The notes below the pieces were generated by a model, which worked only from the letters and a program-made list of their open reading frames with translations, had not been told where the DNA came from and did not search any database. 57,166 nt of DNA, taken from positions 1 to 57,166 of the forward strand of contig CANKZX010000004.1 of assembly GCA_947488275.1 (NCBI GenBank), in the 5' to 3' direction. The DNA comes from Alphaproteobacteria bacterium. GTDB lineage: Bacteria; Pseudomonadota; Alphaproteobacteria; Paracaedibacterales; CAIOTO01. A program made the translations under genes and the position numbers. Positions within the stretch are counted from its first letter, which is position 1; each line of letters opens with the position of its first letter. This document shows positions 1-57,166 of this stretch, in pieces.

Positions 1-402
1 ATGGATGAATGGCTGTATGTGATGAAACACGAAAAAGTGCCCGAGAATTATCATTCTCCCTACATGCAGCAAGTATCGGATAAGCTGAGGATTCTTCGCA
101 TGACGGAGAAAGAACGCAGTGCCTATACGTTCTACATGAAGAAAGTCTACAATGACCGTGACGAGTTAGAAGCCGCCATTATGAAGGGGGAGGCTAAAGG
201 ATTGGCGAAGGGAAAAGCCGAAGGGAGAGCTGAAGGATTAGCCGAGGGGAAAGCGGAAGGCCTTGCCGAAGGTGAATTGCAAGCTAAGCGAGCGATTGCT
301 ATTGAGATGCTAAAAGACAATGAATCTGATGATAAAATCTTAAAATACTCAAAACTTACACATGAAGATCTCGTGTATTTAAAAAAACAGATCAACGTTT
401 AA
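1..402 (+). CDS. Rpn-family recombination-promoting nuclease/putative transposase (PD-(D/E)XK), 3' part only
   Basis: DEWLY..K, MTEKERSAY, tandem GxAE/GxAK 4-aa repeats and the IAIEMLK..I.KYSKL tail are typical of the Rpn C-terminus; truncated by the window start. Confidence 0.85.
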   Translation: MDEWLYVMKHEKVPENYHSPYMQQVSDKLRILRMTEKERSAYTFYMKKVYNDRDELEAAIMKGEAKGLAKGKAEGRAEGLAEGKAEGLAEGELQAKRAIAIEMLKDNESDDKILKYSKLTHEDLVYLKKQINV

Positions 403-718
403 AAAAGATTTTGTCTAAAACACATTGAATCTCTTCAACAACAAAAATAAACCTTCCAAATGCATCACATTTCACTTGCGTACGTGATCAGTATTTTATA
501 AAATTTAACACTGAAAATCGATTTTCTAACAACATTTTTTGAATTATACCTTAAAAATCAATAAATTGATTTACGGTGGATATATAAATCAACAAAGGGA
601 TGTTTTAGAAATCCGAAGAGGCATGGCTTGAGGATAAAAACCACACGTCTTCGAAGCGATTAACCCAACGCTTGAAAATTAATGGGTATGACATTTATCG
701 TGGTGAGTAATTAAACAT

Positions 719-1192
719 ATGGAAAAAATTCCGATGACAAATAGCGGATTTAAGAATCTGCAAGATGAACTGCATCATTTAAAGGCGACTGAACGCCCTA
801 ATGTGATCAAAGCGATTGCTGACGCCCGTGAACACGGTGACTTATCAGAAAATGCCGAATATCACGCAGCAAAAGAAAAGCAAAGCTTTATTGAGGGGCG
901 CATTGCCGAACTTGAAGATAAGGTGAGCCGCGCAGAAGTGATTGATTTATCAAAAATTTCAGGCAGCGATATTAAATTTGGCGCAACAATTCGCCTAATT
1001 GATGACGATACGGATGAAGAGCATACCTATCAAATTGTTGGTAGTGATGAATCGGATGTAAAAAAAGGGCTCCTTTCCATTACGTCACCGCTTGCACGCG
1101 CGCTTATTGGTAAAAAAGCCAATGACAGTGTCGAAGTTATCACACCAAATGGCGGAAAAGCCTACACCATTCAAGAGGTTCGTTACGGATAA
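719..1192 (+). CDS. greA: transcription elongation factor GreA
   Basis: [18 protein letters not shown] and [13 protein letters not shown] motifs. Confidence 0.98.
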
Positions 1193-2136
1193 TGACAACA
1201 ACGCTGAAAACAGAAATAGAGTCTTCGCTTGATCGTGATACTGACGACCTTCGGAATCAATCCTTCCAAACAAGGCGCGCTACTGTATCAGCGTTAGAAG
1301 ATATTTTATACAAACCGCACCCTGTTCTTGACCATGGATTCGTGCGTGTGGTTGATTATATGGGCGACGATAGCGCCATTGTTCAAGCTGCACGTGTATC
1401 CTACGGTAAAGGCACAAAACAAGTCAGTGAAGACCGTGGTCTCATCCGTTATTTAATGCGCCATTGGCATTCAACCCCTTTTGAAATGTGTGAAATCAAG
1501 CTTCATGTCAAACTGCCGATGTTTGTCGCACGTCAATGGATTCGCCATCGCACTGCTAATGTTAATGAATATTCAGCACGTTATTCAATTTTGGATAAAG
1601 AATTCTATGTCCCCTCACCTGATCATTTATCCGCGCAATCCTTATCAAATCGCCAGGGACGTGCAGGAAACCTAGAAGGTGAACATGCCCAAAAAGTTCT
1701 TGAGATACTTAAAACAGATGCAACACGCAACTATGATAATTACATATGGATGTTGAATGAGAATGAAACATTTGGTGATCATCCAGGACTTGCCCGTGAA
1801 CTTGCCCGCATGAACTTGCCTGTGAATTTCTATACTCAGTGGTATTGGAAAGTTGATTTGCACAATCTAATGCACTTCTTACGTTTACGTGCAGACCCGC
1901 ATGCACAATATGAAATACGCGCTTATGCTGATGTCATTATTAATATCATGAAAGCTTGGGTTCCCCTAACATTTGACGCATTCGACGAATACCGTTTAGG
2001 CGCCGTACAACTATCTGCCACAGCTACCAAGCTGTTAAAACGACGTCTTGCTGGTGACATTATTACGTTTGAAGAAAGTAATCTTTCAAAGCGTGAATGG
2101 GTTGAATTATGCGCGATTTTTGATGTTTCTCAATAA
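1192..2136 (+). CDS. thyX: FAD-dependent thymidylate synthase
   Basis: [14 protein letters not shown] ThyX motif, [20 protein letters not shown]. Confidence 0.97.
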
Positions 2137-2163
2137 CATCAGCAATCCATAACAGAGGATATT

Positions 2164-3099
2164 ATGGAGCAAAAGACAGTGCTTAAAAAACCTGATTGGA
2201 TTCGTGTAAAAGCACCTGTTTCAAAAGAATATCATGAGACAGCATCTTTGATGCGATCACTCAAACTCAAAACAGTTTGCGAAGAAGCTGCCTGCCCTAA
2301 CGTTGGTGAGTGTTGGTCAAAGAAACATGCAACATTCATGATTTTAGGGGATATATGCACGCGTGCATGTGCATTTTGTAATGTCAAAACAGGACGCCCT
2401 GATCTTTTAGATCCACATGAGCCTGAACGCGTTGCACAAGGTGTTGCGGAACTTGGACTCAGTCATGTTGTTATCACATCCGTTGATCGCGATGATCTTG
2501 ACGATGGTGGTGCGCATCATTTTGCCGACGTGATCACCCATATTCGAAAACGATCTCCTGGTACAACGATTGAAATTCTAACACCTGATTTCCTACGTAA
2601 AGAAGGCGCACTTGACATTGTTGTTGCTGCCAGACCTGATGTTTATAATCATAATCTTGAAACGGTGCCACGTTTGTATCCAACCGTCCGCCCTGGTGCA
2701 CGTTATTTCCATTCATTACGCTTACTTGACCGTGTCAAACAGCTTGATCCAACAATCTTTACTAAATCAGGAATTATGGTTGGTCTTGGCGAAACACGTG
2801 CAGAGGTTCATCAAGTCATGGATGATTTACGTGCTGCCAACGTTGACTTTATGACTATTGGGCAATATTTACAACCAACCCCCAAACATCACGATGTTAT
2901 TGATTTTATCACCCCCAATCAATTTGATGATTACGCAAAAATGGGACGCGGAAAAGGATTCTTACTGATTGCCGCAAGCCCACTTACACGGTCATCATAC
3001 CATGCAGGTGATGATTTTACTCGCCTACAAGCGGCTCGATTAGCGATACAGCCTCATGCAACGGCATCAAAAATAGGAATTTCTGGTGCCCATACATAA
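2164..3099 (+). CDS. lipA: lipoyl synthase
   Basis: [12 protein letters not shown], radical [17 protein letters not shown]. Confidence 0.98.
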
Positions 3100-3562
3100 A
3101 GAAAATCGTATCGTTCCCTATAAACCAGACCAAATATATCAACTAGTTTTAGATGTTGATCGTTATCCTGATTTCTTGCCATGGGTGCAATCAGCCCACG
3201 TTTATGATCGTGCAGAAACAATGTTTAATGCAGACCTTACAGTTGGATCATCCGTGATTAACCAAAGCTATTCATCAAAGATTACGTTTGGTGCGGTAGC
3301 AGATTCACTCCAAACGTATCGAATTGATGTGAAGCATACAAAAGGACCTTTTCATCATCTGCACAACTATTGGATTTTCAAACCTTATAGCAACGTCAAC
3401 ACATCCCTAGACAGTTCACCAACTCATACTGAAATTGAATTTTTTCTTGATTTTGAAATCAGCAATCCCTTTTTAAAACCACTACTACAACCCTTTTTAA
3501 ATCAAGCTGTCCACCTTATGGTTGATGCCTTTGAAAAACGCGCACATGCCCTATTCACATAG
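3086..3562 (+). CDS. RatA/Coq10-like START-domain (polyketide cyclase) protein
   Basis: [30 protein letters not shown]; follows lipA as is common in Alphaproteobacteria. Confidence 0.9.
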
Positions 3563-3584
3563 AGTGACTCTATATATTATTATA

Positions 3585-4838
3585 TTATTTTGAAATACAG
3601 GCACCACTAAGATCCGCGTTAATCTGGCATTTTTGATTGGATGGGCAAACAGTACCACCACTATCCGCGCACGTCTTTACAAGACCATCAACACATGCGC
3701 CCTCTTTTGTTATGACATCAATACGGCACACCTTTGTGCCGATACATGTAGGACCACCTGATTCAGCACACGTTTTAAAAACGCAGATTCCGCTTAAATC
3801 TGGATTAATTTTACATTTCTGATTATCAGCACATCGCGCACCATTTGGATCAGCACATGTTTTTGTTGTATCTGCCACACATTTACCAATTTTTGTACTC
3901 ACATCAAACCTACAAACATCGGCACCTTTGCAAATTGGCCCACCTGCATCCGCACATGTTTTTAAATAACATTCCCCATTCACGCACTTTCGATCAGAAG
4001 AACATTTATTATCCTTACATTTATAAATCTCACATTTTCCATTATTGCACCGCTCATTATCCGCACATGACTTCCCACCATTTGCACAATTTAATGGTTG
4101 ACATGATGAATTCAAACAAGGCTGATTTGCCAAACAAACACCATTTGTCTGCCCACTAACACACGCAAATCCTGCATCACATGACTTACTCCCTGTGCCA
4201 ACACATGCGACTACACAAGAACCATTCACACATGACGATTTATCACTTGGGCAAATTGGCCCCCCTGCATCTGCACACGTTTTCAAATAACACGTACTAT
4301 GATGCCCCTTCCGTTTCACACATTTACGACCTGCGTGGCACTTATTATGGTTAGATCCATGACAGCGAATAGCCTCACATTTTCCTTTTTCACACGCCTC
4401 ATTATCCGCACATAAAGCACCGCCATTTGAACAATTCGGTGATTCACAATATGAATTAGGGCATGGCTGACCCGCAACACATGCCATAGACGTTATTGAA
4501 TTTGTGCATATAAAACCATTTGCACATGGACTGCTATTGACACCCAAACACGATGGTTTGCAAACCCCTTTTACACACGATGACTTGTCCGATGGACATT
4601 TTGGTCCATCCGCGTCATCACATGTTTTTGGCACACATTTAGAGTTCTCGCACTTAGAATGCTTATCACATTCGGGTGTTTTCTTACCTGGAATATGATC
4701 AGAACACGTCAATTCCACACAAGAATAATTAGCACATTTACGATTGATCGCGCACACCGAATTACTTTTACAAGACCAGGCCGCATTCGCATAAAACAAG
4801 ATCATTAAAGTCATTACGAAATTCATTAATTTCATCAT
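3585..4838 (-). CDS. secreted Cys-repeat protein (short paralog A)
   Basis: Signal-peptide-like N-terminus ending ANAAWS; repeated KTCADxGGPxC units; start placed at ATG 4838 (ORF track 4874). Confidence 0.85.
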   Translation of the reverse strand: MMKLMNFVMTLMILFYANAAWSCKSNSVCAINRKCANYSCVELTCSDHIPGKKTPECDKHSKCENSKCVPKTCDDADGPKCPSDKSSCVKGVCKPSCLGVNSSPCANGFICTNSITSMACVAGQPCPNSYCESPNCSNGGALCADNEACEKGKCEAIRCHGSNHNKCHAGRKCVKRKGHHSTCYLKTCADAGGPICPSDKSSCVNGSCVVACVGTGSKSCDAGFACVSGQTNGVCLANQPCLNSSCQPLNCANGGKSCADNERCNNGKCEIYKCKDNKCSSDRKCVNGECYLKTCADAGGPICKGADVCRFDVSTKIGKCVADTTKTCADPNGARCADNQKCKINPDLSGICVFKTCAESGGPTCIGTKVCRIDVITKEGACVDGLVKTCADSGGTVCPSNQKCQINADLSGACISK

Positions 4839-4883
4839 ATGTTTCTCGCAAGACTTAATCGCACATTTCATCATCTTTTGCTC

Positions 4884-7800
4884 TTATTTTGTGTTTACTA
4901 GCGTTGCATTGCCAAGCACCACTGGTTTTGATAGTTGTTTTGCCAATTCTTCCAATCGATTTGCCATTTGAACTGAACTTTGCGCAGATTTCGCATTATT
5001 CGCTTGAATAACGACCGCTTCATCTTGCAACATCTGGGCAACTTGCTTCGTCAATTGATCTGAAACTTGCTTTGACTGCTGTGACATTTGCGCTGTTTGT
5101 TGACCAACTTGCTGGTTAAGCTGCTGGTAAACTTGTTGCACAATAGCCTGCTGTTGTTCGGGTTGCAACACAATGGGAGCAGCTTCTGAAGCAACGACCG
5201 TTACTGTCGGAGCAGCTGTATTACCCGTCGTTGTACTACTAACTGTCGTACTACTGCTTTTCGTTGCTGTACTGCCACTACTTATCTCACTGCTCGTTGT
5301 ACTGCTTCCTGCCGTACCACCCGTTACACTGCTACTCGTCGTAGGACTTCCAGATGGTATCACTGTGCACGTTGCTCCATCACAAGACTGACCTGCCACA
5401 CACAACGCACCAGACACACCTGTGCATTGCGTCCCTGCACCACATGCTGTTCCGCCATTCGCACATGTCAGTAACTTACAAATCGCCGTATCACAGAATA
5501 TACCATCAACACACCGTGTATTCGTCGTAGAACTAAAACACCCCTGCCCTGACGGACATGCTGTTCCACCATTTGCACAGGTTAATAGTTTACAAGCTGC
5601 CGTACTGGAACACGATGCATCATTTACTGAACACACTTTACCCGTTGTCGTGTTTGAGCAAATATAACCAGATGCACAGAGATCACCACCATTCGCACAC
5701 GTAGAAGCTGAACAAGTACCATCTGTTTGGCATATTGGTTTAGCCGAATCACAAGGCTTACCACCATTAATACAGTTAGCTGTTTTACAGACTGCCGTTC
5801 CAAGTGTTGCGCAGGGTTGCCCAGCTTCACATTTTTTACCTTCAGCCGTTGCACAAATCTGACCCGTTGAACATTTCTTTGCCGAATCATTCATACACGT
5901 TGATGGTAAACAGATTGCGCTACTTACACAACTTGCATCATTCAATGCACACAAACCACCTGTTGACGGATTTGTGCAGATTGATGACGGTGAAGCACAC
6001 AATGCCCCACCATTTGCACAGGTTAATCCTTTACAATATGCCTTATCACAAAATTTACCTGCCACGCATGCTTTATCTGTAACAGGATCCGTACATTGCT
6101 GCGTTGATTGACACATAATCGCTGATCCACCAACAGTTACTGACCCACCATTCGCACAGGTTGATGTCGTACAAATTGCCGTACTTGCACATTTTGCATC
6201 ACCTAAGGCACATAATCCACCTGTCGTAGGATCAACACATGCCTGACCAGCCGCACACGTTGTCCCCCCATTTACACAGGTCAGTTTTTGGCACGTTGCT
6301 CCATCACATTGTTTACCAAATGTACACTTACCATACGTACCAAGCGTAGTCGTTGATGCGTTTACACATGTCATACTGGCATTACAAAGCTTTGTCGAAT
6401 CATTAGCACACGTAAGTGGCTTACACACTGCACCACTTGCACAACTTGCATCACCAAGTGCACACAATACCCCTGTTGTTGAATCAACGCAACTTTCAGT
6501 TGCACTACATAGTGCACCCCCATTTGCGCACGTTAATGTTTGACATGTCGCACTATCACAAACCTTACCAGCTGTACATAATGCATATGAACCTGAAGCA
6601 CCCGCTTTCGGATTAACACAGCTTTGACCTGTCGCACACGTACTGCCGCCATTTGCACACGTTTTTGGTTTACAAACCGCTGTATTCGCACAGCTTTGAC
6701 CCGCCACACATGCAGCACCTGTCAATGGGTCTGAACACATACTATCCGCACTACACGTCGTACCACCGTTCGCACATGTCAGTGTTTGACAAATCGCATT
6801 ATCACACTGCGCCCCAGCCACACATGCTGAGAACATGGAAGAAACCGTTGATGATGTTCCACTTGACATGCTTGACGTACTGGTACTTGTACTAGATGTA
6901 CTCGTACTTGTTGACGTAAAAGGAGAAGGTTTCACACACGTCTGCCCCGCCGTACACACCGTTCCACCATTTGCACAAGTGAGTGGTTTGCAAACCGCTG
7001 TACTTGCACAACTCTGCCCTGGCAAACAGACACTCCCTTTTACAGGATCAACACATGTATTGCCAGCCGCACATGCCGCACCACCATTCGCACACGTTAA
7101 CACCTGACACGTTGCACCGTCACATAAAGCACCTGCCGCACATAATGTATATGAACCCGTCGATGTCGTACTTGGTTTAACACAGCTTTGCCCTGTTGGA
7201 CACGTTGCCCCACCTGTTGCACAACTTAATGGCTTACACATCGCTGTTGTTGCACAAGGTTGCCCTGCAGCGCATGTACTTCCCGTCGTAGGATCAACAC
7301 ACACTTGTCCTGTCGCACATGCTGTACCACCATTTACACATGTCAATGTCTGGCAAACCGCATTATCACACACTTTACCAGCAACGCATCCAATGAATGC
7401 CCCTGATTGCGTCACATTTGGCATCGCACATGTTTGACCAGCGGCACACGTTGCCCCCCCATTTGCACATGTTTTCGTTTTACAAACTGCCGTACCCATT
7501 TTTGCACAATCTTGCCCTGACACACATGTATTCCCCGTCGTAGGATCCGCACAAATACTGCTTGTTGCGCATGCTTTTGTTGTATCATTCATACACGTTG
7601 CCACTTTACAGGTTGCAGCCGCTGCACACGATGTATCACCCAGTGGACATAAGAGACCTGTCGATGAATTCGTACATATTTGCCCTGCCGCACATGTTGC
7701 GCCTCCATTTGCACATGTCAATGTTTGACACGTTGCCCCATCACATAAAGCACCTGCGGCGCATAATGCATATGAACCTGAAGCACCAGCTTTAGGGTTA

Positions 7801-9953
7801 ACACAACTCTGACCGCTCGCGCACGCTGCACCACCATTCGCACACGTAGATGGTTTACAGATCGCCGTACTATTTGTCACACATGTTTGACCTGCTGCAC
7901 ACAAATTACCTGTTGTTGGATCCGCGCAAATATTACCCGTTGAACATGCTTTTGTTGCATCATTCATACATGTTGCCACTTTACAAGTTGCCGTCGCTGC
8001 ACATGAAGCATCGCCTAATGGACACACCTTTCCTGTTGATGAATTCGTACATATTTGCCCAGTACCACATACCGTTCCACCATTTGCACACGTCAATGTT
8101 TGACACATTGCACCATCACACAACGCACCAGCAGCACATGTAGAGAATATATTGGGATTCGTTGCACTTACATTCGCACAACTCTGACCAGACGCACATG
8201 TTGCCCCCCCATTCGCACAGGTTTTTGGCTTACAAATCGCTGTTCCAAGCGTTGCGCAATCTTGCCCTGATACACACGTATTCCCCGTCGCAGGATCCGC
8301 ACACAAACTATCAGCTGAACACGCTTTTGTAAGATCATTCATACAACTCGAAGGACGGCACACGGCTGCATTCGCACACGTTGAATCACCAATGGCACAT
8401 GTCAATCCATTCGTACCATTTGTACAAGACTGACCTGTTGGACAAACTGTTCCGCCATCTGCACACGTTAACTTTTTACATAATGCCCCATCACATGGAG
8501 AACCAGGTATACACGCCGCATACGTTGTGAGTGCCGTTGTTCCACTAGGCGTCCCCGTTGGTACAACAGCTTTTACACATGTTTCACCCGTACCACACGT
8601 CACACCACCATTTGCACACGTTTTTACCTGACACATCGCTGTATTAGAACACGTTGCATCCCCAAGCGGGCAAGTGCTCCCCGTCGTTGGGTTAATACAT
8701 GTTTGTGTTGTTGCATCACATGCTGTACCACCATTCGCACAGGTTAATGCTTTACAGACAGCACCGTCACATTGGGTGCCATCTTTACATTTTACATAGG
8801 ATCCTGTTGTTGTGCCACTTTGCACACAATCTTGACCTACACCACATGCCGTTCCACCATTCGCACACGTTAATGGCTTACAAATCGCTGCGTCAGAACA
8901 TGTCGCATCACCAACGGGACATACTTTGCCTGTCGTTCCATTCACACATGCTTGCCCTGTCGCACATACTGCACCACCATTTGCACATGTTAACGCTTTA
9001 CACTGCGCAGTGTCAGCACCTGTTTGCCCCGACACCCAGGCTTGGAAGGTTCCTGTAACCGTTCCAGGTTTCACACACGTTTGACCTGTTGTGCAGGCTG
9101 TACCGCCATTCGCACACGTTTTTGCCTTACAGACAGCCGTCCCATCTTTTGCACAAGCAGCACCAGCAGCACACGCAATACCCGTTGTTGGATCCGCACA
9201 TATTTTGTCAGCTGTACATGATTTTGTCGTATCATTCATACATGTTGATACTTTACACGTCGCTGTTGCATTTAATGCACATGGTTGACCTGCCAAACAT
9301 TGATTTCCTGTCGATGGGTCAACGCAAAGACTTCCCGCCGCACACGTCGCACCACCATTTGCACACGTCGCCGTCTTACATTGCGCTGTATTTGCACATG
9401 TTGCATCTCCACTCGCACATACCGCGCCTGTCGTAATATTTGTACAAACTTGACCAGTCACACAAGCCGTTCCACCATTCGCACAGGTTAATGTTTGACA
9501 TGTTGCTGTTTCAGCACCTGTTTGCCCAGCAACCCATGCTTGAAAGGTTCCTGTAACCGTTCCAGGTTTCACACATGTTGCTCCCGTTACACATGCTGCA
9601 CCACCAGTCTCCGCACATGTTTTCGTACGACAAATAGCTGTTCCAGCCGTCGCACACGTCTGACCTGCTGAACAAACAGCCTTTGTCGTTGGATCTGTAC
9701 ACAACTGACTAGAGGTACAGACAATACCACCATTTATACAGTTAGATGCTTTACACGTTGCTTTTTTTGTTGAGTCTGTTGTTGTTGCACACAACTGACC
9801 CGCAAAACACGTAGTACCAGTTAAGGGATCAACGCAAATCTGCCCTGCAGCACAGGGAGTTCCACCGCTTGCACATGTAGAAGCCTCTAATGCTCCCTCC
9901 ATAGCCGCACAGTTAAATAAAAGGAATAGTATGAATATAATTTTATTTAACAC
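4884..9953 (-). CDS. giant secreted Cys-repeat protein with Ser/Thr linker and Gln-rich helical C-terminus
   Basis: Roughly 40 TCANGG-type 4/6-Cys repeats; GAGGGA RBS 7 nt before GTG 9953, followed by a hydrophobic signal peptide (ORF track start 10001). Confidence 0.9.
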   Translation of the reverse strand: MLNKIIFILFLLFNCAAMEGALEASTCASGGTPCAAGQICVDPLTGTTCFAGQLCATTTDSTKKATCKASNCINGGIVCTSSQLCTDPTTKAVCSAGQTCATAGTAICRTKTCAETGGAACVTGATCVKPGTVTGTFQAWVAGQTGAETATCQTLTCANGGTACVTGQVCTNITTGAVCASGDATCANTAQCKTATCANGGATCAAGSLCVDPSTGNQCLAGQPCALNATATCKVSTCMNDTTKSCTADKICADPTTGIACAAGAACAKDGTAVCKAKTCANGGTACTTGQTCVKPGTVTGTFQAWVSGQTGADTAQCKALTCANGGAVCATGQACVNGTTGKVCPVGDATCSDAAICKPLTCANGGTACGVGQDCVQSGTTTGSYVKCKDGTQCDGAVCKALTCANGGTACDATTQTCINPTTGSTCPLGDATCSNTAMCQVKTCANGGVTCGTGETCVKAVVPTGTPSGTTALTTYAACIPGSPCDGALCKKLTCADGGTVCPTGQSCTNGTNGLTCAIGDSTCANAAVCRPSSCMNDLTKACSADSLCADPATGNTCVSGQDCATLGTAICKPKTCANGGATCASGQSCANVSATNPNIFSTCAAGALCDGAMCQTLTCANGGTVCGTGQICTNSSTGKVCPLGDASCAATATCKVATCMNDATKACSTGNICADPTTGNLCAAGQTCVTNSTAICKPSTCANGGAACASGQSCVNPKAGASGSYALCAAGALCDGATCQTLTCANGGATCAAGQICTNSSTGLLCPLGDTSCAAAATCKVATCMNDTTKACATSSICADPTTGNTCVSGQDCAKMGTAVCKTKTCANGGATCAAGQTCAMPNVTQSGAFIGCVAGKVCDNAVCQTLTCVNGGTACATGQVCVDPTTGSTCAAGQPCATTAMCKPLSCATGGATCPTGQSCVKPSTTSTGSYTLCAAGALCDGATCQVLTCANGGAACAAGNTCVDPVKGSVCLPGQSCASTAVCKPLTCANGGTVCTAGQTCVKPSPFTSTSTSTSSTSTSTSSMSSGTSSTVSSMFSACVAGAQCDNAICQTLTCANGGTTCSADSMCSDPLTGAACVAGQSCANTAVCKPKTCANGGSTCATGQSCVNPKAGASGSYALCTAGKVCDSATCQTLTCANGGALCSATESCVDSTTGVLCALGDASCASGAVCKPLTCANDSTKLCNASMTCVNASTTTLGTYGKCTFGKQCDGATCQKLTCVNGGTTCAAGQACVDPTTGGLCALGDAKCASTAICTTSTCANGGSVTVGGSAIMCQSTQQCTDPVTDKACVAGKFCDKAYCKGLTCANGGALCASPSSICTNPSTGGLCALNDASCVSSAICLPSTCMNDSAKKCSTGQICATAEGKKCEAGQPCATLGTAVCKTANCINGGKPCDSAKPICQTDGTCSASTCANGGDLCASGYICSNTTTGKVCSVNDASCSSTAACKLLTCANGGTACPSGQGCFSSTTNTRCVDGIFCDTAICKLLTCANGGTACGAGTQCTGVSGALCVAGQSCDGATCTVIPSGSPTTSSSVTGGTAGSSTTSSEISSGSTATKSSSTTVSSTTTGNTAAPTVTVVASEAAPIVLQPEQQQAIVQQVYQQLNQQVGQQTAQMSQQSKQVSDQLTKQVAQMLQDEAVVIQANNAKSAQSSVQMANRLEELAKQLSKPVVLGNATLVNTK

Positions 9954-10058
9954 GACGAAATCCCTCAGTTCATTACAACGTTTTATATGAATCTTATTCA
10001 AATCACCGCTTTAGGAGCGGAATAAAATTCTACCTAGATTAATCGTGCCAAACATAAA

Positions 10059-10073
10059 TTAATATTTAATTAA
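10059..10073. promoter_or_regulatory. CtrA-type box TTAA-N7-TTAA
   Basis: TTAA TATTTAA TTAA upstream of the 4884-9953 gene; region is very AT-rich. Confidence 0.4.
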
Positions 10074-10116
10074 AAATGTATAGTATTTTGACTCTTTTTA
10101 TAACATAACCATGCAT

Positions 10117-10146
10117 AAAAAATAGGGGGGCTCATCCCCCCCTTAT
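10117..10146 (-). terminator. intrinsic terminator after the 903-aa Cys-repeat gene
   Basis: G-run/C-run hairpin followed by a T tract on the minus strand. Confidence 0.75.
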
Positions 10147-10170
10147 CATCAAAGTATTTATATAAAGTTT

Positions 10171-12882
10171 TTATTTTTTTGCATCTTTATTCTGATTTTT
10201 ATCATCTTGATTTGCTTTTAGCAATTGATTTGCTAATTGTTCAAGACGCATCGCTGTTTGCATCGATAACTCAGCTGGCGATAAATTTGTACCACGTTGA
10301 GCCGCTTGTGCAGCTGCTTGTTCACTTAATAATTTTGTTACTTTAGCGGTTAATTCTTCAGCAACACCTTTTGATTGATAAGACAACTGTGCTTTCATAT
10401 CATTAATCATTTGCATTGCATTTGCTTGCTGCTGTGCATTTGATAATGAAGAGGTGTTATTTACAGATGAAAGCACAACACAGCTCGGTAAATTACACAA
10501 CTTACCAGCAACACATGGCATACCTGCGGAACTGACACACTGTTGCCCAGATGAACAGGGTGTTCCTCCATTTGAACAATTTAACGCAACACACATTGCC
10601 GAAGCATCAAGTGCACAAGCATCTCCTGGATTACATTTTTCATCATTTTTATTGGCACATATTTTACCAACAGCGCATGCTTTTGTTTCATCATTAATAC
10701 ATGTTTTTGCAACACATATCGCTGTTCCTAATGTCGCACACGACTGCCCAGCAACACAGCGTAACCCCGTCTTTGAATCTGAACACATTTTATCCGCACC
10801 ACATGCTTTAGAGACATCATTCATACAACTTGACGGTTGACACATCGCATTATTTGCGCATTTTGCATCACCGACAGCACAGAAACCACCTGTTACTAAG
10901 TTTGTACAGATAAGGCTCATCGGCGTTTTCCCATCACTGCTCATCAAAGAGTTTGAGCATATAGGTCCGCCATTTGCACACGTCTGTGTTTTGCAATAAG
11001 CATTGTCGCATAAAGGCCCCGCGCATGCTTTATCTGTTACAGGATCCGTACATTGCTCACCTGATTTACATACAATTGGTGAACCTCCAGGTACGTCAGA
11101 CCCACCATTCGCACAGGTTGCCTTTTTACACATTGCTTTTCGTGCGCATGTTAAATCATTTGGCGCACACACTTTACCCGTGGTTGGATCCGCACAAATA
11201 AATCCTTCTGTACAGCTGTCACCACCATTTGCACATGTCCGTGGCGCACAAGAACCATCGGATTGCTGCACAGGATTAGCCGCATCACATGGCGCACCAC
11301 CATTAATCCAACTCGCAGGCTTACAAACAGCTGTTGAATTAATCGCACACGGTTGACCAGCCTTACATAAAACACCTGTTGTTGGGTCTGAACAAACCTG
11401 ACCAGATGCGCATGCTTTTGCGGGATCATTCATACAAGATGATTGCTTACACGATGCCGTCACGATAAGTGTACCAGCAGCATTCATTGTTGGAATAGCA
11501 CACGCTTTACTAACTGAACAATTTGTTCCATCTGAATCGGAGCAAACCTGACCAGCAGGACATATTATGCCACCATTAACACATGATGCTGGTGCACAAA
11601 TTGCCATTTTACTATTAATAGATGACGTTGCGCATGCTTGTGTTGAAGCGCATGTTCCGCCTGACATTGGATCGATACATACCTGCCCTGCAGCACAAGC
11701 AGATCCACCATTGGCACATGATTTTGCAATACATGCACTTGAATTGGCGCCTATAAATACCTTACACATCTGTGTGGAGCCACATGCTGTGCCACAATTT
11801 TGTGTTTGACAAACAGCTGTATTCGCACAACTTGGGTCATTTGCCGCACAAGAAAATCCAGTGATAGGATTTGTACACACTTGACCCGAAGGACAGGTTA
11901 ACCCACCATTTGCACATGTCTTCCATTTACACGCCGTATTAAGCTTTATACCACTTGCCGCTGCATTTGATTGGCAAACGGTCGTACTTGGACACGCCGC
12001 CCCCCCCGATTCAGCACATGATTTTGCCACACAACTAAAGACACCATTAATATCACCTTGACATTTTTGACCTGACGGACAATCAGCCCCGCCATTGGCA
12101 CATGTCACAGGCTGACAGGTTGGGTTATAACACGATTGCCCAACGGCACATGTACCGCCTGTTGCCTGATTAATACACACACTTCCAGCCGCACATACCG
12201 TACCACCTGCAATATTACAAGGCAACGTACTTTGGCAAACACCATTCACACATTTTTGCGAATTCAAACACGTAACACCACCGTTTGTGCATGTTGATGC
12301 CTGACAAGAGGCATTCGCACATGGAAAACCTGGTGGACATAACACACCATCACTACTACGGCATGTTGTTCCCGAAGGGCACGCATTCGACCCAATTTCA
12401 TTACACGGTTTATCCGTACATTGACCGTTAGAGCTACACTTTTGTGACGCCGCACAAGTAACACCACCATTCAAACAATTATTTGGCATACACACAGGTG
12501 ATGCCGCACACGATTGCCCAACATTGCACTTTGTATTAAACACACGATCAACACACGTTTGACCTGTTGGGCAAATTGAACTATCTTCATAACAATTTTT
12601 AGCAACACACGTGCCAACACCCGTTAACGTAGAATATTTACATGTCTCATTAGCAGCGCATGTTTTTCCACCATTGCTGCAATTATTAGAACTAATTTGA
12701 CAATAAAAATTAACGACTGGCTTTCCAACCGCCAGATTTGATGCGGCGCTTGATCCATCAACAGGGCTTGTGCATATATATCCTGATGAACACTGTGAAT
12801 CATTAACACACGTACTTGACCATACCTGCGAAAGATTCAACAATAAACCAACCACAACTAAAAAACACATTTTTATCATCAT
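10171..12882 (-). CDS. secreted Cys-repeat protein (903 aa) with Gln/Ala helical C-terminus
   Basis: Signal peptide ending QVWS; TCANGG repeats; C-terminal tail similar to that of the giant paralog. Confidence 0.9.
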   Translation of the reverse strand: MMIKMCFLVVVGLLLNLSQVWSSTCVNDSQCSSGYICTSPVDGSSAASNLAVGKPVVNFYCQISSNNCSNGGKTCAANETCKYSTLTGVGTCVAKNCYEDSSICPTGQTCVDRVFNTKCNVGQSCAASPVCMPNNCLNGGVTCAASQKCSSNGQCTDKPCNEIGSNACPSGTTCRSSDGVLCPPGFPCANASCQASTCTNGGVTCLNSQKCVNGVCQSTLPCNIAGGTVCAAGSVCINQATGGTCAVGQSCYNPTCQPVTCANGGADCPSGQKCQGDINGVFSCVAKSCAESGGAACPSTTVCQSNAAASGIKLNTACKWKTCANGGLTCPSGQVCTNPITGFSCAANDPSCANTAVCQTQNCGTACGSTQMCKVFIGANSSACIAKSCANGGSACAAGQVCIDPMSGGTCASTQACATSSINSKMAICAPASCVNGGIICPAGQVCSDSDGTNCSVSKACAIPTMNAAGTLIVTASCKQSSCMNDPAKACASGQVCSDPTTGVLCKAGQPCAINSTAVCKPASWINGGAPCDAANPVQQSDGSCAPRTCANGGDSCTEGFICADPTTGKVCAPNDLTCARKAMCKKATCANGGSDVPGGSPIVCKSGEQCTDPVTDKACAGPLCDNAYCKTQTCANGGPICSNSLMSSDGKTPMSLICTNLVTGGFCAVGDAKCANNAMCQPSSCMNDVSKACGADKMCSDSKTGLRCVAGQSCATLGTAICVAKTCINDETKACAVGKICANKNDEKCNPGDACALDASAMCVALNCSNGGTPCSSGQQCVSSAGMPCVAGKLCNLPSCVVLSSVNNTSSLSNAQQQANAMQMINDMKAQLSYQSKGVAEELTAKVTKLLSEQAAAQAAQRGTNLSPAELSMQTAMRLEQLANQLLKANQDDKNQNKDAKK

Positions 12883-12929
12883 TTTGTTCCTTAATTTAAT
12901 AACGCCGCCCTGACAAACGCATCATATCT

Positions 12930-14672
12930 TTACGCACACACATTATTCGTTGCCGCACTACATGTTTGACCCACAGAGCATGTCGTTGGACATATAGATT
13001 TTGCCACACATAAACCACTTAAATCGGCATTCGTCTGACATTTTGATTTTGAATCACATGGATCTCCCCCCGCATCTGCACATGTCTTTGCCGCTGGCAC
13101 GCAATTCGCCGCACCACCAATTAGCCTGCAAACCGTACCAGAGGCGCATGAAGGTCCATTCGGATCTGCGCATGTCAAAGGCACACAGCTACCTGATCCA
13201 TTCAAATTTATTTGACATTTATTTCCTGGCAAACAGGCAGGTCCACCATTCAAACAATGTGGCGCCTGACATAAACCAAAAACACATGAACCTGAAAGAC
13301 ACGGTAAATTTGTACTGGGGCTTGTACATACCTGACCAGACGGACAAGATGTACTTCCATTACCCACACAAATTGTTTGACAAACACCCGCGCTACATAC
13401 CTGATTTGCCCCACATTTTGGTCCATCAACATCCATACATGTTTTTAGAAAACACGTTGATCGATTGACGCATTTACGATTTGAATCGGCGCAAACACCA
13501 TCACCCGTATTACACCAAACAATATTACATTTGTGATAATTACCATCCGCTCCATTTGCTAATTTATAAGGGATCGCGTTACTGCATACTTCATCATCAG
13601 CGCATTTTCCGCCTGTCGCACAATCAACAACTTGACAATAAGCACCTTGACAAGACTTGCCCGATACACATTTATTCCCACTTGTATCAACACAGACCTT
13701 ACCCGCATCACACGTTGAACCACCGTTCGAACAATTTGGCGCTACGCACATACCTGAACCACTATCACACACAGGTGTTGCTCCACTACATAAGGTTCCA
13801 CCATTACGGCAATCTGATGCGCGGCACACAGCCTTTGATGCACATGAAGCATCATTAACGGCGCAAATATAATTCTTGTCAGGGTCAACACAAATCTGAC
13901 TACCTGAACAAGGCGCTCCGCCAACTTCAGCACATGTCTTTGCCACACATGCACCAACACCATTTGTCACAGCGCATCGCTTATCCGCTGAACAGGCGCT
14001 TCCCACAGGATCATTCGCACAATTTGGCGCCTGACATGTTGGTGTAATACATGTCATATCACCAGGATTGCACTTAACACCGCTGCTAAAATTCGTGCAT
14101 ATACTTGCATTTGAAGGACATGAAACTCCTACATCAACGCATGTTCGCGCAATACATGTTCCTGCGCTAGCACCACTTGGTATGCTGCATTTTTGCATCG
14201 CTGTGCACTGCGAATCGTTTGTACATGAAAATGTTGTTGTGGCTAACTCAGCATCCGTTTTTGTGACACATGTTCCTTTATTACATTTTTGAGTCGTTAA
14301 ACATTCTGTATCACCTGTACATGTCTTCGTACCACACGTGTATATTTCATTTCCTGTTGTTGCATTTTTACTAAAAACACACGAAGGTTTATCAGGCGCT
14401 AAGCATTTATCCGTGCTTGTTACTAACCCACAATGTGACGTCTTACAAGCATAAGCACCAGCTGAATCCATTTGACAAAATTGCCCTGTCAAACACGCAC
14501 TTGCCCCATCTTCATTACATTGCTTGGTAACACATGCTCCAACACCATTTGTGATCACGCATTTTTGCGTTGAAAGTGCACATGGCGTCGTTGCCGAGCA
14601 TACAGCCGCTTTGGCAGCATCAATGCAACTAAACAAAGAAATGATAAGCAGCAAGTAGAGTTTTACCATCAC
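12930..14672 (-). CDS. secreted Cys-repeat protein (580 aa, short paralog B)
   Basis: Signal peptide ending AAKA; Cys repeats; KCQTNADLSGLC matches the end of paralog A. Confidence 0.9.
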   Translation of the reverse strand: MMVKLYLLLIISLFSCIDAAKAAVCSATTPCALSTQKCVITNGVGACVTKQCNEDGASACLTGQFCQMDSAGAYACKTSHCGLVTSTDKCLAPDKPSCVFSKNATTGNEIYTCGTKTCTGDTECLTTQKCNKGTCVTKTDAELATTTFSCTNDSQCTAMQKCSIPSGASAGTCIARTCVDVGVSCPSNASICTNFSSGVKCNPGDMTCITPTCQAPNCANDPVGSACSADKRCAVTNGVGACVAKTCAEVGGAPCSGSQICVDPDKNYICAVNDASCASKAVCRASDCRNGGTLCSGATPVCDSGSGMCVAPNCSNGGSTCDAGKVCVDTSGNKCVSGKSCQGAYCQVVDCATGGKCADDEVCSNAIPYKLANGADGNYHKCNIVWCNTGDGVCADSNRKCVNRSTCFLKTCMDVDGPKCGANQVCSAGVCQTICVGNGSTSCPSGQVCTSPSTNLPCLSGSCVFGLCQAPHCLNGGPACLPGNKCQINLNGSGSCVPLTCADPNGPSCASGTVCRLIGGAANCVPAAKTCADAGGDPCDSKSKCQTNADLSGLCVAKSICPTTCSVGQTCSAATNNVCA

Positions 14673-14789
14673 AATGATTCCTTAATATATCAACAAAAAA
14701 TCTCTGATCATTGAGCGCATTCAAAAGAAACGACATACATGATCGAGAAATATAAAATATTTCACCTAAAAATAGGGTTACATAGGAAA

Positions 14790-14805
14790 GTTAATATTTG
14801 ATTAA
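14790..14805 (-). promoter_or_regulatory. CtrA-type box TTAA-N7-TTAAC
   Basis: Minus strand reads TTAA TCAAATA TTAAC, about 120 nt upstream of the first gene of the Cys array. Confidence 0.55.
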
Positions 14806-14857
14806 ATATGAGATAGAAATGGGTATAATCAACAAAAGAAAATCTCTATTTATTTTT

Positions 14858-16282
14858 TTAAATCTTATTTTTATGATAAGGATCACTACTGAAAATCAAT
14901 ATGCCCTCTTTATCAACCCAAACGGGGATATAAATGGTATGAACACTTATTTTTTCTTTCACAGGAAGCGCCTGCGTCGTTTCTTCATCAATCATATCAT
15001 GCATTAAATTCATCGTCATATGCGCATCATTTAAAACCCAAAGTGCAAGCGCTATAGGATCTTCCACACGAATACAACCTGACGAAAGAGCACGCTCCCC
15101 CTTTTCAAATAATGATACTTGCGGTGTTCCATGCATAAAAATAGCACGATCATTTGCTAAAATGAATTTCAAATTACCCAATGCATTGTTAGGTCCTGGC
15201 TGTTGACGCACGGTATATGGAAAATGATCACGTGAAACTTCATCCCAATTCACAACTGTCGGATCCAGTAATTCACCATGCTGATCATATACACGGTACC
15301 CTGAACGTTCAAGATATTCGGGATCATGCAAAACCTTTCTAAGCTTATCTTTCATAAAAATACTAACAGGTACACCCCATGATGGATTCAATACAATACT
15401 TAAAATAGGTGACGAAAGATTCGGTGTTGGCCGACTCAAAAGCCCGACAATAACCGATTGCGCATGCTCTATACGATTTTGATTAACCGCAAACAAATCA
15501 TAAGTTGGCACATTAACAAGGATAAAACGCCCTTTCCATTCAGCTGAAAGTTGATCAAGCTGGGCAATCGATTCATGAATAAGGCGCACACGATTGGTTG
15601 GCGTCATATTCAGCAAACGACACGTGCGTAATCCCAAAATTCCATCCCTGTCAAGCGAATGACGTTCTTGAAACGCCCTCACCCCTTTTTCGACAGTTTC
15701 ATCAAACAATTCAAGATCAGACGCTGGATGATCTTTTGGCATAAATCCTAAATAAGTCAGTTGCTTTCGCATAACAGTCACAATAGGATCTCGCTCTCCC
15801 TTTTTTAATACCGAATTCAAACACGTAAATTGTGGCCAATGTTTTATATCATTTGCCATTTTTTGGTAAAGAGCCACCCCCTTTACAAGGGTTAAACGAA
15901 TATCAGTAAGCGTGAATGTTTTCTGTGCCTCTTCCGTTCCTATTTCACCCCCTACCACTCTTTCTACTGGCGTTTCTGTTTGCGCAACCTCTTTGGGCAT
16001 GGTCACGTCAACTGCATTGGTAGGCATCGACGCCTCGACAGACGTTATTCCAACAACATCAGAGACAATCTCAGATACAGAAAGACCTGTTGGTGGCTTT
16101 GCAGCAATGGGTATCTCTTGCGACGCTGTTACAGCTGGCAAAGATAGCCCAGCACCAGCCACACAAAAAGACTGCCAACATAAAAAGAGTATAATAAAAT
16201 AGGGCATTAAAAAATCATGAATCCTTATTAATTGACGTTGAGAAGAAGTTGTTTCACGAGATAACCCTACCATAAAATCCAT
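14858..16282 (-). CDS. L,D-transpeptidase (YcbB/LdtD-like) with peptidoglycan-binding domain
   Basis: VRAFQERHSL..DGILG PG-binding motif; RQQPGPNNALG; IFMHGTP...SSGCIRV catalytic motif. Confidence 0.93.
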   Translation of the reverse strand: MDFMVGLSRETTSSQRQLIRIHDFLMPYFIILFLCWQSFCVAGAGLSLPAVTASQEIPIAAKPPTGLSVSEIVSDVVGITSVEASMPTNAVDVTMPKEVAQTETPVERVVGGEIGTEEAQKTFTLTDIRLTLVKGVALYQKMANDIKHWPQFTCLNSVLKKGERDPIVTVMRKQLTYLGFMPKDHPASDLELFDETVEKGVRAFQERHSLDRDGILGLRTCRLLNMTPTNRVRLIHESIAQLDQLSAEWKGRFILVNVPTYDLFAVNQNRIEHAQSVIVGLLSRPTPNLSSPILSIVLNPSWGVPVSIFMKDKLRKVLHDPEYLERSGYRVYDQHGELLDPTVVNWDEVSRDHFPYTVRQQPGPNNALGNLKFILANDRAIFMHGTPQVSLFEKGERALSSGCIRVEDPIALALWVLNDAHMTMNLMHDMIDEETTQALPVKEKISVHTIYIPVWVDKEGILIFSSDPYHKNKI

Positions 16283-16487
16283 TAAAAATGTGTTAGCTTA
16301 TGCGGTGTATTTTTATCGATAATTTCGCGAAAATCATATAAAAAAGGCATATACTCATCCCCAACCATTTTACGAATTTTATCCTTTGAATTTTAGAAAA
16401 ATAATCTGAAATAGATATATGACGACTTTTCAAAACCAAATTATAGAATAGTTTTGACTTTTAAATAATATACTATATAATAGTCAC

Positions 16488-17609
16488 ATGATCCGAATTC
16501 AAAAAAATAGCATATTAAAGGACCTTGAGAAGAAAATTGTACTTCTTGTTGGTCCTCGACAAGCAGGAAAGACTTTTCTGGCAAAGGATATTGCGCGTTC
16601 ATTTTCCAATAGCGTTTATCTCAATTACGATCAAATAATAGATAAAAAAATCATTAAAGAACAAGCGTGGCTTAACAAAACAGATCTCCTTATTCTTGAT
16701 GAACTTCATAAAATGCCAAACTGGAAAAATTATCTTAAAGGCGTATTTGATACAAAACCAGAAAAAATGCGTATTTTAGTAACTGGAAGTGCGCGTCTGG
16801 ATATATACGATCATATGGGAGACTCATTAGCAGGTCGCTATTTTCGCCATAGGTTATTACCACTGTCTCTTTCTGAGTTAAAGCAAGCACATGAGCCTGC
16901 AGACATGGAAAGATTGATAAACAGAGGAGGTTTCCCCGAACCTTATTTTACAGAAGAACTCCTTGATTCAAAAAGATGGCGCGTTCAATATATAAATAGT
17001 TTATTGAGTACAGATATCTTTGAAATTGAAACAATCCATAATTTAAAAGGCATGCAACTTGTTTTTAATTTGCTGCGTAACAAAGTAGGATCGCCTATTT
17101 CCTATCAATCATTAGCTGAAGATGTTGGCGTGTCCCCTATGACTATCAAAAAATATATTCAGATTTTAGAGTCAATCTTTGTCATTTTTATCGTAACACC
17201 CTTTTCAAAAAATATTGCCCGCAGTCTTTTGAAAGAACCCAAAATTTATTTCTTCGATACAGCACTCGTTCAAGGAGATAGTGGCGCAATTTTAGAGAAT
17301 CTTGTGGCTATCAGTTTATTAAAAGCCATTTTTGCACGCGTGGATAATTTTGCAGAAGAATGTGCATTACATTATCTACGCACAAAAGATGGAAAAGAAG
17401 TTGATTTTGTTATCATAAAAGATCATGAAATTGAAACGATGATTGAAGTAAAAACATCCGACCAACAGATTAGCAAGACACTTTGTTTGTTTAGTGAAAA
17501 ATACGAAAAACAATCTGTTCAGCTTGTTCAAAATATTAAAAATGAATATAAAAAAGATACCATTGAAGTCAGAAGCGTCGAAGCTTATCTTTCTGAGTTA
17601 CTTTTATAA
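16488..17609 (+). CDS. AAA_14 ATPase with DUF4143 C-terminal domain
   Basis: GPRQAGKT Walker A, LILDELH, VTGSA, GGFPEP, KIYFFD, EVDF...IEVK. Confidence 0.9.
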   Translation: MIRIQKNSILKDLEKKIVLLVGPRQAGKTFLAKDIARSFSNSVYLNYDQIIDKKIIKEQAWLNKTDLLILDELHKMPNWKNYLKGVFDTKPEKMRILVTGSARLDIYDHMGDSLAGRYFRHRLLPLSLSELKQAHEPADMERLINRGGFPEPYFTEELLDSKRWRVQYINSLLSTDIFEIETIHNLKGMQLVFNLLRNKVGSPISYQSLAEDVGVSPMTIKKYIQILESIFVIFIVTPFSKNIARSLLKEPKIYFFDTALVQGDSGAILENLVAISLLKAIFARVDNFAEECALHYLRTKDGKEVDFVIIKDHEIETMIEVKTSDQQISKTLCLFSEKYEKQSVQLVQNIKNEYKKDTIEVRSVEAYLSELLL

Positions 17610-17711
17610 GAAAGATACTCAATCTTGGCTATGCCCAATTTTATCTCTCGACAAAACACACCTCATAAAGATAAAATTTTATTATAACTTTATTTTTATG
17701 GAGTCATCCCC

Positions 17712-18095
17712 ATGAATTCACGTTTTCTATGTCTTGTTTTATTCATAAAAATTGCCACTATTCATGCAAGTAACGCCCCAGCTGAATATGAAAAAACACC
17801 CCCATCACTGCAATTCCGTTTATTAAGCACCATATGTTTATCAAACACTATATGTGGAGCACCTCACAACAATGACCACGAAGACACAAATATTATACCT
17901 ACCTTTTCACAAACCCACCAAATATCACTTACATCGAACATCCAAAACCATTTAAGCACCCTTTATCACACACCATGCATGCAAAATTATATTATACCAT
18001 TCACCAAAAAAATGTTCATGAAAGTATTTGGCTTATATATAGGCTATAATATGGCCTACTGGATTGATCACCATCTTTTTGAACAGCGAAATTAA
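17712..18095 (+). CDS. hypothetical protein, possible signal peptide
   Basis: GGAG RBS upstream; hydrophobic N-terminus ending IHA; no recognisable domain. Confidence 0.5.
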   Translation: MNSRFLCLVLFIKIATIHASNAPAEYEKTPPSLQFRLLSTICLSNTICGAPHNNDHEDTNIIPTFSQTHQISLTSNIQNHLSTLYHTPCMQNYIIPFTKKMFMKVFGLYIGYNMAYWIDHHLFEQRN

Positions 18096-18219
18096 TTTAC
18101 TATTTGAAAAATTCAAATAAGCTAAATGACCATAAATTCACCAACGCTATTATTTTTCTTTTCACAACGCTAAAAATCCCTATAATCAAACTCAATATGA
18201 TTAATGGCGTAAACGATGT

Positions 18220-19503
18220 ATGAAATTAAGTATCCTCAAGGAAAATTACCCTTATGAAAAACGGGTAGCCTTAACCCCCGATGTTACTAAGAAAGTCATT
18301 GAACTTGGTTTTACCATTTCCGTTGAAACCAATGCGGGACATAGTGCCGGTTATTCAGATGATGCTTTTGAAAAAGCTGGGGCGCACATTGAAAAAGACC
18401 GAAAAAAACTTTTATCAACGGCTGATTACATCGCAACCGTTTCCCCCCTTGATACCTCCGATCTACCTGACATAAAAAAAGGTGCTACCCTTTTAGGAAC
18501 CTTAAAACCATTTAAGCACAAAGAACTTTTCAACCATTACATCAACCAAAAGTTAACAACATTTGCCCTTGAAATGATCCCACGTATCACACGTGCCCAA
18601 ACAATGGACATTCTATCATCACAAAGCAATCTTGCTGGATACAAAGCCGTTATAGAGGCTTCCAATGCCTTTGGTCGCGCCTTTCCCCTTATGATGACTG
18701 CCGCTGGCACAATTAAGGCTGCAAAAGTACTTATCCTTGGTGCAGGCGTTGCAGGGCTCCAAGCCATTGCAACAGCAAAACGCCTTGGTGCAATTGTATC
18801 AGCCTTTGATGTACGAAGCGCTGCAAAGGAACAAGTCATGAGCCTTGGCGCCACGTTTGTTGAAGTTGCCGCCGATGAAATTGGTGATGGCGCTGGCGGT
18901 TACGCAAAAGAGATGAGTGACGCGTACAAAGCTGCCCAAATGGCAAAGCTTACTGATGTTATTAAAACACATGATATTGTGATTACAACCGCTCTTATTC
19001 CAGGGAAACCTGCCCCTATTTTAATCACAAGTGATATGGTCAAATCCATGAAAGAAGGATCTGTCATTGTGGATCTAGCCTCTGAAAATGGTGGCAATTG
19101 CGCCCTTAGTGAACATGGGAAGAATATAACAAAACACGGTGTTCATATCCATGCACCTGGTAATATTTTGGCACACATTGCAGCTGATGCCAGCCAGCTT
19201 TATGCACGCAATGTCTTGGCCTTTCTAAAAGGAGTTTCAACAGTTACCAATGGAGATTTCGCCCTTAACTGGGATGATGAAATTGCCCTTGCAGCAGCGT
19301 TAACAAAAGATGGTATTGTTATTAACCCTTTATTCCAAATGGATTCATCCGAAACAACGGCATTCAAAGAATCTATACACAAAGAAAAAGCAAGTACCGA
19401 GAAATCTGCCGCTGAAAAATCAGCCAAGGAAAAACCAATTAAAGAAAAAGCGGTTACAAAAAAACCAACGACAGCTAAAAAATCAACACCACAACCCGTG
19501 TAG
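18220..19503 (+). CDS. pntAA: NAD(P) transhydrogenase subunit alpha, part 1
   Basis: EKRVALTP, PRITRAQTMDILSSQ, GAGVAGLQA, GGYAK, TTALIPG. Confidence 0.96.
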   Translation: MKLSILKENYPYEKRVALTPDVTKKVIELGFTISVETNAGHSAGYSDDAFEKAGAHIEKDRKKLLSTADYIATVSPLDTSDLPDIKKGATLLGTLKPFKHKELFNHYINQKLTTFALEMIPRITRAQTMDILSSQSNLAGYKAVIEASNAFGRAFPLMMTAAGTIKAAKVLILGAGVAGLQAIATAKRLGAIVSAFDVRSAAKEQVMSLGATFVEVAADEIGDGAGGYAKEMSDAYKAAQMAKLTDVIKTHDIVITTALIPGKPAPILITSDMVKSMKEGSVIVDLASENGGNCALSEHGKNITKHGVHIHAPGNILAHIAADASQLYARNVLAFLKGVSTVTNGDFALNWDDEIALAAALTKDGIVINPLFQMDSSETTAFKESIHKEKASTEKSAAEKSAKEKPIKEKAVTKKPTTAKKSTPQPV

Positions 19504-19512
19504 GAGCATCCC

Positions 19513-19920
19513 ATGGATTTACACACACTAAATGAACAGACGCATCGTATCGCACAAGCCGCACGTGAATTAATGACCGAAGCCAATCAACTAAGCGGTC
19601 TCACAAAGAAAATGGCGCAAACAACAGGCAACGTGTCATCTGATCCCTTTGTCATGGGATTAACTGTTTTTATACTAGCGTGCTTTGTTGGTTACTATGT
19701 CGTATGGAAGGTAACCCCTGCCCTTCATTCCCCCTTAATGTCTGTCACCAATGCAATTTCAAGCGTTATTATTGTGGGTGCTCTACTCGCAATGGGACCA
19801 GCCTCGTCGGGTTTATCAGCGTTGTTTGGCTTTATTGCCATTATACTGGCATCCATTAATATCTTTGGTGGATTTGTTGTCACACAACGAATGCTCCACA
19901 TGTTTTCAAAAAATAAATAG
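19513..19920 (+). CDS. pntAB: NAD(P) transhydrogenase subunit alpha, part 2
   Basis: [17 protein letters not shown]; [13 protein letters not shown]. Confidence 0.96.
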
Positions 19921-19928
19921 GTGCACAC

Positions 19929-21332
19929 ATGTCTGAAAGTATGTCTTCGTTTTTGTATTTAATTGCCTCCATTTGCTTTATTATGGGGCTTAAAAAATTA
20001 TCATCCGCCACCACGTCACGAACGGGCAATCTCTATGCGATGTGCGGCATGGCGATTGCTGTGCTGACAACACTCCTTTCATCACGCGTTTCGCACTATC
20101 AATATATTCTGCTTGCAATTATCATTGGCGGCAGTATTGGAACCTATATTGCGAAAAAAATTGAAATGACAGCGCTACCGCAACTGGTTGCTGCCTTTCA
20201 CAGCCTCGTTGGATTAGCCGCTGTTCTTGTTGCTGCAGCGGCGTTTTATTCCCCGCAAGCCTTTGATATTGGCACCGTACAGCACATTCATACAGCCAGT
20301 CTATTTGAAATGTCACTAGGCATTATTGTTGGTGCAATTACCTTTACAGGATCAATTGTAGCCTTTAGCAAACTGCAGGGATTGGTTTCGGGAAAGCCAC
20401 TTCAATTTGCGAATCAACATAAAGTAAATGCCATGCTTGGTGTGTTACTTGCTGTGTTCACCCTTATTTTTATGATCAGTCAATCAACATTCGTTTTCTG
20501 GCTTATTATTATGACAGCTTTTATTCTTGGTTTTTTACTTATCCTTCCCATTGGTGGCGCGGATATGCCTGTGGTTGTCTCGATGCTAAACTCCTATTCA
20601 GGATGGGCTGCAGCTGGCATTGGTTTTACCCTAAACAATCATGTTCTTATTATCGTCGGGGCGCTTGTTGGTGCATCAGGTGCCATCCTAAGTTACATTA
20701 TGTGCAAGGGCATGAATCGTTCAATCTTTAATGTCATTCTAGGCGGTTTTGGGTGTGATGCAAACATGACAACAGATACACATACAAAGCATTCTGACAA
20801 ACCAATTAAGGCAAGTAGTGCTGAAGACGCCGCCTATTTAATGAGCAATGCCCAAACAGTGATTATCGTTCCTGGATATGGCATGGCCGTTGCACAAGCG
20901 CAGCACGCCCTACGTGAGATGGTTGATCTCCTCAAAAATACAGGCATAAAAGTACGTTATGCGATTCACCCCGTTGCAGGGCGCATGCCAGGTCACATGA
21001 ATGTTTTGTTAGCAGAGGCTAATGTCCCGTACGATGAAGTCTTAGAATTGGAAGAAATCAACAGTGATTTTGCCGCAACCGATGTTGTTTTTGTCATTGG
21101 TGCCAATGATATTACCAATCCAGCAGCAAAAACAGATAAATCATCCCCAATCTATGGCATGCCAATCTTAGATGTTGAAAATGCACGTACGGTATTTTTT
21201 GTAAAACGCACATTAGCCTCAGGTTATGCAGGGGTTGATAACGAACTTTTTTATCGTGATAACACAATGATGGTTTTAGGCGATGCTAAAAAAGTATGCG
21301 AAGAAATTATCAAATCATTGAAAGATCTTTAA
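19929..21332 (+). CDS. pntB: NAD(P) transhydrogenase subunit beta
   Basis: AFHSLVG, GGADMPVV, HPVAGRMPG, GANDITNP. Confidence 0.98.
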   Translation: MSESMSSFLYLIASICFIMGLKKLSSATTSRTGNLYAMCGMAIAVLTTLLSSRVSHYQYILLAIIIGGSIGTYIAKKIEMTALPQLVAAFHSLVGLAAVLVAAAAFYSPQAFDIGTVQHIHTASLFEMSLGIIVGAITFTGSIVAFSKLQGLVSGKPLQFANQHKVNAMLGVLLAVFTLIFMISQSTFVFWLIIMTAFILGFLLILPIGGADMPVVVSMLNSYSGWAAAGIGFTLNNHVLIIVGALVGASGAILSYIMCKGMNRSIFNVILGGFGCDANMTTDTHTKHSDKPIKASSAEDAAYLMSNAQTVIIVPGYGMAVAQAQHALREMVDLLKNTGIKVRYAIHPVAGRMPGHMNVLLAEANVPYDEVLELEEINSDFAATDVVFVIGANDITNPAAKTDKSSPIYGMPILDVENARTVFFVKRTLASGYAGVDNELFYRDNTMMVLGDAKKVCEEIIKSLKDL

Positions 21333-21337
21333 GGGGC

Positions 21338-21371
21338 AATGGGCTCTTAAATTCTTAATTAAGAGCCCATT
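21338..21371. terminator. 13-bp stem hairpin between converging pntB and DUF2442 genes
   Basis: AATGGGCTCTTAA...TTAAGAGCCCATT perfect inverted repeat. Confidence 0.65.
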
Positions 21372-21769
21372 CACCTTTATCTTTTATTTTTTTATACATT
21401 GCATCTGGCGCTAAATCCAGATCTCCAGGCCAAGTTACAGCTCTATTATCTATACCCCTTGCCTATCATTTTACGAAGATTTAATCACAGAATTTTAAGT
21501 CAGAAACAAGAAAAAATGACGCGAATAGCAAGCTATTTAAGGAATTTTTTCGCCGTTGATGATTTATAAATTTAAAGGGTAAAATTCGTAAAATGATTGG
21601 TAAGGGGGTATAGATATACCTGATTAAAATATTCTTTATCTTTAAGCGGTTCGAATACACCTGTTAAATACGACGATTTTATTTTAATGACACCTTCTAA
21701 TCCATCCAAAAATTTCACAACCAATTCTAAATAAGCAGCAGTTTTAACATAAATTACATCCCAATACAT
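21355..21769 (-). pseudogene. DUF2442-family gene interrupted by a MITE
   Basis: Removing 160 bp restores an 84-aa ORF: MYWDV...GVFEPLKDKEYFNQVYL/DNRAVTWPGDLDLAPDAMYKKIKDKGEWALN. Confidence 0.88.
21453..21610. mobile_element. 158-bp MITE with terminal inverted repeats and TA duplication
   Basis: Ends TACCCCTTGCCTATCATTTTACGAA / TTCGTAAAATGATTGGTAAGGGGGTA; TA at 21451-21452 and 21611-21612. Confidence 0.88.
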
Positions 21770-21874
21770 GGCGCCCCTCTCTAATTTAATGGCTCAATTT
21801 TCTCAGTCCAATATATAATGTATCTTAAAACTGATTGCTAGTTGGTTTTGTCACATCTATTAAATTCATCGCTA

Positions 21875-21889
21875 TTAATTATATCTTAA
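21875..21889. promoter_or_regulatory. CtrA-type box TTAA-N7-TTAA
   Basis: TTAA TTATATC TTAA about 50 nt upstream of ATG 21941. Confidence 0.45.
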
Positions 21890-21940
21890 TTTTTCTGTGT
21901 TTTAATAATCATATAAATCGATTAAGAAGGATTTTTAGCG

Positions 21941-22114
21941 ATGATAAAAATAAGCAAATTACTTGCAGCAGCAACACTCTTGATTTCCTTTGGTGTGCAT
22001 GCAGAAAATCCAGCACCACAACCCACACCCGAAGAATTAGCAGCCCTAGCAGCAGCACAACAAGCGGCAGCAGCACAAGCTGAAGCAATTCGAAACCAAC
22101 AAAACAGGTCATAA
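21941..22114 (+). CDS. small secreted Ala/Gln-rich protein (57 aa), absent from the ORF track
   Basis: AAGAAGGA RBS; MIKISKLLAAATLLISFGVHA signal peptide; downstream hairpin GGTGGAAA/TTTCCACC. Confidence 0.75.
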   Translation: MIKISKLLAAATLLISFGVHAENPAPQPTPEELAALAAAQQAAAAQAEAIRNQQNRS

Positions 22115-22272
22115 CAAATCGTTTTTTAACCATAAAAAGGTGGAAATTTTACACGCTGATTTTTCCACCCACTTTTTAAATTCGCATTTCATCGTTTCTG
22201 GGTTCTTTATTTTTAATTTTATATATGTTTTAATCAATATTTATATATAAAATCACATACAAAAGGCATCTT

Positions 22273-22920
22273 ATGGCTTTTAAATCAAAAATAATCTTGT
22301 TAAGAATCCAATTAAAAGCATTCTCCCTTATTGAATTATCGATTGTTCTTGTCATCATGGGTGTCCTAATGGGCGCCGTTTTTAAAGGACAGGATCTCCT
22401 CGATGTTGCTAAAATTCGATCAGTCGTCAATGATTTTCAACATATAAAAATAGCTATCAGTACATACCGCGATACCTATGGCTCATATCCTGGGGATGAT
22501 CCTCATGCACACGAACGTTTCGGCAGCACAATACGCAGTGGCGATGGTAATAATATTATTAACACAACCGATGAACAAGCCCATGTATGGATTCACCTTA
22601 ATAAAGCAGGAGATATCGAATCACCCGAACCACCCGAATCAAAATTTGGCGGAAATTACACAATTGTTTACCAACCAACAGAATCAATGCCTGGTCACTG
22701 GATACGGCTTTCAAAAAACAATGGCGAAGGACTATTAACCCCCAAACAAGCACAAAAATTAATGACCAAAGTTGATGAAGGAACAGCCGCACGTAACCCA
22801 AATGATGGACTCCTCCGCATTACAAATGGATCAAATACAGTATCAGAATCGTGTCTTCAAGGTGTAAATCTTAATATGAATACAAGAAATCAAGTATGTA
22901 TTGTATACATGAAAATGTAG
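22273..22920 (+). CDS. prepilin-type N-terminal cleavage/methylation domain protein
   Basis: KA/FSLIELSIVLVIMGVLMGAV class III signal with Glu+5; YPGD motif; C-terminal Cys pair. Confidence 0.9.
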   Translation: MAFKSKIILLRIQLKAFSLIELSIVLVIMGVLMGAVFKGQDLLDVAKIRSVVNDFQHIKIAISTYRDTYGSYPGDDPHAHERFGSTIRSGDGNNIINTTDEQAHVWIHLNKAGDIESPEPPESKFGGNYTIVYQPTESMPGHWIRLSKNNGEGLLTPKQAQKLMTKVDEGTAARNPNDGLLRITNGSNTVSESCLQGVNLNMNTRNQVCIVYMKM

Positions 22921-22940
22921 ATAGAAATTATTTTCATATT

Positions 22941-22955
22941 TTAACCATTTATTAA
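22941..22955. promoter_or_regulatory. CtrA-type box with downstream TATAAT
   Basis: TTAA CCATTTA TTAA; TATAAT at 22968-22973. Confidence 0.55.
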
Positions 22956-23008
22956 TCACTTTATTTCTATAATGATGTTAGTAAAACGTAAAACACAGGT
23001 GTCATTCT

Positions 23009-23425
23009 ATGAAAATAAATTTTAAATTGTGCGCTTTAGCTGCTGTTCTAAATATTTCATCACTTCTTTCAGGTGATGCATTTGCAATGGGCGGTATGCC
23101 TGGTATGGGAATGCCTGGGATGGGCGGTATGCATGGAATGCCTCCTATGGGCGGTATGCCTGGTATGGGTGGCATGCCAGGAATGCCTGGTATGGGCGGT
23201 ATGCCTCCAATGCCTGGAACACAGCTTATGTGCCAAGTAGGTCAACCAATGATGGGTATGCCTGGAATCCAATTAACGTGTCAACCTGCAGGCGGTATGG
23301 GCGGCGGTATGCCTGGCATGGGAATGCCTGGGATGGGTGGCATGCCTGGGATGCCTCCTATGGGCGGTATGCCTGGCATGGGCGGCGGTATGGGTGGCAT
23401 GCCTCCAATGGGCATGATGCGCTAA
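23009..23425 (+). CDS. secreted Met/Gly/Pro-rich low-complexity protein
   Basis: Signal peptide ending AFA; GGMPGM repeats either side of two QLxCQ motifs. Confidence 0.85.
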
Positions 23426-23456
23426 TTACGCAATACACGTTGTGTAAATCAATCAA

Positions 23457-23489
23457 AAATAGGCTGATCTTTTCAAAGTCAGCCTATTT
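23457..23489 (+). terminator. intrinsic terminator
   Basis: AAATAGGCTGA...TCAGCCTATTT stem followed by T-rich sequence. Confidence 0.75.
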
Positions 23490-23568
23490 GTTATTTATAC
23501 CCATCATAAAGCAACCTATTTATTCACAATGGGTATAATTCAAATATACAAAATAAAAAATTATAATT

Positions 23569-23584
23569 TTAACTCATTTTTAAC
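23569..23584 (+). promoter_or_regulatory. CtrA-type box TTAA-N7-TTAAC
   Basis: TTAA CTCATTT TTAAC, 50 nt upstream of ATG 23635. Confidence 0.55.
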
Positions 23585-23634
23585 ATTTCTACGTTTAAAT
23601 TAAGATGTACACCATAGAAAATATGTGAAATGCA

Positions 23635-25206
23635 ATGATATTAAAATTTGTGACTTATATCCTTTTCCCCATTACACTGCACGTATTGCTAACGCATGCT
23701 GTGCAATCGAGCACATCGACCTCATCGTCATCGACAGCATCAGCGCCAACAACGCCAACGACATCACCTACCACACCATCACCCGATAAAAAGGCAGATG
23801 AAATCAAAACAGCGGAGAAGGCACAAATAGCCTCTCAAACACTCGATTCATTTTTACAAAATGGTCAAACAAGCACGTCTTCAACTGCTGCATCATCTAA
23901 CACACCTTCAGCTACATCATCCAATACGCCTTCAGCTGCACCAACGGGAACACTAAGTAGTTCTTCAAGTATGAATACATCAACACCACCTCCTTCAAAC
24001 GCAAGCGGTTCATCAAATACTGGATCAAATGGAGCATCTGGATCAACAAATTACGCCTCAAGTAGCAGCAATTACGTACCAGGTGCAAGCAACAGCTCTT
24101 CTGGGTCAACAAATTACGCCTCAGGTAGCAACAATTACGTACCAGGAGCCACATCTTTCAACCCAAGCAATAACAGTGGCAACGCATCTCCATACACAGG
24201 TAGTGGAAGCTATATGCCTGGCGTATCTACTTATGGACCTGGTTTTGCCAGTGCAGGCATGAACGGCAGCAATGGACTTGCCTCTGGCGCAAGTAATTAT
24301 CAAGTCGGCAATAATCCATATGGCAATTATGCTGCTGGTTCAAGTGCACAATATAGCCCAAGCTACCAACCAACCATTGCACCATCAAATTATACGGGAA
24401 GTATATCATCCAACACAACGGGACAAAATACTAATCAAACAGAATATCAATCCGCACAAACCCTCACAAATACAGTTGCTGAAGAAATCACATCCTATCG
24501 CGCTGCGACAGAACGCCTCGCAAAGGATACAGAAAAAGCCGCAAAACTAGCGAGAGAATCCGCAGCAAAAGCCGTTGCCGAAGCAACAGACGTCATTGTT
24601 GCTACACTTGCCAATCAACCAACCGTTTCTGAAATGGGAAGAAAAGCTCTAATAACTCTATCAAAAGCCGCACAAACAGCTGATCTTGAAAGCAAAGATG
24701 TTGAAGCCGATCCGCTCGCTACCCCTGCGCAAAAATTAGCCGCACAAAAATTAGCTACCCAATTAGCGGCAAACTATCAGGCACTCTATCAAGCGCAAAG
24801 CCTACAAGAAAATACCTTTAACGCCATTCAAACAGCCTCACAACTCGCTGAACGTGCACGTGATTTTGTAAAACCAATGATTCTTGCCGCCGATGCAGCA
24901 ATCAAAGCAAATGATATGGCGCAAGCCGCACTAGCAGCCGCTAAAAATGCAGATGGTAATGCAGCTCTCCCCATGTTCGACCTTAAAACCCCCGAATCTA
25001 TGCTCAATGCAGTGAACGATTGCCGTAAACGCACAAAAGAAGAATGCCAACATCGTGATACACATTGTATTTGGTTTAATGAAATTGTAGGATGCACCTT
25101 CAAATGCAACAGCGTTGCTAATCAATCTGTTTGCAGCACAATTGGCAAAGGAAAACTATGTATCTGGGGCGACAATCAAGGAAAACCATTCTGTTTCCAT
25201 AAGTAA
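23635..25206 (+). CDS. secreted Ser/Thr/Asn/Gly-rich protein with Ala-rich helical region and 8-Cys C-terminal domain
   Basis: Hydrophobic N-terminus; 63-bp-period duplication at 24037 and 24100; two CIW-containing 4-Cys units. Confidence 0.85.
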   Translation: MILKFVTYILFPITLHVLLTHAVQSSTSTSSSSTASAPTTPTTSPTTPSPDKKADEIKTAEKAQIASQTLDSFLQNGQTSTSSTAASSNTPSATSSNTPSAAPTGTLSSSSSMNTSTPPPSNASGSSNTGSNGASGSTNYASSSSNYVPGASNSSSGSTNYASGSNNYVPGATSFNPSNNSGNASPYTGSGSYMPGVSTYGPGFASAGMNGSNGLASGASNYQVGNNPYGNYAAGSSAQYSPSYQPTIAPSNYTGSISSNTTGQNTNQTEYQSAQTLTNTVAEEITSYRAATERLAKDTEKAAKLARESAAKAVAEATDVIVATLANQPTVSEMGRKALITLSKAAQTADLESKDVEADPLATPAQKLAAQKLATQLAANYQALYQAQSLQENTFNAIQTASQLAERARDFVKPMILAADAAIKANDMAQAALAAAKNADGNAALPMFDLKTPESMLNAVNDCRKRTKEECQHRDTHCIWFNEIVGCTFKCNSVANQSVCSTIGKGKLCIWGDNQGKPFCFHK

Positions 25207-25245
25207 AATTAGTCGTTTCAGCAGACACAATGAAGTCAGCACACC

Positions 25246-25290
25246 TAATAAAAAAAGACGTCATTTTCAAAGGACGTCTTTTTTTTATTA
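25246..25290. terminator. bidirectional intrinsic terminator
   Basis: TAATAAAAAAAGACGTC...GACGTCTTTTTTTTATTA between converging genes. Confidence 0.85.
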
Positions 25291-25327
25291 ACTGTAATTC
25301 GAAATTAAATCGATATTAATACCGCCC

Positions 25328-25453
25328 TTATCCTTGACGTGCTTTAAAACGTGGGTTTAATTTGTTAATTACATACAAACGACCACGTCTGCGCACAACT
25401 TTACAAGCCTTGTGGCGACTTTTTAACGTTTTAAGTGAATTTGCTATTTTCAT
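25328..25453 (-). CDS. rpmJ: 50S ribosomal protein L36 (type B), absent from the ORF track
   Basis: Translates to [41 protein letters not shown]. Confidence 0.97.
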
Positions 25454-25812
25454 GATATGAAAAACTCCTAATAACTGCATAAAGTGTATAAGAAACACAC
25501 CAATATGTCAATTGTAAATTATACAAATTGTCAGCAACAAAAATATTGATTTTCATCAATACACGTGTGTATATATAAGAAACTGTCCTTCAAACATTTA
25601 CACTATCTATTCTATGATTATTTTCAGAAAATAATCATAGCCCCCTTCGGGAACCAATCTATTTCGCTATTACCATCGTCTTTTTTATCGCGATTAGTGC
25701 TACTAGTCGACTCAAAAAAAAGACTTGATATTATCAGAATAGATTTTTGTTTATATGAATGTATATGTTTAAAGGACAGTCTCTAAAGCTTATAAACAGA
25801 AATGAATAGTCA

Positions 25813-25945
25813 ATGATGATTTTCCAAGACGTCAGAAAATCCAAAGTACAAAAGCCCCAGCTACGAAAGCCCTTGGGGGCATCGTTTTAACATACGGCAC
25901 AACAGGTGCCCTCTCGTCTCTTTGCACTTTGTAATTCTTTTCGTT
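25813..25945 (+). promoter_or_regulatory. putative leader: 25-aa uORF (25813-25890), hairpins and pyrimidine tract
   Basis: MMIFQDVRKSKVQKPQLRKPLGASF*; GGCAC/GTGCC hairpin just after the stop; CAAAGTACAAA can pair with TTTGCACTTTG. Confidence 0.45.
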
Positions 25946-25958
25946 TTTGGAGCCTATT

Positions 25959-27275
25959 ATGGCAGCATCTTCTTCACAAAAAATTGGTCTATGGACTCTC
26001 ATTATGCTGGTTACTGGGAACTTGGTTGGTTCTGGTGTCTTTATGCTACCAGCAACACTTGCCGCTTTTGGCTCGCTTTGCATTGGTGGCTGGATTGCAA
26101 CGTCCATCGGTGCAATTCTTCTCTCCCTCGTCTTCGCTGGTCTTAGTTGCCGTAGCCCTAAAACAGGCGGACCACACACTTATGTATACGAAGCCTTTGG
26201 CGCAACTGCCGCGTTTTATACCAGCTGGGGATATTGGGTACTTTCATGGGTCAGCAATGCAGCCCTTGTAGTTGGCGCGATTGGCTACGCCTCCTCTATT
26301 GTTGGCGGTTTTTCACCGTTAACAACTTTTTTTCTTGAGGTTTTCTTAATTTTAAGCATTTCTATCATCAATTTATATGGTCTTCAAATCGCAGGTAGAT
26401 TTGAATTTATTATTACCATTTTTAAACTTATTCCCCTCGTTGTCGTACCCGTTATTGGTCTATTCACCATTGATTCTCATAACTTCATTCCTTTTAATGC
26501 AACATCAGGTTCAGCATTTTCTGCACTCAATACAACAGCATTATTAGCCTTATGGGCATTTATTGGTCTTGAAACAGGAACCGTACCTGGCACAGATGTT
26601 GATAATCCGAAAAAAAACATCCCACGTGCGATTCTGATCGGCACATTAATCGCTGCCTTTATCTATATTATTGGGACAGCTGTTATTATGGGCGTCGTTC
26701 CGCGGGATCAATTACTCGCATCAAAGGCACCGTATGCAGATCTAGCAACCATTTTATTTGGCGGAAATTGGGGAATTCCCGTCGCCATTATGGGCGCCGT
26801 ATGTTGCATTGGTGCCCTCAATGGGTGGACAATGGTTGTTTCACGCATTGCACTGGGTGCCGCAAACGATGGTTTATTTCCCGCTATTTTTAAAAAAGAA
26901 ACGACGTCAGGCGTCCCCCTTTGGGGCACCATCATTTCGTCAGGATGTTCGATCCCTTTCGTTGCCCTTTCAATGACACCAAATCTACTCGATCAATTTA
27001 ATTTTATTATCGATTTTTCACTAACGCTCGCCTTGGTCATATACCTAACATGCATCGCTGCCTATTTTATGATTTTAAAAAAATCGGGTGGACTTAATAA
27101 AAAAGAAACCTGCATTGGCGTTGCTGCACTTACGTTTTCTTTATGGACATTGATTGCGTCAAGTGCTGTGATGTTAATGTGGTCAACCCTTATTCTAATT
27201 GCAGGCGTGCCTGTTTGGTTGTGGCAAAAACGACAACCAAACAACAAGCACACACAAAGTGAATTCTGCGCATAA
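25959..27275 (+). CDS. APC-family amino acid/polyamine permease (PotE/CadB/ArcD-like)
   Basis: GNLVGSGVFMLP, GGPHTY, WAFIGLE, NPKKNIPRA; GGAG before ATG 25959. Confidence 0.92.
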   Translation: MAASSSQKIGLWTLIMLVTGNLVGSGVFMLPATLAAFGSLCIGGWIATSIGAILLSLVFAGLSCRSPKTGGPHTYVYEAFGATAAFYTSWGYWVLSWVSNAALVVGAIGYASSIVGGFSPLTTFFLEVFLILSISIINLYGLQIAGRFEFIITIFKLIPLVVVPVIGLFTIDSHNFIPFNATSGSAFSALNTTALLALWAFIGLETGTVPGTDVDNPKKNIPRAILIGTLIAAFIYIIGTAVIMGVVPRDQLLASKAPYADLATILFGGNWGIPVAIMGAVCCIGALNGWTMVVSRIALGAANDGLFPAIFKKETTSGVPLWGTIISSGCSIPFVALSMTPNLLDQFNFIIDFSLTLALVIYLTCIAAYFMILKKSGGLNKKETCIGVAALTFSLWTLIASSAVMLMWSTLILIAGVPVWLWQKRQPNNKHTQSEFCA

Positions 27276-27290
27276 GGTTATTAGAAAAAG

Positions 27291-28205
27291 TTATTGAAAA
27301 AGCTCCTTCAGAAAGCGTTGCTTTTCCATCCAGTTTTCTTCAACCTTCACAAAAATAAAAAGGTGCACTTTTTGCTCAAGATAATACTCCATCTCAGAGC
27401 GCGCCTTCATATTAATATCCTTAATACGCTGCCCCTTTTTACCAACAACAATCGCCTTTTGACTATCACGTGCCACAACAATAGCCTGCGAAATCTTTAC
27501 GGATCCATTATCGAAAACTTCATACTTTTCAGTCTCAACAAAAGTTTCGTAAGGCAATTCATTTTGCAACTGCAAATATAATTGTTCGCGCGTTATTTCA
27601 GCTGCCCACATTTTTTTCGGTGCATCTGAAATTTGATCTTCATCAAACAACCATGGACCAAAAGGAAGACGTGCGATAATCTTATCAACAAGATCATCAA
27701 CACCACTGCCCTTTTGCGCGGAGACCATAAAGAATTCTTTGGCTTTATTAAGCTGATTAAAAGGCTCCGCCACTTTAAATAAGCGTTCTTTATCAATCAA
27801 ATCAACTTTATTAAATACAATATATAGTGGCGTTGAATGGGGCAAACGTTCAATCAGCTTCAAATCATCTGTTTGATTTTTCCCCGTTACATCAACCATA
27901 TATACAATAATATCGGCATCTTTCGGCGCTTCCCAGGCTTCACGCACCAATTCTTGTTCTAATGAACGCTTAGGCTGAAAAAGACCTGGCGTATCAACCA
28001 GAATCATTTGCGTATTATCTTTAACCTGAATACCAAGCACACGACGACGTGTCGTTTGCACCTTTGGTGAAACAATAGATACTTTATGTCCCGTTATTTT
28101 GTTAACAAGTGTTGATTTCCCTGCATTTGGCTGCCCCAACACAGCAACATAGCCACAGCGTTTCTGACCATCAGGCAAAGCCACATCCCTCACATGATCA
28201 CTCAT
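27291..28205 (-). CDS. era: GTPase Era
   Basis: GQPNAGKST, QTTRR, DTPG, NKVD, ELPY, KH-domain VVGKKG. Confidence 0.97.
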   Translation of the reverse strand: MSDHVRDVALPDGQKRCGYVAVLGQPNAGKSTLVNKITGHKVSIVSPKVQTTRRRVLGIQVKDNTQMILVDTPGLFQPKRSLEQELVREAWEAPKDADIIVYMVDVTGKNQTDDLKLIERLPHSTPLYIVFNKVDLIDKERLFKVAEPFNQLNKAKEFFMVSAQKGSGVDDLVDKIIARLPFGPWLFDEDQISDAPKKMWAAEITREQLYLQLQNELPYETFVETEKYEVFDNGSVKISQAIVVARDSQKAIVVGKKGQRIKDINMKARSEMEYYLEQKVHLFIFVKVEENWMEKQRFLKELFQ

Positions 28206-28774
28206 GGCACAGTAGTTTCTGCAACAGGAGATGGCGTTGCCGCAGGCGTCCCCTTTGATTCAGCATTATTAATATGCCGACGATGGGGCGAACGCATCAC
28301 ACGGCGTCTTGGCGTACGCACCTCAGATGGCACAACAGGCACATCACCATCGCTTTGTACAGCATCACTAACGGGTTCCTCATTATTCGTTTCAACAGAA
28401 ACAACCTGAGTCGCTGCGACTTGATTTGCACTAGCTTGCGCATTTCGTTCAGCTGCTTGCTGCTGTTGCGCGGCAAACCGTTGCTGCTGGCTTTGCTGCA
28501 CATCATTATCATAACGAATGCGATCATTAAGTTGACGCAAATAATGTTCAGCATATTGGAAGTAACCTTCCGCCTCAACACGATCACCAAGACTCAATGA
28601 TTCACGGGCTAATGTCGCATATTTTTCATGCATTTGCTGGTAATAACTACGATTTTTAAGACGAACCTCATTACGATCATCATATTTTGAATGTTGGTTC
28701 GGATTCGAATGCCCATTTTGATGCGGACGATTCATTTTCATGCCACTTGGACGTGGACGACTACGTTTAATCAT
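28202..28774 (-). CDS. DUF4167 domain protein
   Basis: EKYATLARE...GDRVEAEGYFQYAEHYLR signature. Confidence 0.9.
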   Translation of the reverse strand: MIKRSRPRPSGMKMNRPHQNGHSNPNQHSKYDDRNEVRLKNRSYYQQMHEKYATLARESLSLGDRVEAEGYFQYAEHYLRQLNDRIRYDNDVQQSQQQRFAAQQQQAAERNAQASANQVAATQVVSVETNNEEPVSDAVQSDGDVPVVPSEVRTPRRRVMRSPHRRHINNAESKGTPAATPSPVAETTVP

Positions 28775-28953
28775 ATATCTATAATATTTCGCTTATTGTT
28801 GATCTGTTTACTAAAATTGAATACGTGTATATTTAAAAATCCATAACAAACACTGTGATGGATACCGTTAAAACTCGTTCTTCGATGATTCTAATGAATC
28901 AAAAAAACGTAACCTCATTAACACCTAAAAAAGGAGAAATGACTAAGGAACGA

Positions 28954-29107
28954 TGCAAAAATAAATTACACGATTTAAACCCACCGTCATCACGAAAAAG
29001 CCGAAGGCTTTTGTGGTGAATCCAGGGTTGTTTTCCTGGATGACCACGACCTTCGGGCTCGCCATGACAAGGAAAACAGAAAGATAATCGTGCTGCTTAT
29101 TTTTGCA
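28954..29107. repeat. composite palindromic element: CGTC-type REP pair (28985-29068) inside an outer imperfect inverted repeat
   Basis: GTCATCACGA...ATCCAG / CTGGATGACCAC...TCGCCATGAC; outer TGCAAAAATAA..CACGATT / AATCGTG..TTATTTTTGCA. Confidence 0.8.
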
Positions 29108-29237
29108 CAAATCCTAACGTTTATAAAATAACATGAAGACACATAAAGCCTATTCACATTATCATCGCTCTATACTATTCTTATCTAACGCGAAGTTGCG
29201 ACTTTTTACAACATATTTTTTTGAAAAGATTCATTTT

Positions 29238-30212
29238 ATGACACGCACAGCTGTTGTTTTATTAAATTTAGGGGGACCTGACGCCTTAACAAACGTCAAA
29301 CCATTTCTATTTAATTTATTTAATGACCCCGCTATCTTACGCATGCCAACGGTATTTCGCTATTTGCTTGCCAAACTAATATCAACGCTTCGTGCGAAAA
29401 AGGCGCAAGGCATTTATGAACGTCTTGGCGGCAAATCACCATTGCTTGACAACACAATCGATCAAAGCAATGCACTGCAACAGACCTTGCAAACACATGG
29501 AATCGATATAAAAACCTTTGTATGCATGCGTTATTGGCATCCAATGGCACCTGAAGTTGTTAAAGATGTCCATGCTTTCTCACCTGACACAATTATATTA
29601 CTCCCCCTATACCCTCAATTTTCAACGACAACAACTGAATCATCCTTTAATGATTGGCAGACGGCATGGCAAAACGCGGGACTTTCCTCCGTCCCCACAC
29701 AAACGATTGATTGTTATCCGATTGATCCATTACTCATTCGTGCTTTTACACAGCTCACCCTACCTGTCATCAAGGAAGCAGCAACATATGGAAAACCACA
29801 TGTTCTTTTTTCAGCCCACGGTCTGCCGCAGTCCGTCATTGATGCAGGCGACCCCTACCAACATCAAGTTGAGCAAACTGTACAACACATTAGCCTTTCC
29901 CTCAAACAGCAGCTTGGCGATACATTTGATACAACGATCTGTTATCAAAGCCGCGTAGGACCTAAGAAATGGCTTGAACCAGCAACAGATGTTGTTATTA
30001 AAACAATAGCAGCGCAAGGAAAGCCTATCGTTATTGTGCCTGTTGCTTTTGTGTCAGATCATTCTGAAACCCTTGTTGAACTTGACCAAGATTATCGTGA
30101 TCTTGCAACAACAAAAGGCGCCCCCTTTTATGGACGCGTCCCCAGTCTTGCGTGTCACCCTGACTTTATTGCAGCCTTAGCAGAACGTGTTATCAAAACA
30201 CTCAATAAGTAG
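29238..30212 (+). CDS. hemH: ferrochelatase
   Basis: LLNLGGP, MRYWHP, PLYPQFS, FSAHGLP, YQSRVGP, SDHSETL; start placed at ATG 29238. Confidence 0.97.
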   Translation: MTRTAVVLLNLGGPDALTNVKPFLFNLFNDPAILRMPTVFRYLLAKLISTLRAKKAQGIYERLGGKSPLLDNTIDQSNALQQTLQTHGIDIKTFVCMRYWHPMAPEVVKDVHAFSPDTIILLPLYPQFSTTTTESSFNDWQTAWQNAGLSSVPTQTIDCYPIDPLLIRAFTQLTLPVIKEAATYGKPHVLFSAHGLPQSVIDAGDPYQHQVEQTVQHISLSLKQQLGDTFDTTICYQSRVGPKKWLEPATDVVIKTIAAQGKPIVIVPVAFVSDHSETLVELDQDYRDLATTKGAPFYGRVPSLACHPDFIAALAERVIKTLNK

Positions 30213-30219
30213 ACGTATC

Positions 30220-30882
30220 TTACCCATGACCAGCTAAGAACATAACAATTGACGCTAACGCATCATAAATAGGATACAAAATATAACCAAACAAATTTAT
30301 ATGAATACCAAAAGGGTTAAGCAAAAGTGGGAACATAATTAACCCCATTATGATCAGCATACCATAACGTTCTGTTTGTGCATAAATAATCGCTAATTTT
30401 TCTGGCAACATAGCCGCTAACATGCGCCCACCGTCAAGTGGCAATATGGGTAATAAATTAAATGCTGCCAAAACAAGATTAATGCGAATAAATGCGGTTA
30501 AAAACTGATCATTAAACGTCGCCTCACCCAAGCCAATTTTTATAACCATAATCGCAAACCATGCCAAAAATAAATTAACTGCGGGTCCTGCACATGCAAC
30601 CGAAAGTAAACCGAATCGTTTAGGATACAAACGACTAAAGTCTACAGGGACAGGTTTTGCCCAACCAAACATAAATGGTGCATGGGTTAACACCATCAAC
30701 CCTGGTAAAATAAGTGTTCCCAACACATCAATATGGGCAAGTGGGTTAAATGTTAGACGCCCTTCTCGTTTTGCCGTGTCATCGCCAAAGGCATACGCCG
30801 CCATACCATGCGCCGCCTCATGCGTTGTGATCGCGATTATAAGGGCTAAAAGATACGCTATAATTTCAGAAATAGATGACAT
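30220..30882 (-). CDS. site-2 protease family (M50) protein
   Basis: HEAAH and FNLLPILPLDGG motifs. Confidence 0.95.
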   Translation of the reverse strand: MSSISEIIAYLLALIIAITTHEAAHGMAAYAFGDDTAKREGRLTFNPLAHIDVLGTLILPGLMVLTHAPFMFGWAKPVPVDFSRLYPKRFGLLSVACAGPAVNLFLAWFAIMVIKIGLGEATFNDQFLTAFIRINLVLAAFNLLPILPLDGGRMLAAMLPEKLAIIYAQTERYGMLIIMGLIMFPLLLNPFGIHINLFGYILYPIYDALASIVMFLAGHG

Positions 30883-30961
30883 TTTATTTTTCTTTTATTA
30901 TACACACAAAAAAACCCCACTTAATAAGTAGGGTCTTTTATTAAAAACAGCTAAACGATCA

Positions 30962-31213
30962 TTAAACCGTTACAGATACAAACGTGCGATCAAGACGCCC
31001 CTTTGAAAAGGACACAGCCCCTTCAACAAGTGCAAACAATGTATGATCTTTACCCATACCAACGTTATCGCCAGGGTAAAATTTCGTGCCGCGTTGACGA
31101 ACAAGAATATTACCAGCAAGTACTTGCTGACCACCAAAACGTTTTACACCGAGTCTTCTACCATCAGAATCGCGACCATTTCGGGTACTACCACCACCTT
31201 TTTTTGTTGCCAT
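30962..31213 (-). CDS. rpmA: 50S ribosomal protein L27
   Basis: [16 protein letters not shown]...RQRGT. Confidence 0.99.
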
Positions 31214-31248
31214 TATTTATCTCCCTAAAACTATATATCACTCAACCG

Positions 31249-31563
31249 TTATGCAACAACGATATTGCTGACTCTTAAAATGGTCATCGGTTGACGATGT
31301 CCCTTTTTGCGACGGTAATTATGACGACGCTTTTTCTTAAATACAATAACCTTTGGCGCACGTGCCTGAGCCACTACCGTCGCCTGAACTTTAGCACCCA
31401 CAACAACAGGCTCACCCACTGTTGCTTTTACGCCATCAAATACCATCAATACAGTATCAAGTTCAATTGTTGAACCACTGTCACCTTCAAGTTTTTCAAC
31501 TTTGATAACGCTATTTTTTTCAACGCGGTATTGCTTGCCGCCAGTCTTAACAATCGCAAACAT
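31249..31563 (-). CDS. rplU: 50S ribosomal protein L21
   Basis: [14 protein letters not shown]...GHRQ. Confidence 0.99.
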
Positions 31564-31846
31564 GATTTAATTTCTTCCAAAAATTTTGTCGATAAAAATT
31601 ATGATTATCCCGTCAAAGATTTAAATGCAACAACAAGGAAAATTCCTTAAGCACAAAAACCTTAAACGTCACACACGATGAATACAATTCACAGAATGCT
31701 GTCGCATTATAGCACACATCGTACTAAAAATGAAATAAACATAACCACGTGTTTATAAAAAAATAAACACCTACAGTTTTTTCTATCGCAGATCACCAAT
31801 CTATGTCAAGATTTTTATAGTGATATTCAGAAAAAAGAGAGCGATT

Positions 31847-32113
31847 GTGCCACCCGAACAAGTAGGCGATCTCCTTCGAGAAACCATATTCATCATCTTA
31901 AAGCTCAGCACGCCATTGCTATTAACAGGGCTTGTGGTTGGCGTTATCATTTCATTAGTTCAGGCCATCATTCAGGTACAGGAACAAACCCTTACATTCG
32001 TCCCAAAGCTTTTCGCAATTTTCGCGTGCCTTATCCTATCAATGGGCTTCATGGCAAACCAACTTGTACGGTTCAGCGAACATATCTTCACAACCATAAC
32101 CAGGCTTGAGTAG
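31847..32113 (+). CDS. fliQ: flagellar export protein FliQ
   Basis: QAIIQVQEQTLTFVPKL; GTG start chosen. Confidence 0.92.
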   Translation: MPPEQVGDLLRETIFIILKLSTPLLLTGLVVGVIISLVQAIIQVQEQTLTFVPKLFAIFACLILSMGFMANQLVRFSEHIFTTITRLE

Positions 32114-32882
32114 CCCTTTGATGACCAATCATTTATTTATTACAGAGTTTATTCCTTTTTTCCTCGTCACATGCCGTGTCATTGGACTTTTCGTGAGCAT
32201 GCCCTTTTTAAGCCAAATCGAAATATCGGGACGCTTTCGCTTCTTTGCAGCACTTGGATTTGCATTTCTCATCACACCAGTACTATCCTTATCCGTTGAT
32301 GTTACAATGAATTTCACCACTATTGGCATTTATGCCGTACGTGAGATTTTTATTGGTTTTTTCATTGGCATGATTGGACGAACACTCTTGATGATTATGG
32401 ATATTGCAGGTTCAATGATCAGCACACAAATTGGATTATCCAGCGCCACCATTTTAAACCCAGGCTTTGCAAGCCAAGGCGCCCTCACCTCTCTCATTAT
32501 GGTATTATTTGGCACAGCCATCTTCTTATCCCTTGACCTTCACCATTTGATGTTTCGCGGCCTTGTGCAAAGTTATCACTTATTTCCCATCAACAAGCCC
32601 CTTATGATGGATGATATAACGAAAGGATATATTCAGCTTTTCTCAACGGTCTTTTGGATTGGCATTCAATTATCAACGCCATTCACAATTGCGTTTATCG
32701 TTATCCAAGTTTGTTTTGGATTGATGAACCGCATGATCCCCCAGATGCAAATATTTTTTGTTTCGTTACCTTTTCAAATATGGGCAGGGCTCACAATTAT
32801 GCTCCTTATAGGGGGCGCGATGCTCCTTAGTTTTGGCAAAACATTCGATCACGAATTTCGCACATTTTTCAGTTTAGGATAA
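32106..32882 (+). CDS. fliR: flagellar export protein FliR
   Basis: REIFIG, AGSMISTQIGL, LDLHH, RMIPQMQIFFVSLP. Confidence 0.92.
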   Translation: MSSPLMTNHLFITEFIPFFLVTCRVIGLFVSMPFLSQIEISGRFRFFAALGFAFLITPVLSLSVDVTMNFTTIGIYAVREIFIGFFIGMIGRTLLMIMDIAGSMISTQIGLSSATILNPGFASQGALTSLIMVLFGTAIFLSLDLHHLMFRGLVQSYHLFPINKPLMMDDITKGYIQLFSTVFWIGIQLSTPFTIAFIVIQVCFGLMNRMIPQMQIFFVSLPFQIWAGLTIMLLIGGAMLLSFGKTFDHEFRTFFSLG

Positions 32883-34235
32883 GATAAAAGGTGTTAACCC
32901 ACCATTTAACCGACTAAGCGGCGCTGATTCTGGTGCAACCCTTTTATGCCATTCAATACGTCCAAAATGCCCACACGATGTACAATAGGCATCCCATGTC
33001 GAAACACCATGACCACAATGTTGACATGACCAATCCCATTCATGATGAACGGTTTCTTTTTTCTGATGCCAAAAATCAGCCTTAAACGGTTGATCAGGAT
33101 ATTCACGCGCCTCAATTTCAGTCATTAATGTATAAACACTCATCGTTGGCATATCATGCAAGAGTGGCGCAATATGATGCCGTGCCTGCCCCCATAAATC
33201 AGCATCTAAGGCAGCCTTAGCCAACAGCCAATAACTTTCATCATGTTCTGGATGATGCACGGTCAATTTCACAATTTTTTGATAGGATTCAATCGCTGTT
33301 TTTGGTTGATGAATATGCAACCACGCCTCTCCAACTAACCGATGAGGCGCCACCTTAAATGTACGTTGCAACACACGAATTGCTTTATGTTTATGGTGAT
33401 GATTAAAAAGTGCATAGGCCAATGTCGTCGCAATAACAGGATTCGCTGGCAACACACTATGCGCCATCTTTAACACATCCAAACGTTCAGCATCCGTCAA
33501 TGTTACATGGGAATTATGTTTTAGTTTTATCCACAACAGTAACCCTTGATGATTCTGTGCACTTGATTTGGAAAGATGCCTGTAAAATGGCAGCATATCA
33601 ACAGCCGTATTATGGGTATCAATCAATGCCAACTTTAACGAATTAATCTCCAGTTGTTTTAATACCCACGGTGAATCAGGACGTATTTCATAAAGCTGAA
33701 GCAACGTTGCCTGCACACGCGTCCAGTCTTTGCGATCCATCGCCAACATTGCCGTTCCACGCAAGCCTAAAAAGCGCAATTGCTGATGTTCAGCCATCAA
33801 TGCGAATGTACTTTGCGCCAACGCAAAATCTTGATTTAAATAACTCGTTTGCCCTGTCAGAAAAAGAGCAAGTGGATGATTTGGTGATAACCCACGGGCT
33901 AAATCAGCGGCACTCTGCGCTTCATCAGGTTGTTGGGCTGCAATCGCTGTAAACCCTTCAATAACCACGTCTTCAAATTTCTTAATGCGCCGTTTTTGGA
34001 AAAATACTTTTGTGCGCCCTGGAATACCTGTAAACCAATGCCAGCATTGATATACAAAAATCAAAATAGCCATAATCCCAAAAAGAATCCCCAATAACAA
34101 AGCAATCGGCATGGTTGCCTTATAGCCAAACCATTGAAATGTAAATTCCCCTGGATATACAATAAAGAAGACAGCAAGCCCACAGATAAGCGCAAGCTTT
34201 AAAAAGAAACGGGTTCCATGAAGAATACGCATCAA
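32874..34235 (-). CDS. hemY: HemY-like membrane-anchored TPR protein
   Basis: Two N-terminal TM segments, FLGLRG, helical repeats, C-terminal WxCxxC...CxxC; synteny with hemD. Confidence 0.85.
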   Translation of the reverse strand: MMRILHGTRFFLKLALICGLAVFFIVYPGEFTFQWFGYKATMPIALLLGILFGIMAILIFVYQCWHWFTGIPGRTKVFFQKRRIKKFEDVVIEGFTAIAAQQPDEAQSAADLARGLSPNHPLALFLTGQTSYLNQDFALAQSTFALMAEHQQLRFLGLRGTAMLAMDRKDWTRVQATLLQLYEIRPDSPWVLKQLEINSLKLALIDTHNTAVDMLPFYRHLSKSSAQNHQGLLLWIKLKHNSHVTLTDAERLDVLKMAHSVLPANPVIATTLAYALFNHHHKHKAIRVLQRTFKVAPHRLVGEAWLHIHQPKTAIESYQKIVKLTVHHPEHDESYWLLAKAALDADLWGQARHHIAPLLHDMPTMSVYTLMTEIEAREYPDQPFKADFWHQKKETVHHEWDWSCQHCGHGVSTWDAYCTSCGHFGRIEWHKRVAPESAPLSRLNGGLTPFILS

Positions 34236-35278
34236 CCAGCACCTTTCATGAGGAGTGGTTCAAGATGACGCTGCAAATGATCTATTTTCTGTTGGAGTGA
34301 CAACCTAGCGTCAGCTTCAACCAACCATTGATCAAATACAGGCTTTGCGTCAAACTCGTGTATTCGAATTTCTTTTATTGCTTTATCAAACTCTTGGCGT
34401 TCAATGAAATCAAGCGCATGATCAATTGATGCAATAATCGTCGCTTTTTTAGTAGGATCCGATGAAGCAACACTCCCCATATCCATGCGCTCAAAACGAA
34501 CCAATCGTTTTATTTTATACCATAAAACGTCCCACCATGATGCATGGTTCCAATCAATCACAATGCTACTTGTTTGCGTCAATTGTTCTTTAATTAACCG
34601 CAAATCACGCACCAATACGTCAAACGTTCGTGTTTCACGGGATGCACAATCGACCAGTGGATGCACAGCTAATAATAAATCCTTATTCGTACTCATGTAA
34701 GGTTTTAGGGCATGCAATTCTTTTTCAAACGATTCACCCTTTTGAACGCGCACCAATAATGCATGCCACGATACACCAAGCTCTGTCGATGGAACAGGCG
34801 CCATTGCTGGCTGACGATTTGCCTGAAGCTGACCTTTTAATGTCTTAACCTCCTCTGACAATGCCTGTACGCTCTCTTTTAAAGCAATAATTTCACTATT
34901 TGTTTTAAGTGATAAATCCGTCAATTGCTTACCTCTCTCCTCATGCAAAAGGTGAACACGTTCAAGTTCAGTTTTTATAAAGGGTATACGACTAACGGAT
35001 GGAAAAAGAAAATGCTCTACTTCAGTTTTAAAGGAACTAATTAAAACAAAAAATAAAGCACCTATACTTAAATTTACACCAAAAATCATCAATAAAACAT
35101 TAATAAATGAATGGATATTTACCTTTTTATGTAAATTATGAGCCTGTTTATTCAATTTATCCGCATAAACGTGCGCCTTTGTGTGATGTACCTTCTCAGC
35201 CGTTGCTTGATCGTTCCCCGTATCATCGTGCGATAGCGGCGCAACAACCTGATCTAACTCTTTTTCCATTATGTACAA
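34232..35278 (-). CDS. COG4223/mitofilin-like (alphaproteobacterial Mic60) protein
   Basis: Single TM, coiled coil, GESFEKEL, WW..L..LVRFER, WLVEADARL; lies between hemD and hemY. Confidence 0.72.
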   Translation of the reverse strand: MYIMEKELDQVVAPLSHDDTGNDQATAEKVHHTKAHVYADKLNKQAHNLHKKVNIHSFINVLLMIFGVNLSIGALFFVLISSFKTEVEHFLFPSVSRIPFIKTELERVHLLHEERGKQLTDLSLKTNSEIIALKESVQALSEEVKTLKGQLQANRQPAMAPVPSTELGVSWHALLVRVQKGESFEKELHALKPYMSTNKDLLLAVHPLVDCASRETRTFDVLVRDLRLIKEQLTQTSSIVIDWNHASWWDVLWYKIKRLVRFERMDMGSVASSDPTKKATIIASIDHALDFIERQEFDKAIKEIRIHEFDAKPVFDQWLVEADARLSLQQKIDHLQRHLEPLLMKGAG

Positions 35279-35988
35279 CCCTTAACGCTTTGCTTGTCTT
35301 TTAAAATAGCGATTAATTCGCTGGATGTCGATGCTATGTAAACATTTTTCCATAAATGCTTTGAAATAATGTCCGCAATTGCAGGACTAAGGCACAAGGC
35401 GACTATTGATGGCGTGAATGATAGAACGCTATGTGCACGTAATAAATCAAGCGTTATCAACGCACTTTTTTCTGAATAAAACGTAATTGCCTGAATCTCA
35501 TTTTTATGAAAAAGAGCGATTGTTTCATCTGCCCACTGCACCACGGGCACTGTTTTATACACGCAAAACGAATCAACAATCATAAAATCACTGCATTTAG
35601 CTGCTATATCCATTTTGATTGTCGCCCCGTGAAAATAGGCAACACGATCAAATGCAAACATTTTCAGGTAATTCACAATTCCCGCAGCACCAGGTGTTTC
35701 GGCGCAATGGACGATGCGAAAACCATATTCACGAGCAACCTCCGCCGACATGAAGCCCGCACAAAATAAGGGGATATCACGACGCACTGTCATCTCAACA
35801 AGGCAATCAATACCCGACATAGATGTTGTAATAAAAGCATCATAATGATCAAAATCAACTAATTCGAAAACAGGCATCATAACCGTCGTCATAACGGGGG
35901 CAATCCAGGTTAATACTTCATGAGTATCAGCAAGACGCTGCATACGTTCAGCCTGTTTTAGCGGGCGTGTGATCAATAATCGCTGCAT
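35269..35988 (-). CDS. hemD: uroporphyrinogen-III synthase
   Basis: LLITRP, ITTS, VYKT, ITFYS, CLSPAIA. Confidence 0.85.
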   Translation of the reverse strand: MQRLLITRPLKQAERMQRLADTHEVLTWIAPVMTTVMMPVFELVDFDHYDAFITTSMSGIDCLVEMTVRRDIPLFCAGFMSAEVAREYGFRIVHCAETPGAAGIVNYLKMFAFDRVAYFHGATIKMDIAAKCSDFMIVDSFCVYKTVPVVQWADETIALFHKNEIQAITFYSEKSALITLDLLRAHSVLSFTPSIVALCLSPAIADIISKHLWKNVYIASTSSELIAILKDKQSVKGCT

Positions 35989-36285
35989 AATGTTGGGTTA
36001 ACTCCATTCCACCTCATTGAACCATTTCTCGATTAACAGATCAAGGAAAGCCTGTGATGAATACAGATATATATATGCATCTATCCAATAACTTTTTTAT
36101 GCCTTACTTTTATGCCTTACAAAGTTACTATCATTGCCTTTTTATCTTGTTGAACAACTTAAACGTTTGATACCTATCGAGGCGGTAACTGTAAAAAATT
36201 AATATTGCCTTTTTGATCCATTGATTTTCACCGCACAGATGACCTAAACTAACATTACTATATATAATTATTTTTGAGGTGTTTT

Positions 36286-36993
36286 GTGTCGCAGCGACGC
36301 TCCCAAGTCGAAATTATTCGCTTCGATCATGTAAGTTTATATTACCCATCGGGTGCACCTGTTTTTTATAACTTAAATTTCTCCTTTTATTCATCAGGAT
36401 TTTATTTTCTAACAGGGGCAAGCGGTGCAGGCAAAACATCCATGATGAAGCTTATTTATCGTGATTTAAAACCATCTGAGGGACTTGTCACCGTTTTTGG
36501 ACGCGATGTTACATCCCTTAGTAACGCCGAACTTCCTTTGTTTAGACAAAAAATGGGACTTGTGTTTCAGGACTGCCGTTTACTGCCACACCTCAGTGTT
36601 CTTGACAATGTCGCACTAGCTCTTCGTATTACAGGTATGGATTTAAAACGTGCACGCAATTATGGGAAAGAACTACTTTACTGGGTTGGCTTAGGTGATC
36701 ATTTAAATTACTTGCCCAATAGTCTATCCGATGGTCAAAAACAACGCGTTGGCATTGCACGTGCGGTTATCACACGACCACTCCTTTTACTTGCGGACGA
36801 ACCAACAGGCAATGTCGATGATAAAGCGGCTTTTAAACTGATGCAATTATTTGAAGAACTCAATAAAATTGGTACAACAATTTTGGTCGCAACGCATAAC
36901 CGAAGCTTAGTTGATTCGTTTAGTCATCCAGAATTGCATTTATCACAAGGACAATTATCCATTAATTATCCAAAGAATGCTCGTAGTGCTTAA
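36286..36993 (+). CDS. ftsE: cell division ATP-binding protein FtsE
   Basis: FYFLTGASGAGKT, VFQDCRLL, LLADEPTGN, VATH; adjacent to ftsX. Confidence 0.95.
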   Translation: MSQRRSQVEIIRFDHVSLYYPSGAPVFYNLNFSFYSSGFYFLTGASGAGKTSMMKLIYRDLKPSEGLVTVFGRDVTSLSNAELPLFRQKMGLVFQDCRLLPHLSVLDNVALALRITGMDLKRARNYGKELLYWVGLGDHLNYLPNSLSDGQKQRVGIARAVITRPLLLLADEPTGNVDDKAAFKLMQLFEELNKIGTTILVATHNRSLVDSFSHPELHLSQGQLSINYPKNARSA

Positions 36994-37028
36994 ACGCGAA
37001 ACCATACAAAACGTTCAATAAAAAGGGA

Positions 37029-38009
37029 ATGCAAATGACAAAGAAAATCGAAAAACCTTCTTATGTCTTACGTGATATTCCACTTGACCAAGAATCTGGA
37101 AGACGTCACATCCCTGTGCTGATGGGATTATTGGTCTTTTTACTCATTATTGTTTTCACAGCCGCTATTACGATTGGTAGCGCGCTTCATAAATGGCAAA
37201 ATCCAGGTGGACAAAAAGTCACAATTGAAATTTTGGAAGGCAATACCGTAGCAGCATTAACACAAACAGGTGCATCTACCACCCCCATCTCTGCCGAACA
37301 AGCAGCCCTTACCCCTAACAATACCCCCATTGATATCGAGAAAATTAAAAATACCCTTCGCACCATACCAGGGGTATCGTCTTTTGAAGTTCTTGATCAT
37401 GAAAAGTTAATGTTATTATTGCAACCCTGGGTTGGTGATACTGGAAATTTAACAGACTTAAAAATGCCTCTTTTAATTGATGTTGAACTAGATACACGTG
37501 TACCATTTCAGGTATCGGAAGCGCATCGCATCTTAAGCCAGGTTGCCCCTGGTGTGCGTATTGAATCCCATGCAAAGTGGCAGCAAACACTTGTTACATT
37601 AGCGCAATCCCTTCGAGCGCTTTCCTACATCATTATCGGCTTTATTGCCTTAACAATTTTTGTGATTGTCAGCCTTATGACACGAGCATCGCTTAATGTG
37701 CACAGCGATATTATTAACGTATTACGCTTAATGGGTGCCCGAAATCGCTATATTGCCAGCTATTTTCAAAATAGTTCTTTTTGGTTATGCCTGAAAGGGG
37801 GTGCAATCGGTCTTCTAGCAGCCATTCCAACCGTTATCTTTATGGGATGGCTATCACGCCACCTTGGTATGCCTAAATTCTTTACAGCTGAACCTGCAAC
37901 GGGCGCATGGGTTTTTATTTTGCTTCTTCCCATTATGATAGCATGTGTGGGGATGCTTGTCTCACGCCTGGCTGTCATTGGCACGTTGATGCGACTTGAT
38001 GCAGCATGA
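37029..38009 (+). CDS. ftsX: cell division permease FtsX
   Basis: 4-TM topology with periplasmic domain; INVLRLMGARNRYIA. Confidence 0.88.
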   Translation: MQMTKKIEKPSYVLRDIPLDQESGRRHIPVLMGLLVFLLIIVFTAAITIGSALHKWQNPGGQKVTIEILEGNTVAALTQTGASTTPISAEQAALTPNNTPIDIEKIKNTLRTIPGVSSFEVLDHEKLMLLLQPWVGDTGNLTDLKMPLLIDVELDTRVPFQVSEAHRILSQVAPGVRIESHAKWQQTLVTLAQSLRALSYIIIGFIALTIFVIVSLMTRASLNVHSDIINVLRLMGARNRYIASYFQNSSFWLCLKGGAIGLLAAIPTVIFMGWLSRHLGMPKFFTAEPATGAWVFILLLPIMIACVGMLVSRLAVIGTLMRLDAA

Positions 38010-38584
38010 TCTCCCTTATTCCCTTTGCACGTCGTCTTTGTTTAGCCTTGTTTGCTTTTTTAATAGCATGGCTAATAGGATTTATTATCTTTATAGCAAC
38101 ACTTCCCAAACATCCTAATGATACTCAACACATTGCCGATGCCATCGTCGTGTTAACAGGTGGAAAAGGTCGTGTTGAAGTTGGAATAGCACTATTTGAC
38201 ACAGGACTTGGTAAACGTCTTTTTATTTCTGGTGTTTTTAAAGGCGTCAATGCAAAAACACTCGCCTCCAAACAGGATGTCCCCAATGCACTCTATACAC
38301 GCTTGTCCGATATGGAATTAGGATATGAAGCCAATAATACCGTTCAAAATGCCATTGAAACAGCCAAATGGGCAAAAGAAAATAACATTAAATCCATACG
38401 TCTTGTCACAGGCAATTATCATATTCGCCGCAGCATCATTGAATTCAAACGCATGTTACCTGATGTCACCGTAATTGGACACCCTGTACCCTTTAAACAC
38501 ATCATGTCACGTAAAGCTATTTGGCTTATGTGGAATGAGTATTTAAAATTAAACTATGTATGGGCGCAGGGCGTTTTTAGTTGA
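38006..38584 (+). CDS. YdcF/DUF218 family protein
   Basis: DAIVVLTGG, LFISGV, NTVQNA, LVTGNYHIRR, EYLK. Confidence 0.92.
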   Translation: MISLIPFARRLCLALFAFLIAWLIGFIIFIATLPKHPNDTQHIADAIVVLTGGKGRVEVGIALFDTGLGKRLFISGVFKGVNAKTLASKQDVPNALYTRLSDMELGYEANNTVQNAIETAKWAKENNIKSIRLVTGNYHIRRSIIEFKRMLPDVTVIGHPVPFKHIMSRKAIWLMWNEYLKLNYVWAQGVFS

Positions 38585-38585
38585 A

Positions 38586-39146
38586 TTATAGTGAAAGACA
38601 TATACTCCTTATCGAGGTTTTTGCATAAAGATTAATAATGTCAACAGCGCTTTGTCCTACATCACTTACAAGAACATTTCTTTCAAGTGTTTGCGCCAAT
38701 AAATCCATTGCTTTTTGAAAGTCAGTTATTCCTTTTTCATACAAACGTTGTTGATGAAACGTGTAGCCTTGCACGAGATGTTCTTTTAGAATGCTGGATG
38801 CCCACTTTCGGAATTGAGTGGCACGTTTAGAATTTACACGATAACCAATAGCTATAATCGCATCTAAGTTATATAATTCCAAATTTCTCTTAACATCACG
38901 TGTGCCTTCTGTTTGAACTATTTCCAAATTGGAAACAGTTGACTCTCGTGACAGCTCATCTGTGTTATATATATTTTTTAAATGTTTGTGAATGGCTGGT
39001 TTTTGAACATCAAATAGTTCAGAAATTTGTGCAAGCGTTAACCAAACTGTATCGTTATCCAATTTCACTTGGAGAGTAACATCACCTGAATCAGTTTTAA
39101 AAATCACAAGGTCTTGTTGAGTAGGTGTCATTGTTTGGAATTTCAT
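38586..39146 (-). pseudogene. RhuM-family protein, probably C-terminally truncated
   Basis: TVWLTLAQISELF, YNLDAIIAIGYRVNSKRATQFRKWA; ends abruptly after YAKT against the converging gene. Confidence 0.65.
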
Positions 39147-39342
39147 TCAAATTGTCTACATGAAATATAAGATGTTAAACAAAGACTATCAATAATTTTG
39201 TTTTTTATATTTATACCTATTTTTAATGAGACAAAAAGCTTCTATTTAGTACGCCTTAGATTAATAAATTGTCTTGCGATTTTTGCAAAAAAATCCATAT
39301 TGTGCATTAGAGTTACGCATTATAAAAAAGAAAAGGAATCGT

Positions 39343-40380
39343 ATGGCTTTTAAGAATTTAATATTTACTGTTGTTGGCGCAACAGGTGCCGTTGGCAATG
39401 CTGTTTTATCATTATTAGCCGAACGCGGCATTCCCAAAGAAAATGTACAAGCCGTTGCGTCCAAACGTTCCCTTGGTGCCTCTGTTTCCTATGGTGACCA
39501 TGCAGAATTAGCCATAAAACCCCTTGAACATTTTGATTTCAGCACCACCCACATTGCTTTCTTTGCTGTTAGCAGTGATATATCGGCAGAATACATGCTA
39601 CGCGCCACACAACAAGGCGCCCTTGTTATCGATAAATCATCATACTTTCGTATGAATGCTGATGTCCCCCTCATTGTGCCAGAGGTTAACCCAGATGCAA
39701 TTGCGCATGCCGCCAAGCGTCGCATCATCGCAAATCCAAATTGTTCAACGATTCAGCTTGTCGCGGCTTTAAAGCCCATTCACGACATTAATCCCATTAA
39801 ACGGATCGTTTTATCGACATACCAAGCTGTTTCAGGCGCAGGTAGTAATGCAATGGATATCCTTTATAATGAAACAAAAACCGTACTAATGAATCAACCA
39901 TCCACACCAAACACAACCTTTCCCAAGCCCATTGCCTTTAATGTGATTCCAAAAATTGATGTCTTTATGGATGATGGTGGCTCAAAAGAAGAATGGAAAA
40001 TGATTGAGGAGACAAAGAAAATTTTGTCACCTGATATTCGTGTAGCAGCAACATGTGTGCGTGTGCCTGTTTTTGTTGGACATTCAATTGCAGTGACGCT
40101 TGAGCTAACGCAAACGTTTGATGTGAAAGAAATCATAAAAGCACTCAAAACATCTAAAGCGCTGAAAGTAGCAGGAACTATCGATCAATTCCATACACCA
40201 TCGGAGGCTGCACAGGAAGATTATATCTTTGTGAGCCGCATTCGCCGTGATACCTCCACCGAAAATGGATTATCTTTATGGATTGTAGCGGATAATTTAC
40301 GCAAAGGCGCTGCATTGAATGCAGTTCAAATTGCCGAACACGCGTATAAACATCATAAGTACTTAATTCGTGATCACTAA
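39343..40380 (+). CDS. asd: aspartate-semialdehyde dehydrogenase
   Basis: VVGATGAVG, ANPNCST, TYQAVSGAG, DNLRKGAALNAVQIAE. Confidence 0.98.
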   Translation: MAFKNLIFTVVGATGAVGNAVLSLLAERGIPKENVQAVASKRSLGASVSYGDHAELAIKPLEHFDFSTTHIAFFAVSSDISAEYMLRATQQGALVIDKSSYFRMNADVPLIVPEVNPDAIAHAAKRRIIANPNCSTIQLVAALKPIHDINPIKRIVLSTYQAVSGAGSNAMDILYNETKTVLMNQPSTPNTTFPKPIAFNVIPKIDVFMDDGGSKEEWKMIEETKKILSPDIRVAATCVRVPVFVGHSIAVTLELTQTFDVKEIIKALKTSKALKVAGTIDQFHTPSEAAQEDYIFVSRIRRDTSTENGLSLWIVADNLRKGAALNAVQIAEHAYKHHKYLIRDH

Positions 40381-40642
40381 AAAAAGGGTTATGAAATTTA
40401 TTAAGAACCTTCCACCTAAGCATCAATCTCAAATCAAAAAATATATTTTGAATTTCCAAGAAACGCCGATCCCTCATGACTCTCAAGCATTAAAAGGGTA
40501 CGAACCTTATCGCCGCAAAGATTGCGGTGAATACCGAATTATTTACAAAATCGATGAAGAGATTAAAACGATTTACATTATTCTTGTTGGAAAAAGAAAT
40601 GGCGGAGAAGTTTATAAGTTCTTGAGCAATATCCTCAATTAG
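40370..40642 (+). CDS. RelE/ParE-family toxin
   Basis: PIPHDSQALKG..YRRKDCGEYRIIY...VGKRN. Confidence 0.85.
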   Translation: MITKKRVMKFIKNLPPKHQSQIKKYILNFQETPIPHDSQALKGYEPYRRKDCGEYRIIYKIDEEIKTIYIILVGKRNGGEVYKFLSNILN

Positions 40643-41079
40643 CCATTCTGAAAAATACGACTAAAAACCGTCTTGATCTGATAATCTTTCTTTGGTCCTT
40701 TCACTGTATATAACATGTCAAAATGATCATGATCGTGAAATACCCACTTACAATGATACACATCCTGATTACATAAATGATCATGCTGTGCCCTTACAGG
40801 AAACATTGTGTCCGTGACATTAACCTGATGCAACAAAACGCCATCACTTTTCAAAAGCGTAAATGTGGTGGGTGTCACATGATAGGTGTGCGATTGAAAG
40901 CATGTTTGGCAATCATTGTGTAACTGATACAGACCTTTCTCGGTATATAACACACGATTATTATCGGATGCTTCAAAATGCGCCATCCCAGTTATGGTAA
41001 TATTTGGCTCTGAAACGCACCGTATGAATGCCCAATCCCTTGTAAAAATATGATGAAAGTTAAGTTTTTTAAAAGTCAT
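40639..41079 (-). CDS. DUF6314-like hypothetical protein
   Basis: GMAHF, LYTEKG, HLCNQDVY, VKGPKKDY pattern. Confidence 0.7.
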   Translation of the reverse strand: MTFKKLNFHHIFTRDWAFIRCVSEPNITITGMAHFEASDNNRVLYTEKGLYQLHNDCQTCFQSHTYHVTPTTFTLLKSDGVLLHQVNVTDTMFPVRAQHDHLCNQDVYHCKWVFHDHDHFDMLYTVKGPKKDYQIKTVFSRIFQNG

Positions 41080-41129
41080 TTGTTTAAAGTCTTATGTGTA
41101 AAAATTATGTATTATACGCAGTGCTCACG

Positions 41130-41196
41130 TTTACTCTGCCAAAAATGCGCCGTCGCATCCAAGAAATTCTGCAGCATCGCATGACCATGTTCACTC
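41130..41196. repeat. 67-bp direct repeat, copy 1 (duplicated pabA 3' end)
   Basis: 66/67 identical to 41587-41653. Confidence 0.95.
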
Positions 41197-41586
41197 GTCG
41201 TCATGGCGAATCTGCAAAGCAGATGTGGCCATCCAGTTAAATAATATCGTCATATAAATCTTTCCATACTGGATTAACACGCTCAATAAGCATTAGCTTA
41301 TTCTTTCGCGATCCTTTTTTAATTTGTGTTTCACGTTGAATTGCCGCCTCCATTGTGTCATGTAATTCATAAAACACAAGATATTTACAACCATATTTTT
41401 TACTAAAACCATTATACAATAATGCTTTATGATCGTAGACTCTCTTAACTAAATCGGATGTAACACCTGTATAAAGTGCGCCATTTCGTTGATTTGTGAT
41501 AATGTAAACAGCAGGTTTTTTCATATATTACATGTTTTTCTGGATGGCTACGCCCCTTCGGGACTCGCCATGACGGCGCCTCTATA
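41197..41586. mobile_element. GIY-YIG nuclease cassette bounded by CGTC-type palindromes
   Basis: GTCGTCATGGCGA...ATCCAG on the left and CTGGATG...TCGCCATGACGGC on the right; flanked by 67-bp direct repeats. Confidence 0.8.
41237..41524 (-). CDS. GIY-YIG nuclease family protein
   Basis: VYII..NGALYTGVTSDL, AIQRETQIK, NPVWKDL. Confidence 0.95.
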   Translation of the reverse strand: MKKPAVYIITNQRNGALYTGVTSDLVKRVYDHKALLYNGFSKKYGCKYLVFYELHDTMEAAIQRETQIKKGSRKNKLMLIERVNPVWKDLYDDII

Positions 41587-42207
41587 TTTACTCTGCCAAA
41601 AATGCGCCGTCGCATCCAAGAAATTCTGCAGCACCGCATGACCATGTTCACTCATAACCGATTCAGGATGAAATTGCACACCATATGTTGGATGGATTTT
41701 ATGTTGCACCGCCATAATGATACGCCTACTCTCCCCTAACGATTTCATATCATCAGGCAACCAAGCCGTTACCGCTAACACATCAGGCAATACCTCTGCC
41801 TCTATCACGAGTGAGTGATACCGCATCACCTGAAATGACGTTGGCAATCCTTTAAATATAGGGTTATCACTCAACTGATCAATCGTAATCATACTTGTTT
41901 TACCATGGATTGGCACTGTCGCCCGCACAATCTTTCCACCAAAAACGTGCCCTATACATTGATGCCCAAGACATACCCCAAAAATTGGGATACGCCCTGA
42001 AAACTGTTCAATTATAGCATTTGATAAACCAGCTTCTATAGGGGAACATGGTCCTGGCGAAATGACAATGGCTTTATAATTCGCCTGTTCAATGGCATCG
42101 AGTGTAATCGCATCATTACGAAAAACAACAACATCTTGCCCTAGTTCCACCAAATAACGTTGCAAATTAAAAATGAAAGAATCGTAGTTATCAATGAGAA
42201 GAATCAT
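41548..42207 (-). CDS. pabA: aminodeoxychorismate/anthranilate synthase component II
   Basis: IDNYDSF, SPGP, GVCLGHQ, RYHSL, GVQFHPES; trpG versus pabA cannot be resolved from sequence alone. Confidence 0.9.
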   Translation of the reverse strand: MILLIDNYDSFIFNLQRYLVELGQDVVVFRNDAITLDAIEQANYKAIVISPGPCSPIEAGLSNAIIEQFSGRIPIFGVCLGHQCIGHVFGGKIVRATVPIHGKTSMITIDQLSDNPIFKGLPTSFQVMRYHSLVIEAEVLPDVLAVTAWLPDDMKSLGESRRIIMAVQHKIHPTYGVQFHPESVMSEHGHAVLQNFLDATAHFWQSKYRGAVMASPEGA

Positions 42208-42434
42208 GATTGAGTTAAAACGTTTTGATTGTATCTATCTTGATAATACTTCAGCACAAACACGCGTAAATGACTAGCTAAATTCACATCCTTACGGTGA
42301 CAATCCTGATATGTTACTAAATCGTTTAGACTCATATCATCGCGTATTGCAATTTCTAAAAGTGCGTCCCAGAATTCTTCTTCCAAAGCAAGGCTGGTGG
42401 CATGCCCTGAAAGGCGTATTGACTTTTTTATCAT
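42204..42434 (-). CDS. ribbon-helix-helix domain protein
   Basis: KKSIRLSGHATSLALEEEFW...NLASHLRVFVL. Confidence 0.9.
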   Translation of the reverse strand: MIKKSIRLSGHATSLALEEEFWDALLEIAIRDDMSLNDLVTYQDCHRKDVNLASHLRVFVLKYYQDRYNQNVLTQS

Positions 42435-42481
42435 AATTAACCTAAAATTTTATTATAATTAACCTTACAAAAGTGACCTTC

Positions 42482-43408
42482 ATGTCCGAAACACACGAAA
42501 CGCACAAATCTGACGATCATTCAAACCATAATGAACCGCACATTCTTGAGGAAACACACAGCTCTCACAAAACGAACAGCAAAGAAGGCACACACGCCTC
42601 AATAGAACACAACGCAGATAATCATCATTCAACCAATCATGATGGCGTCCTTTTGTGGAGTGGGCTTGCTCTTCTGGTTTTGCTCGCCAGCCACTGGATT
42701 CTTCCACGTTTAAAGCACTTACGCAATATTGATATTTCTATCCTTAATTCAATTTGTGGTGGTATCGCACTTGGTTTTGTCCTTCTTCACATTTTACCAG
42801 AAGTTATTGTTGATGTTCAAAAAATAAAACATGTTTTTCATTTGAATATTCTCAACAATCACCACATCCTGATCTTTTTCACCTTTTTCTTGGTTCTCAT
42901 CGGCTTCTTAATTCTCTACAGTCTTGAAAAAGTTGCGCACGACTCAACCAAAGAAGGGAATGAATCCAGTGGTCTGGTTTATGCCCTCCATATTGGCGTT
43001 CTTTACTACCTCACCTTTTCTGTGGGATTCAATTTAGCCTTTTATGCACACGAAGGTCTTTATGTACTCGCGCTTTTCACCATTGCCATTGCATGTCATT
43101 TTATGCTCGACGAACATGCAATTGCACATCATTTCCCCACACGATTTGACAATTCCAGTCGCATACATCTATCCGTTGCGGCTGTCATTGGCTGGGGCAT
43201 GGGATATTTCTGCTTACTGAACAACATCCATTATATTGATATCTTCATGAATGCTTTCCTTGCAGGTGCGCTCATCCTATCAACGGTAAAAACAGAATTC
43301 TCCCTTTTTGAAGGACGATCGCATTACCCAACGTTTTTAATCAGCCTACTCATCGAAGGAATAATGGTTATCCTCATGATAAGCCAGCAATCATTACACC
43401 ACGGATAA
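42482..43408 (+). CDS. polytopic membrane protein with His-rich N-terminus, ZIP-like metal transporter candidate
   Basis: His/Glu-rich tail; GGIALGFVLLHILPE; IACHF; AFLAGALI; about 8 TM segments. Confidence 0.6.
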   Translation: MSETHETHKSDDHSNHNEPHILEETHSSHKTNSKEGTHASIEHNADNHHSTNHDGVLLWSGLALLVLLASHWILPRLKHLRNIDISILNSICGGIALGFVLLHILPEVIVDVQKIKHVFHLNILNNHHILIFFTFFLVLIGFLILYSLEKVAHDSTKEGNESSGLVYALHIGVLYYLTFSVGFNLAFYAHEGLYVLALFTIAIACHFMLDEHAIAHHFPTRFDNSSRIHLSVAAVIGWGMGYFCLLNNIHYIDIFMNAFLAGALILSTVKTEFSLFEGRSHYPTFLISLLIEGIMVILMISQQSLHHG

Positions 43409-43435
43409 TCAGCCACAATCGAAAGGAAAATTATT

Positions 43436-44245
43436 ATGTTACCTCATGGAAATAAACTTGAAAAATGGCTTGATAGTGACTGCATGCATGAAATTATTGC
43501 CTTTTTAATCATCATAAATGCAATTGTGCTGGGACTTGAAACATATACCTCACTCAAAGAATATCTTCCACTGCTGCATGCGATTGATAAAGCCTTACTA
43601 ATTTTCTTCGTAGCAGAGCTTGCCTTACGTGTTTTCGCAGGGGGGATACGGTTCTTCCGAAGTGGCTGGCACCTTTTTGATGCCTTTATTATCTTGATTT
43701 CAATAGCCAGTGCATCAAGTGGATTGTCGGCCTTACGTGCGGTGCGAATCCTTCGTGTGATGCGGCTTATTTCGCTTTTCCCACAATTGCGCATTGTTGT
43801 CTCAGCGATCTATATGGCAATTCCTGGCGTGTTAAGCGTTGCGGGCATTCTACTCGTTTTCTTTTATACATTTTCAATTATTGCCTTTAACCTATTTAAT
43901 GACATTAGCCCTGAAATGTTTAGCAGTTTAGGTGGCTCAATGTACACGCTCTTTCAGCTTATGCTTTGTGATGATTGGAGTGCCACAACACGCCCCATAC
44001 TCGCCAAGATGCCACACGCTTATTTATTTTTCATTCCGTTTGTCATCACAATGACATTTTGCGTGCTCAACCTATTTTTTGGTTTAATTGTTAATGCCAT
44101 GCAATCAGCTGCAGACAAAGAAAGCGAAGATATTCTAGGCATGGCTGATGAAGAGGCTGAAAATGAAACTGCCATATTAACAGCAAAAATCGAAGGTCTT
44201 ACACACGAAATTCAAGCACTAAAAGCACTTATACGAAAAGAATAA
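43436..44245 (+). CDS. BacNav-family voltage-gated cation channel
   Basis: NAIVLGLET, WHLFD, S4 LRAVRILRVMRL, TLFQLM..DW pore, NLFFGLIVNAMQ, C-terminal coiled coil. Confidence 0.93.
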   Translation: MLPHGNKLEKWLDSDCMHEIIAFLIIINAIVLGLETYTSLKEYLPLLHAIDKALLIFFVAELALRVFAGGIRFFRSGWHLFDAFIILISIASASSGLSALRAVRILRVMRLISLFPQLRIVVSAIYMAIPGVLSVAGILLVFFYTFSIIAFNLFNDISPEMFSSLGGSMYTLFQLMLCDDWSATTRPILAKMPHAYLFFIPFVITMTFCVLNLFFGLIVNAMQSAADKESEDILGMADEEAENETAILTAKIEGLTHEIQALKALIRKE

Positions 44246-44272
44246 CAGGATATGCTTTGATTTTTCTCAATA

Positions 44273-45559
44273 GTGTTGTTTAATACTTACAGTCATATGT
44301 TATGGAAACCTCTAATGCCACTTTTTTTTCGATCCATTCTAGGTTTCCTTATTCTCCTTCTGATCTGCTATTTTTTTTCTACTAATCGCAAAAACATTAA
44401 TTGGTCAAACGTTCTCAAGTGTTTTGGTCTATTTTTCTTTCTTGCCACTCTCATGACACATGTATCTCTTATTGAACGCATCATCATGCATGTATCACTT
44501 GCTGTTGAGGCCCTGCAAGCGGCAACCTTAGAAGGAACAAAATTTGTTTTTGGTTATATTGGCGGCGGCAATACACCATTTGATATTCCAGAACATCGAA
44601 AAGATAATAATTTCATTATTGCTTTCCAGGCATTTCCTATCATAATCGTTGTTGGTGCGATTACGATGCTCTTCTTTTACTGGCGTATTATTCCAGTATT
44701 AGTACGTGCTATATCTCCCTTTTTTGGAAAAAGTATGGGTATTGGAGGCGCCTTAGGAATCGTCTCAACAGCTAAAATATTTTTTGGGCACCTTGAAACA
44801 GGGTTATTTGTAAAACCATACCTAAGATTATTTTCACAATCAGAACTTCTTATTTTGATGACTCTTGGTTTTTCGACCACGTCTGTTGTTGTGATGCCTG
44901 TTTATAGCAGCCTCATCATTAAATATGTTCCGAATGCAATGCCTATTTTTATCATGACGAACATTGTAACCATTCCGCTTGTTATTGGTTTATGCAAAAT
45001 GCTCGAACCCTGCGAACATAATACGGCAGGCACACTGGAAACACCGTATAATTTCACAGGTTCATTTGATGCCATTAGTCGCGGCACACGTGATGGTTTA
45101 TCAATTTTTATCAACATTATTGCAATGCTTATTGTCATAGCAGCACTTATCACACTCTGTAATAAATCACTCAGTTTAATTCCCTTAACACAAACACTTT
45201 CACTTCAATATCTTTTAGGATACTTATTTAAACCCATTGCATGGTTTATGGGCATTCCATGGCATGAAACCCATCAAGCAGGACAACTGCTTGCAACAAA
45301 AACGGTACTCAATGAAATCTTTGCCTATATGGATTTTGCTAAAATCGGCGGAAATTTATCACCAAAAACACAGATTATCCTTGCCTCCGCCCTATCAAGC
45401 TTTGCAAATTTTGCATCAATTGGTGTCATTATTTCTGGCTTTTCAACAATTTGCCCTGAAAAAAAGAAACTCATCGCAAAAATGGGCTTTCAAGCCTTTC
45501 TTATCGGCGTCATTGCCACGTGTGTATCAGGCGCATTACTTGGTATATTATTGAAGTGA
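44273..45559 (+). CDS. NupC/CNT nucleoside transporter
   Basis: GTKFVFG, AFQAFP, TKTVLNE, SFANFASIG. Confidence 0.9.
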   Translation: MLFNTYSHMLWKPLMPLFFRSILGFLILLLICYFFSTNRKNINWSNVLKCFGLFFFLATLMTHVSLIERIIMHVSLAVEALQAATLEGTKFVFGYIGGGNTPFDIPEHRKDNNFIIAFQAFPIIIVVGAITMLFFYWRIIPVLVRAISPFFGKSMGIGGALGIVSTAKIFFGHLETGLFVKPYLRLFSQSELLILMTLGFSTTSVVVMPVYSSLIIKYVPNAMPIFIMTNIVTIPLVIGLCKMLEPCEHNTAGTLETPYNFTGSFDAISRGTRDGLSIFINIIAMLIVIAALITLCNKSLSLIPLTQTLSLQYLLGYLFKPIAWFMGIPWHETHQAGQLLATKTVLNEIFAYMDFAKIGGNLSPKTQIILASALSSFANFASIGVIISGFSTICPEKKKLIAKMGFQAFLIGVIATCVSGALLGILLK

Positions 45560-45645
45560 TAATGCACCAAAAATAAACTTTTTAACTAAAAACAACATCT
45601 TATCCTTGACGGACGCCTCATTTTTGCTTTACATTTAATTGTGCT

Positions 45646-45737
45646 GGAGAGATGGCCGAGCGGCTTAAGGCAACGGTTTGCTAAACCGTCATACGGGTTA
45701 TTCTGTATCGAGGGTTCGAATCCCTCTCTCTCCGCCA
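45646..45737 (+). tRNA. tRNA-Ser(GCT)
   Basis: GGAGAGA/TCTCTCC acceptor stem with GCCA end; ACGGT-TTGCTAA-ACCGT anticodon arm; long variable arm; GGTTCGAATCC; TTGACG..TACATT promoter-like sequence upstream. Confidence 0.97.
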
Positions 45738-45758
45738 TCTTTAAAATCCCTTCATTAA

Positions 45759-48281
45759 TTATCCAACAACAATATTCACAATACGATTTGGCACCACAAT
45801 CACTTTACGGATCGTCACATCTTTTACATAAGGCAAAACACTGGGCACAGCAAACGCTTGCGCACGTAAGACATCATCATTCATATCAGGCTCTGCAATA
45901 AAGGTGCCTCGCAATTTCCCATTAATCTGAACAGCGATTGTCACTTCATTTGTTTTTGATAACACAGGATCTGGCGTTGGCAAACGCACCTCATCTAACA
46001 TATTACCACCTGTCAATCGTTCATACAGCTCATATCCCATATGCGGCGCAATCGGCACAAGCATTAATACAAAAAACAACAAACCTTCTTCAAGGGCAGC
46101 GCTTGAACTGGTTACGGCAGCTTCCTCTAAAATACGACAGAATTCTCTGTGATAGGCAATCGCTTTGTTAAAAGCATTACGCTCATAACTATCAATCAGC
46201 TTTGCTAAATACTGATGTGAGAGCCTTCGCAAGGCATCATCCCCATCCCGTTTGAGATGAATAGCATCCAAAACGGTATCTGACATACGCGTCACACGAT
46301 TTAAATAGCGCCAACACCCATCAAGTGCCTCCGTATTCCAATCAAAATCTTTCTCAGGCGGAGTATCAGACAACATAAACAAACGCGCCACGTCAGCACC
46401 ATATGAATTTAAGATTTCCATTGGATCGACCAAATTCATCTTTGATTTGCTCATTTTTTCCGCACGACCAATAACGGCTTTTTCGCCCGTCGCCTCAACT
46501 ACCCATTCGCCACGATCATTTTTAATGACATCATTTGGGTATAACCACTTACCTGCCTGATCTTGGTATGTTTCATGGCACACCATTCCCTGGGTGAGCA
46601 AATTCGTAAACGGTTCAGAAAAATCAAGATACCCCAAATCACGTAAAGCCTTTGTGAAAAAACGCGCGTACAATAAATGCAAAACCGCATGTTCAACACC
46701 GCCAATATACCAATCAACAGGTGCCCATTTTCGAACATCCCCCATATCAAAAGGTACGTCGACATCTTTAGGCGAACAATAACGCAAAAAATACCATGAT
46801 GAATCAAAGAATGTATCAAGCGTATCCGTTTCACGGCGCGCAGGCTTGCCGCACTTAGGGCAATCAATATCCTTCCACGTCGAGTGATGTTCTAAGGGGT
46901 TCCCTGGTTTATCAAATGTTACATCCTCAGGTAAAACAACAGGTAAAGCAGAAATTGGCATTGGCACCACACCACAATCATCACAATGCACCATAGGAAT
47001 TGGGCACCCCCAGTAACGCTGACGGGATACAAGCCAATCACGAAGGCGGAATGTCACTTGACTCTCCCCCACCCCTAATTCTTTTAATCGTTGAAGTGCT
47101 GCACTTTTTCCATCAGCAATGGTCATACCATCTAAAAATTCGGATGCCATCAAAATACCATCACCCAAATATGGCAATGTCGCAACATCATCATTTCGAA
47201 CTACACGCTTAATTGGCAATGCATATTTCGTTGCAAAGTCAAAATCACGTTCATCATGGGCTGGACAACCAAATACAGCACCTGTCCCATAGTCCATCAA
47301 CACAAAATTTGCTACATAAACAGGCAACGTCCATGTGGCATCAAAAGGATGGGCAACACGCAACCCCGTATCAAAACCTTTTTTGTCAACGGTGCTAATG
47401 GCCTCTTCCGTTGCAATCATTTGCTGACACTCTTTTATAAAAGCATCCAAACTTGGATTTGTTTGACTGAGTTGTTCTGCCAGTGGATGCGCTGGAGCAA
47501 GTGCAATAAAGGACGCACCAAACAGTGTATCAGGGCGCGTTGTAAACACAGGAATTACATACCCATCATTCTCAATAACAAAATTGATAAGGGCACCTTC
47601 GGATCTGCCAATCCAATTTTCTTGCATTTTTAGAACCTTTTCAGGCCACCCTTTGAGCGTCTGAAGGTCATTCAACAATTCATCCGCATAATCGGTAATA
47701 CGAAGCGACCACTGGCTTAAACGACGTTTTTCAACGAGTGCACCCGACCGCCAACCACGACCATTCACCACTTGTTCATTCGCCAAAACTGAATTCTCGA
47801 TAGGATCCCAATTTACCCATGATTCCTTACGTTCAAGCAATCCTTTTTCATAGAATTCAAGAAATAACCGCTGTTGATGCTTATAATAATCAGGCATACA
47901 GGTTGCTATTTCACGATCCCAATTATATGAAAAACCGAGCGCCTTTAACTGAAAGCGCATTTCTGCCATGTTTTGTGTTGTCCAATGTGATGGATGTACA
48001 TTGTTTTGAATCGCCGCATTTTCCGCTGGCAAACCAAACGCATCCCACCCCATTGGATGCAACACAGAAATCCCTTTCAATCGTTTAAAACGCGCAATCG
48101 CATCGCCAATTGAATAATTACGCACATGCCCCATATGAAGACGACCCGATGGATATGGTAACATTTCAAGGATATACTCATACGAATCCCCTGCTTGTTC
48201 AGCATGAGCTGCATTGTTTTGAGCTTCCCAATTTGCCTGCCATTTTTTTTCAACAGCCTTAAATGCGTATCCGCGTGTCAT
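45759..48281 (-). CDS. leuS: leucine--tRNA ligase
   Basis: [29 protein letters not shown]. Confidence 0.99.
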
Positions 48282-48324
48282 ACTTCGTTATTCCTAATAC
48301 TTAAAATGTACTTAAAAAAAATCA

Positions 48325-48867
48325 TTACTTTGACTGCATCCGTAAATGACGTGCTTTTGTTAAAATAATATTCTCTAACTCTGTCGATGCTGTACGATCT
48401 TCATCAGACATATTAACCCATTGACCAGCACTTAGACGTTGCTTATGAATCGTTATATGAATTGCCTCTACGCGCAATTCAATACTTGTAATTTTTATCA
48501 TGACTTTTATACGCTCACTTGGCTTCTTCTCATCAACGTACCAGTCCGTTACAATCACGCCGCCATTGGCATCTGCCGATACAAGGGGCATAAAACTAAT
48601 GGCATCCAATGATGCACTCCACAAATAGGGGTTAACCCGCATCCCTGTGCCTTGGGCACCCGAACCTTTTTTCTTTGATCCACCAAAAACGAACGTATCA
48701 TCGCCCGCGATGGAACCAAAATTTGTTTTTCGCTTTGTTTCTTGATCAACGGGCGCAACAACATCAGGATCATCTTTTGATCGAAATTTACTACATCCAG
48801 ACAAAACAAGTACGGCACTTAACACCAATACACATATTCTTAACATTACTTTTTTCCATTTTTTCAT
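48325..48867 (-). CDS. DUF3576 lipoprotein
   Basis: LSGC lipobox; VNPYLWSASLD, GGVIVTDWY; upstream of leuS. Confidence 0.9.
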   Translation of the reverse strand: MKKWKKVMLRICVLVLSAVLVLSGCSKFRSKDDPDVVAPVDQETKRKTNFGSIAGDDTFVFGGSKKKGSGAQGTGMRVNPYLWSASLDAISFMPLVSADANGGVIVTDWYVDEKKPSERIKVMIKITSIELRVEAIHITIHKQRLSAGQWVNMSDEDRTASTELENIILTKARHLRMQSK

Positions 48868-48910
48868 TTATACCTTTTTATAAAGGTTTTGATGAAAACA
48901 CGCAACAAAC

Positions 48911-48937
48911 AAAAAAAAGTCGACATAAAATGCCGAC
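48911..48937 (-). terminator. probable intrinsic terminator after porin 1
   Basis: GTCGACAT/ATGCCGAC stem with adjacent A-run (T tract on the minus strand). Confidence 0.55.
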
Positions 48938-48958
48938 ATTCTTTTATTCATAAAAAAA

Positions 48959-50323
48959 TTAAAAGGATACTTTTGTACCAAGAATAATAACTGTACCCGA
49001 ATTATTTCCAACAGCATTTTGTGCCTTTAAATCTAAATTATAATATTTTTGCGCTGAATCAATAAACTTCTGATTTGTTCTTGTTTTAATAAAATTCACT
49101 TCACCAAAGAAAACAAGACCTTCTACGGCTTTAAAATCCAACGTTGTCGTAACTGTTTTCATTGTTGCTTTATTCGTTGCATCCGTTTTCCGATCCGATT
49201 GGAAATAACCAACCGCAGCCTGATAGGCACCAAACGTGTACCGTGTTCCCATATTCCACGCCTTCCCTGAATCACCTAAATCGGCACCTTCAGGATTATA
49301 CGATCCACGGGCGTCTTTATTACGCTTATAGCCTTGTATCAATTCCTTTGTCATCAGACGTGATTTTTGGTTGTTCAAGAATCCAGCCGCAACTTCAACA
49401 TCTTTGTACGTCATAAGCGCTGATAATTGATAGGCATTTGAATGCTGCGTCTTAAACACACGATTATCGGCAGGCAGTGGCGCACCCACACTATCATACC
49501 CAAGTGGGAAGACAACACGGGCTCTCTCCGTTAACAACAATGCATTTAAATTAATCTTAATATCTTTCCATACTTTTTCATAACTTGCACTGTAAACAAA
49601 GTTATTCAGACCAAAAGGCGCCTCCAAATTGTCAGGATACATACTTGTTTCATGCCCATACCCATTCATTGTTTGCGCAGACAAATTATTACGTCCTAAC
49701 TTACCAAGGTGTGACGTATTTGGCGTATAACTTACACCCACCTGAAAACCGTCAAGCGAAGGCGAAACCCAATTAACTTTTGTGGCAATATCAGGGGAAC
49801 CAATCATTGTCGCCCCTTTAACAACACCTTCAGAGAAATTAAAATAATCAGGCGCTGAGCCGCTAATCCCCCCTAAACCACCCATAATCGTATAAGCTGA
49901 TTGTGACATTGAATCATCAACACCTTTAACATTACCGACCTGCACTGACCCTAAATAATTATGGGTAAAAACAACGTAATTACGTGTCAAACTAGGGCTA
50001 GCTGCCGAAATAGATTCAAAATTAACAACGTAACCATAACCATAGCCTGTTGGCGTTTTTCCATTCACATTAAATGAAAGATCAGATTTAGGAACTCCAA
50101 TTGCTGCAGGTGGACCTCCTCGTCCATTTTCTTTATTCTTTTGAAGTGTACTTACGCCAATTACATTCGTAAAACCTGCTATTTTGAGCGCTGGCGCTGA
50201 TGACCCTGGCATGGTTATTGGTGGCGTTGGCGTTTCAGATTTACCTTCCTCTGCATGCACATTACTTAAACAACCAATAAACGCTGAGGTCATCATAAGA
50301 ATTTTATATTTATTATTTTTCAT
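48959..50323 (-). CDS. outer membrane porin (paralog 1)
   Basis: Signal peptide ending VHA; amphipathic beta strands; GVSYTP; C-terminal GTKVSF. Confidence 0.88.
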   Translation of the reverse strand: MKNNKYKILMMTSAFIGCLSNVHAEEGKSETPTPPITMPGSSAPALKIAGFTNVIGVSTLQKNKENGRGGPPAAIGVPKSDLSFNVNGKTPTGYGYGYVVNFESISAASPSLTRNYVVFTHNYLGSVQVGNVKGVDDSMSQSAYTIMGGLGGISGSAPDYFNFSEGVVKGATMIGSPDIATKVNWVSPSLDGFQVGVSYTPNTSHLGKLGRNNLSAQTMNGYGHETSMYPDNLEAPFGLNNFVYSASYEKVWKDIKINLNALLLTERARVVFPLGYDSVGAPLPADNRVFKTQHSNAYQLSALMTYKDVEVAAGFLNNQKSRLMTKELIQGYKRNKDARGSYNPEGADLGDSGKAWNMGTRYTFGAYQAAVGYFQSDRKTDATNKATMKTVTTTLDFKAVEGLVFFGEVNFIKTRTNQKFIDSAQKYYNLDLKAQNAVGNNSGTVIILGTKVSF

Positions 50324-50524
50324 AAATGATTCCTAATTTTATAAAAAAATTATCTAAAGTACCACTTACATGTATTACCTCATATAGAAAAAGAAAAAAC
50401 AAGACACTTTAAACATGGGATTTATTCATTTAATACTCATTGTGTTTTTAAATTCACATCGGCAAATTTTACCTACTCTTCTATTAATCTTTAGCTAAAG
50501 TATTAATTTTATCCATTTAAACAT

Positions 50525-50561
50525 AAAAAAATAGGTTTACGTATACACAACGTAAACCTAT
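50525..50561 (-). terminator. intrinsic terminator after porin 2
   Basis: ATAGGTTTACGT...ACGTAAACCTAT 12-bp stem plus T tract on the minus strand. Confidence 0.8.
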
Positions 50562-50589
50562 AAATAAGACTAAAAAACGCTATTAATAA

Positions 50590-51990
50590 TTAGAACGATA
50601 CTTTTGTACCAACAATCACAACTGTACCACTATTATTCTTGACAGCGACTTTTGCGTTCTTTTCACCATCATAATAAGCTTGCGCTGCAGCAACAGCTCT
50701 GTCATTTGATTTAGTACGGATATAATCAACCTCACCAAAGAATGTCAACCCTTCTGCTGCCTTAAAATCAAGCGTTGTAGTTACTGTTTTCAACGTTGCT
50801 TTACGAATGGCATCTGTTTTACGATCAGTTTGGAAATAACCAACAGCAGCCTGATAGGCACCAAATGTATAACGTGTACCAGCATTCCATGATGTTCCCG
50901 ATGTACCTAAATACGAATCTTGAGTATTATAAGATCCCTTATAGTCAACATCTTCATACTTTAAAAGTTCGAGTATATCTTTTGTCATCAAACGCGCTTT
51001 ACCATTATCCATCCAGCTACCAGCAAATTCCCAAGCTTTAACTTGCAAGGATCCAGAGAGTTGATAAGCTGTCGAACGTTGCGTCTTAAAGATTTTCTTA
51101 TTTCCTGGAAGAGGAGCCGTTCTACCAGCTTTAACACCGTAAGCCACATCTTTATTAAAAACAAAACGGGAATTTTCTTTTATCGCCAACGCACTTAAAC
51201 CAACAAGACATTCACCCCAGGTTTTCTCGTAGGTAACACCATAAACCATGTTATTTAACCCATATGGGCTAATTTTCTTATCAGGATAAATGGCTGTCGT
51301 ATTACCCATTCCATCATCCGATTGCAACATAGAGTTATCACGCCCTGACTTACCAACATGCGATGTATTTGGTGTATAGCTAAACCCAACCTTCAATCCA
51401 CTAACAGATGGTGATACCCAATTAATCTTTGTGGCAATATCAGGCGTGCCAACCATACGCACACCATCATACACACCCTCTGAAAAATTGAAATAACCAG
51501 ATGCAGACCCATCAAGACCAGCCGCACCACCTATTAACGTATAAGCATGCTTTGTCATCGAATCATCAACACCTTTAACGGCACCAAACTGCACAGCACC
51601 AAGGTCATTATGTGTAAATTGAACATAGTTACGGTTAATATTAGGGCTATAACCAGGCAATGATTTAAAGTTTATCACATATCCATATCCATAACCTGTC
51701 GGTGTTTTACCACCAATTGTAAATTTCAAATCAGATACAGGAATAGCAAAAGACGACAAAGGCCCGCCTCTTCCATTTTGTTTTTCTTGCTGATTAACAG
51801 CTGCGGCAATCACGCTTGTATAACCTGATATTTTCAATGAAGGTGCCTCAGGACCTGTTTTGTCAGCTGACGCCTCTACAGCTGGTGCTGGCGTCGGATT
51901 TACAACAGTCGATGCAACGACAGAACTAACGCCTGTAAGTACAACGAACGCGGAACTCAGCATCATGCTATTTATACTTTTCATTCTCAT
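50590..51990 (-). CDS. outer membrane porin (paralog 2)
   Basis: Colinear with paralog 1; GFSYTP; C-terminal GTKVSF. Confidence 0.88.
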   Translation of the reverse strand: MRMKSINSMMLSSAFVVLTGVSSVVASTVVNPTPAPAVEASADKTGPEAPSLKISGYTSVIAAAVNQQEKQNGRGGPLSSFAIPVSDLKFTIGGKTPTGYGYGYVINFKSLPGYSPNINRNYVQFTHNDLGAVQFGAVKGVDDSMTKHAYTLIGGAAGLDGSASGYFNFSEGVYDGVRMVGTPDIATKINWVSPSVSGLKVGFSYTPNTSHVGKSGRDNSMLQSDDGMGNTTAIYPDKKISPYGLNNMVYGVTYEKTWGECLVGLSALAIKENSRFVFNKDVAYGVKAGRTAPLPGNKKIFKTQRSTAYQLSGSLQVKAWEFAGSWMDNGKARLMTKDILELLKYEDVDYKGSYNTQDSYLGTSGTSWNAGTRYTFGAYQAAVGYFQTDRKTDAIRKATLKTVTTTLDFKAAEGLTFFGEVDYIRTKSNDRAVAAAQAYYDGEKNAKVAVKNNSGTVVIVGTKVSF

Positions 51991-52020
51991 TGGTTTTCTC
52001 CCAATCTAATTATCTAAAAA

Positions 52021-52036
52021 TTAACATCTTGTTAAC
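52021..52036. promoter_or_regulatory. CtrA-type box TTAA-N7-TTAAC
   Basis: TTAA CATCTTG TTAAC, 30 nt from the porin 2 start. Confidence 0.5.
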
Positions 52037-52204
52037 CTTTATAAATTCATAGCGCTAACATTCCACCTTGAGCAACCTTCGTTACCCTAAATTCTATGGG
52101 TATGTTTTATGATGTGTTTTTAGCAACACATAATACACCTCCCACAAATAATTTTATGATTTTCATTCTTTAAAATGAATAAATCTTCACAAAATATTTT
52201 TTAA

Positions 52205-52219
52205 TTAACAAATAATTAA
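52205..52219. promoter_or_regulatory. CtrA-type box TTAA-N7-TTAA
   Basis: TTAA CAAATAA TTAA about 46 nt upstream of ATG 52266. Confidence 0.4.
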
Positions 52220-52265
52220 TAAAAATCATGCAATAATAACGAATAAACATTCATGATGTAAAAAA

Positions 52266-52985
52266 ATGACTATAAAACCTTTATTTATAATCGGATTTAT
52301 TCTGATGTTATCACACGCTATAAAAGCCTATGACACACCACCTGCACGAGGAACTTATCCGCCCCCCGAAGTGCCTTCAGATTTTAATGATGATTTCGAC
52401 TACGCACAAAAGATATTAGAACAACGAAAATTAGCAAAGGAACGCCAAAAGCGCAAATGGACATCTAATGATTATGATGTTGAACCAACATGCACATCAA
52501 ATCCTTACCGTGCAACACCTTACCGTGAAGCAGAAGATATGTATCAACCACAATCATCCCACAAAAAAAGAGCAATCTATCAAGACGATGATTCCTATCA
52601 ACAAAAACCTTCTTTATACAACGAAACACCCTCGCCGCGTTATCAACCTGGAATAGCCTCTCGCTATCAGTCAACCTCCAATGATATCAATCGTTATCGC
52701 GAGACGGATTTTGATCATTATCCCTCTCGTGATGAGGATGAAGAATATCAAGCCGCAAAAAAAATAAAAAGAAAACGCACGGAACAACAATCTGTTGAGG
52801 ATGAAAGAATCGCACAAACCACCGTCAAAGCCCCTCCTTCGACTCAAGAATCAAAAAAAGGGTTTATTGACACAGTTACAGAGAAAGCGGAATCCTTAAA
52901 TCTTGAACAAAAAGCCGACACAGCTCTCAAATTAACAAATACAGCCAACAAACTACTTTCAATGTTCGGTGGATTTAGTGGCTAA
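52266..52985 (+). CDS. hypothetical secreted hydrophilic protein
   Basis: Signal peptide ending AIKA; charged, Tyr-punctuated low-complexity body. Confidence 0.75.
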   Translation: MTIKPLFIIGFILMLSHAIKAYDTPPARGTYPPPEVPSDFNDDFDYAQKILEQRKLAKERQKRKWTSNDYDVEPTCTSNPYRATPYREAEDMYQPQSSHKKRAIYQDDDSYQQKPSLYNETPSPRYQPGIASRYQSTSNDINRYRETDFDHYPSRDEDEEYQAAKKIKRKRTEQQSVEDERIAQTTVKAPPSTQESKKGFIDTVTEKAESLNLEQKADTALKLTNTANKLLSMFGGFSG

Positions 52986-53009
52986 CACCTTAAGCAATCT
53001 CTTCTTTTA

Positions 53010-53246
53010 AACCCCAGTTCGGGATTTCGACAAACAAAAACCTATAGTTTCCATCATGGCGAGCCAGCGTAAGCTGGTGCGGTCATCCAGAAAAACAAAC
53101 ATTTTCGACGTAACAAGCATTTCTGACGCAACAGGCATTTCCGATGTAACAGCCACTGGATCACCACAAAAGCCTTCGGCTTTTTCGTGATGACGATTAC
53201 ATAACATATATAGAGTTTTCTTCATGTTTAATCCCGAATTGGGGTT
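53010..53246. repeat. composite palindromic element: outer 17-bp inverted repeat, CGTC-type REP pair, three 18-bp tandem repeats
   Basis: AACCCCAGTTCGGGATT / AATCCCGAATTGGGGTT; 53156-53195 is the reverse complement of 28985-29025 apart from one indel; tandem units at 53101-53154. Confidence 0.82.
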
Positions 53247-53259
53247 ATAAAGGTGTTTT

Positions 53260-55728
53260 CTAATAAAATGTCTGTATCACATCCATCATTTCAATATTTT
53301 CCACGGGCAGCATCGGAATCGTACAGCACACACGTGTTCCCTGATTTTCCTTTGAATCAAGAGTAATCGTACCTCCATGAAGTTCAAGCAAACTTTTTAC
53401 AAGCATCAATCCAAGACCAGAGCTAACATTGGCATTACCATTTATTGTTGACTGCTGAAAGGCACGCAAAATACGCTCTTGATCTTCAGCAGAGATCCCT
53501 ATCCCTGTATCTTCAACGATAATATCAATAGCACCTTCAGTCTGACTTTTTATAGCACTTATCGTAATACGCCCTCCATTTGGGGTAAATTTAATAGCAT
53601 TCGTCAGCAAATTAAACAACGCATGTTTTAGACGACGTAAATCAATTTTAAGAACATCTGTTGGTACTTTGTTATCGATAATAAGCTCAACCCCTTGATC
53701 ATTTGCACGATTCTGCACGAGGACAAGCGCACTTTTTAACAAGTTCTCAACTGTAATATCTTGATAATTTAAATTCAGCTTTCCAGCTTCAATACTCGCC
53801 AAATCCAACATATCATTAATCAAATTCATCAAACGATCCGTTGCCTCTGATATCCCTTTACAATAATCAAATTGCTTTTCATTGAGAGAGCCAAAATACT
53901 GATTCAATAAAATCTCACTAAACCCAGCAATCGTATTAAGTGGTGATCGTAATTCATAAGACACATGTGAAATAAAATCTGATTTAAGACGATCTTCATG
54001 TTCTAAGACTTGATTTCGCTCCTTCAACGTATTTTCAAAACGCCATGTATCGCTCACATCAATAAAGCTCAACAAGTGACTGCCATCTGGCAATGGTACA
54101 TACGTATATTCTAAAACCTTATCTTTCTTAAGCAGCAATCGTTGACGTTCAGGGTGACGCCTTGAAATCACATTCAGCATATTTATGCGCCAATTTTTAC
54201 TCTGACGGGAACTCCTAAATTGCCGTGAAACAACTTTTAAGATCTCGTTAATATGAACACCTTCCAAGTGATCTTCTGGTTTTAGATCCCATATACGCTC
54301 CATTGCTGGGTTCGACAAACGCAAACGATAATCCGTACCAAATACAATCAACCCTTCGTACAAATGGTCAATCGTTTCTTTTTGAACCGCTGTTAACGTA
54401 TTATAACTACGTTCAAGAACCAGTTTATCCGTAATGTTATCAAATACATAAAACAAACCACCAGAGAGCATCGGCGCAATAACTAAACGATATGTCAATC
54501 CATCTGGCTGATGCATGATTTCATGAATAGGCTCTAACAACGTATTAAACAAATCACGTCGTTTTTGCTTGTGTGCCTGAAAGTCCGTATACTCAGGAAT
54601 TTTACGTCGCTCACGCAATTGTTCCATAATTTCAAAAAGCGTTGGTCGATTCAAAAGCCAATCTTCATCATGCCCAAACATCGTTCGATAGGCATTATTA
54701 AAGAAATCCAAACGCGCATCAGCACCATAGATAGCAAGAGGTGTCGACAAGTGATTTAAAACATCTGCCTGTGATTGAAGAATTTGCTGTTTTTCTTTCT
54801 CGATATCTTCAAGCTCAGTAATATCCAACGCATAACCAACTGTTTGCATCGTGTCAGGAATCGGAATTTCGGCCAACTCAAGATAACGACGCTCACCAGA
54901 AACAACAATATGCGTACGCGCTGTTACTTTTTCTCGACTTTTCAAGGCGCGCCGCGATAATTCATAGGTGCTCATCTCACCATATCGATCAACCAATTCA
55001 CGATTTTCAGCAATGACACGATAAATACTCGTTTCAAGAGCGCCTGCATATGCCATATTACAATACTGAATACGACCATTCGCATCGCGGCACCACAACG
55101 CAACAGGCGCAATATCCGTCAAAATACGTAACGTATCAACTTCTTGATTTTTTGTTTGTTGCAACGTCCTTAATTTAACTTGTTCCATTAACCGCTGGTT
55201 AATATCTGTAAAACTAAGAACCACCAGTTGTTTGTGTCCAACGGCATTGTTATGAACGTTCTCGTCATACAAATCAGGCGTAGATGGTGCTGTGTAATTT
55301 ATACAACATCCATAAATTTCAATATGCTGCGCATTATCAAAAACACTCAGTTCTAATGTAAAATCACCGCCAAAATTCGTAATATGCTGCAAAGCACGTT
55401 GGAACGATGACTGTGTTGATTCTCCCAAGATTGTGCCTAAATCACTCACACTCAATTGATAATGCGCGTCAACACGAAATAAATTCTTAAATTGTTTTGA
55501 TGTACGAATATAGGTTTGTCCATTAACCCAGCAACACCATGACTGAGGCAATGCCTCTAAAATATTTTGAGAAAGAAGCAATTCTAGATTTTGTTGGTGC
55601 CCACGTAACTGCAATTTCCAATAAGCTTTATAATAGAAAAACGCAACAATCGCAAATCCAATAGCGATACTAAGCGTAAGAAATAAAGCAATTGAGAGTC
55701 CGTTCATAGCACACTTTAAAATAAACAT
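53260..55728 (-). CDS. divL: multi-PAS histidine kinase-like protein DivL
   Basis: H-box reads HVSYELRSPL, with Tyr at the phosphoacceptor position as in DivL; several PAS-like segments; NLLTNAIKFT, DTGIG, GLGL. Confidence 0.85.
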   Translation of the reverse strand: MFILKCAMNGLSIALFLTLSIAIGFAIVAFFYYKAYWKLQLRGHQQNLELLLSQNILEALPQSWCCWVNGQTYIRTSKQFKNLFRVDAHYQLSVSDLGTILGESTQSSFQRALQHITNFGGDFTLELSVFDNAQHIEIYGCCINYTAPSTPDLYDENVHNNAVGHKQLVVLSFTDINQRLMEQVKLRTLQQTKNQEVDTLRILTDIAPVALWCRDANGRIQYCNMAYAGALETSIYRVIAENRELVDRYGEMSTYELSRRALKSREKVTARTHIVVSGERRYLELAEIPIPDTMQTVGYALDITELEDIEKEKQQILQSQADVLNHLSTPLAIYGADARLDFFNNAYRTMFGHDEDWLLNRPTLFEIMEQLRERRKIPEYTDFQAHKQKRRDLFNTLLEPIHEIMHQPDGLTYRLVIAPMLSGGLFYVFDNITDKLVLERSYNTLTAVQKETIDHLYEGLIVFGTDYRLRLSNPAMERIWDLKPEDHLEGVHINEILKVVSRQFRSSRQSKNWRINMLNVISRRHPERQRLLLKKDKVLEYTYVPLPDGSHLLSFIDVSDTWRFENTLKERNQVLEHEDRLKSDFISHVSYELRSPLNTIAGFSEILLNQYFGSLNEKQFDYCKGISEATDRLMNLINDMLDLASIEAGKLNLNYQDITVENLLKSALVLVQNRANDQGVELIIDNKVPTDVLKIDLRRLKHALFNLLTNAIKFTPNGGRITISAIKSQTEGAIDIIVEDTGIGISAEDQERILRAFQQSTINGNANVSSGLGLMLVKSLLELHGGTITLDSKENQGTRVCCTIPMLPVENIEMMDVIQTFY

Positions 55729-56025
55729 TTAGTAAAATTGTAAAAGGGTTTGCTTTTTTAGGCAATGTTTTAAAACACCATACATTCGCCTTTTATGCAC
55801 ATTTCAATAAATGCCTTACTCAGCCACCTCGAACAAATCAAAAAACAGCAATTTTAAAATATTAATTTAAATAATAAATATTTTTTATCTAAATTAATTA
55901 CAAATCATATAAACCGAATAAAAAACGACTGATAAACTTAACATATCTATTGACTCTAATATTTTATATGTGCTATCAAAAATTCACTTTAAATATTAGA
56001 AAACACATGAAAGATACAACTTTAT

Positions 56026-56928
56026 ATGAAAAATTTATATAAAAATAAATATTTATTTTTAACTATTTTTACAGCAATATTAATAAGTACGGCGACCTAT
56101 TGCGCGGAGAGCACAGATACAGATATGCCTAAGATTGCAGTGATATATGCCAATGGAGAGGATCTAAAAACATATTTTAATGAAACTGATTCTGCAGAAT
56201 TGCTTGAAGAAATCAAAAAATTTTCAAATTATAAAATAAGAATTGAAAGATCCTCGTCAACGGAATGTGCCTCACAATTGTGCGAATTGTACCAAGAGCT
56301 CGCAACGAAAGAAGGAACACCAACATCCATTGATACAATGCCAGACAACTTTCTGTGTGGTTTAGAAATGAAAGATATCCCAATTGGTGTTCGCGCAGCA
56401 TACAATCTTGCACTTAACTTACCCCATTTAACAGATGCAAGAGTTGCAGAAAATCTTGGTGTTGATTTATCTGTTTCTGAAAATATAGACTATGCTGATA
56501 CTATTCATATACTTCTTAGTCAAAAAGGCTACAAGCCATCAATAAAAATCACTGCAAAAAAAAGAACTCTAAAAGCTGAATCTATCAGACCAGAAGAAGT
56601 TGAGTTTGCCTTAAGCGCAGTAAAACAGATGGAAACAATGAAAAAACGTTATCCAAAACTTTTTGAAGATCCTGAAAAAGCCAGAGAAATTACAGCTCAA
56701 GCAACAGTACTAGCTGCTGCTGTTTTAGCACAATCAAGAAACCTTACAGAAGTTGAACGCAAAAATATATCTAAAAAAACATTAAAAGCACTAGGTGCAT
56801 CGTCTGGTCAACATGCTGATTTCGAAGATATAATAGAGGAAACTGAAAAAGATGGCGATCTTTCAGCAGGTCACGCGGCGTTAAGAAACTTTTTTAATGA
56901 AAGTTTATGCCCATCATCTTTAGGCTAA
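56026..56928 (+). CDS. hypothetical protein with signal peptide
   Basis: 300-aa ORF, hydrophobic N-terminus, no recognisable domain. Confidence 0.7.
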   Translation: MKNLYKNKYLFLTIFTAILISTATYCAESTDTDMPKIAVIYANGEDLKTYFNETDSAELLEEIKKFSNYKIRIERSSSTECASQLCELYQELATKEGTPTSIDTMPDNFLCGLEMKDIPIGVRAAYNLALNLPHLTDARVAENLGVDLSVSENIDYADTIHILLSQKGYKPSIKITAKKRTLKAESIRPEEVEFALSAVKQMETMKKRYPKLFEDPEKAREITAQATVLAAAVLAQSRNLTEVERKNISKKTLKALGASSGQHADFEDIIEETEKDGDLSAGHAALRNFFNESLCPSSLG

Positions 56929-57049
56929 TCCAATAAAAAAGAGGGATTACTATTTAAACTGATCAAGCCACATATGCCACGTTTCAGGTGATTCCCCTCT
57001 TTTTTTATGCTACACTAGGCGCACACACATAAAAACCAAAGCCACACCC

Positions 57050-57166
57050 ATGATATCCGACAAGCAACTGATTAGTTTTGATTACGCCATCAAATACCTT
57101 TTGAAGGATAAGGGCGACTATGAAATTGTCGAAGGGTTCATTTCAGCGCTCCTCAAAACAAAAGGT
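57050..57166 (+). CDS. Rpn-family nuclease/putative transposase, 5' part only
   Basis: MISDKQLISFDYAIKYLLKDKGDYEIVEGFISALLKTKG runs off the window end; matches the Rpn N-terminal pattern. Confidence 0.8.
   Translation, partial: MISDKQLISFDYAIKYLLKDKGDYEIVEGFISALLKTKG

Follow-up and report, generated by a model that had tools for sequence, protein, structure and literature searches.

A four-gene array encoding exported, cysteine-rich repeat proteins in an alphaproteobacterial genome

The array and its surroundings

The window, i.e. the whole stretch of 57,166 nucleotides that was analysed, carries an array of four co-oriented genes on the minus strand, here called A, B, C and D. An earlier note on this DNA had described them as signal-peptide genes made of cysteine repeats, and the open reading frames lie where that note had placed them. 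In brief, the locus holds the following features.

3585..4874, minus strand: gene A, 429 aa with 62 Cys; signal peptide (…FYANA/AWSC), mixed four-Cys and six-Cys modules
4884..10001, minus strand: gene B, 1705 aa with 212 Cys, counted from the TTG at 10001
10124..10143, minus strand: G+C-rich hairpin followed by a T-run in the gap between C and B, from a consensus scan only
10171..12882, minus strand: gene C, 903 aa with 109 Cys; signal peptide (…LSQVWS/STC), about 20 modules and then a tail
12930..14672, minus strand: gene D, 580 aa with 81 Cys; transcribed first, mixed four-Cys and six-Cys modules
14858..16282, minus strand: L,D-transpeptidase (YkuD catalytic domain and PG_binding_1) upstream of D, a candidate member of the system

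The most likely start of gene B is the GTG at 9953, which gives 1689 aa, and not the TTG at 10001; a Shine-Dalgarno-like GAGGGA lies 7 nt upstream of the GTG, and the orthologue in a second species (genome G005) starts there too. The GTG/ATG start of D is preceded by AAGGA at 6-9 nt. Genes B and A share a frame and are separated by one stop and three codons, with A starting 9 nt past the stop of B. The hairpin in the C/B gap may act as a terminator, in which case D-C and B-A would be separate units; the consensus scan showed no enrichment of terminator-like sites across the region (10 found against 12.1 expected). The array is flanked by bacterial housekeeping genes, with a RatA gene adjoining A, and the locus holds no maturation protease. 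The adjacency of D and the L,D-transpeptidase gene is retained in G005.

The four array genes are real. G005 is an independent MAG and has this array too, flanked by the same genes; it was the only locus recovered when we scanned for the array with a single protein. Between the two species dN/dS is 0.09-0.16 with dS around 0.8, and 453 of 457 Cys positions are kept. For the individual genes, dN/dS and Cys retention are 0.094 and 81/81 (D), 0.105 and 109/109 (C), 0.12-0.14 and 202/202 (B), and 0.161 and 61/65 (A), ratios which indicate that the array is under purifying selection. Contigs from independent lake metagenomes (four runs from four studies) span the array and its flanks at even depth, filling 29-30 of 30 bins, and the junction between the RatA gene and A is bridged by contigs from two of these runs. 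Six indels are listed in other samples: four are intergenic, and two fall within array ORFs, where they are in frame (12 and 6 nt) and lie in Ser/Thr stretches. In-frame length variation of this kind is recorded for the Ser/Thr stretches of B. The array has a G+C content of 44-48%, compared with about 40% for its flanks, a rise explained by the Cys, Gly, Ala and Thr codons. The G005 copy of B is interrupted by one in-frame TGA. Selenocysteine was considered for this codon and dropped; the matching codon in our genome encodes Gly and not Cys.

Cysteine modules, tails and export signals

The Cys share of the four proteins is 62/429 (A), 212/1705 (B), 109/903 (C) and 81/580 (D), that is 12.1-14.5% or about one residue in 7-8. 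The richness that the earlier note had pointed out is thus confirmed, at a frequency slightly below the one in 6-7 given there. The median for the genome is 1.2% (1087 ATG-started ORFs of at least 150 aa), and A to D occupy the first four ranks. A further Cys-rich ORF, of 158 aa on contig C42, looks like a spurious low-complexity frame. The composition of B is 12.4% Cys, 15.5% Thr, 14.7% Ala and 11.4% Gly.

A module profile was built from 29 units of B. Searches with this profile resolved B into 36 contiguous six-Cys modules of about 40 aa (residues 42-1548), two of which are without Cys4 and Cys5, and 21 stretches of C match the profile. The pattern is CxxGGxxC-x5-C-x8-C-xxGxxC-x7-C, repeated in tandem behind the signal peptide; it is strong in B and C and partial in A and D, which are more diverged and mix four-Cys units of about 25-30 aa with six-Cys units of about 37-51 aa. 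The consensus proposed in the earlier note, TCANGGxxCxxGQxC...C, fits B and C. The four-Cys modules at the C-terminus of A are similar to those of D. Within B, a 375-nt tandem duplication at 7424-8345 spans three modules, module 1008-1074 contains an insert rich in Ser and Thr, and the final module is followed by a linker that is likewise Ser/Thr-rich.

All six Cys are present in 224 of 264 module instances, and 35 of the others are truncated at one end of the profile. The only internal loss is that of Cys4 and Cys5 jointly, in five of the 264 instances spread over two genera. The Cys count is even in every module, and so are the totals of the predicted mature proteins (A 60, B 210, C 108, D 80, from cleavage sites guessed by rule). 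Cys spacings are mostly 4-8 residues. The modules abut at junctions of the types CKxx/TC and CQTL/TC.

A and D end in Cys modules, whereas B and C are predicted to end in helices. The tails of B and C are about 100 aa long, Gln-rich, predicted to be helical and homologous to each other, and they were found only in this genome (G000) and G005. An AF2 model of the C-terminal 355 aa of C, made with five alignment rows, reached a pLDDT of 47 and hints at two long tail helices; helix prediction for the tails is of low confidence (pLDDT 45-69). A predicted complex of the B and C tails scored 0.10 against a mark of 0.32, with the fold of the partners itself uncertain.

The N-termini of A to D have a basic residue followed by a hydrophobic stretch, and these signals are conserved in G005. 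Beyond this stretch the proteins contain no further TM-like window, and no Pfam or NCBIfam family, in agreement with the earlier note, which saw no barrel, membrane anchor or enzyme domain. We found no beta-barrel, sortase-type or T1SS/T5SS signal in the four proteins, and Pfam placed neither an autotransporter/T5SS C-terminal beta-barrel translocator nor an adhesive head domain in any of them. The N-terminus of D, LLIISLFSC, resembles a lipobox with an atypical Phe at -2, and LFSC is kept in the orthologues D5 (G005) and P0002; D may thus be a lipoprotein. The Dsb complement, which the earlier note had suggested checking, includes DsbA-like, DsbB and DsbD proteins; G002, a genome that lacks the array, has Dsb genes too.

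Known families, rarity and relatives of the module

In Pfam none of the four proteins matched a family at E<=1, and NCBIfam gave nothing beyond one chance row of 10 bits. When single pieces were searched against Pfam, the best match was Dickkopf_N (E 0.58), whose 11 bits fall short of the cut-off of 25. The Myxococcus-type cysteine-rich repeat models, which presumably are part of the Pfam and NCBIfam libraries, did not match. A profile search of PDB sequences had its best E of 0.01 to a 28-aa peptide, its weak rows being peptides and toxins of 27-36 aa (E 0.01-1.4). An already characterised family, an outcome that the earlier note had named as one that would speak against it, was hence not encountered. 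An AF2 model of three modules, following up the structure prediction proposed there, is confident (pLDDT 90.8, pTM 0.77) and shows three similar units of short strands and turns. Structure searches with it found no usable match among solved structures; the top Foldseek rows, tandem EGF and TNFR, were non-significant, and no fold shared with a solved EGF-like, TNFR-CRD or follistatin-type module was found. The best scores in the protein atlas, 0.81 and 0.78 (nematode DUF7107 and Dp87/TILa clusters), are within the noise range. Apart from borderline hits we found no eukaryotic relative, so that the suggestion of host mimicry in the earlier note gains no support from homology.

In the search of 1.84 billion cluster representatives with the module profile, 18 matched. 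Among 62 genomes of the order the module occurs in six, all from one family. The array was not found in four of the six other species of the genus, and is therefore not essential to the lifestyle; G002 gave one weak match only.

In the sister genus (G007, G008 and G009) the same module forms stalks of 780 to more than 2100 aa, most of which end in an NHL beta-propeller. The order signal peptide, modules and C-terminal NHL propeller is found in P0006, P0007, P0009, P0013 and a 1986-aa protein of G008, all above the Pfam cut-off. NCBI entries from this genus, e.g. MBA4249762.1 and MBA4249763.1, are annotated as 'MAG: hypothetical protein', and P0005-P0009 and P0013, which come from metagenomes, belong to this type as well. 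These proteins share with A to D the six-Cys module, the signal peptide, the arrangement in co-oriented four-gene arrays and the family of origin. They differ in that most of them carry NHL domains and that they are encoded at gap-tkt in G007 and G008, whereas A to D are encoded elsewhere and have no NHL, and B and C end in the Gln-rich helical tail. In our genome gap-tkt is accompanied by three tandem secreted NHL paralogues on contig C14, encoded as separate genes.

A further profile match is marginal (E 4.6e-4) and comes from a Cystobacterineae MAG: MCL2012693.1, in the P0019 cluster. In this protein a propeller-like region is preceded by repeated units of the form CQNGGTYC-x-AG-x-x-C-x4-C, similar to the short CxNGGxxC type seen in A, C and D. 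The units have four Cys and not six, and the only family found in the protein, PQQ_2, is below the cut-off; kinship with the array module is not established.

Our literature searches, on cysteine-rich or NHL proteins of Holosporales and Paracaedibacteraceae and on disulfide-rich bacterial surface proteins, gave no description of such proteins. In the available text of PMC8163844 and PMC11909080 neither 'cysteine' nor 'NHL' occurs; uncharacterised secreted proteins appear in the supplementary tables of PMC8163844, and relatives might be among them. To judge by the searches as a whole, the six-Cys module is a new family inside an already known kind of architecture.

A putative surface rod and its alternatives

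The organism is a small-genome freshwater alphaproteobacterium that resembles Paracaedibacteraceae and Holosporales and probably lives inside protists. All five genomes of the family that were tested encode an ATP/ADP translocase (TLC), and the best named LeuRS matches come from Paracaedibacteraceae, Finniella and Holosporales, consistent with the symbiont that the earlier note had supposed. The organism also encodes a T6SS. The reduced genomes measure 1.3-1.6 Mb, and the module genes are among the largest in them, which argues for strong selection to keep them.

We suggest, with a probability of about one half, that A to D are exported by Sec and form rods or stalks with internal disulfide bonds, acting at the cell surface as an adhesin or coat. 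Following Sec export, the periplasmic Dsb system would oxidise each module and create three internal disulfides. Since Cys4 and Cys5 are lost only together, they probably form a local pair, and Cys1, Cys2, Cys3 and Cys6 would make the two remaining bonds. The product would be a protease-resistant rod of the beads-on-a-string type. Tandem EGF-like modules span 2.5-3 nm each; by this analogy the 36 modules of B would extend to about 100 nm. The modules number about 20 in C and about 10-12 each in A and D. D is possibly lipid-anchored, and B and C have mucin-like Ser/Thr linkers and share the helical, Gln-rich tail, a putative element for anchoring or bundling. The rods would most likely project from the envelope as surface fibrils, stalk or coat, by which the bacterium would attach to its protist host or be protected inside it. 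The stalk of the sister genus carries an NHL head; as rods and propellers are fused there and encoded separately here, the separate NHL proteins of this genome may work with the rods.

A bolder and less probable version of the surface rod would see in these genes an unrecognised bacterial surface fibre: a new fold of disulfide-knotted mini-domains, assembled into rods of up to about 100 nm, with NHL heads fused in one genus and bound non-covalently in this one, as the coat or attachment organelle of a clade of protist endosymbionts.

The architecture has parallels in several known systems. Head-to-tail units of about 40 aa with six Cys make up the extracellular rods of eukaryotes that consist of EGF-like, TNFR cysteine-rich or follistatin/Dickkopf-type modules. 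Bacterial fibrillar adhesins share the signal peptide and the long tandem-repeat stalk, which B (36 modules) and C (about 20) possess, and the terminal propeller of the relatives is a possible head; in contrast, A to D have no head domain, and no known anchor or dedicated export signal was found in them apart from the possible lipobox of D. The stalk domains of known fibrillar adhesins are mostly Ig-like beta-sandwiches. Protist surface antigens, such as the immobilisation antigens of Paramecium and Tetrahymena and the VSPs of Giardia, have many Cys, Thr, Ala, Ser and Gly residues, with the Cys recurring periodically. Their resemblance to the array proteins is compositional only, and the latter lack a GPI or TM anchor and match no Pfam family. 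The chlamydial proteins OmcA and OmcB are Cys-rich, exported and encoded side by side in an obligate intracellular bacterium, one of them being a small lipoprotein-like member. The array proteins resemble them in being Cys-rich, exported and encoded side by side, and D is a candidate lipoprotein; they differ in their far higher Cys content and repetitive build, and in having their Cys in regular, even-numbered modules that suggest internal rather than intermolecular bonds.

The foremost alternative, which we nevertheless consider unlikely, is that the proteins stay between the membranes, as a store or as a layer strengthening the envelope, perhaps tethered to the peptidoglycan via the L,D-transpeptidase and to the outer membrane via D as a lipoprotein. 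There they would toughen a transmissible stage, or infection would set them free, comparable to the periplasmic proteins of infectious Holospora forms or to the OmcA/OmcB complex. This would fit the presence of Sec signals only, with no dedicated signal for export across the outer membrane, the lipoprotein-like D and the co-oriented L,D-transpeptidase neighbour retained in G005; according to the available text of PMC11909080, infectious forms of Holospora have a periplasm stocked with specific proteins. However, the even Cys number of modules and mature proteins leaves no obvious free Cys for intermolecular cross-links, Pfam shows no match to chlamydial OMP families, a rod of about 100 nm would probably be a poor fit to a normal periplasm, and the same stalk ends in a ligand-binding propeller in the relatives. 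A synteny breakpoint coincides with the L,D-transpeptidase adjacency, which may have arisen by chance. Of the lattice or adhesin that the earlier note had envisaged, the exported, Cys-rich nature stands; the even Cys numbers and the stalks placed before NHL propellers favour internally cross-linked rods over an intermolecular disulfide lattice.

Somewhat more doubtful is the idea of soluble effectors or decoys, released into the host compartment, e.g. via a T2SS, and binding extracellular-type or lumenal ligands as EGF and TNFR modules do. The modular, disulfide-rich build recalls eukaryotic ligand-binding rods, tandem EGF and TNFR heading the non-significant Foldseek rows, and the gene content is accessory and lineage-specific. 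The genome has one secretin gene, which could belong to pili and not to a T2SS.

It is far less probable that the genes encode polyprotein precursors cut into many small, knottin-like peptides that act as toxins, antimicrobials or signals. The six-Cys unit of about 40 aa has the size of a disulfide-rich peptide, as the weak PDB rows illustrate, but the modules abut with no conserved dibasic or other processing sites, no maturation protease accompanies them, and the NHL fusion in relatives points to a stalk. Metallothionein-like use of free thiols for metal or redox buffering would account for the very high Cys content and is more improbable still: the export signals lead to an oxidising compartment in a genome with DsbA/B, the six-Cys spacing is fixed, Cys are lost pairwise, and typical CxC/CxxC metal clusters are absent. 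Lastly, misassembled eukaryotic DNA, against which the earlier note had also advised a check, or decaying pseudogenes would agree with the raised G+C and the TGA in G005, and can be dismissed given the independent MAG copy between bacterial flanks, the even coverage, the bridged junction, the low dN/dS and the codon content that explains the G+C.

Proteins in which about one residue in eight is Cys are exceptional in bacteria, and the module described here combines a confident predicted structure with the absence of a curated family and of a detectable solved relative. It may be a compact, protease-resistant scaffold of interest to protein engineering. The literature that we searched says little on how, at the molecular level, Paracaedibacteraceae-like symbionts make contact with their protist hosts, and the array genes, together with the NHL paralogues linked to them, are concrete candidates for a part in it.

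Four cysteine-rich genes and their neighbourhood

The array consists of four genes, A-D, which follow one another head to tail, all on the minus strand:

12930-14672, minus strand, gene D, 580 aa, 81 Cys
10171-12882, minus strand, gene C, 903 aa, 109 Cys
4884-10001, minus strand, gene B, 1705 aa, 212 Cys
3585-4874, minus strand, gene A, 429 aa, 62 Cys

Cysteine makes up 12.1-14.5% of their residues, ranks 1-4 in the genome (G000); across the 1.47-Mb, 69-contig assembly the median is 1.2% (1087 ORFs that start with ATG and reach 150 aa or more). A 158-aa Asn/Ser-rich low complexity ORF with 12% Cys on another contig (C42:9025-9501, plus strand) shows no sign of the module pattern and probably represents a spurious frame.

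A profile built from 29 clear units of B resolves residues 42-1548 of B into 36 gapless, abutting modules of the six-Cys type, and matches 21 stretches in C. The repeat consensus proposed in the earlier note holds for B and C, whereas A and D are more diverged, mixing four-Cys units of approximately 25-30 aa with six-Cys units of approximately 37-51 aa. B also contains two Ser/Thr-rich stretches, and B and C end in Gln-rich segments of approximately 100 aa that align as homologues (E 1.9e-6); apart from the orthologues in G005, a second species of the genus, no further copy of this tail turned up in 10 genomes of the family. Tandem Repeats Finder (TRF) detects only one recent duplication at the DNA level, a 375-nt three-module unit in 2.5 copies with 71% matches, and most modules are thus old. 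Two transcription units are suggested by a terminator-like hairpin in the C-B gap, found by a consensus scan only.

On one side the array is flanked by genes for GreA, ThyX, LipA and a RatA/COQ10-like protein, and on the other by genes for an L,D-transpeptidase, an AAA/DUF4143 protein and PntAB. These are ordinary bacterial genes. G005, a MAG titled 'Alphaproteobacteria bacterium', has orthologues of all four array genes between the same neighbours. At a dS of approximately 0.8 between the two species, the dN/dS ratios of A (0.161), the two halves of B (0.124 and 0.136), C (0.105) and D (0.094) are in line with those of the flanking genes, which span 0.02-0.15. Cysteine is present in both species at 453 of the 457 aligned positions that have it in either. 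B of G005 is split into ORFs of 823 and 806 aa by a single in-frame TGA (L017, contig C4, 7929-7931), where G000 has a Gly codon; since both halves are under constraint (dN/dS approximately 0.13), the TGA is either a lesion of recent origin or an error of assembly.

The array stretch also occurs in lake and freshwater metagenomes, with 20 entries from 12 studies, 6 of these entries containing half or more of the sampled words. In four runs, each from a different study, contigs cover 29-30 of the 30 bins between positions 2800 and 16500, with even depth over array and flanks, and two contigs bridge the junction between the RatA gene and A. Six population indels are listed from other lake metagenomes. 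Those at 5312 and 6883 are of 12 and 6 nt and fall within the Ser/Thr-rich stretches of B; the other four (3573, 10135, 16312 and 16340) are intergenic, and every indel that is not a multiple of three is found there. Together, the flanks, the G005 copy, the dN/dS values and the coverage exclude misassembly and pseudogenes as far as the data reach. The misassembled eukaryotic DNA considered in the earlier note is contradicted by the even depth, the bridged junction and the G005 array, and an artefact of any kind is hardly credible.

The AAA_14/DUF4143 ATPase gene (16488-17609, plus strand) lies between the L,D-transpeptidase gene and pntA in G000 and is missing from the G005 ORF list in that interval, indicating a small indel beside the array. 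Elsewhere, the window encodes a Porin_4-type outer-membrane porin (48959-50323, minus strand), followed by a 466-aa ORF without a Pfam match (50590-51990, minus strand) that is perhaps a diverged second porin. ORFs 23635-25206 (523 aa) and 56026-56928 (300 aa) are without a Pfam family.

Distribution of the module and the organism

Neither the whole proteins A-D nor pieces of them matched Pfam or NCBIfam; no characterised family matches them, and profile searches found few relatives. A word-based search with C, which scored 8000 candidates, returned 2 proteins; both belong to the genus-level group of G000. A profile of 119 modules, run against 1,835,955,588 cluster representatives, found 18 proteins at E<=1e-3, of which 12 pass E<=1e-10. 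The 12 are orthologues of C or D, or a second protein type built on 'LPCGKGG' modules. The weak tail comprises a protein from Pythium, unnamed proteins from metagenomes (EGF-bearing ones among them), and a single protein of Cystobacterineae whose four-Cys units are of the CQNGGTYC type; as relatives of the module these are not convincing.

In six-frame searches the module was present in 6 of 62 genomes of the order, all from one family: G000, G005 and, as one weak match, G002 in the same genus, and all three genomes of the sister genus. It had no match in the 52 genomes of the nine other families. Three other species of the G000 genus have kept GreA-ThyX-LipA-RatA, differ downstream and lack the array.

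Ranked by similarity, not phylogeny, the best named relatives of the LeuRS are from a 'Candidatus Paracaedibacteraceae' MAG (76% identity) and Ca. Finniella inopinata (63%), followed by Holosporales MAGs (approximately 60%), Odyssella (58%) and Paracaedibacter symbiosus (57%). ATP/ADP translocases, the T6SS sheath protein TssC and one secretin were found in all five family genomes tested, and VirB4 of the T4SS in none of them. G000 has the following:

C38:1667-2569, C20:14459-16769, C11:10898-12373 and C54:387-1832, three TssC matches and two ATP/ADP translocase genes

These features are consistent with an obligate intracellular life as a symbiont of freshwater protists. The organism resembles the Paracaedibacter-like bacterium that lives in Bodo saltans and has a genome of 1.39 Mb at 40.6% G+C and a T6SS (PMC8163844).

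NHL propellers in the sister genus

G007 and G008, of the sister genus, each carry an array of approximately 20 kb with four co-oriented genes of the same six-Cys module, encoding proteins of approximately 780, 1960-1970, 1986 and more than 2100 aa. Each of the first three has an NHL beta-propeller at its end. For the 1986-aa protein and the module-bearing metagenome proteins P0006, P0007, P0009 and P0013, Pfam NHL or TEN_NHL exceeds its cut-off; in the ~780- and ~1960-aa members the propeller is indicated by six-frame NHL matches or by C-termini that look NHL-like. As the modules precede a terminal propeller, they serve in this genus as a long stalk between signal peptide and propeller. G002, which is without the array, encodes a protein of 562 aa that combines a signal peptide with one module and an NHL domain at the C-terminus (L040, contig C15, 6550-8238), and this may be a minimal stalk and propeller form.

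The sister-genus array lies directly upstream of gap and tkt. The same position in G000 (C14:11625-17954) carries three tandem paralogues of 681-692 aa, each with a signal peptide and two NHL-propeller halves and almost free of cysteine. A fourth NHL protein of G000 has 386 aa (C10:26215-27375). Fusion in one genus and separate genes in the other give a Rosetta-stone hint, and only a hint, that stalk and propeller act together.

Export, structure and proposed role

The N-termini of A-D have a basic residue followed by a hydrophobic core of 9-12 residues, kept in the G005 orthologues, and no further TM-like window was found in the four proteins, bearing out the earlier claim of a signal on each protein and no membrane anchor. 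For B, the most likely start by sequence is GTG at 9953, 7 nt behind GAGGGA and shared with the G005 orthologue; a public atlas call begins at a later ATG, which would drop the signal, and is disfavoured by protein-level conservation upstream of it. D and its orthologues read LLIISLFSC, a lipobox-like site. With rule-based cleavage sites the predicted mature proteins contain 60, 210, 108 and 80 Cys, all even numbers. DsbA-like, DsbB and DsbD genes were found.

Three consecutive modules (B residues 594-718) were modelled with AF2 from an alignment of 106 three-module windows of both genera. The model has a pLDDT of 90.8 and a pTM of 0.77 (five models: 90.8, 90.7, 89.5, 64.6 and 62.1) and consists of three similar units of short strands and turns. 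This confident model matched no solved structure: Foldseek against the PDB gave no match at E<=1e-3 (best E 0.69), the best rows being tandem EGF and TNFR domains with TM-scores of at most 0.21, and because all three structure-search tools give low scores to modules that are small and elongated, this is a case of no match found, not of a new fold shown. Among 264 module instances, 224 have six Cys and 35 are truncated at one end of the profile. The sole internal loss removes Cys4 and Cys5 together (5 instances, in B, its G005 orthologue and P0007), which suggests that these two pair on a four-Cys core.

We propose, with a probability of about 0.5, that A-D are exported via Sec and oxidised by the Dsb system, three internal disulfides locking each module into stiff, protease-resistant rods. 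The rods would form fibrils that are displayed on the envelope or fixed to it, as a stalk or coat that serves in contact with the host or in protection; a lipid anchor is possible for D, and the tails of B and C may bundle or anchor the rods. By analogy with Lpp- and OMP-linking L,D-transpeptidases, the adjoining L,D-transpeptidase gene is a lead towards peptidoglycan tethering, although it sits at a synteny breakpoint. A periplasmic store or envelope layer is a less probable role for A-D, and release as effectors or decoys somewhat less probable again. That they are polyprotein precursors of small peptides is improbable, and thiol or metal buffering still more so.

Full-text literature searches turned up no papers on such proteins, and neither did searches for matching terms in the main texts of a Holosporales review and the Bodo symbiont paper (PMC8163844). 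As an architecture, secreted stalks of tandem disulfide-rich units are of a known kind. New are the module family, a cysteine content that is extreme for a bacterium, the confinement of the module to a single family of symbionts and its alternative fusion to NHL heads.

Follow-up and report, generated by a model that had tools for sequence, protein, structure and literature searches.

The 390-bp cassette at the end of pabA in this lake-water alphaproteobacterial genome appears to be a nuclease/hairpin-repeat unit of the Ssn type, which entered the gene, left 67 nt of it in two copies and was afterwards copied to a second locus. Insertion of such a unit followed by copying, with the duplication produced by host replication or repair, is the explanation that we regard as probable overall. 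The cassette provides rare direct evidence that units of this kind move and of how they land. In this genus filled sites can be paired with empty ones, for hairpin units with a gene and for those without, a dated copy carried along a piece of the first target, and the insertions bear an odd signature, long and variable duplications that leave the neighbouring genes intact. Throughout, the window is the whole stretch of DNA analysed (57,166 nt), which is one contig (C4) of a genome of 1.47 Mb with 39.6% G+C, assembled in 69 contigs and 89% complete.

The pabA locus and its assembly

Two copies of a 67-nt direct repeat (family D1), at 41130-41196 and 41587-41653, are 99% identical at a spacing of 457 nt, their sole mismatch being T at 41177 against C at 41634. 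Between them lies the 390-bp cassette, whose only gene is a 95-aa GIY-YIG open reading frame. The PabA/TrpG-type reading frame (41548..42207, minus strand) has the C-terminal end WQSKYRGAVMASPEGA, with its stop codon within the right hairpin of the cassette. Translated on the same strand over 41112-41198, the downstream repeat reads on to ...FWQSKREHCV and a stop at 41112-41114. The repeat and open reading frame listings and the translations thus agree with the sequence-only reading, which had described 67-bp repeats with one mismatch around a 390-bp cassette, a PabA ending inside the element and a downstream repeat that continues to WQSKREHCV. The features of the locus, with two further hairpins of the window, are as follows.

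41112..41129, minus strand: remnant of the former pabA end (REHCV) with the old stop, from translation; the pabA counterpart in a relative (G005) ends ...FWQDAC
41130..41196, minus strand: downstream copy of the 67-nt duplication, outside the translated PabA (direct repeat D1)
41199..41236, plus strand: left hairpin (REP-L), a CGTC-tagged variant of the Ssn-related motif, from the nhmmer family, the strict pattern and the fold
41237..41524, minus strand: ssn-type gene for a predicted 95-aa single-domain GIY-YIG nuclease (Pfam PF01541, E 9.5e-16)
41540..41575, forward on the minus strand: right hairpin (REP-R), a strict pattern match, which encodes the new PabA tail and stop
41576..41586, minus strand: 11-nt outer-shell remnant (TATAGAGGCGC), by reading of the ...CTATAGTTTC-CGTCAT flanks
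41587..41653, minus strand: upstream copy of the 67-nt duplication, forming the translated pabA end (SEHGHAVLQNFLDATAHFWQSK), from the repeat and the reading frame
41548..42207, minus strand: pabA/trpG-type glutamine amidotransferase with 12 new C-terminal residues (Pfam, NCBIfam)
29031..29068, minus strand: further copy of the hairpin family (nhmmer family)
53054..53095, plus strand: further copy of the hairpin family, within a MITE shell (nhmmer family)

The Pfam GATase domain covers residues 3-197 of PabA and the NCBIfam models end at residues 198-201 of 219, so that the replaced part appears, by these models, to be the non-conserved tail only. The gene is probably in use, since the chorismate-binding partner enzyme is intact elsewhere in the genome (contig C1).

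The arms of the cassette are inverted with respect to each other (17 nt at 88% and 17 nt at 82%), as the sequence-only reading had noted, and can now be described as two-part hairpins of 36-38 nt with the plan CGTC-ATGGC-..inner stem-loop..-GCCAT-CCAG and their CGTC ends outward. The left hairpin starts 2 nt from the 67-nt repeat, and DNA folding recovers it as drawn (-8.2 kcal/mol, z -3.3); the lowest-energy fold of the right arm is other than the canonical hairpin (z -0.8). No match was obtained in an Rfam scan of both strands of 40900-41900 at E up to 1, so that no known ribozyme or intron accounts for the cassette. A simple promoter and terminator scan of 41000-41800 found neither.

Public runs that contain this stretch are lake and other freshwater metagenomes; no RNA run was listed among them. 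Both cassette junctions are present in Logan contigs from four lake or aquatic metagenome runs of three studies, and one of these runs could be that of the source sample itself. Reads spanning both junctions had been proposed as a check in the sequence-only reading, and the outcome differs between the two sides. The left junction occurs in X1 record 2 (41147-41277) and X2 record 10 (41130-41277), while X4 record 26 (41124-41415) holds the whole left repeat, 6 nt beyond it and 219 nt of the cassette. The right junction is reached by X1 record 5 (41248-41633); records of X2 and X3 (41248-41616) enter the right repeat by 30 nt, where the bridging rule asks for one more. The whole right repeat is spanned by no Logan contig, because the repeats are longer than k=31 and the contigs end at the single mismatch. 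The right side of the cassette is thus supported by the assembled contig and by elimination. Among the Logan contigs, in which some bins had no cover, we found neither a joint across the cassette nor an excised or empty form.

The nuclease and its hairpin family

SsnA of Neisseria meningitidis, as described in the main text of its report, is a 94-aa single-domain GIY-YIG enzyme (Chenal et al. 2025, Nat Commun, PMC11893778). It binds its NTS hairpin, CGTCATTCCCGCGMAVGCGGGAATCYRG, solely as single-stranded DNA and in one orientation, and cuts a few nt upstream, at about 4 nt from the hairpin when reckoned from the oligonucleotide positions given there. According to the same text, homologues in many phyla are flanked by related hairpins, the SRM (PMC11893778).

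The cassette protein agrees with this family in several respects. The Pfam GIY-YIG domain covers residues 4-76 and is the sole family matched, so that in size and domain content the protein fits the Ssn family (cd10448), single-domain GIY-YIG proteins of about 94 aa. Among 18 aligned relatives Y7, Y18, R28, H32 and N84 are invariant and E65 is conserved in at least 90%; judged by position, Y7, Y18 and E65 correspond to the catalytic Y6, Y17 and E64 of SsnA. The NCBIfam intron-endonuclease model gives 23 bits only, against a cut-off of 56, and a PDB sequence search with the nuclease returned no match at E up to 0.01. As a proxy for the family assignment we used the flanks of the nearest 80 homologue loci in other genomes, whose proteins are 51-66% identical to the cassette protein: the published SRM occurs within 250 nt at 26 of these loci, on both sides at 11, and the canonical NTS at 5. 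In relatives, by reading of the flanks, inverted hairpins bracket 15 of 17 homologous GIY-YIG genes. The genome also holds a paralogue 52% identical to the cassette protein, on contig C24, between hairpins of a different type; it is the third such gene, the second being described below.

From these sequence features, the cassette appears to be an Ssn nuclease/hairpin-repeat unit (NTS-ssnA-NTS) and not a new kind of element. By homology to SsnA, the nuclease would be expected to bind its own hairpin when single-stranded and to cut a few bases upstream of it. The sequence-only reading had proposed the GIY-YIG protein as the partner of this repeat family. That pairing stands; its novelty does not, as the Ssn/SRM system already contains it (PMC11893778).

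Three rounds of nhmmer identified 138 hairpin loci in the genome, with the consensus CGTCATGGCGA..GTGGCCATCCAG. Each hairpin runs from CGTC to CCAG, between which a 5-bp outer stem (ATGGC/GCCAT) encloses a small internal loop and a variable inner stem-loop, and at the cassette we found a CGTC head, an AT..AT palindrome and a C-YRG tail on both sides of the gene, with the heads outward. In 104 parsed copies the outer stem covaries, with ATGGC/GCCAT in 26 copies, ATAGC/GCTAT in 15 and ATGAC/GTCAT in 3, and the inner stem is variable with compensation. We also considered a strand bias of the outer-stem wobble pairs; by a rough parse of 520 pairs in the 104 copies, G-T pairs (43) and A-C pairs (32) show no clear bias.

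The hairpins are mostly paired: for 110 of the 138, a partner facing inward lies no more than 520 nt away, giving 107 distinct head-to-head pairs. This genome-wide pairing suggests that the cassette is such a pair in which the gene replaces the short spacer. Additionally, 87 of the 138 hairpins sit inside one or other of two MITE-like shells that have terminal inverted repeats of their own, at most 260 nt from the shell ends; no long element bearing these shell ends was found in the genome. The outer shell is complete at the second copy of the cassette and at the MITE2 copies, and at pabA the 11-nt remnant TATAGAGGCGC is left of it.

The published SRM motif, HGTCWYN(0-2)YYVSBRHN(0-5)WNVSBRGN(0-2)RNCYNB, matches none of the 138 hairpin loci. 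Genome-wide it has three matches, against one or two in each of five Markov-simulated genomes, and by this motif the genome would count as SRM-free. Entire families of hairpins thus escape the motif, and the system is probably more widespread than has been estimated. Under the strict pattern of the present family, matches number 48 in G001, 31 in G014 and one in G018, with no control matches, and occur also in four other genomes of the genus, in lower numbers than in G001 and G014. In G005 hairpins of the same type are present, and an intact nuclease gene was not found.

Insertion, secondary copy and flanking duplications

Among six genomes of the same genus, pabA could be located in one, G005, where it is frameshifted, with a syntenic 5' side and a different downstream neighbour. 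Its 3' end aligns to the 67-mer and then ends ...FWQDAC, and the cassette is absent. The alignment of a cassette-free pabA to the 67-mer indicates that the latter is native pabA sequence and the cassette an insertion, as the sequence-only reading had supposed, the empty-site comparison here being this one frameshifted gene. When metagenome contigs were scanned with PabA the best match was 56% identical, and no closer empty or filled pabA sites were found.

Further clues on the history of the unit come from a second nuclease gene in the flhB-rpmB spacer of contig C48, whose protein is 84% identical to that at pabA. Here the left hairpin is followed by the same linking GT and then by a decayed 67-mer, a junction common with the pabA locus. 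Compared with the pabA copy, this 67-mer has 16-18 differing positions, one deletion and one insertion. The same arrangement is found in an independent contig (X3 record 18). Between the two nuclease genes pS is 0.22, dS 0.27 and dN/dS 0.29, the last of which indicates that both are under constraint. Since the 67-mer has diverged to the same extent as the synonymous sites of the genes, the gene, the hairpin and the piece of pabA were copied jointly, and the pabA insertion is therefore older than dS 0.27. The cassette has thus been copied as well as inserted, in line with the mobility that had been claimed for it from its sequence.

In this context, the single difference in 67 positions between the two pabA repeats is no sign of a recent event. 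With G005 used to polarise the changes in the 67-mer, about 13 are assigned to the C48 branch and about 5 to that of the pabA locus, and all of the latter are common to both pabA repeats. At the one site where those repeats differ, the downstream copy retains A, likewise found in the C48 copy and in G005. The sharing of the pabA-branch changes suggests that the near-identity results from gene conversion, with the selected copy as its source, or from re-duplication; most likely, gene conversion would have kept the two alike.

Long duplications recur at other loci. Of the 107 hairpin pairs, 3 have exact flanking repeats of at least 19 nt; among 5000 random pseudo-elements placed in the same genome, 8 do. 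On contig C5, a gene-less hairpin pair at the stop of a sigma-70-family gene is accompanied by a perfect 33-nt duplication of the last 10 codons. The site is empty in all five same-genus genomes; in G005 it is in single copy, and two BLAST segments overlap by exactly 33 nt. A 19-nt flanking repeat at an intergenic hairpin pair on contig C8 is a further candidate. In another genome of the genus (G002), a cassette of a different nuclease clade lies at lptA/lptB between 52-nt repeats, which comprise the last four lptA codons, the spacer and the first nine lptB codons, and both genes are whole. This site is empty in all four same-genus genomes in which lptA and lptB are adjacent. The lptB of G000 was also considered as an empty site and set aside as unusable, its N-terminus and context being different. 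Long target duplications are thus real and recurrent in the genus. A one-off local duplication, with no other flanked copy, had been the outcome contrary to the sequence-only reading, and the 33-nt and 52-nt cases, each checked against empty sites, speak against it.

Long duplication is the exception nevertheless and not the rule, as 104 of the 107 pairs, and all 16 dimers sampled in G001 and G014, are without a repeat of at least 19 nt; one of these dimers has a repeat of 13 nt. At nuclease loci (20 loci of relatives, 79 diverse ones, a short flank having excluded one of 80, and 33 order-wide), pabA and the lptB of G002 were the only gene-fragment duplications detected, the other repeats being hairpins or tandem arrays. 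Four shell-type insertions were compared with G005: two are readable, with roughly 8 nt and 0-1 nt at the junction, and two are not clean. We also found a hairpin-free insertion of 1285 nt at the end of priA, with one AAA_14/DUF4143 gene and an 18-nt duplication that is in single copy in G005. This hairpin-free case suggests that long duplication may be unrelated to the nuclease. The inserted units that do have duplications are truncated at their outer ends relative to full shells, and the copy on C5 ends early, with 2-4 nt of microhomology at the junction. The combination that marks an insertion sequence (a transposase, defined ends and a fixed short duplication) is not what we observe, the duplications ranging over 19-67 nt and being absent at 104 of 107 pairs.

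Routes of insertion and comparison with known systems

We put forward the following sequence of events. After the split from the G005 lineage, an end-truncated copy of the unit would have inserted five codons before the pabA stop and duplicated 67 nt of the gene. The upstream copy would keep the whole amidotransferase domain in frame, the right hairpin giving PabA 12 new residues and a stop, while the downstream copy and the old stop would remain as a relic. Later, at a dS of about 0.27, the flhB-rpmB spacer would have received a copy of the gene together with the left hairpin and the relic. For the duplication itself two options may be envisaged. A nick or gap could have been widened by strand displacement and a nuclease-freed copy of the element then joined in, or the replisome could have switched template into a donor element and re-entered 67 nt upstream. 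The nuclease may supply the free ends, as the repeat boundaries at pabA are located 2 and 11 nt upstream of the CGTC heads and Ssn enzymes cut on that side of their hairpin.

The variable lengths of the duplications (19, 33, 52 and 67 nt), their rarity, the truncated ends and the hairpin-free case favour capture by the host over a staggered cut, and we consider that irregular capture during replication or repair fits better than a measured staggered cut by the nuclease. The widely staggered nicks of the sequence-only reading consequently find little place here: long duplications are rare (3 of 107), variable in length and found with truncated ends, one 18-nt case has no hairpin, and the readable shell-type junctions are of roughly 8 nt and 0-1 nt. 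Tentatively, one may go further and suppose that Ssn units are mobile without a transposase, the nuclease freeing a copy at the hairpins and the host joining it at a strand-displaced nick. If true, transposase-free movement with duplications of 19-67 nt would be a new route of transposition, and it would explain the spread of CGTC-type REPs and their settling at gene ends without gene loss. At 390 bp, the unit makes both the movement of Ssn units and their route testable.

In an alternative scenario, which we consider unlikely, the insertions are true transposition: the GIY-YIG nuclease, alone or with host factors, would nick the target tens of bases apart, and gap filling would produce the repeats. 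The nuclease gene is alone in the unit, and a search of the genome found no Y1 transposase. Three hairpin elements have duplications that can be read against empty sites, with the 19-nt candidate in addition, and the distance from the 67-nt repeats to the CGTC tags (2 and 11 nt, on the outer side) is roughly that at which an enzyme of the SsnA type would cut. However, Ssn enzymes, so far as the main text on them describes, need their own hairpin in single-stranded DNA (PMC11893778), and the targets here are hairpin-free. No ruler is evident in lengths between 19 and 67 nt, the inserted units have dissimilar and truncated ends, a long repeat is lacking at most copies, and the same signature is present at the hairpin-free insertion.

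Quite improbable, in our view, is a Campbell-type integration, in which a circle made of the cassette and a captured piece of pabA recombined with pabA, the repeats being the homology segment; the same circle would then have integrated at C48 through hairpin homology. The arrangement at C48, with the left hairpin on one side of the 67-mer and another forward hairpin on the other, as expected of a circle junction, is in keeping with this, as is a genome (G052) with two tandem copies of the cassette 624 nt apart. Yet a prior event is required to bring pabA sequence into the circle, and the duplications on C5 and in G002 derive from different genes and would each need a separate capture. Moreover, the 12 nt beyond the C48 67-mer match the circle junction at 6 positions and the native pabA tail at 5, both weak, and neither a circle nor an empty-site joint was seen in the Logan contigs. 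Finally, unrelated events or an artefact (a cassette that entered between the copies of an earlier tandem duplication, or two misjoined alleles) are highly improbable. In their favour, the right repeat exceeds the span of k=31 contigs and the region 3' of pabA is variable, X4 differing beyond 41124 and G005 having another neighbour. Against them, a single contig, X4 record 26, runs from non-cassette flank through the complete left repeat into the cassette, two other genes show the same pattern with single-copy empty sites, and the junction of hairpin and 67-mer is preserved at C48.

The irregular capture of an Ssn-type unit that we favour has partial parallels in several systems. Penelope-like retroelements combine a GIY-YIG nickase with target duplications that are variable and sometimes long; these are eukaryotic elements with a reverse transcriptase, whereas the cassette has no polymerase gene. 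Phages have free-standing GIY-YIG homing endonucleases (Seg and I-TevI type), whose small genes likewise lie between or at the ends of host genes, a likeness to the GIY-YIG gene at the end of pabA. These enzymes have a DNA-binding domain of their own, cut duplex DNA and spread by homologous repair, which is not known to leave a duplication. To our knowledge, IS200/IS605-type movement leaves no target duplication. REPtrons, in the main features described for them, resemble the present unit in having a small nuclease-type gene between inverted main repeats and many gene-less copies. Here, however, the gene is of the GIY-YIG fold and not HUH/Y1 as in RAYT: no Y1/HUH transposase gene lies between the repeats, and a search for Y1_Tnp (PF01797) in the 89%-complete genome found none.

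CGTC-tagged REPs share with our hairpins, by their main-text description, the CGTC tag, the AT stem ends and the short tail (Di Nocera, De Gregorio and Rocco 2013, PMC3733652). They occur mostly as head-to-head dimers, which predominate here too (110 of 138 partnered), and in both families some copies are intragenic. As stated in 2013, no dedicated mobilising enzyme was known for them (PMC3733652). The terms "duplication" and "target site" are absent from the main text of that article.

The Ssn work of 2025 gave such hairpins a cognate nuclease and, in its main text, likened NTS-ssnA-NTS to an insertion sequence, mobility being left as a hypothesis with no movement demonstrated (PMC11893778). 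In that main text the words "duplication", "target site" and "direct repeat" are absent. In a full-text search of the literature, which covered main texts, Ssn appeared only in Chenal et al. 2025, and neither GIY-YIG proteins with REPs nor target duplications were reported. So far as the published main text permits comparison, the two systems are alike in the single-domain GIY-YIG protein of about 94 aa, in the inverted bracketing hairpins with a CGTC tag, an AT..AT stem and a CYRG tail (CCAG here), features shared with the NTS CGTCATTCCCGCGMAVGCGGGAATCYRG, and in a small-genome host, here a lake-water MAG, with more than 100 gene-less hairpin copies. In contrast, the present hairpin is longer (34-40 nt) and two-part, the published motif missing 138 of 138, and filled and empty sites with long target duplications are available here. 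The kind of unit has thus been known since 2025, and the insertion signature is the new part.

Surroundings of pabA

Downstream of pabA, the sequence is variable. Contigs from X4, one of the four lake or aquatic metagenome runs that match the window, diverge from it at 41115 and 41124, and thus in the X4 strain the relic pabA stop and the DUF6314 gene are separated by different DNA. The same-genus relative G005 carries its DUF6314 gene on another contig. Two small genes also map near pabA in the window:

42204-42434: ribbon-helix-helix (RHH_4) gene, overlapping the pabA start and syntenic in G005
40370-40642: ParE-toxin-like ORF of 90 aa, downstream of asd

For the latter, no obvious antitoxin partner was called.

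Tandem, apparently decayed and divergent nuclease copies

The flhB-rpmB spacer, which harbors the second nuclease cassette of the genome containing the window (G000), was also inspected in G005 (L280; C15 9107-9490). No nuclease gene was found in this spacer; it has hairpins whose inner loops match both arms of the pabA cassette, and these may be the remnant of a cassette at the site of the second G000 copy. What looks like a decayed cassette is found in G014, another same-genus relative, where a C-terminal nuclease remnant (C2 56170-56274; 22 residues, 73% identical, with a stop) immediately adjoins a hairpin of the pabA-cassette family. A tandem pair of nuclease cassettes with equal scores was identified in a further genome, G052 (C1 1405193-1406083; L225); a distance of 624 nt separates the two, and 252-nt direct repeats are present between the units.

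A third GIY-YIG paralogue, 52% identical, is encoded in G000 itself (C24 15117-15593), adjoining a cell-wall hydrolase and tail-like genes in a phage-like region. The hairpins on either side of it are of a different type, AGATCYGCGGGTCAAGCYYGCGGAAAAC, which in relatives retains a TGTCAT head.

Other insertions and MITE-like shells in G000

Target duplications, one of them putative, also border insertions elsewhere in G000. On C5 (38918-39141; L241), a sigma-70-family gene carries a gene-less hairpin pair inserted at its stop codon. The target duplication here is perfect and spans 33 nt, and a TAA stop is restored by the first base of the inserted element. An intergenic hairpin pair on C8 (1945-2131; L242) lies between perfect 19-nt direct repeats, the putative 149-nt insert including the 99-nt pair itself. 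At the extreme end of priA (C7 24080-25365; L268 2080-3364), a 1285-nt insertion holds a single gene, encoding a 378-aa AAA_14/DUF4143 protein, and is bordered by an 18-nt duplication of the priA end with one mismatch; no hairpins were found at its ends, and G005 has one copy of the priA end without the insert.

In G000, no autonomous element was found that shares the ends of its two MITE-like shells, the outer elements that enclose most hairpins across this genome (e.g., window 53054-53095). The terminal inverted repeats of these shells are TATACYCARCACCGAT... and AACCCCAATTCGGGATT..., and the spacer between the enclosed hairpins is made up of 16-18-nt tandem units in variable number.
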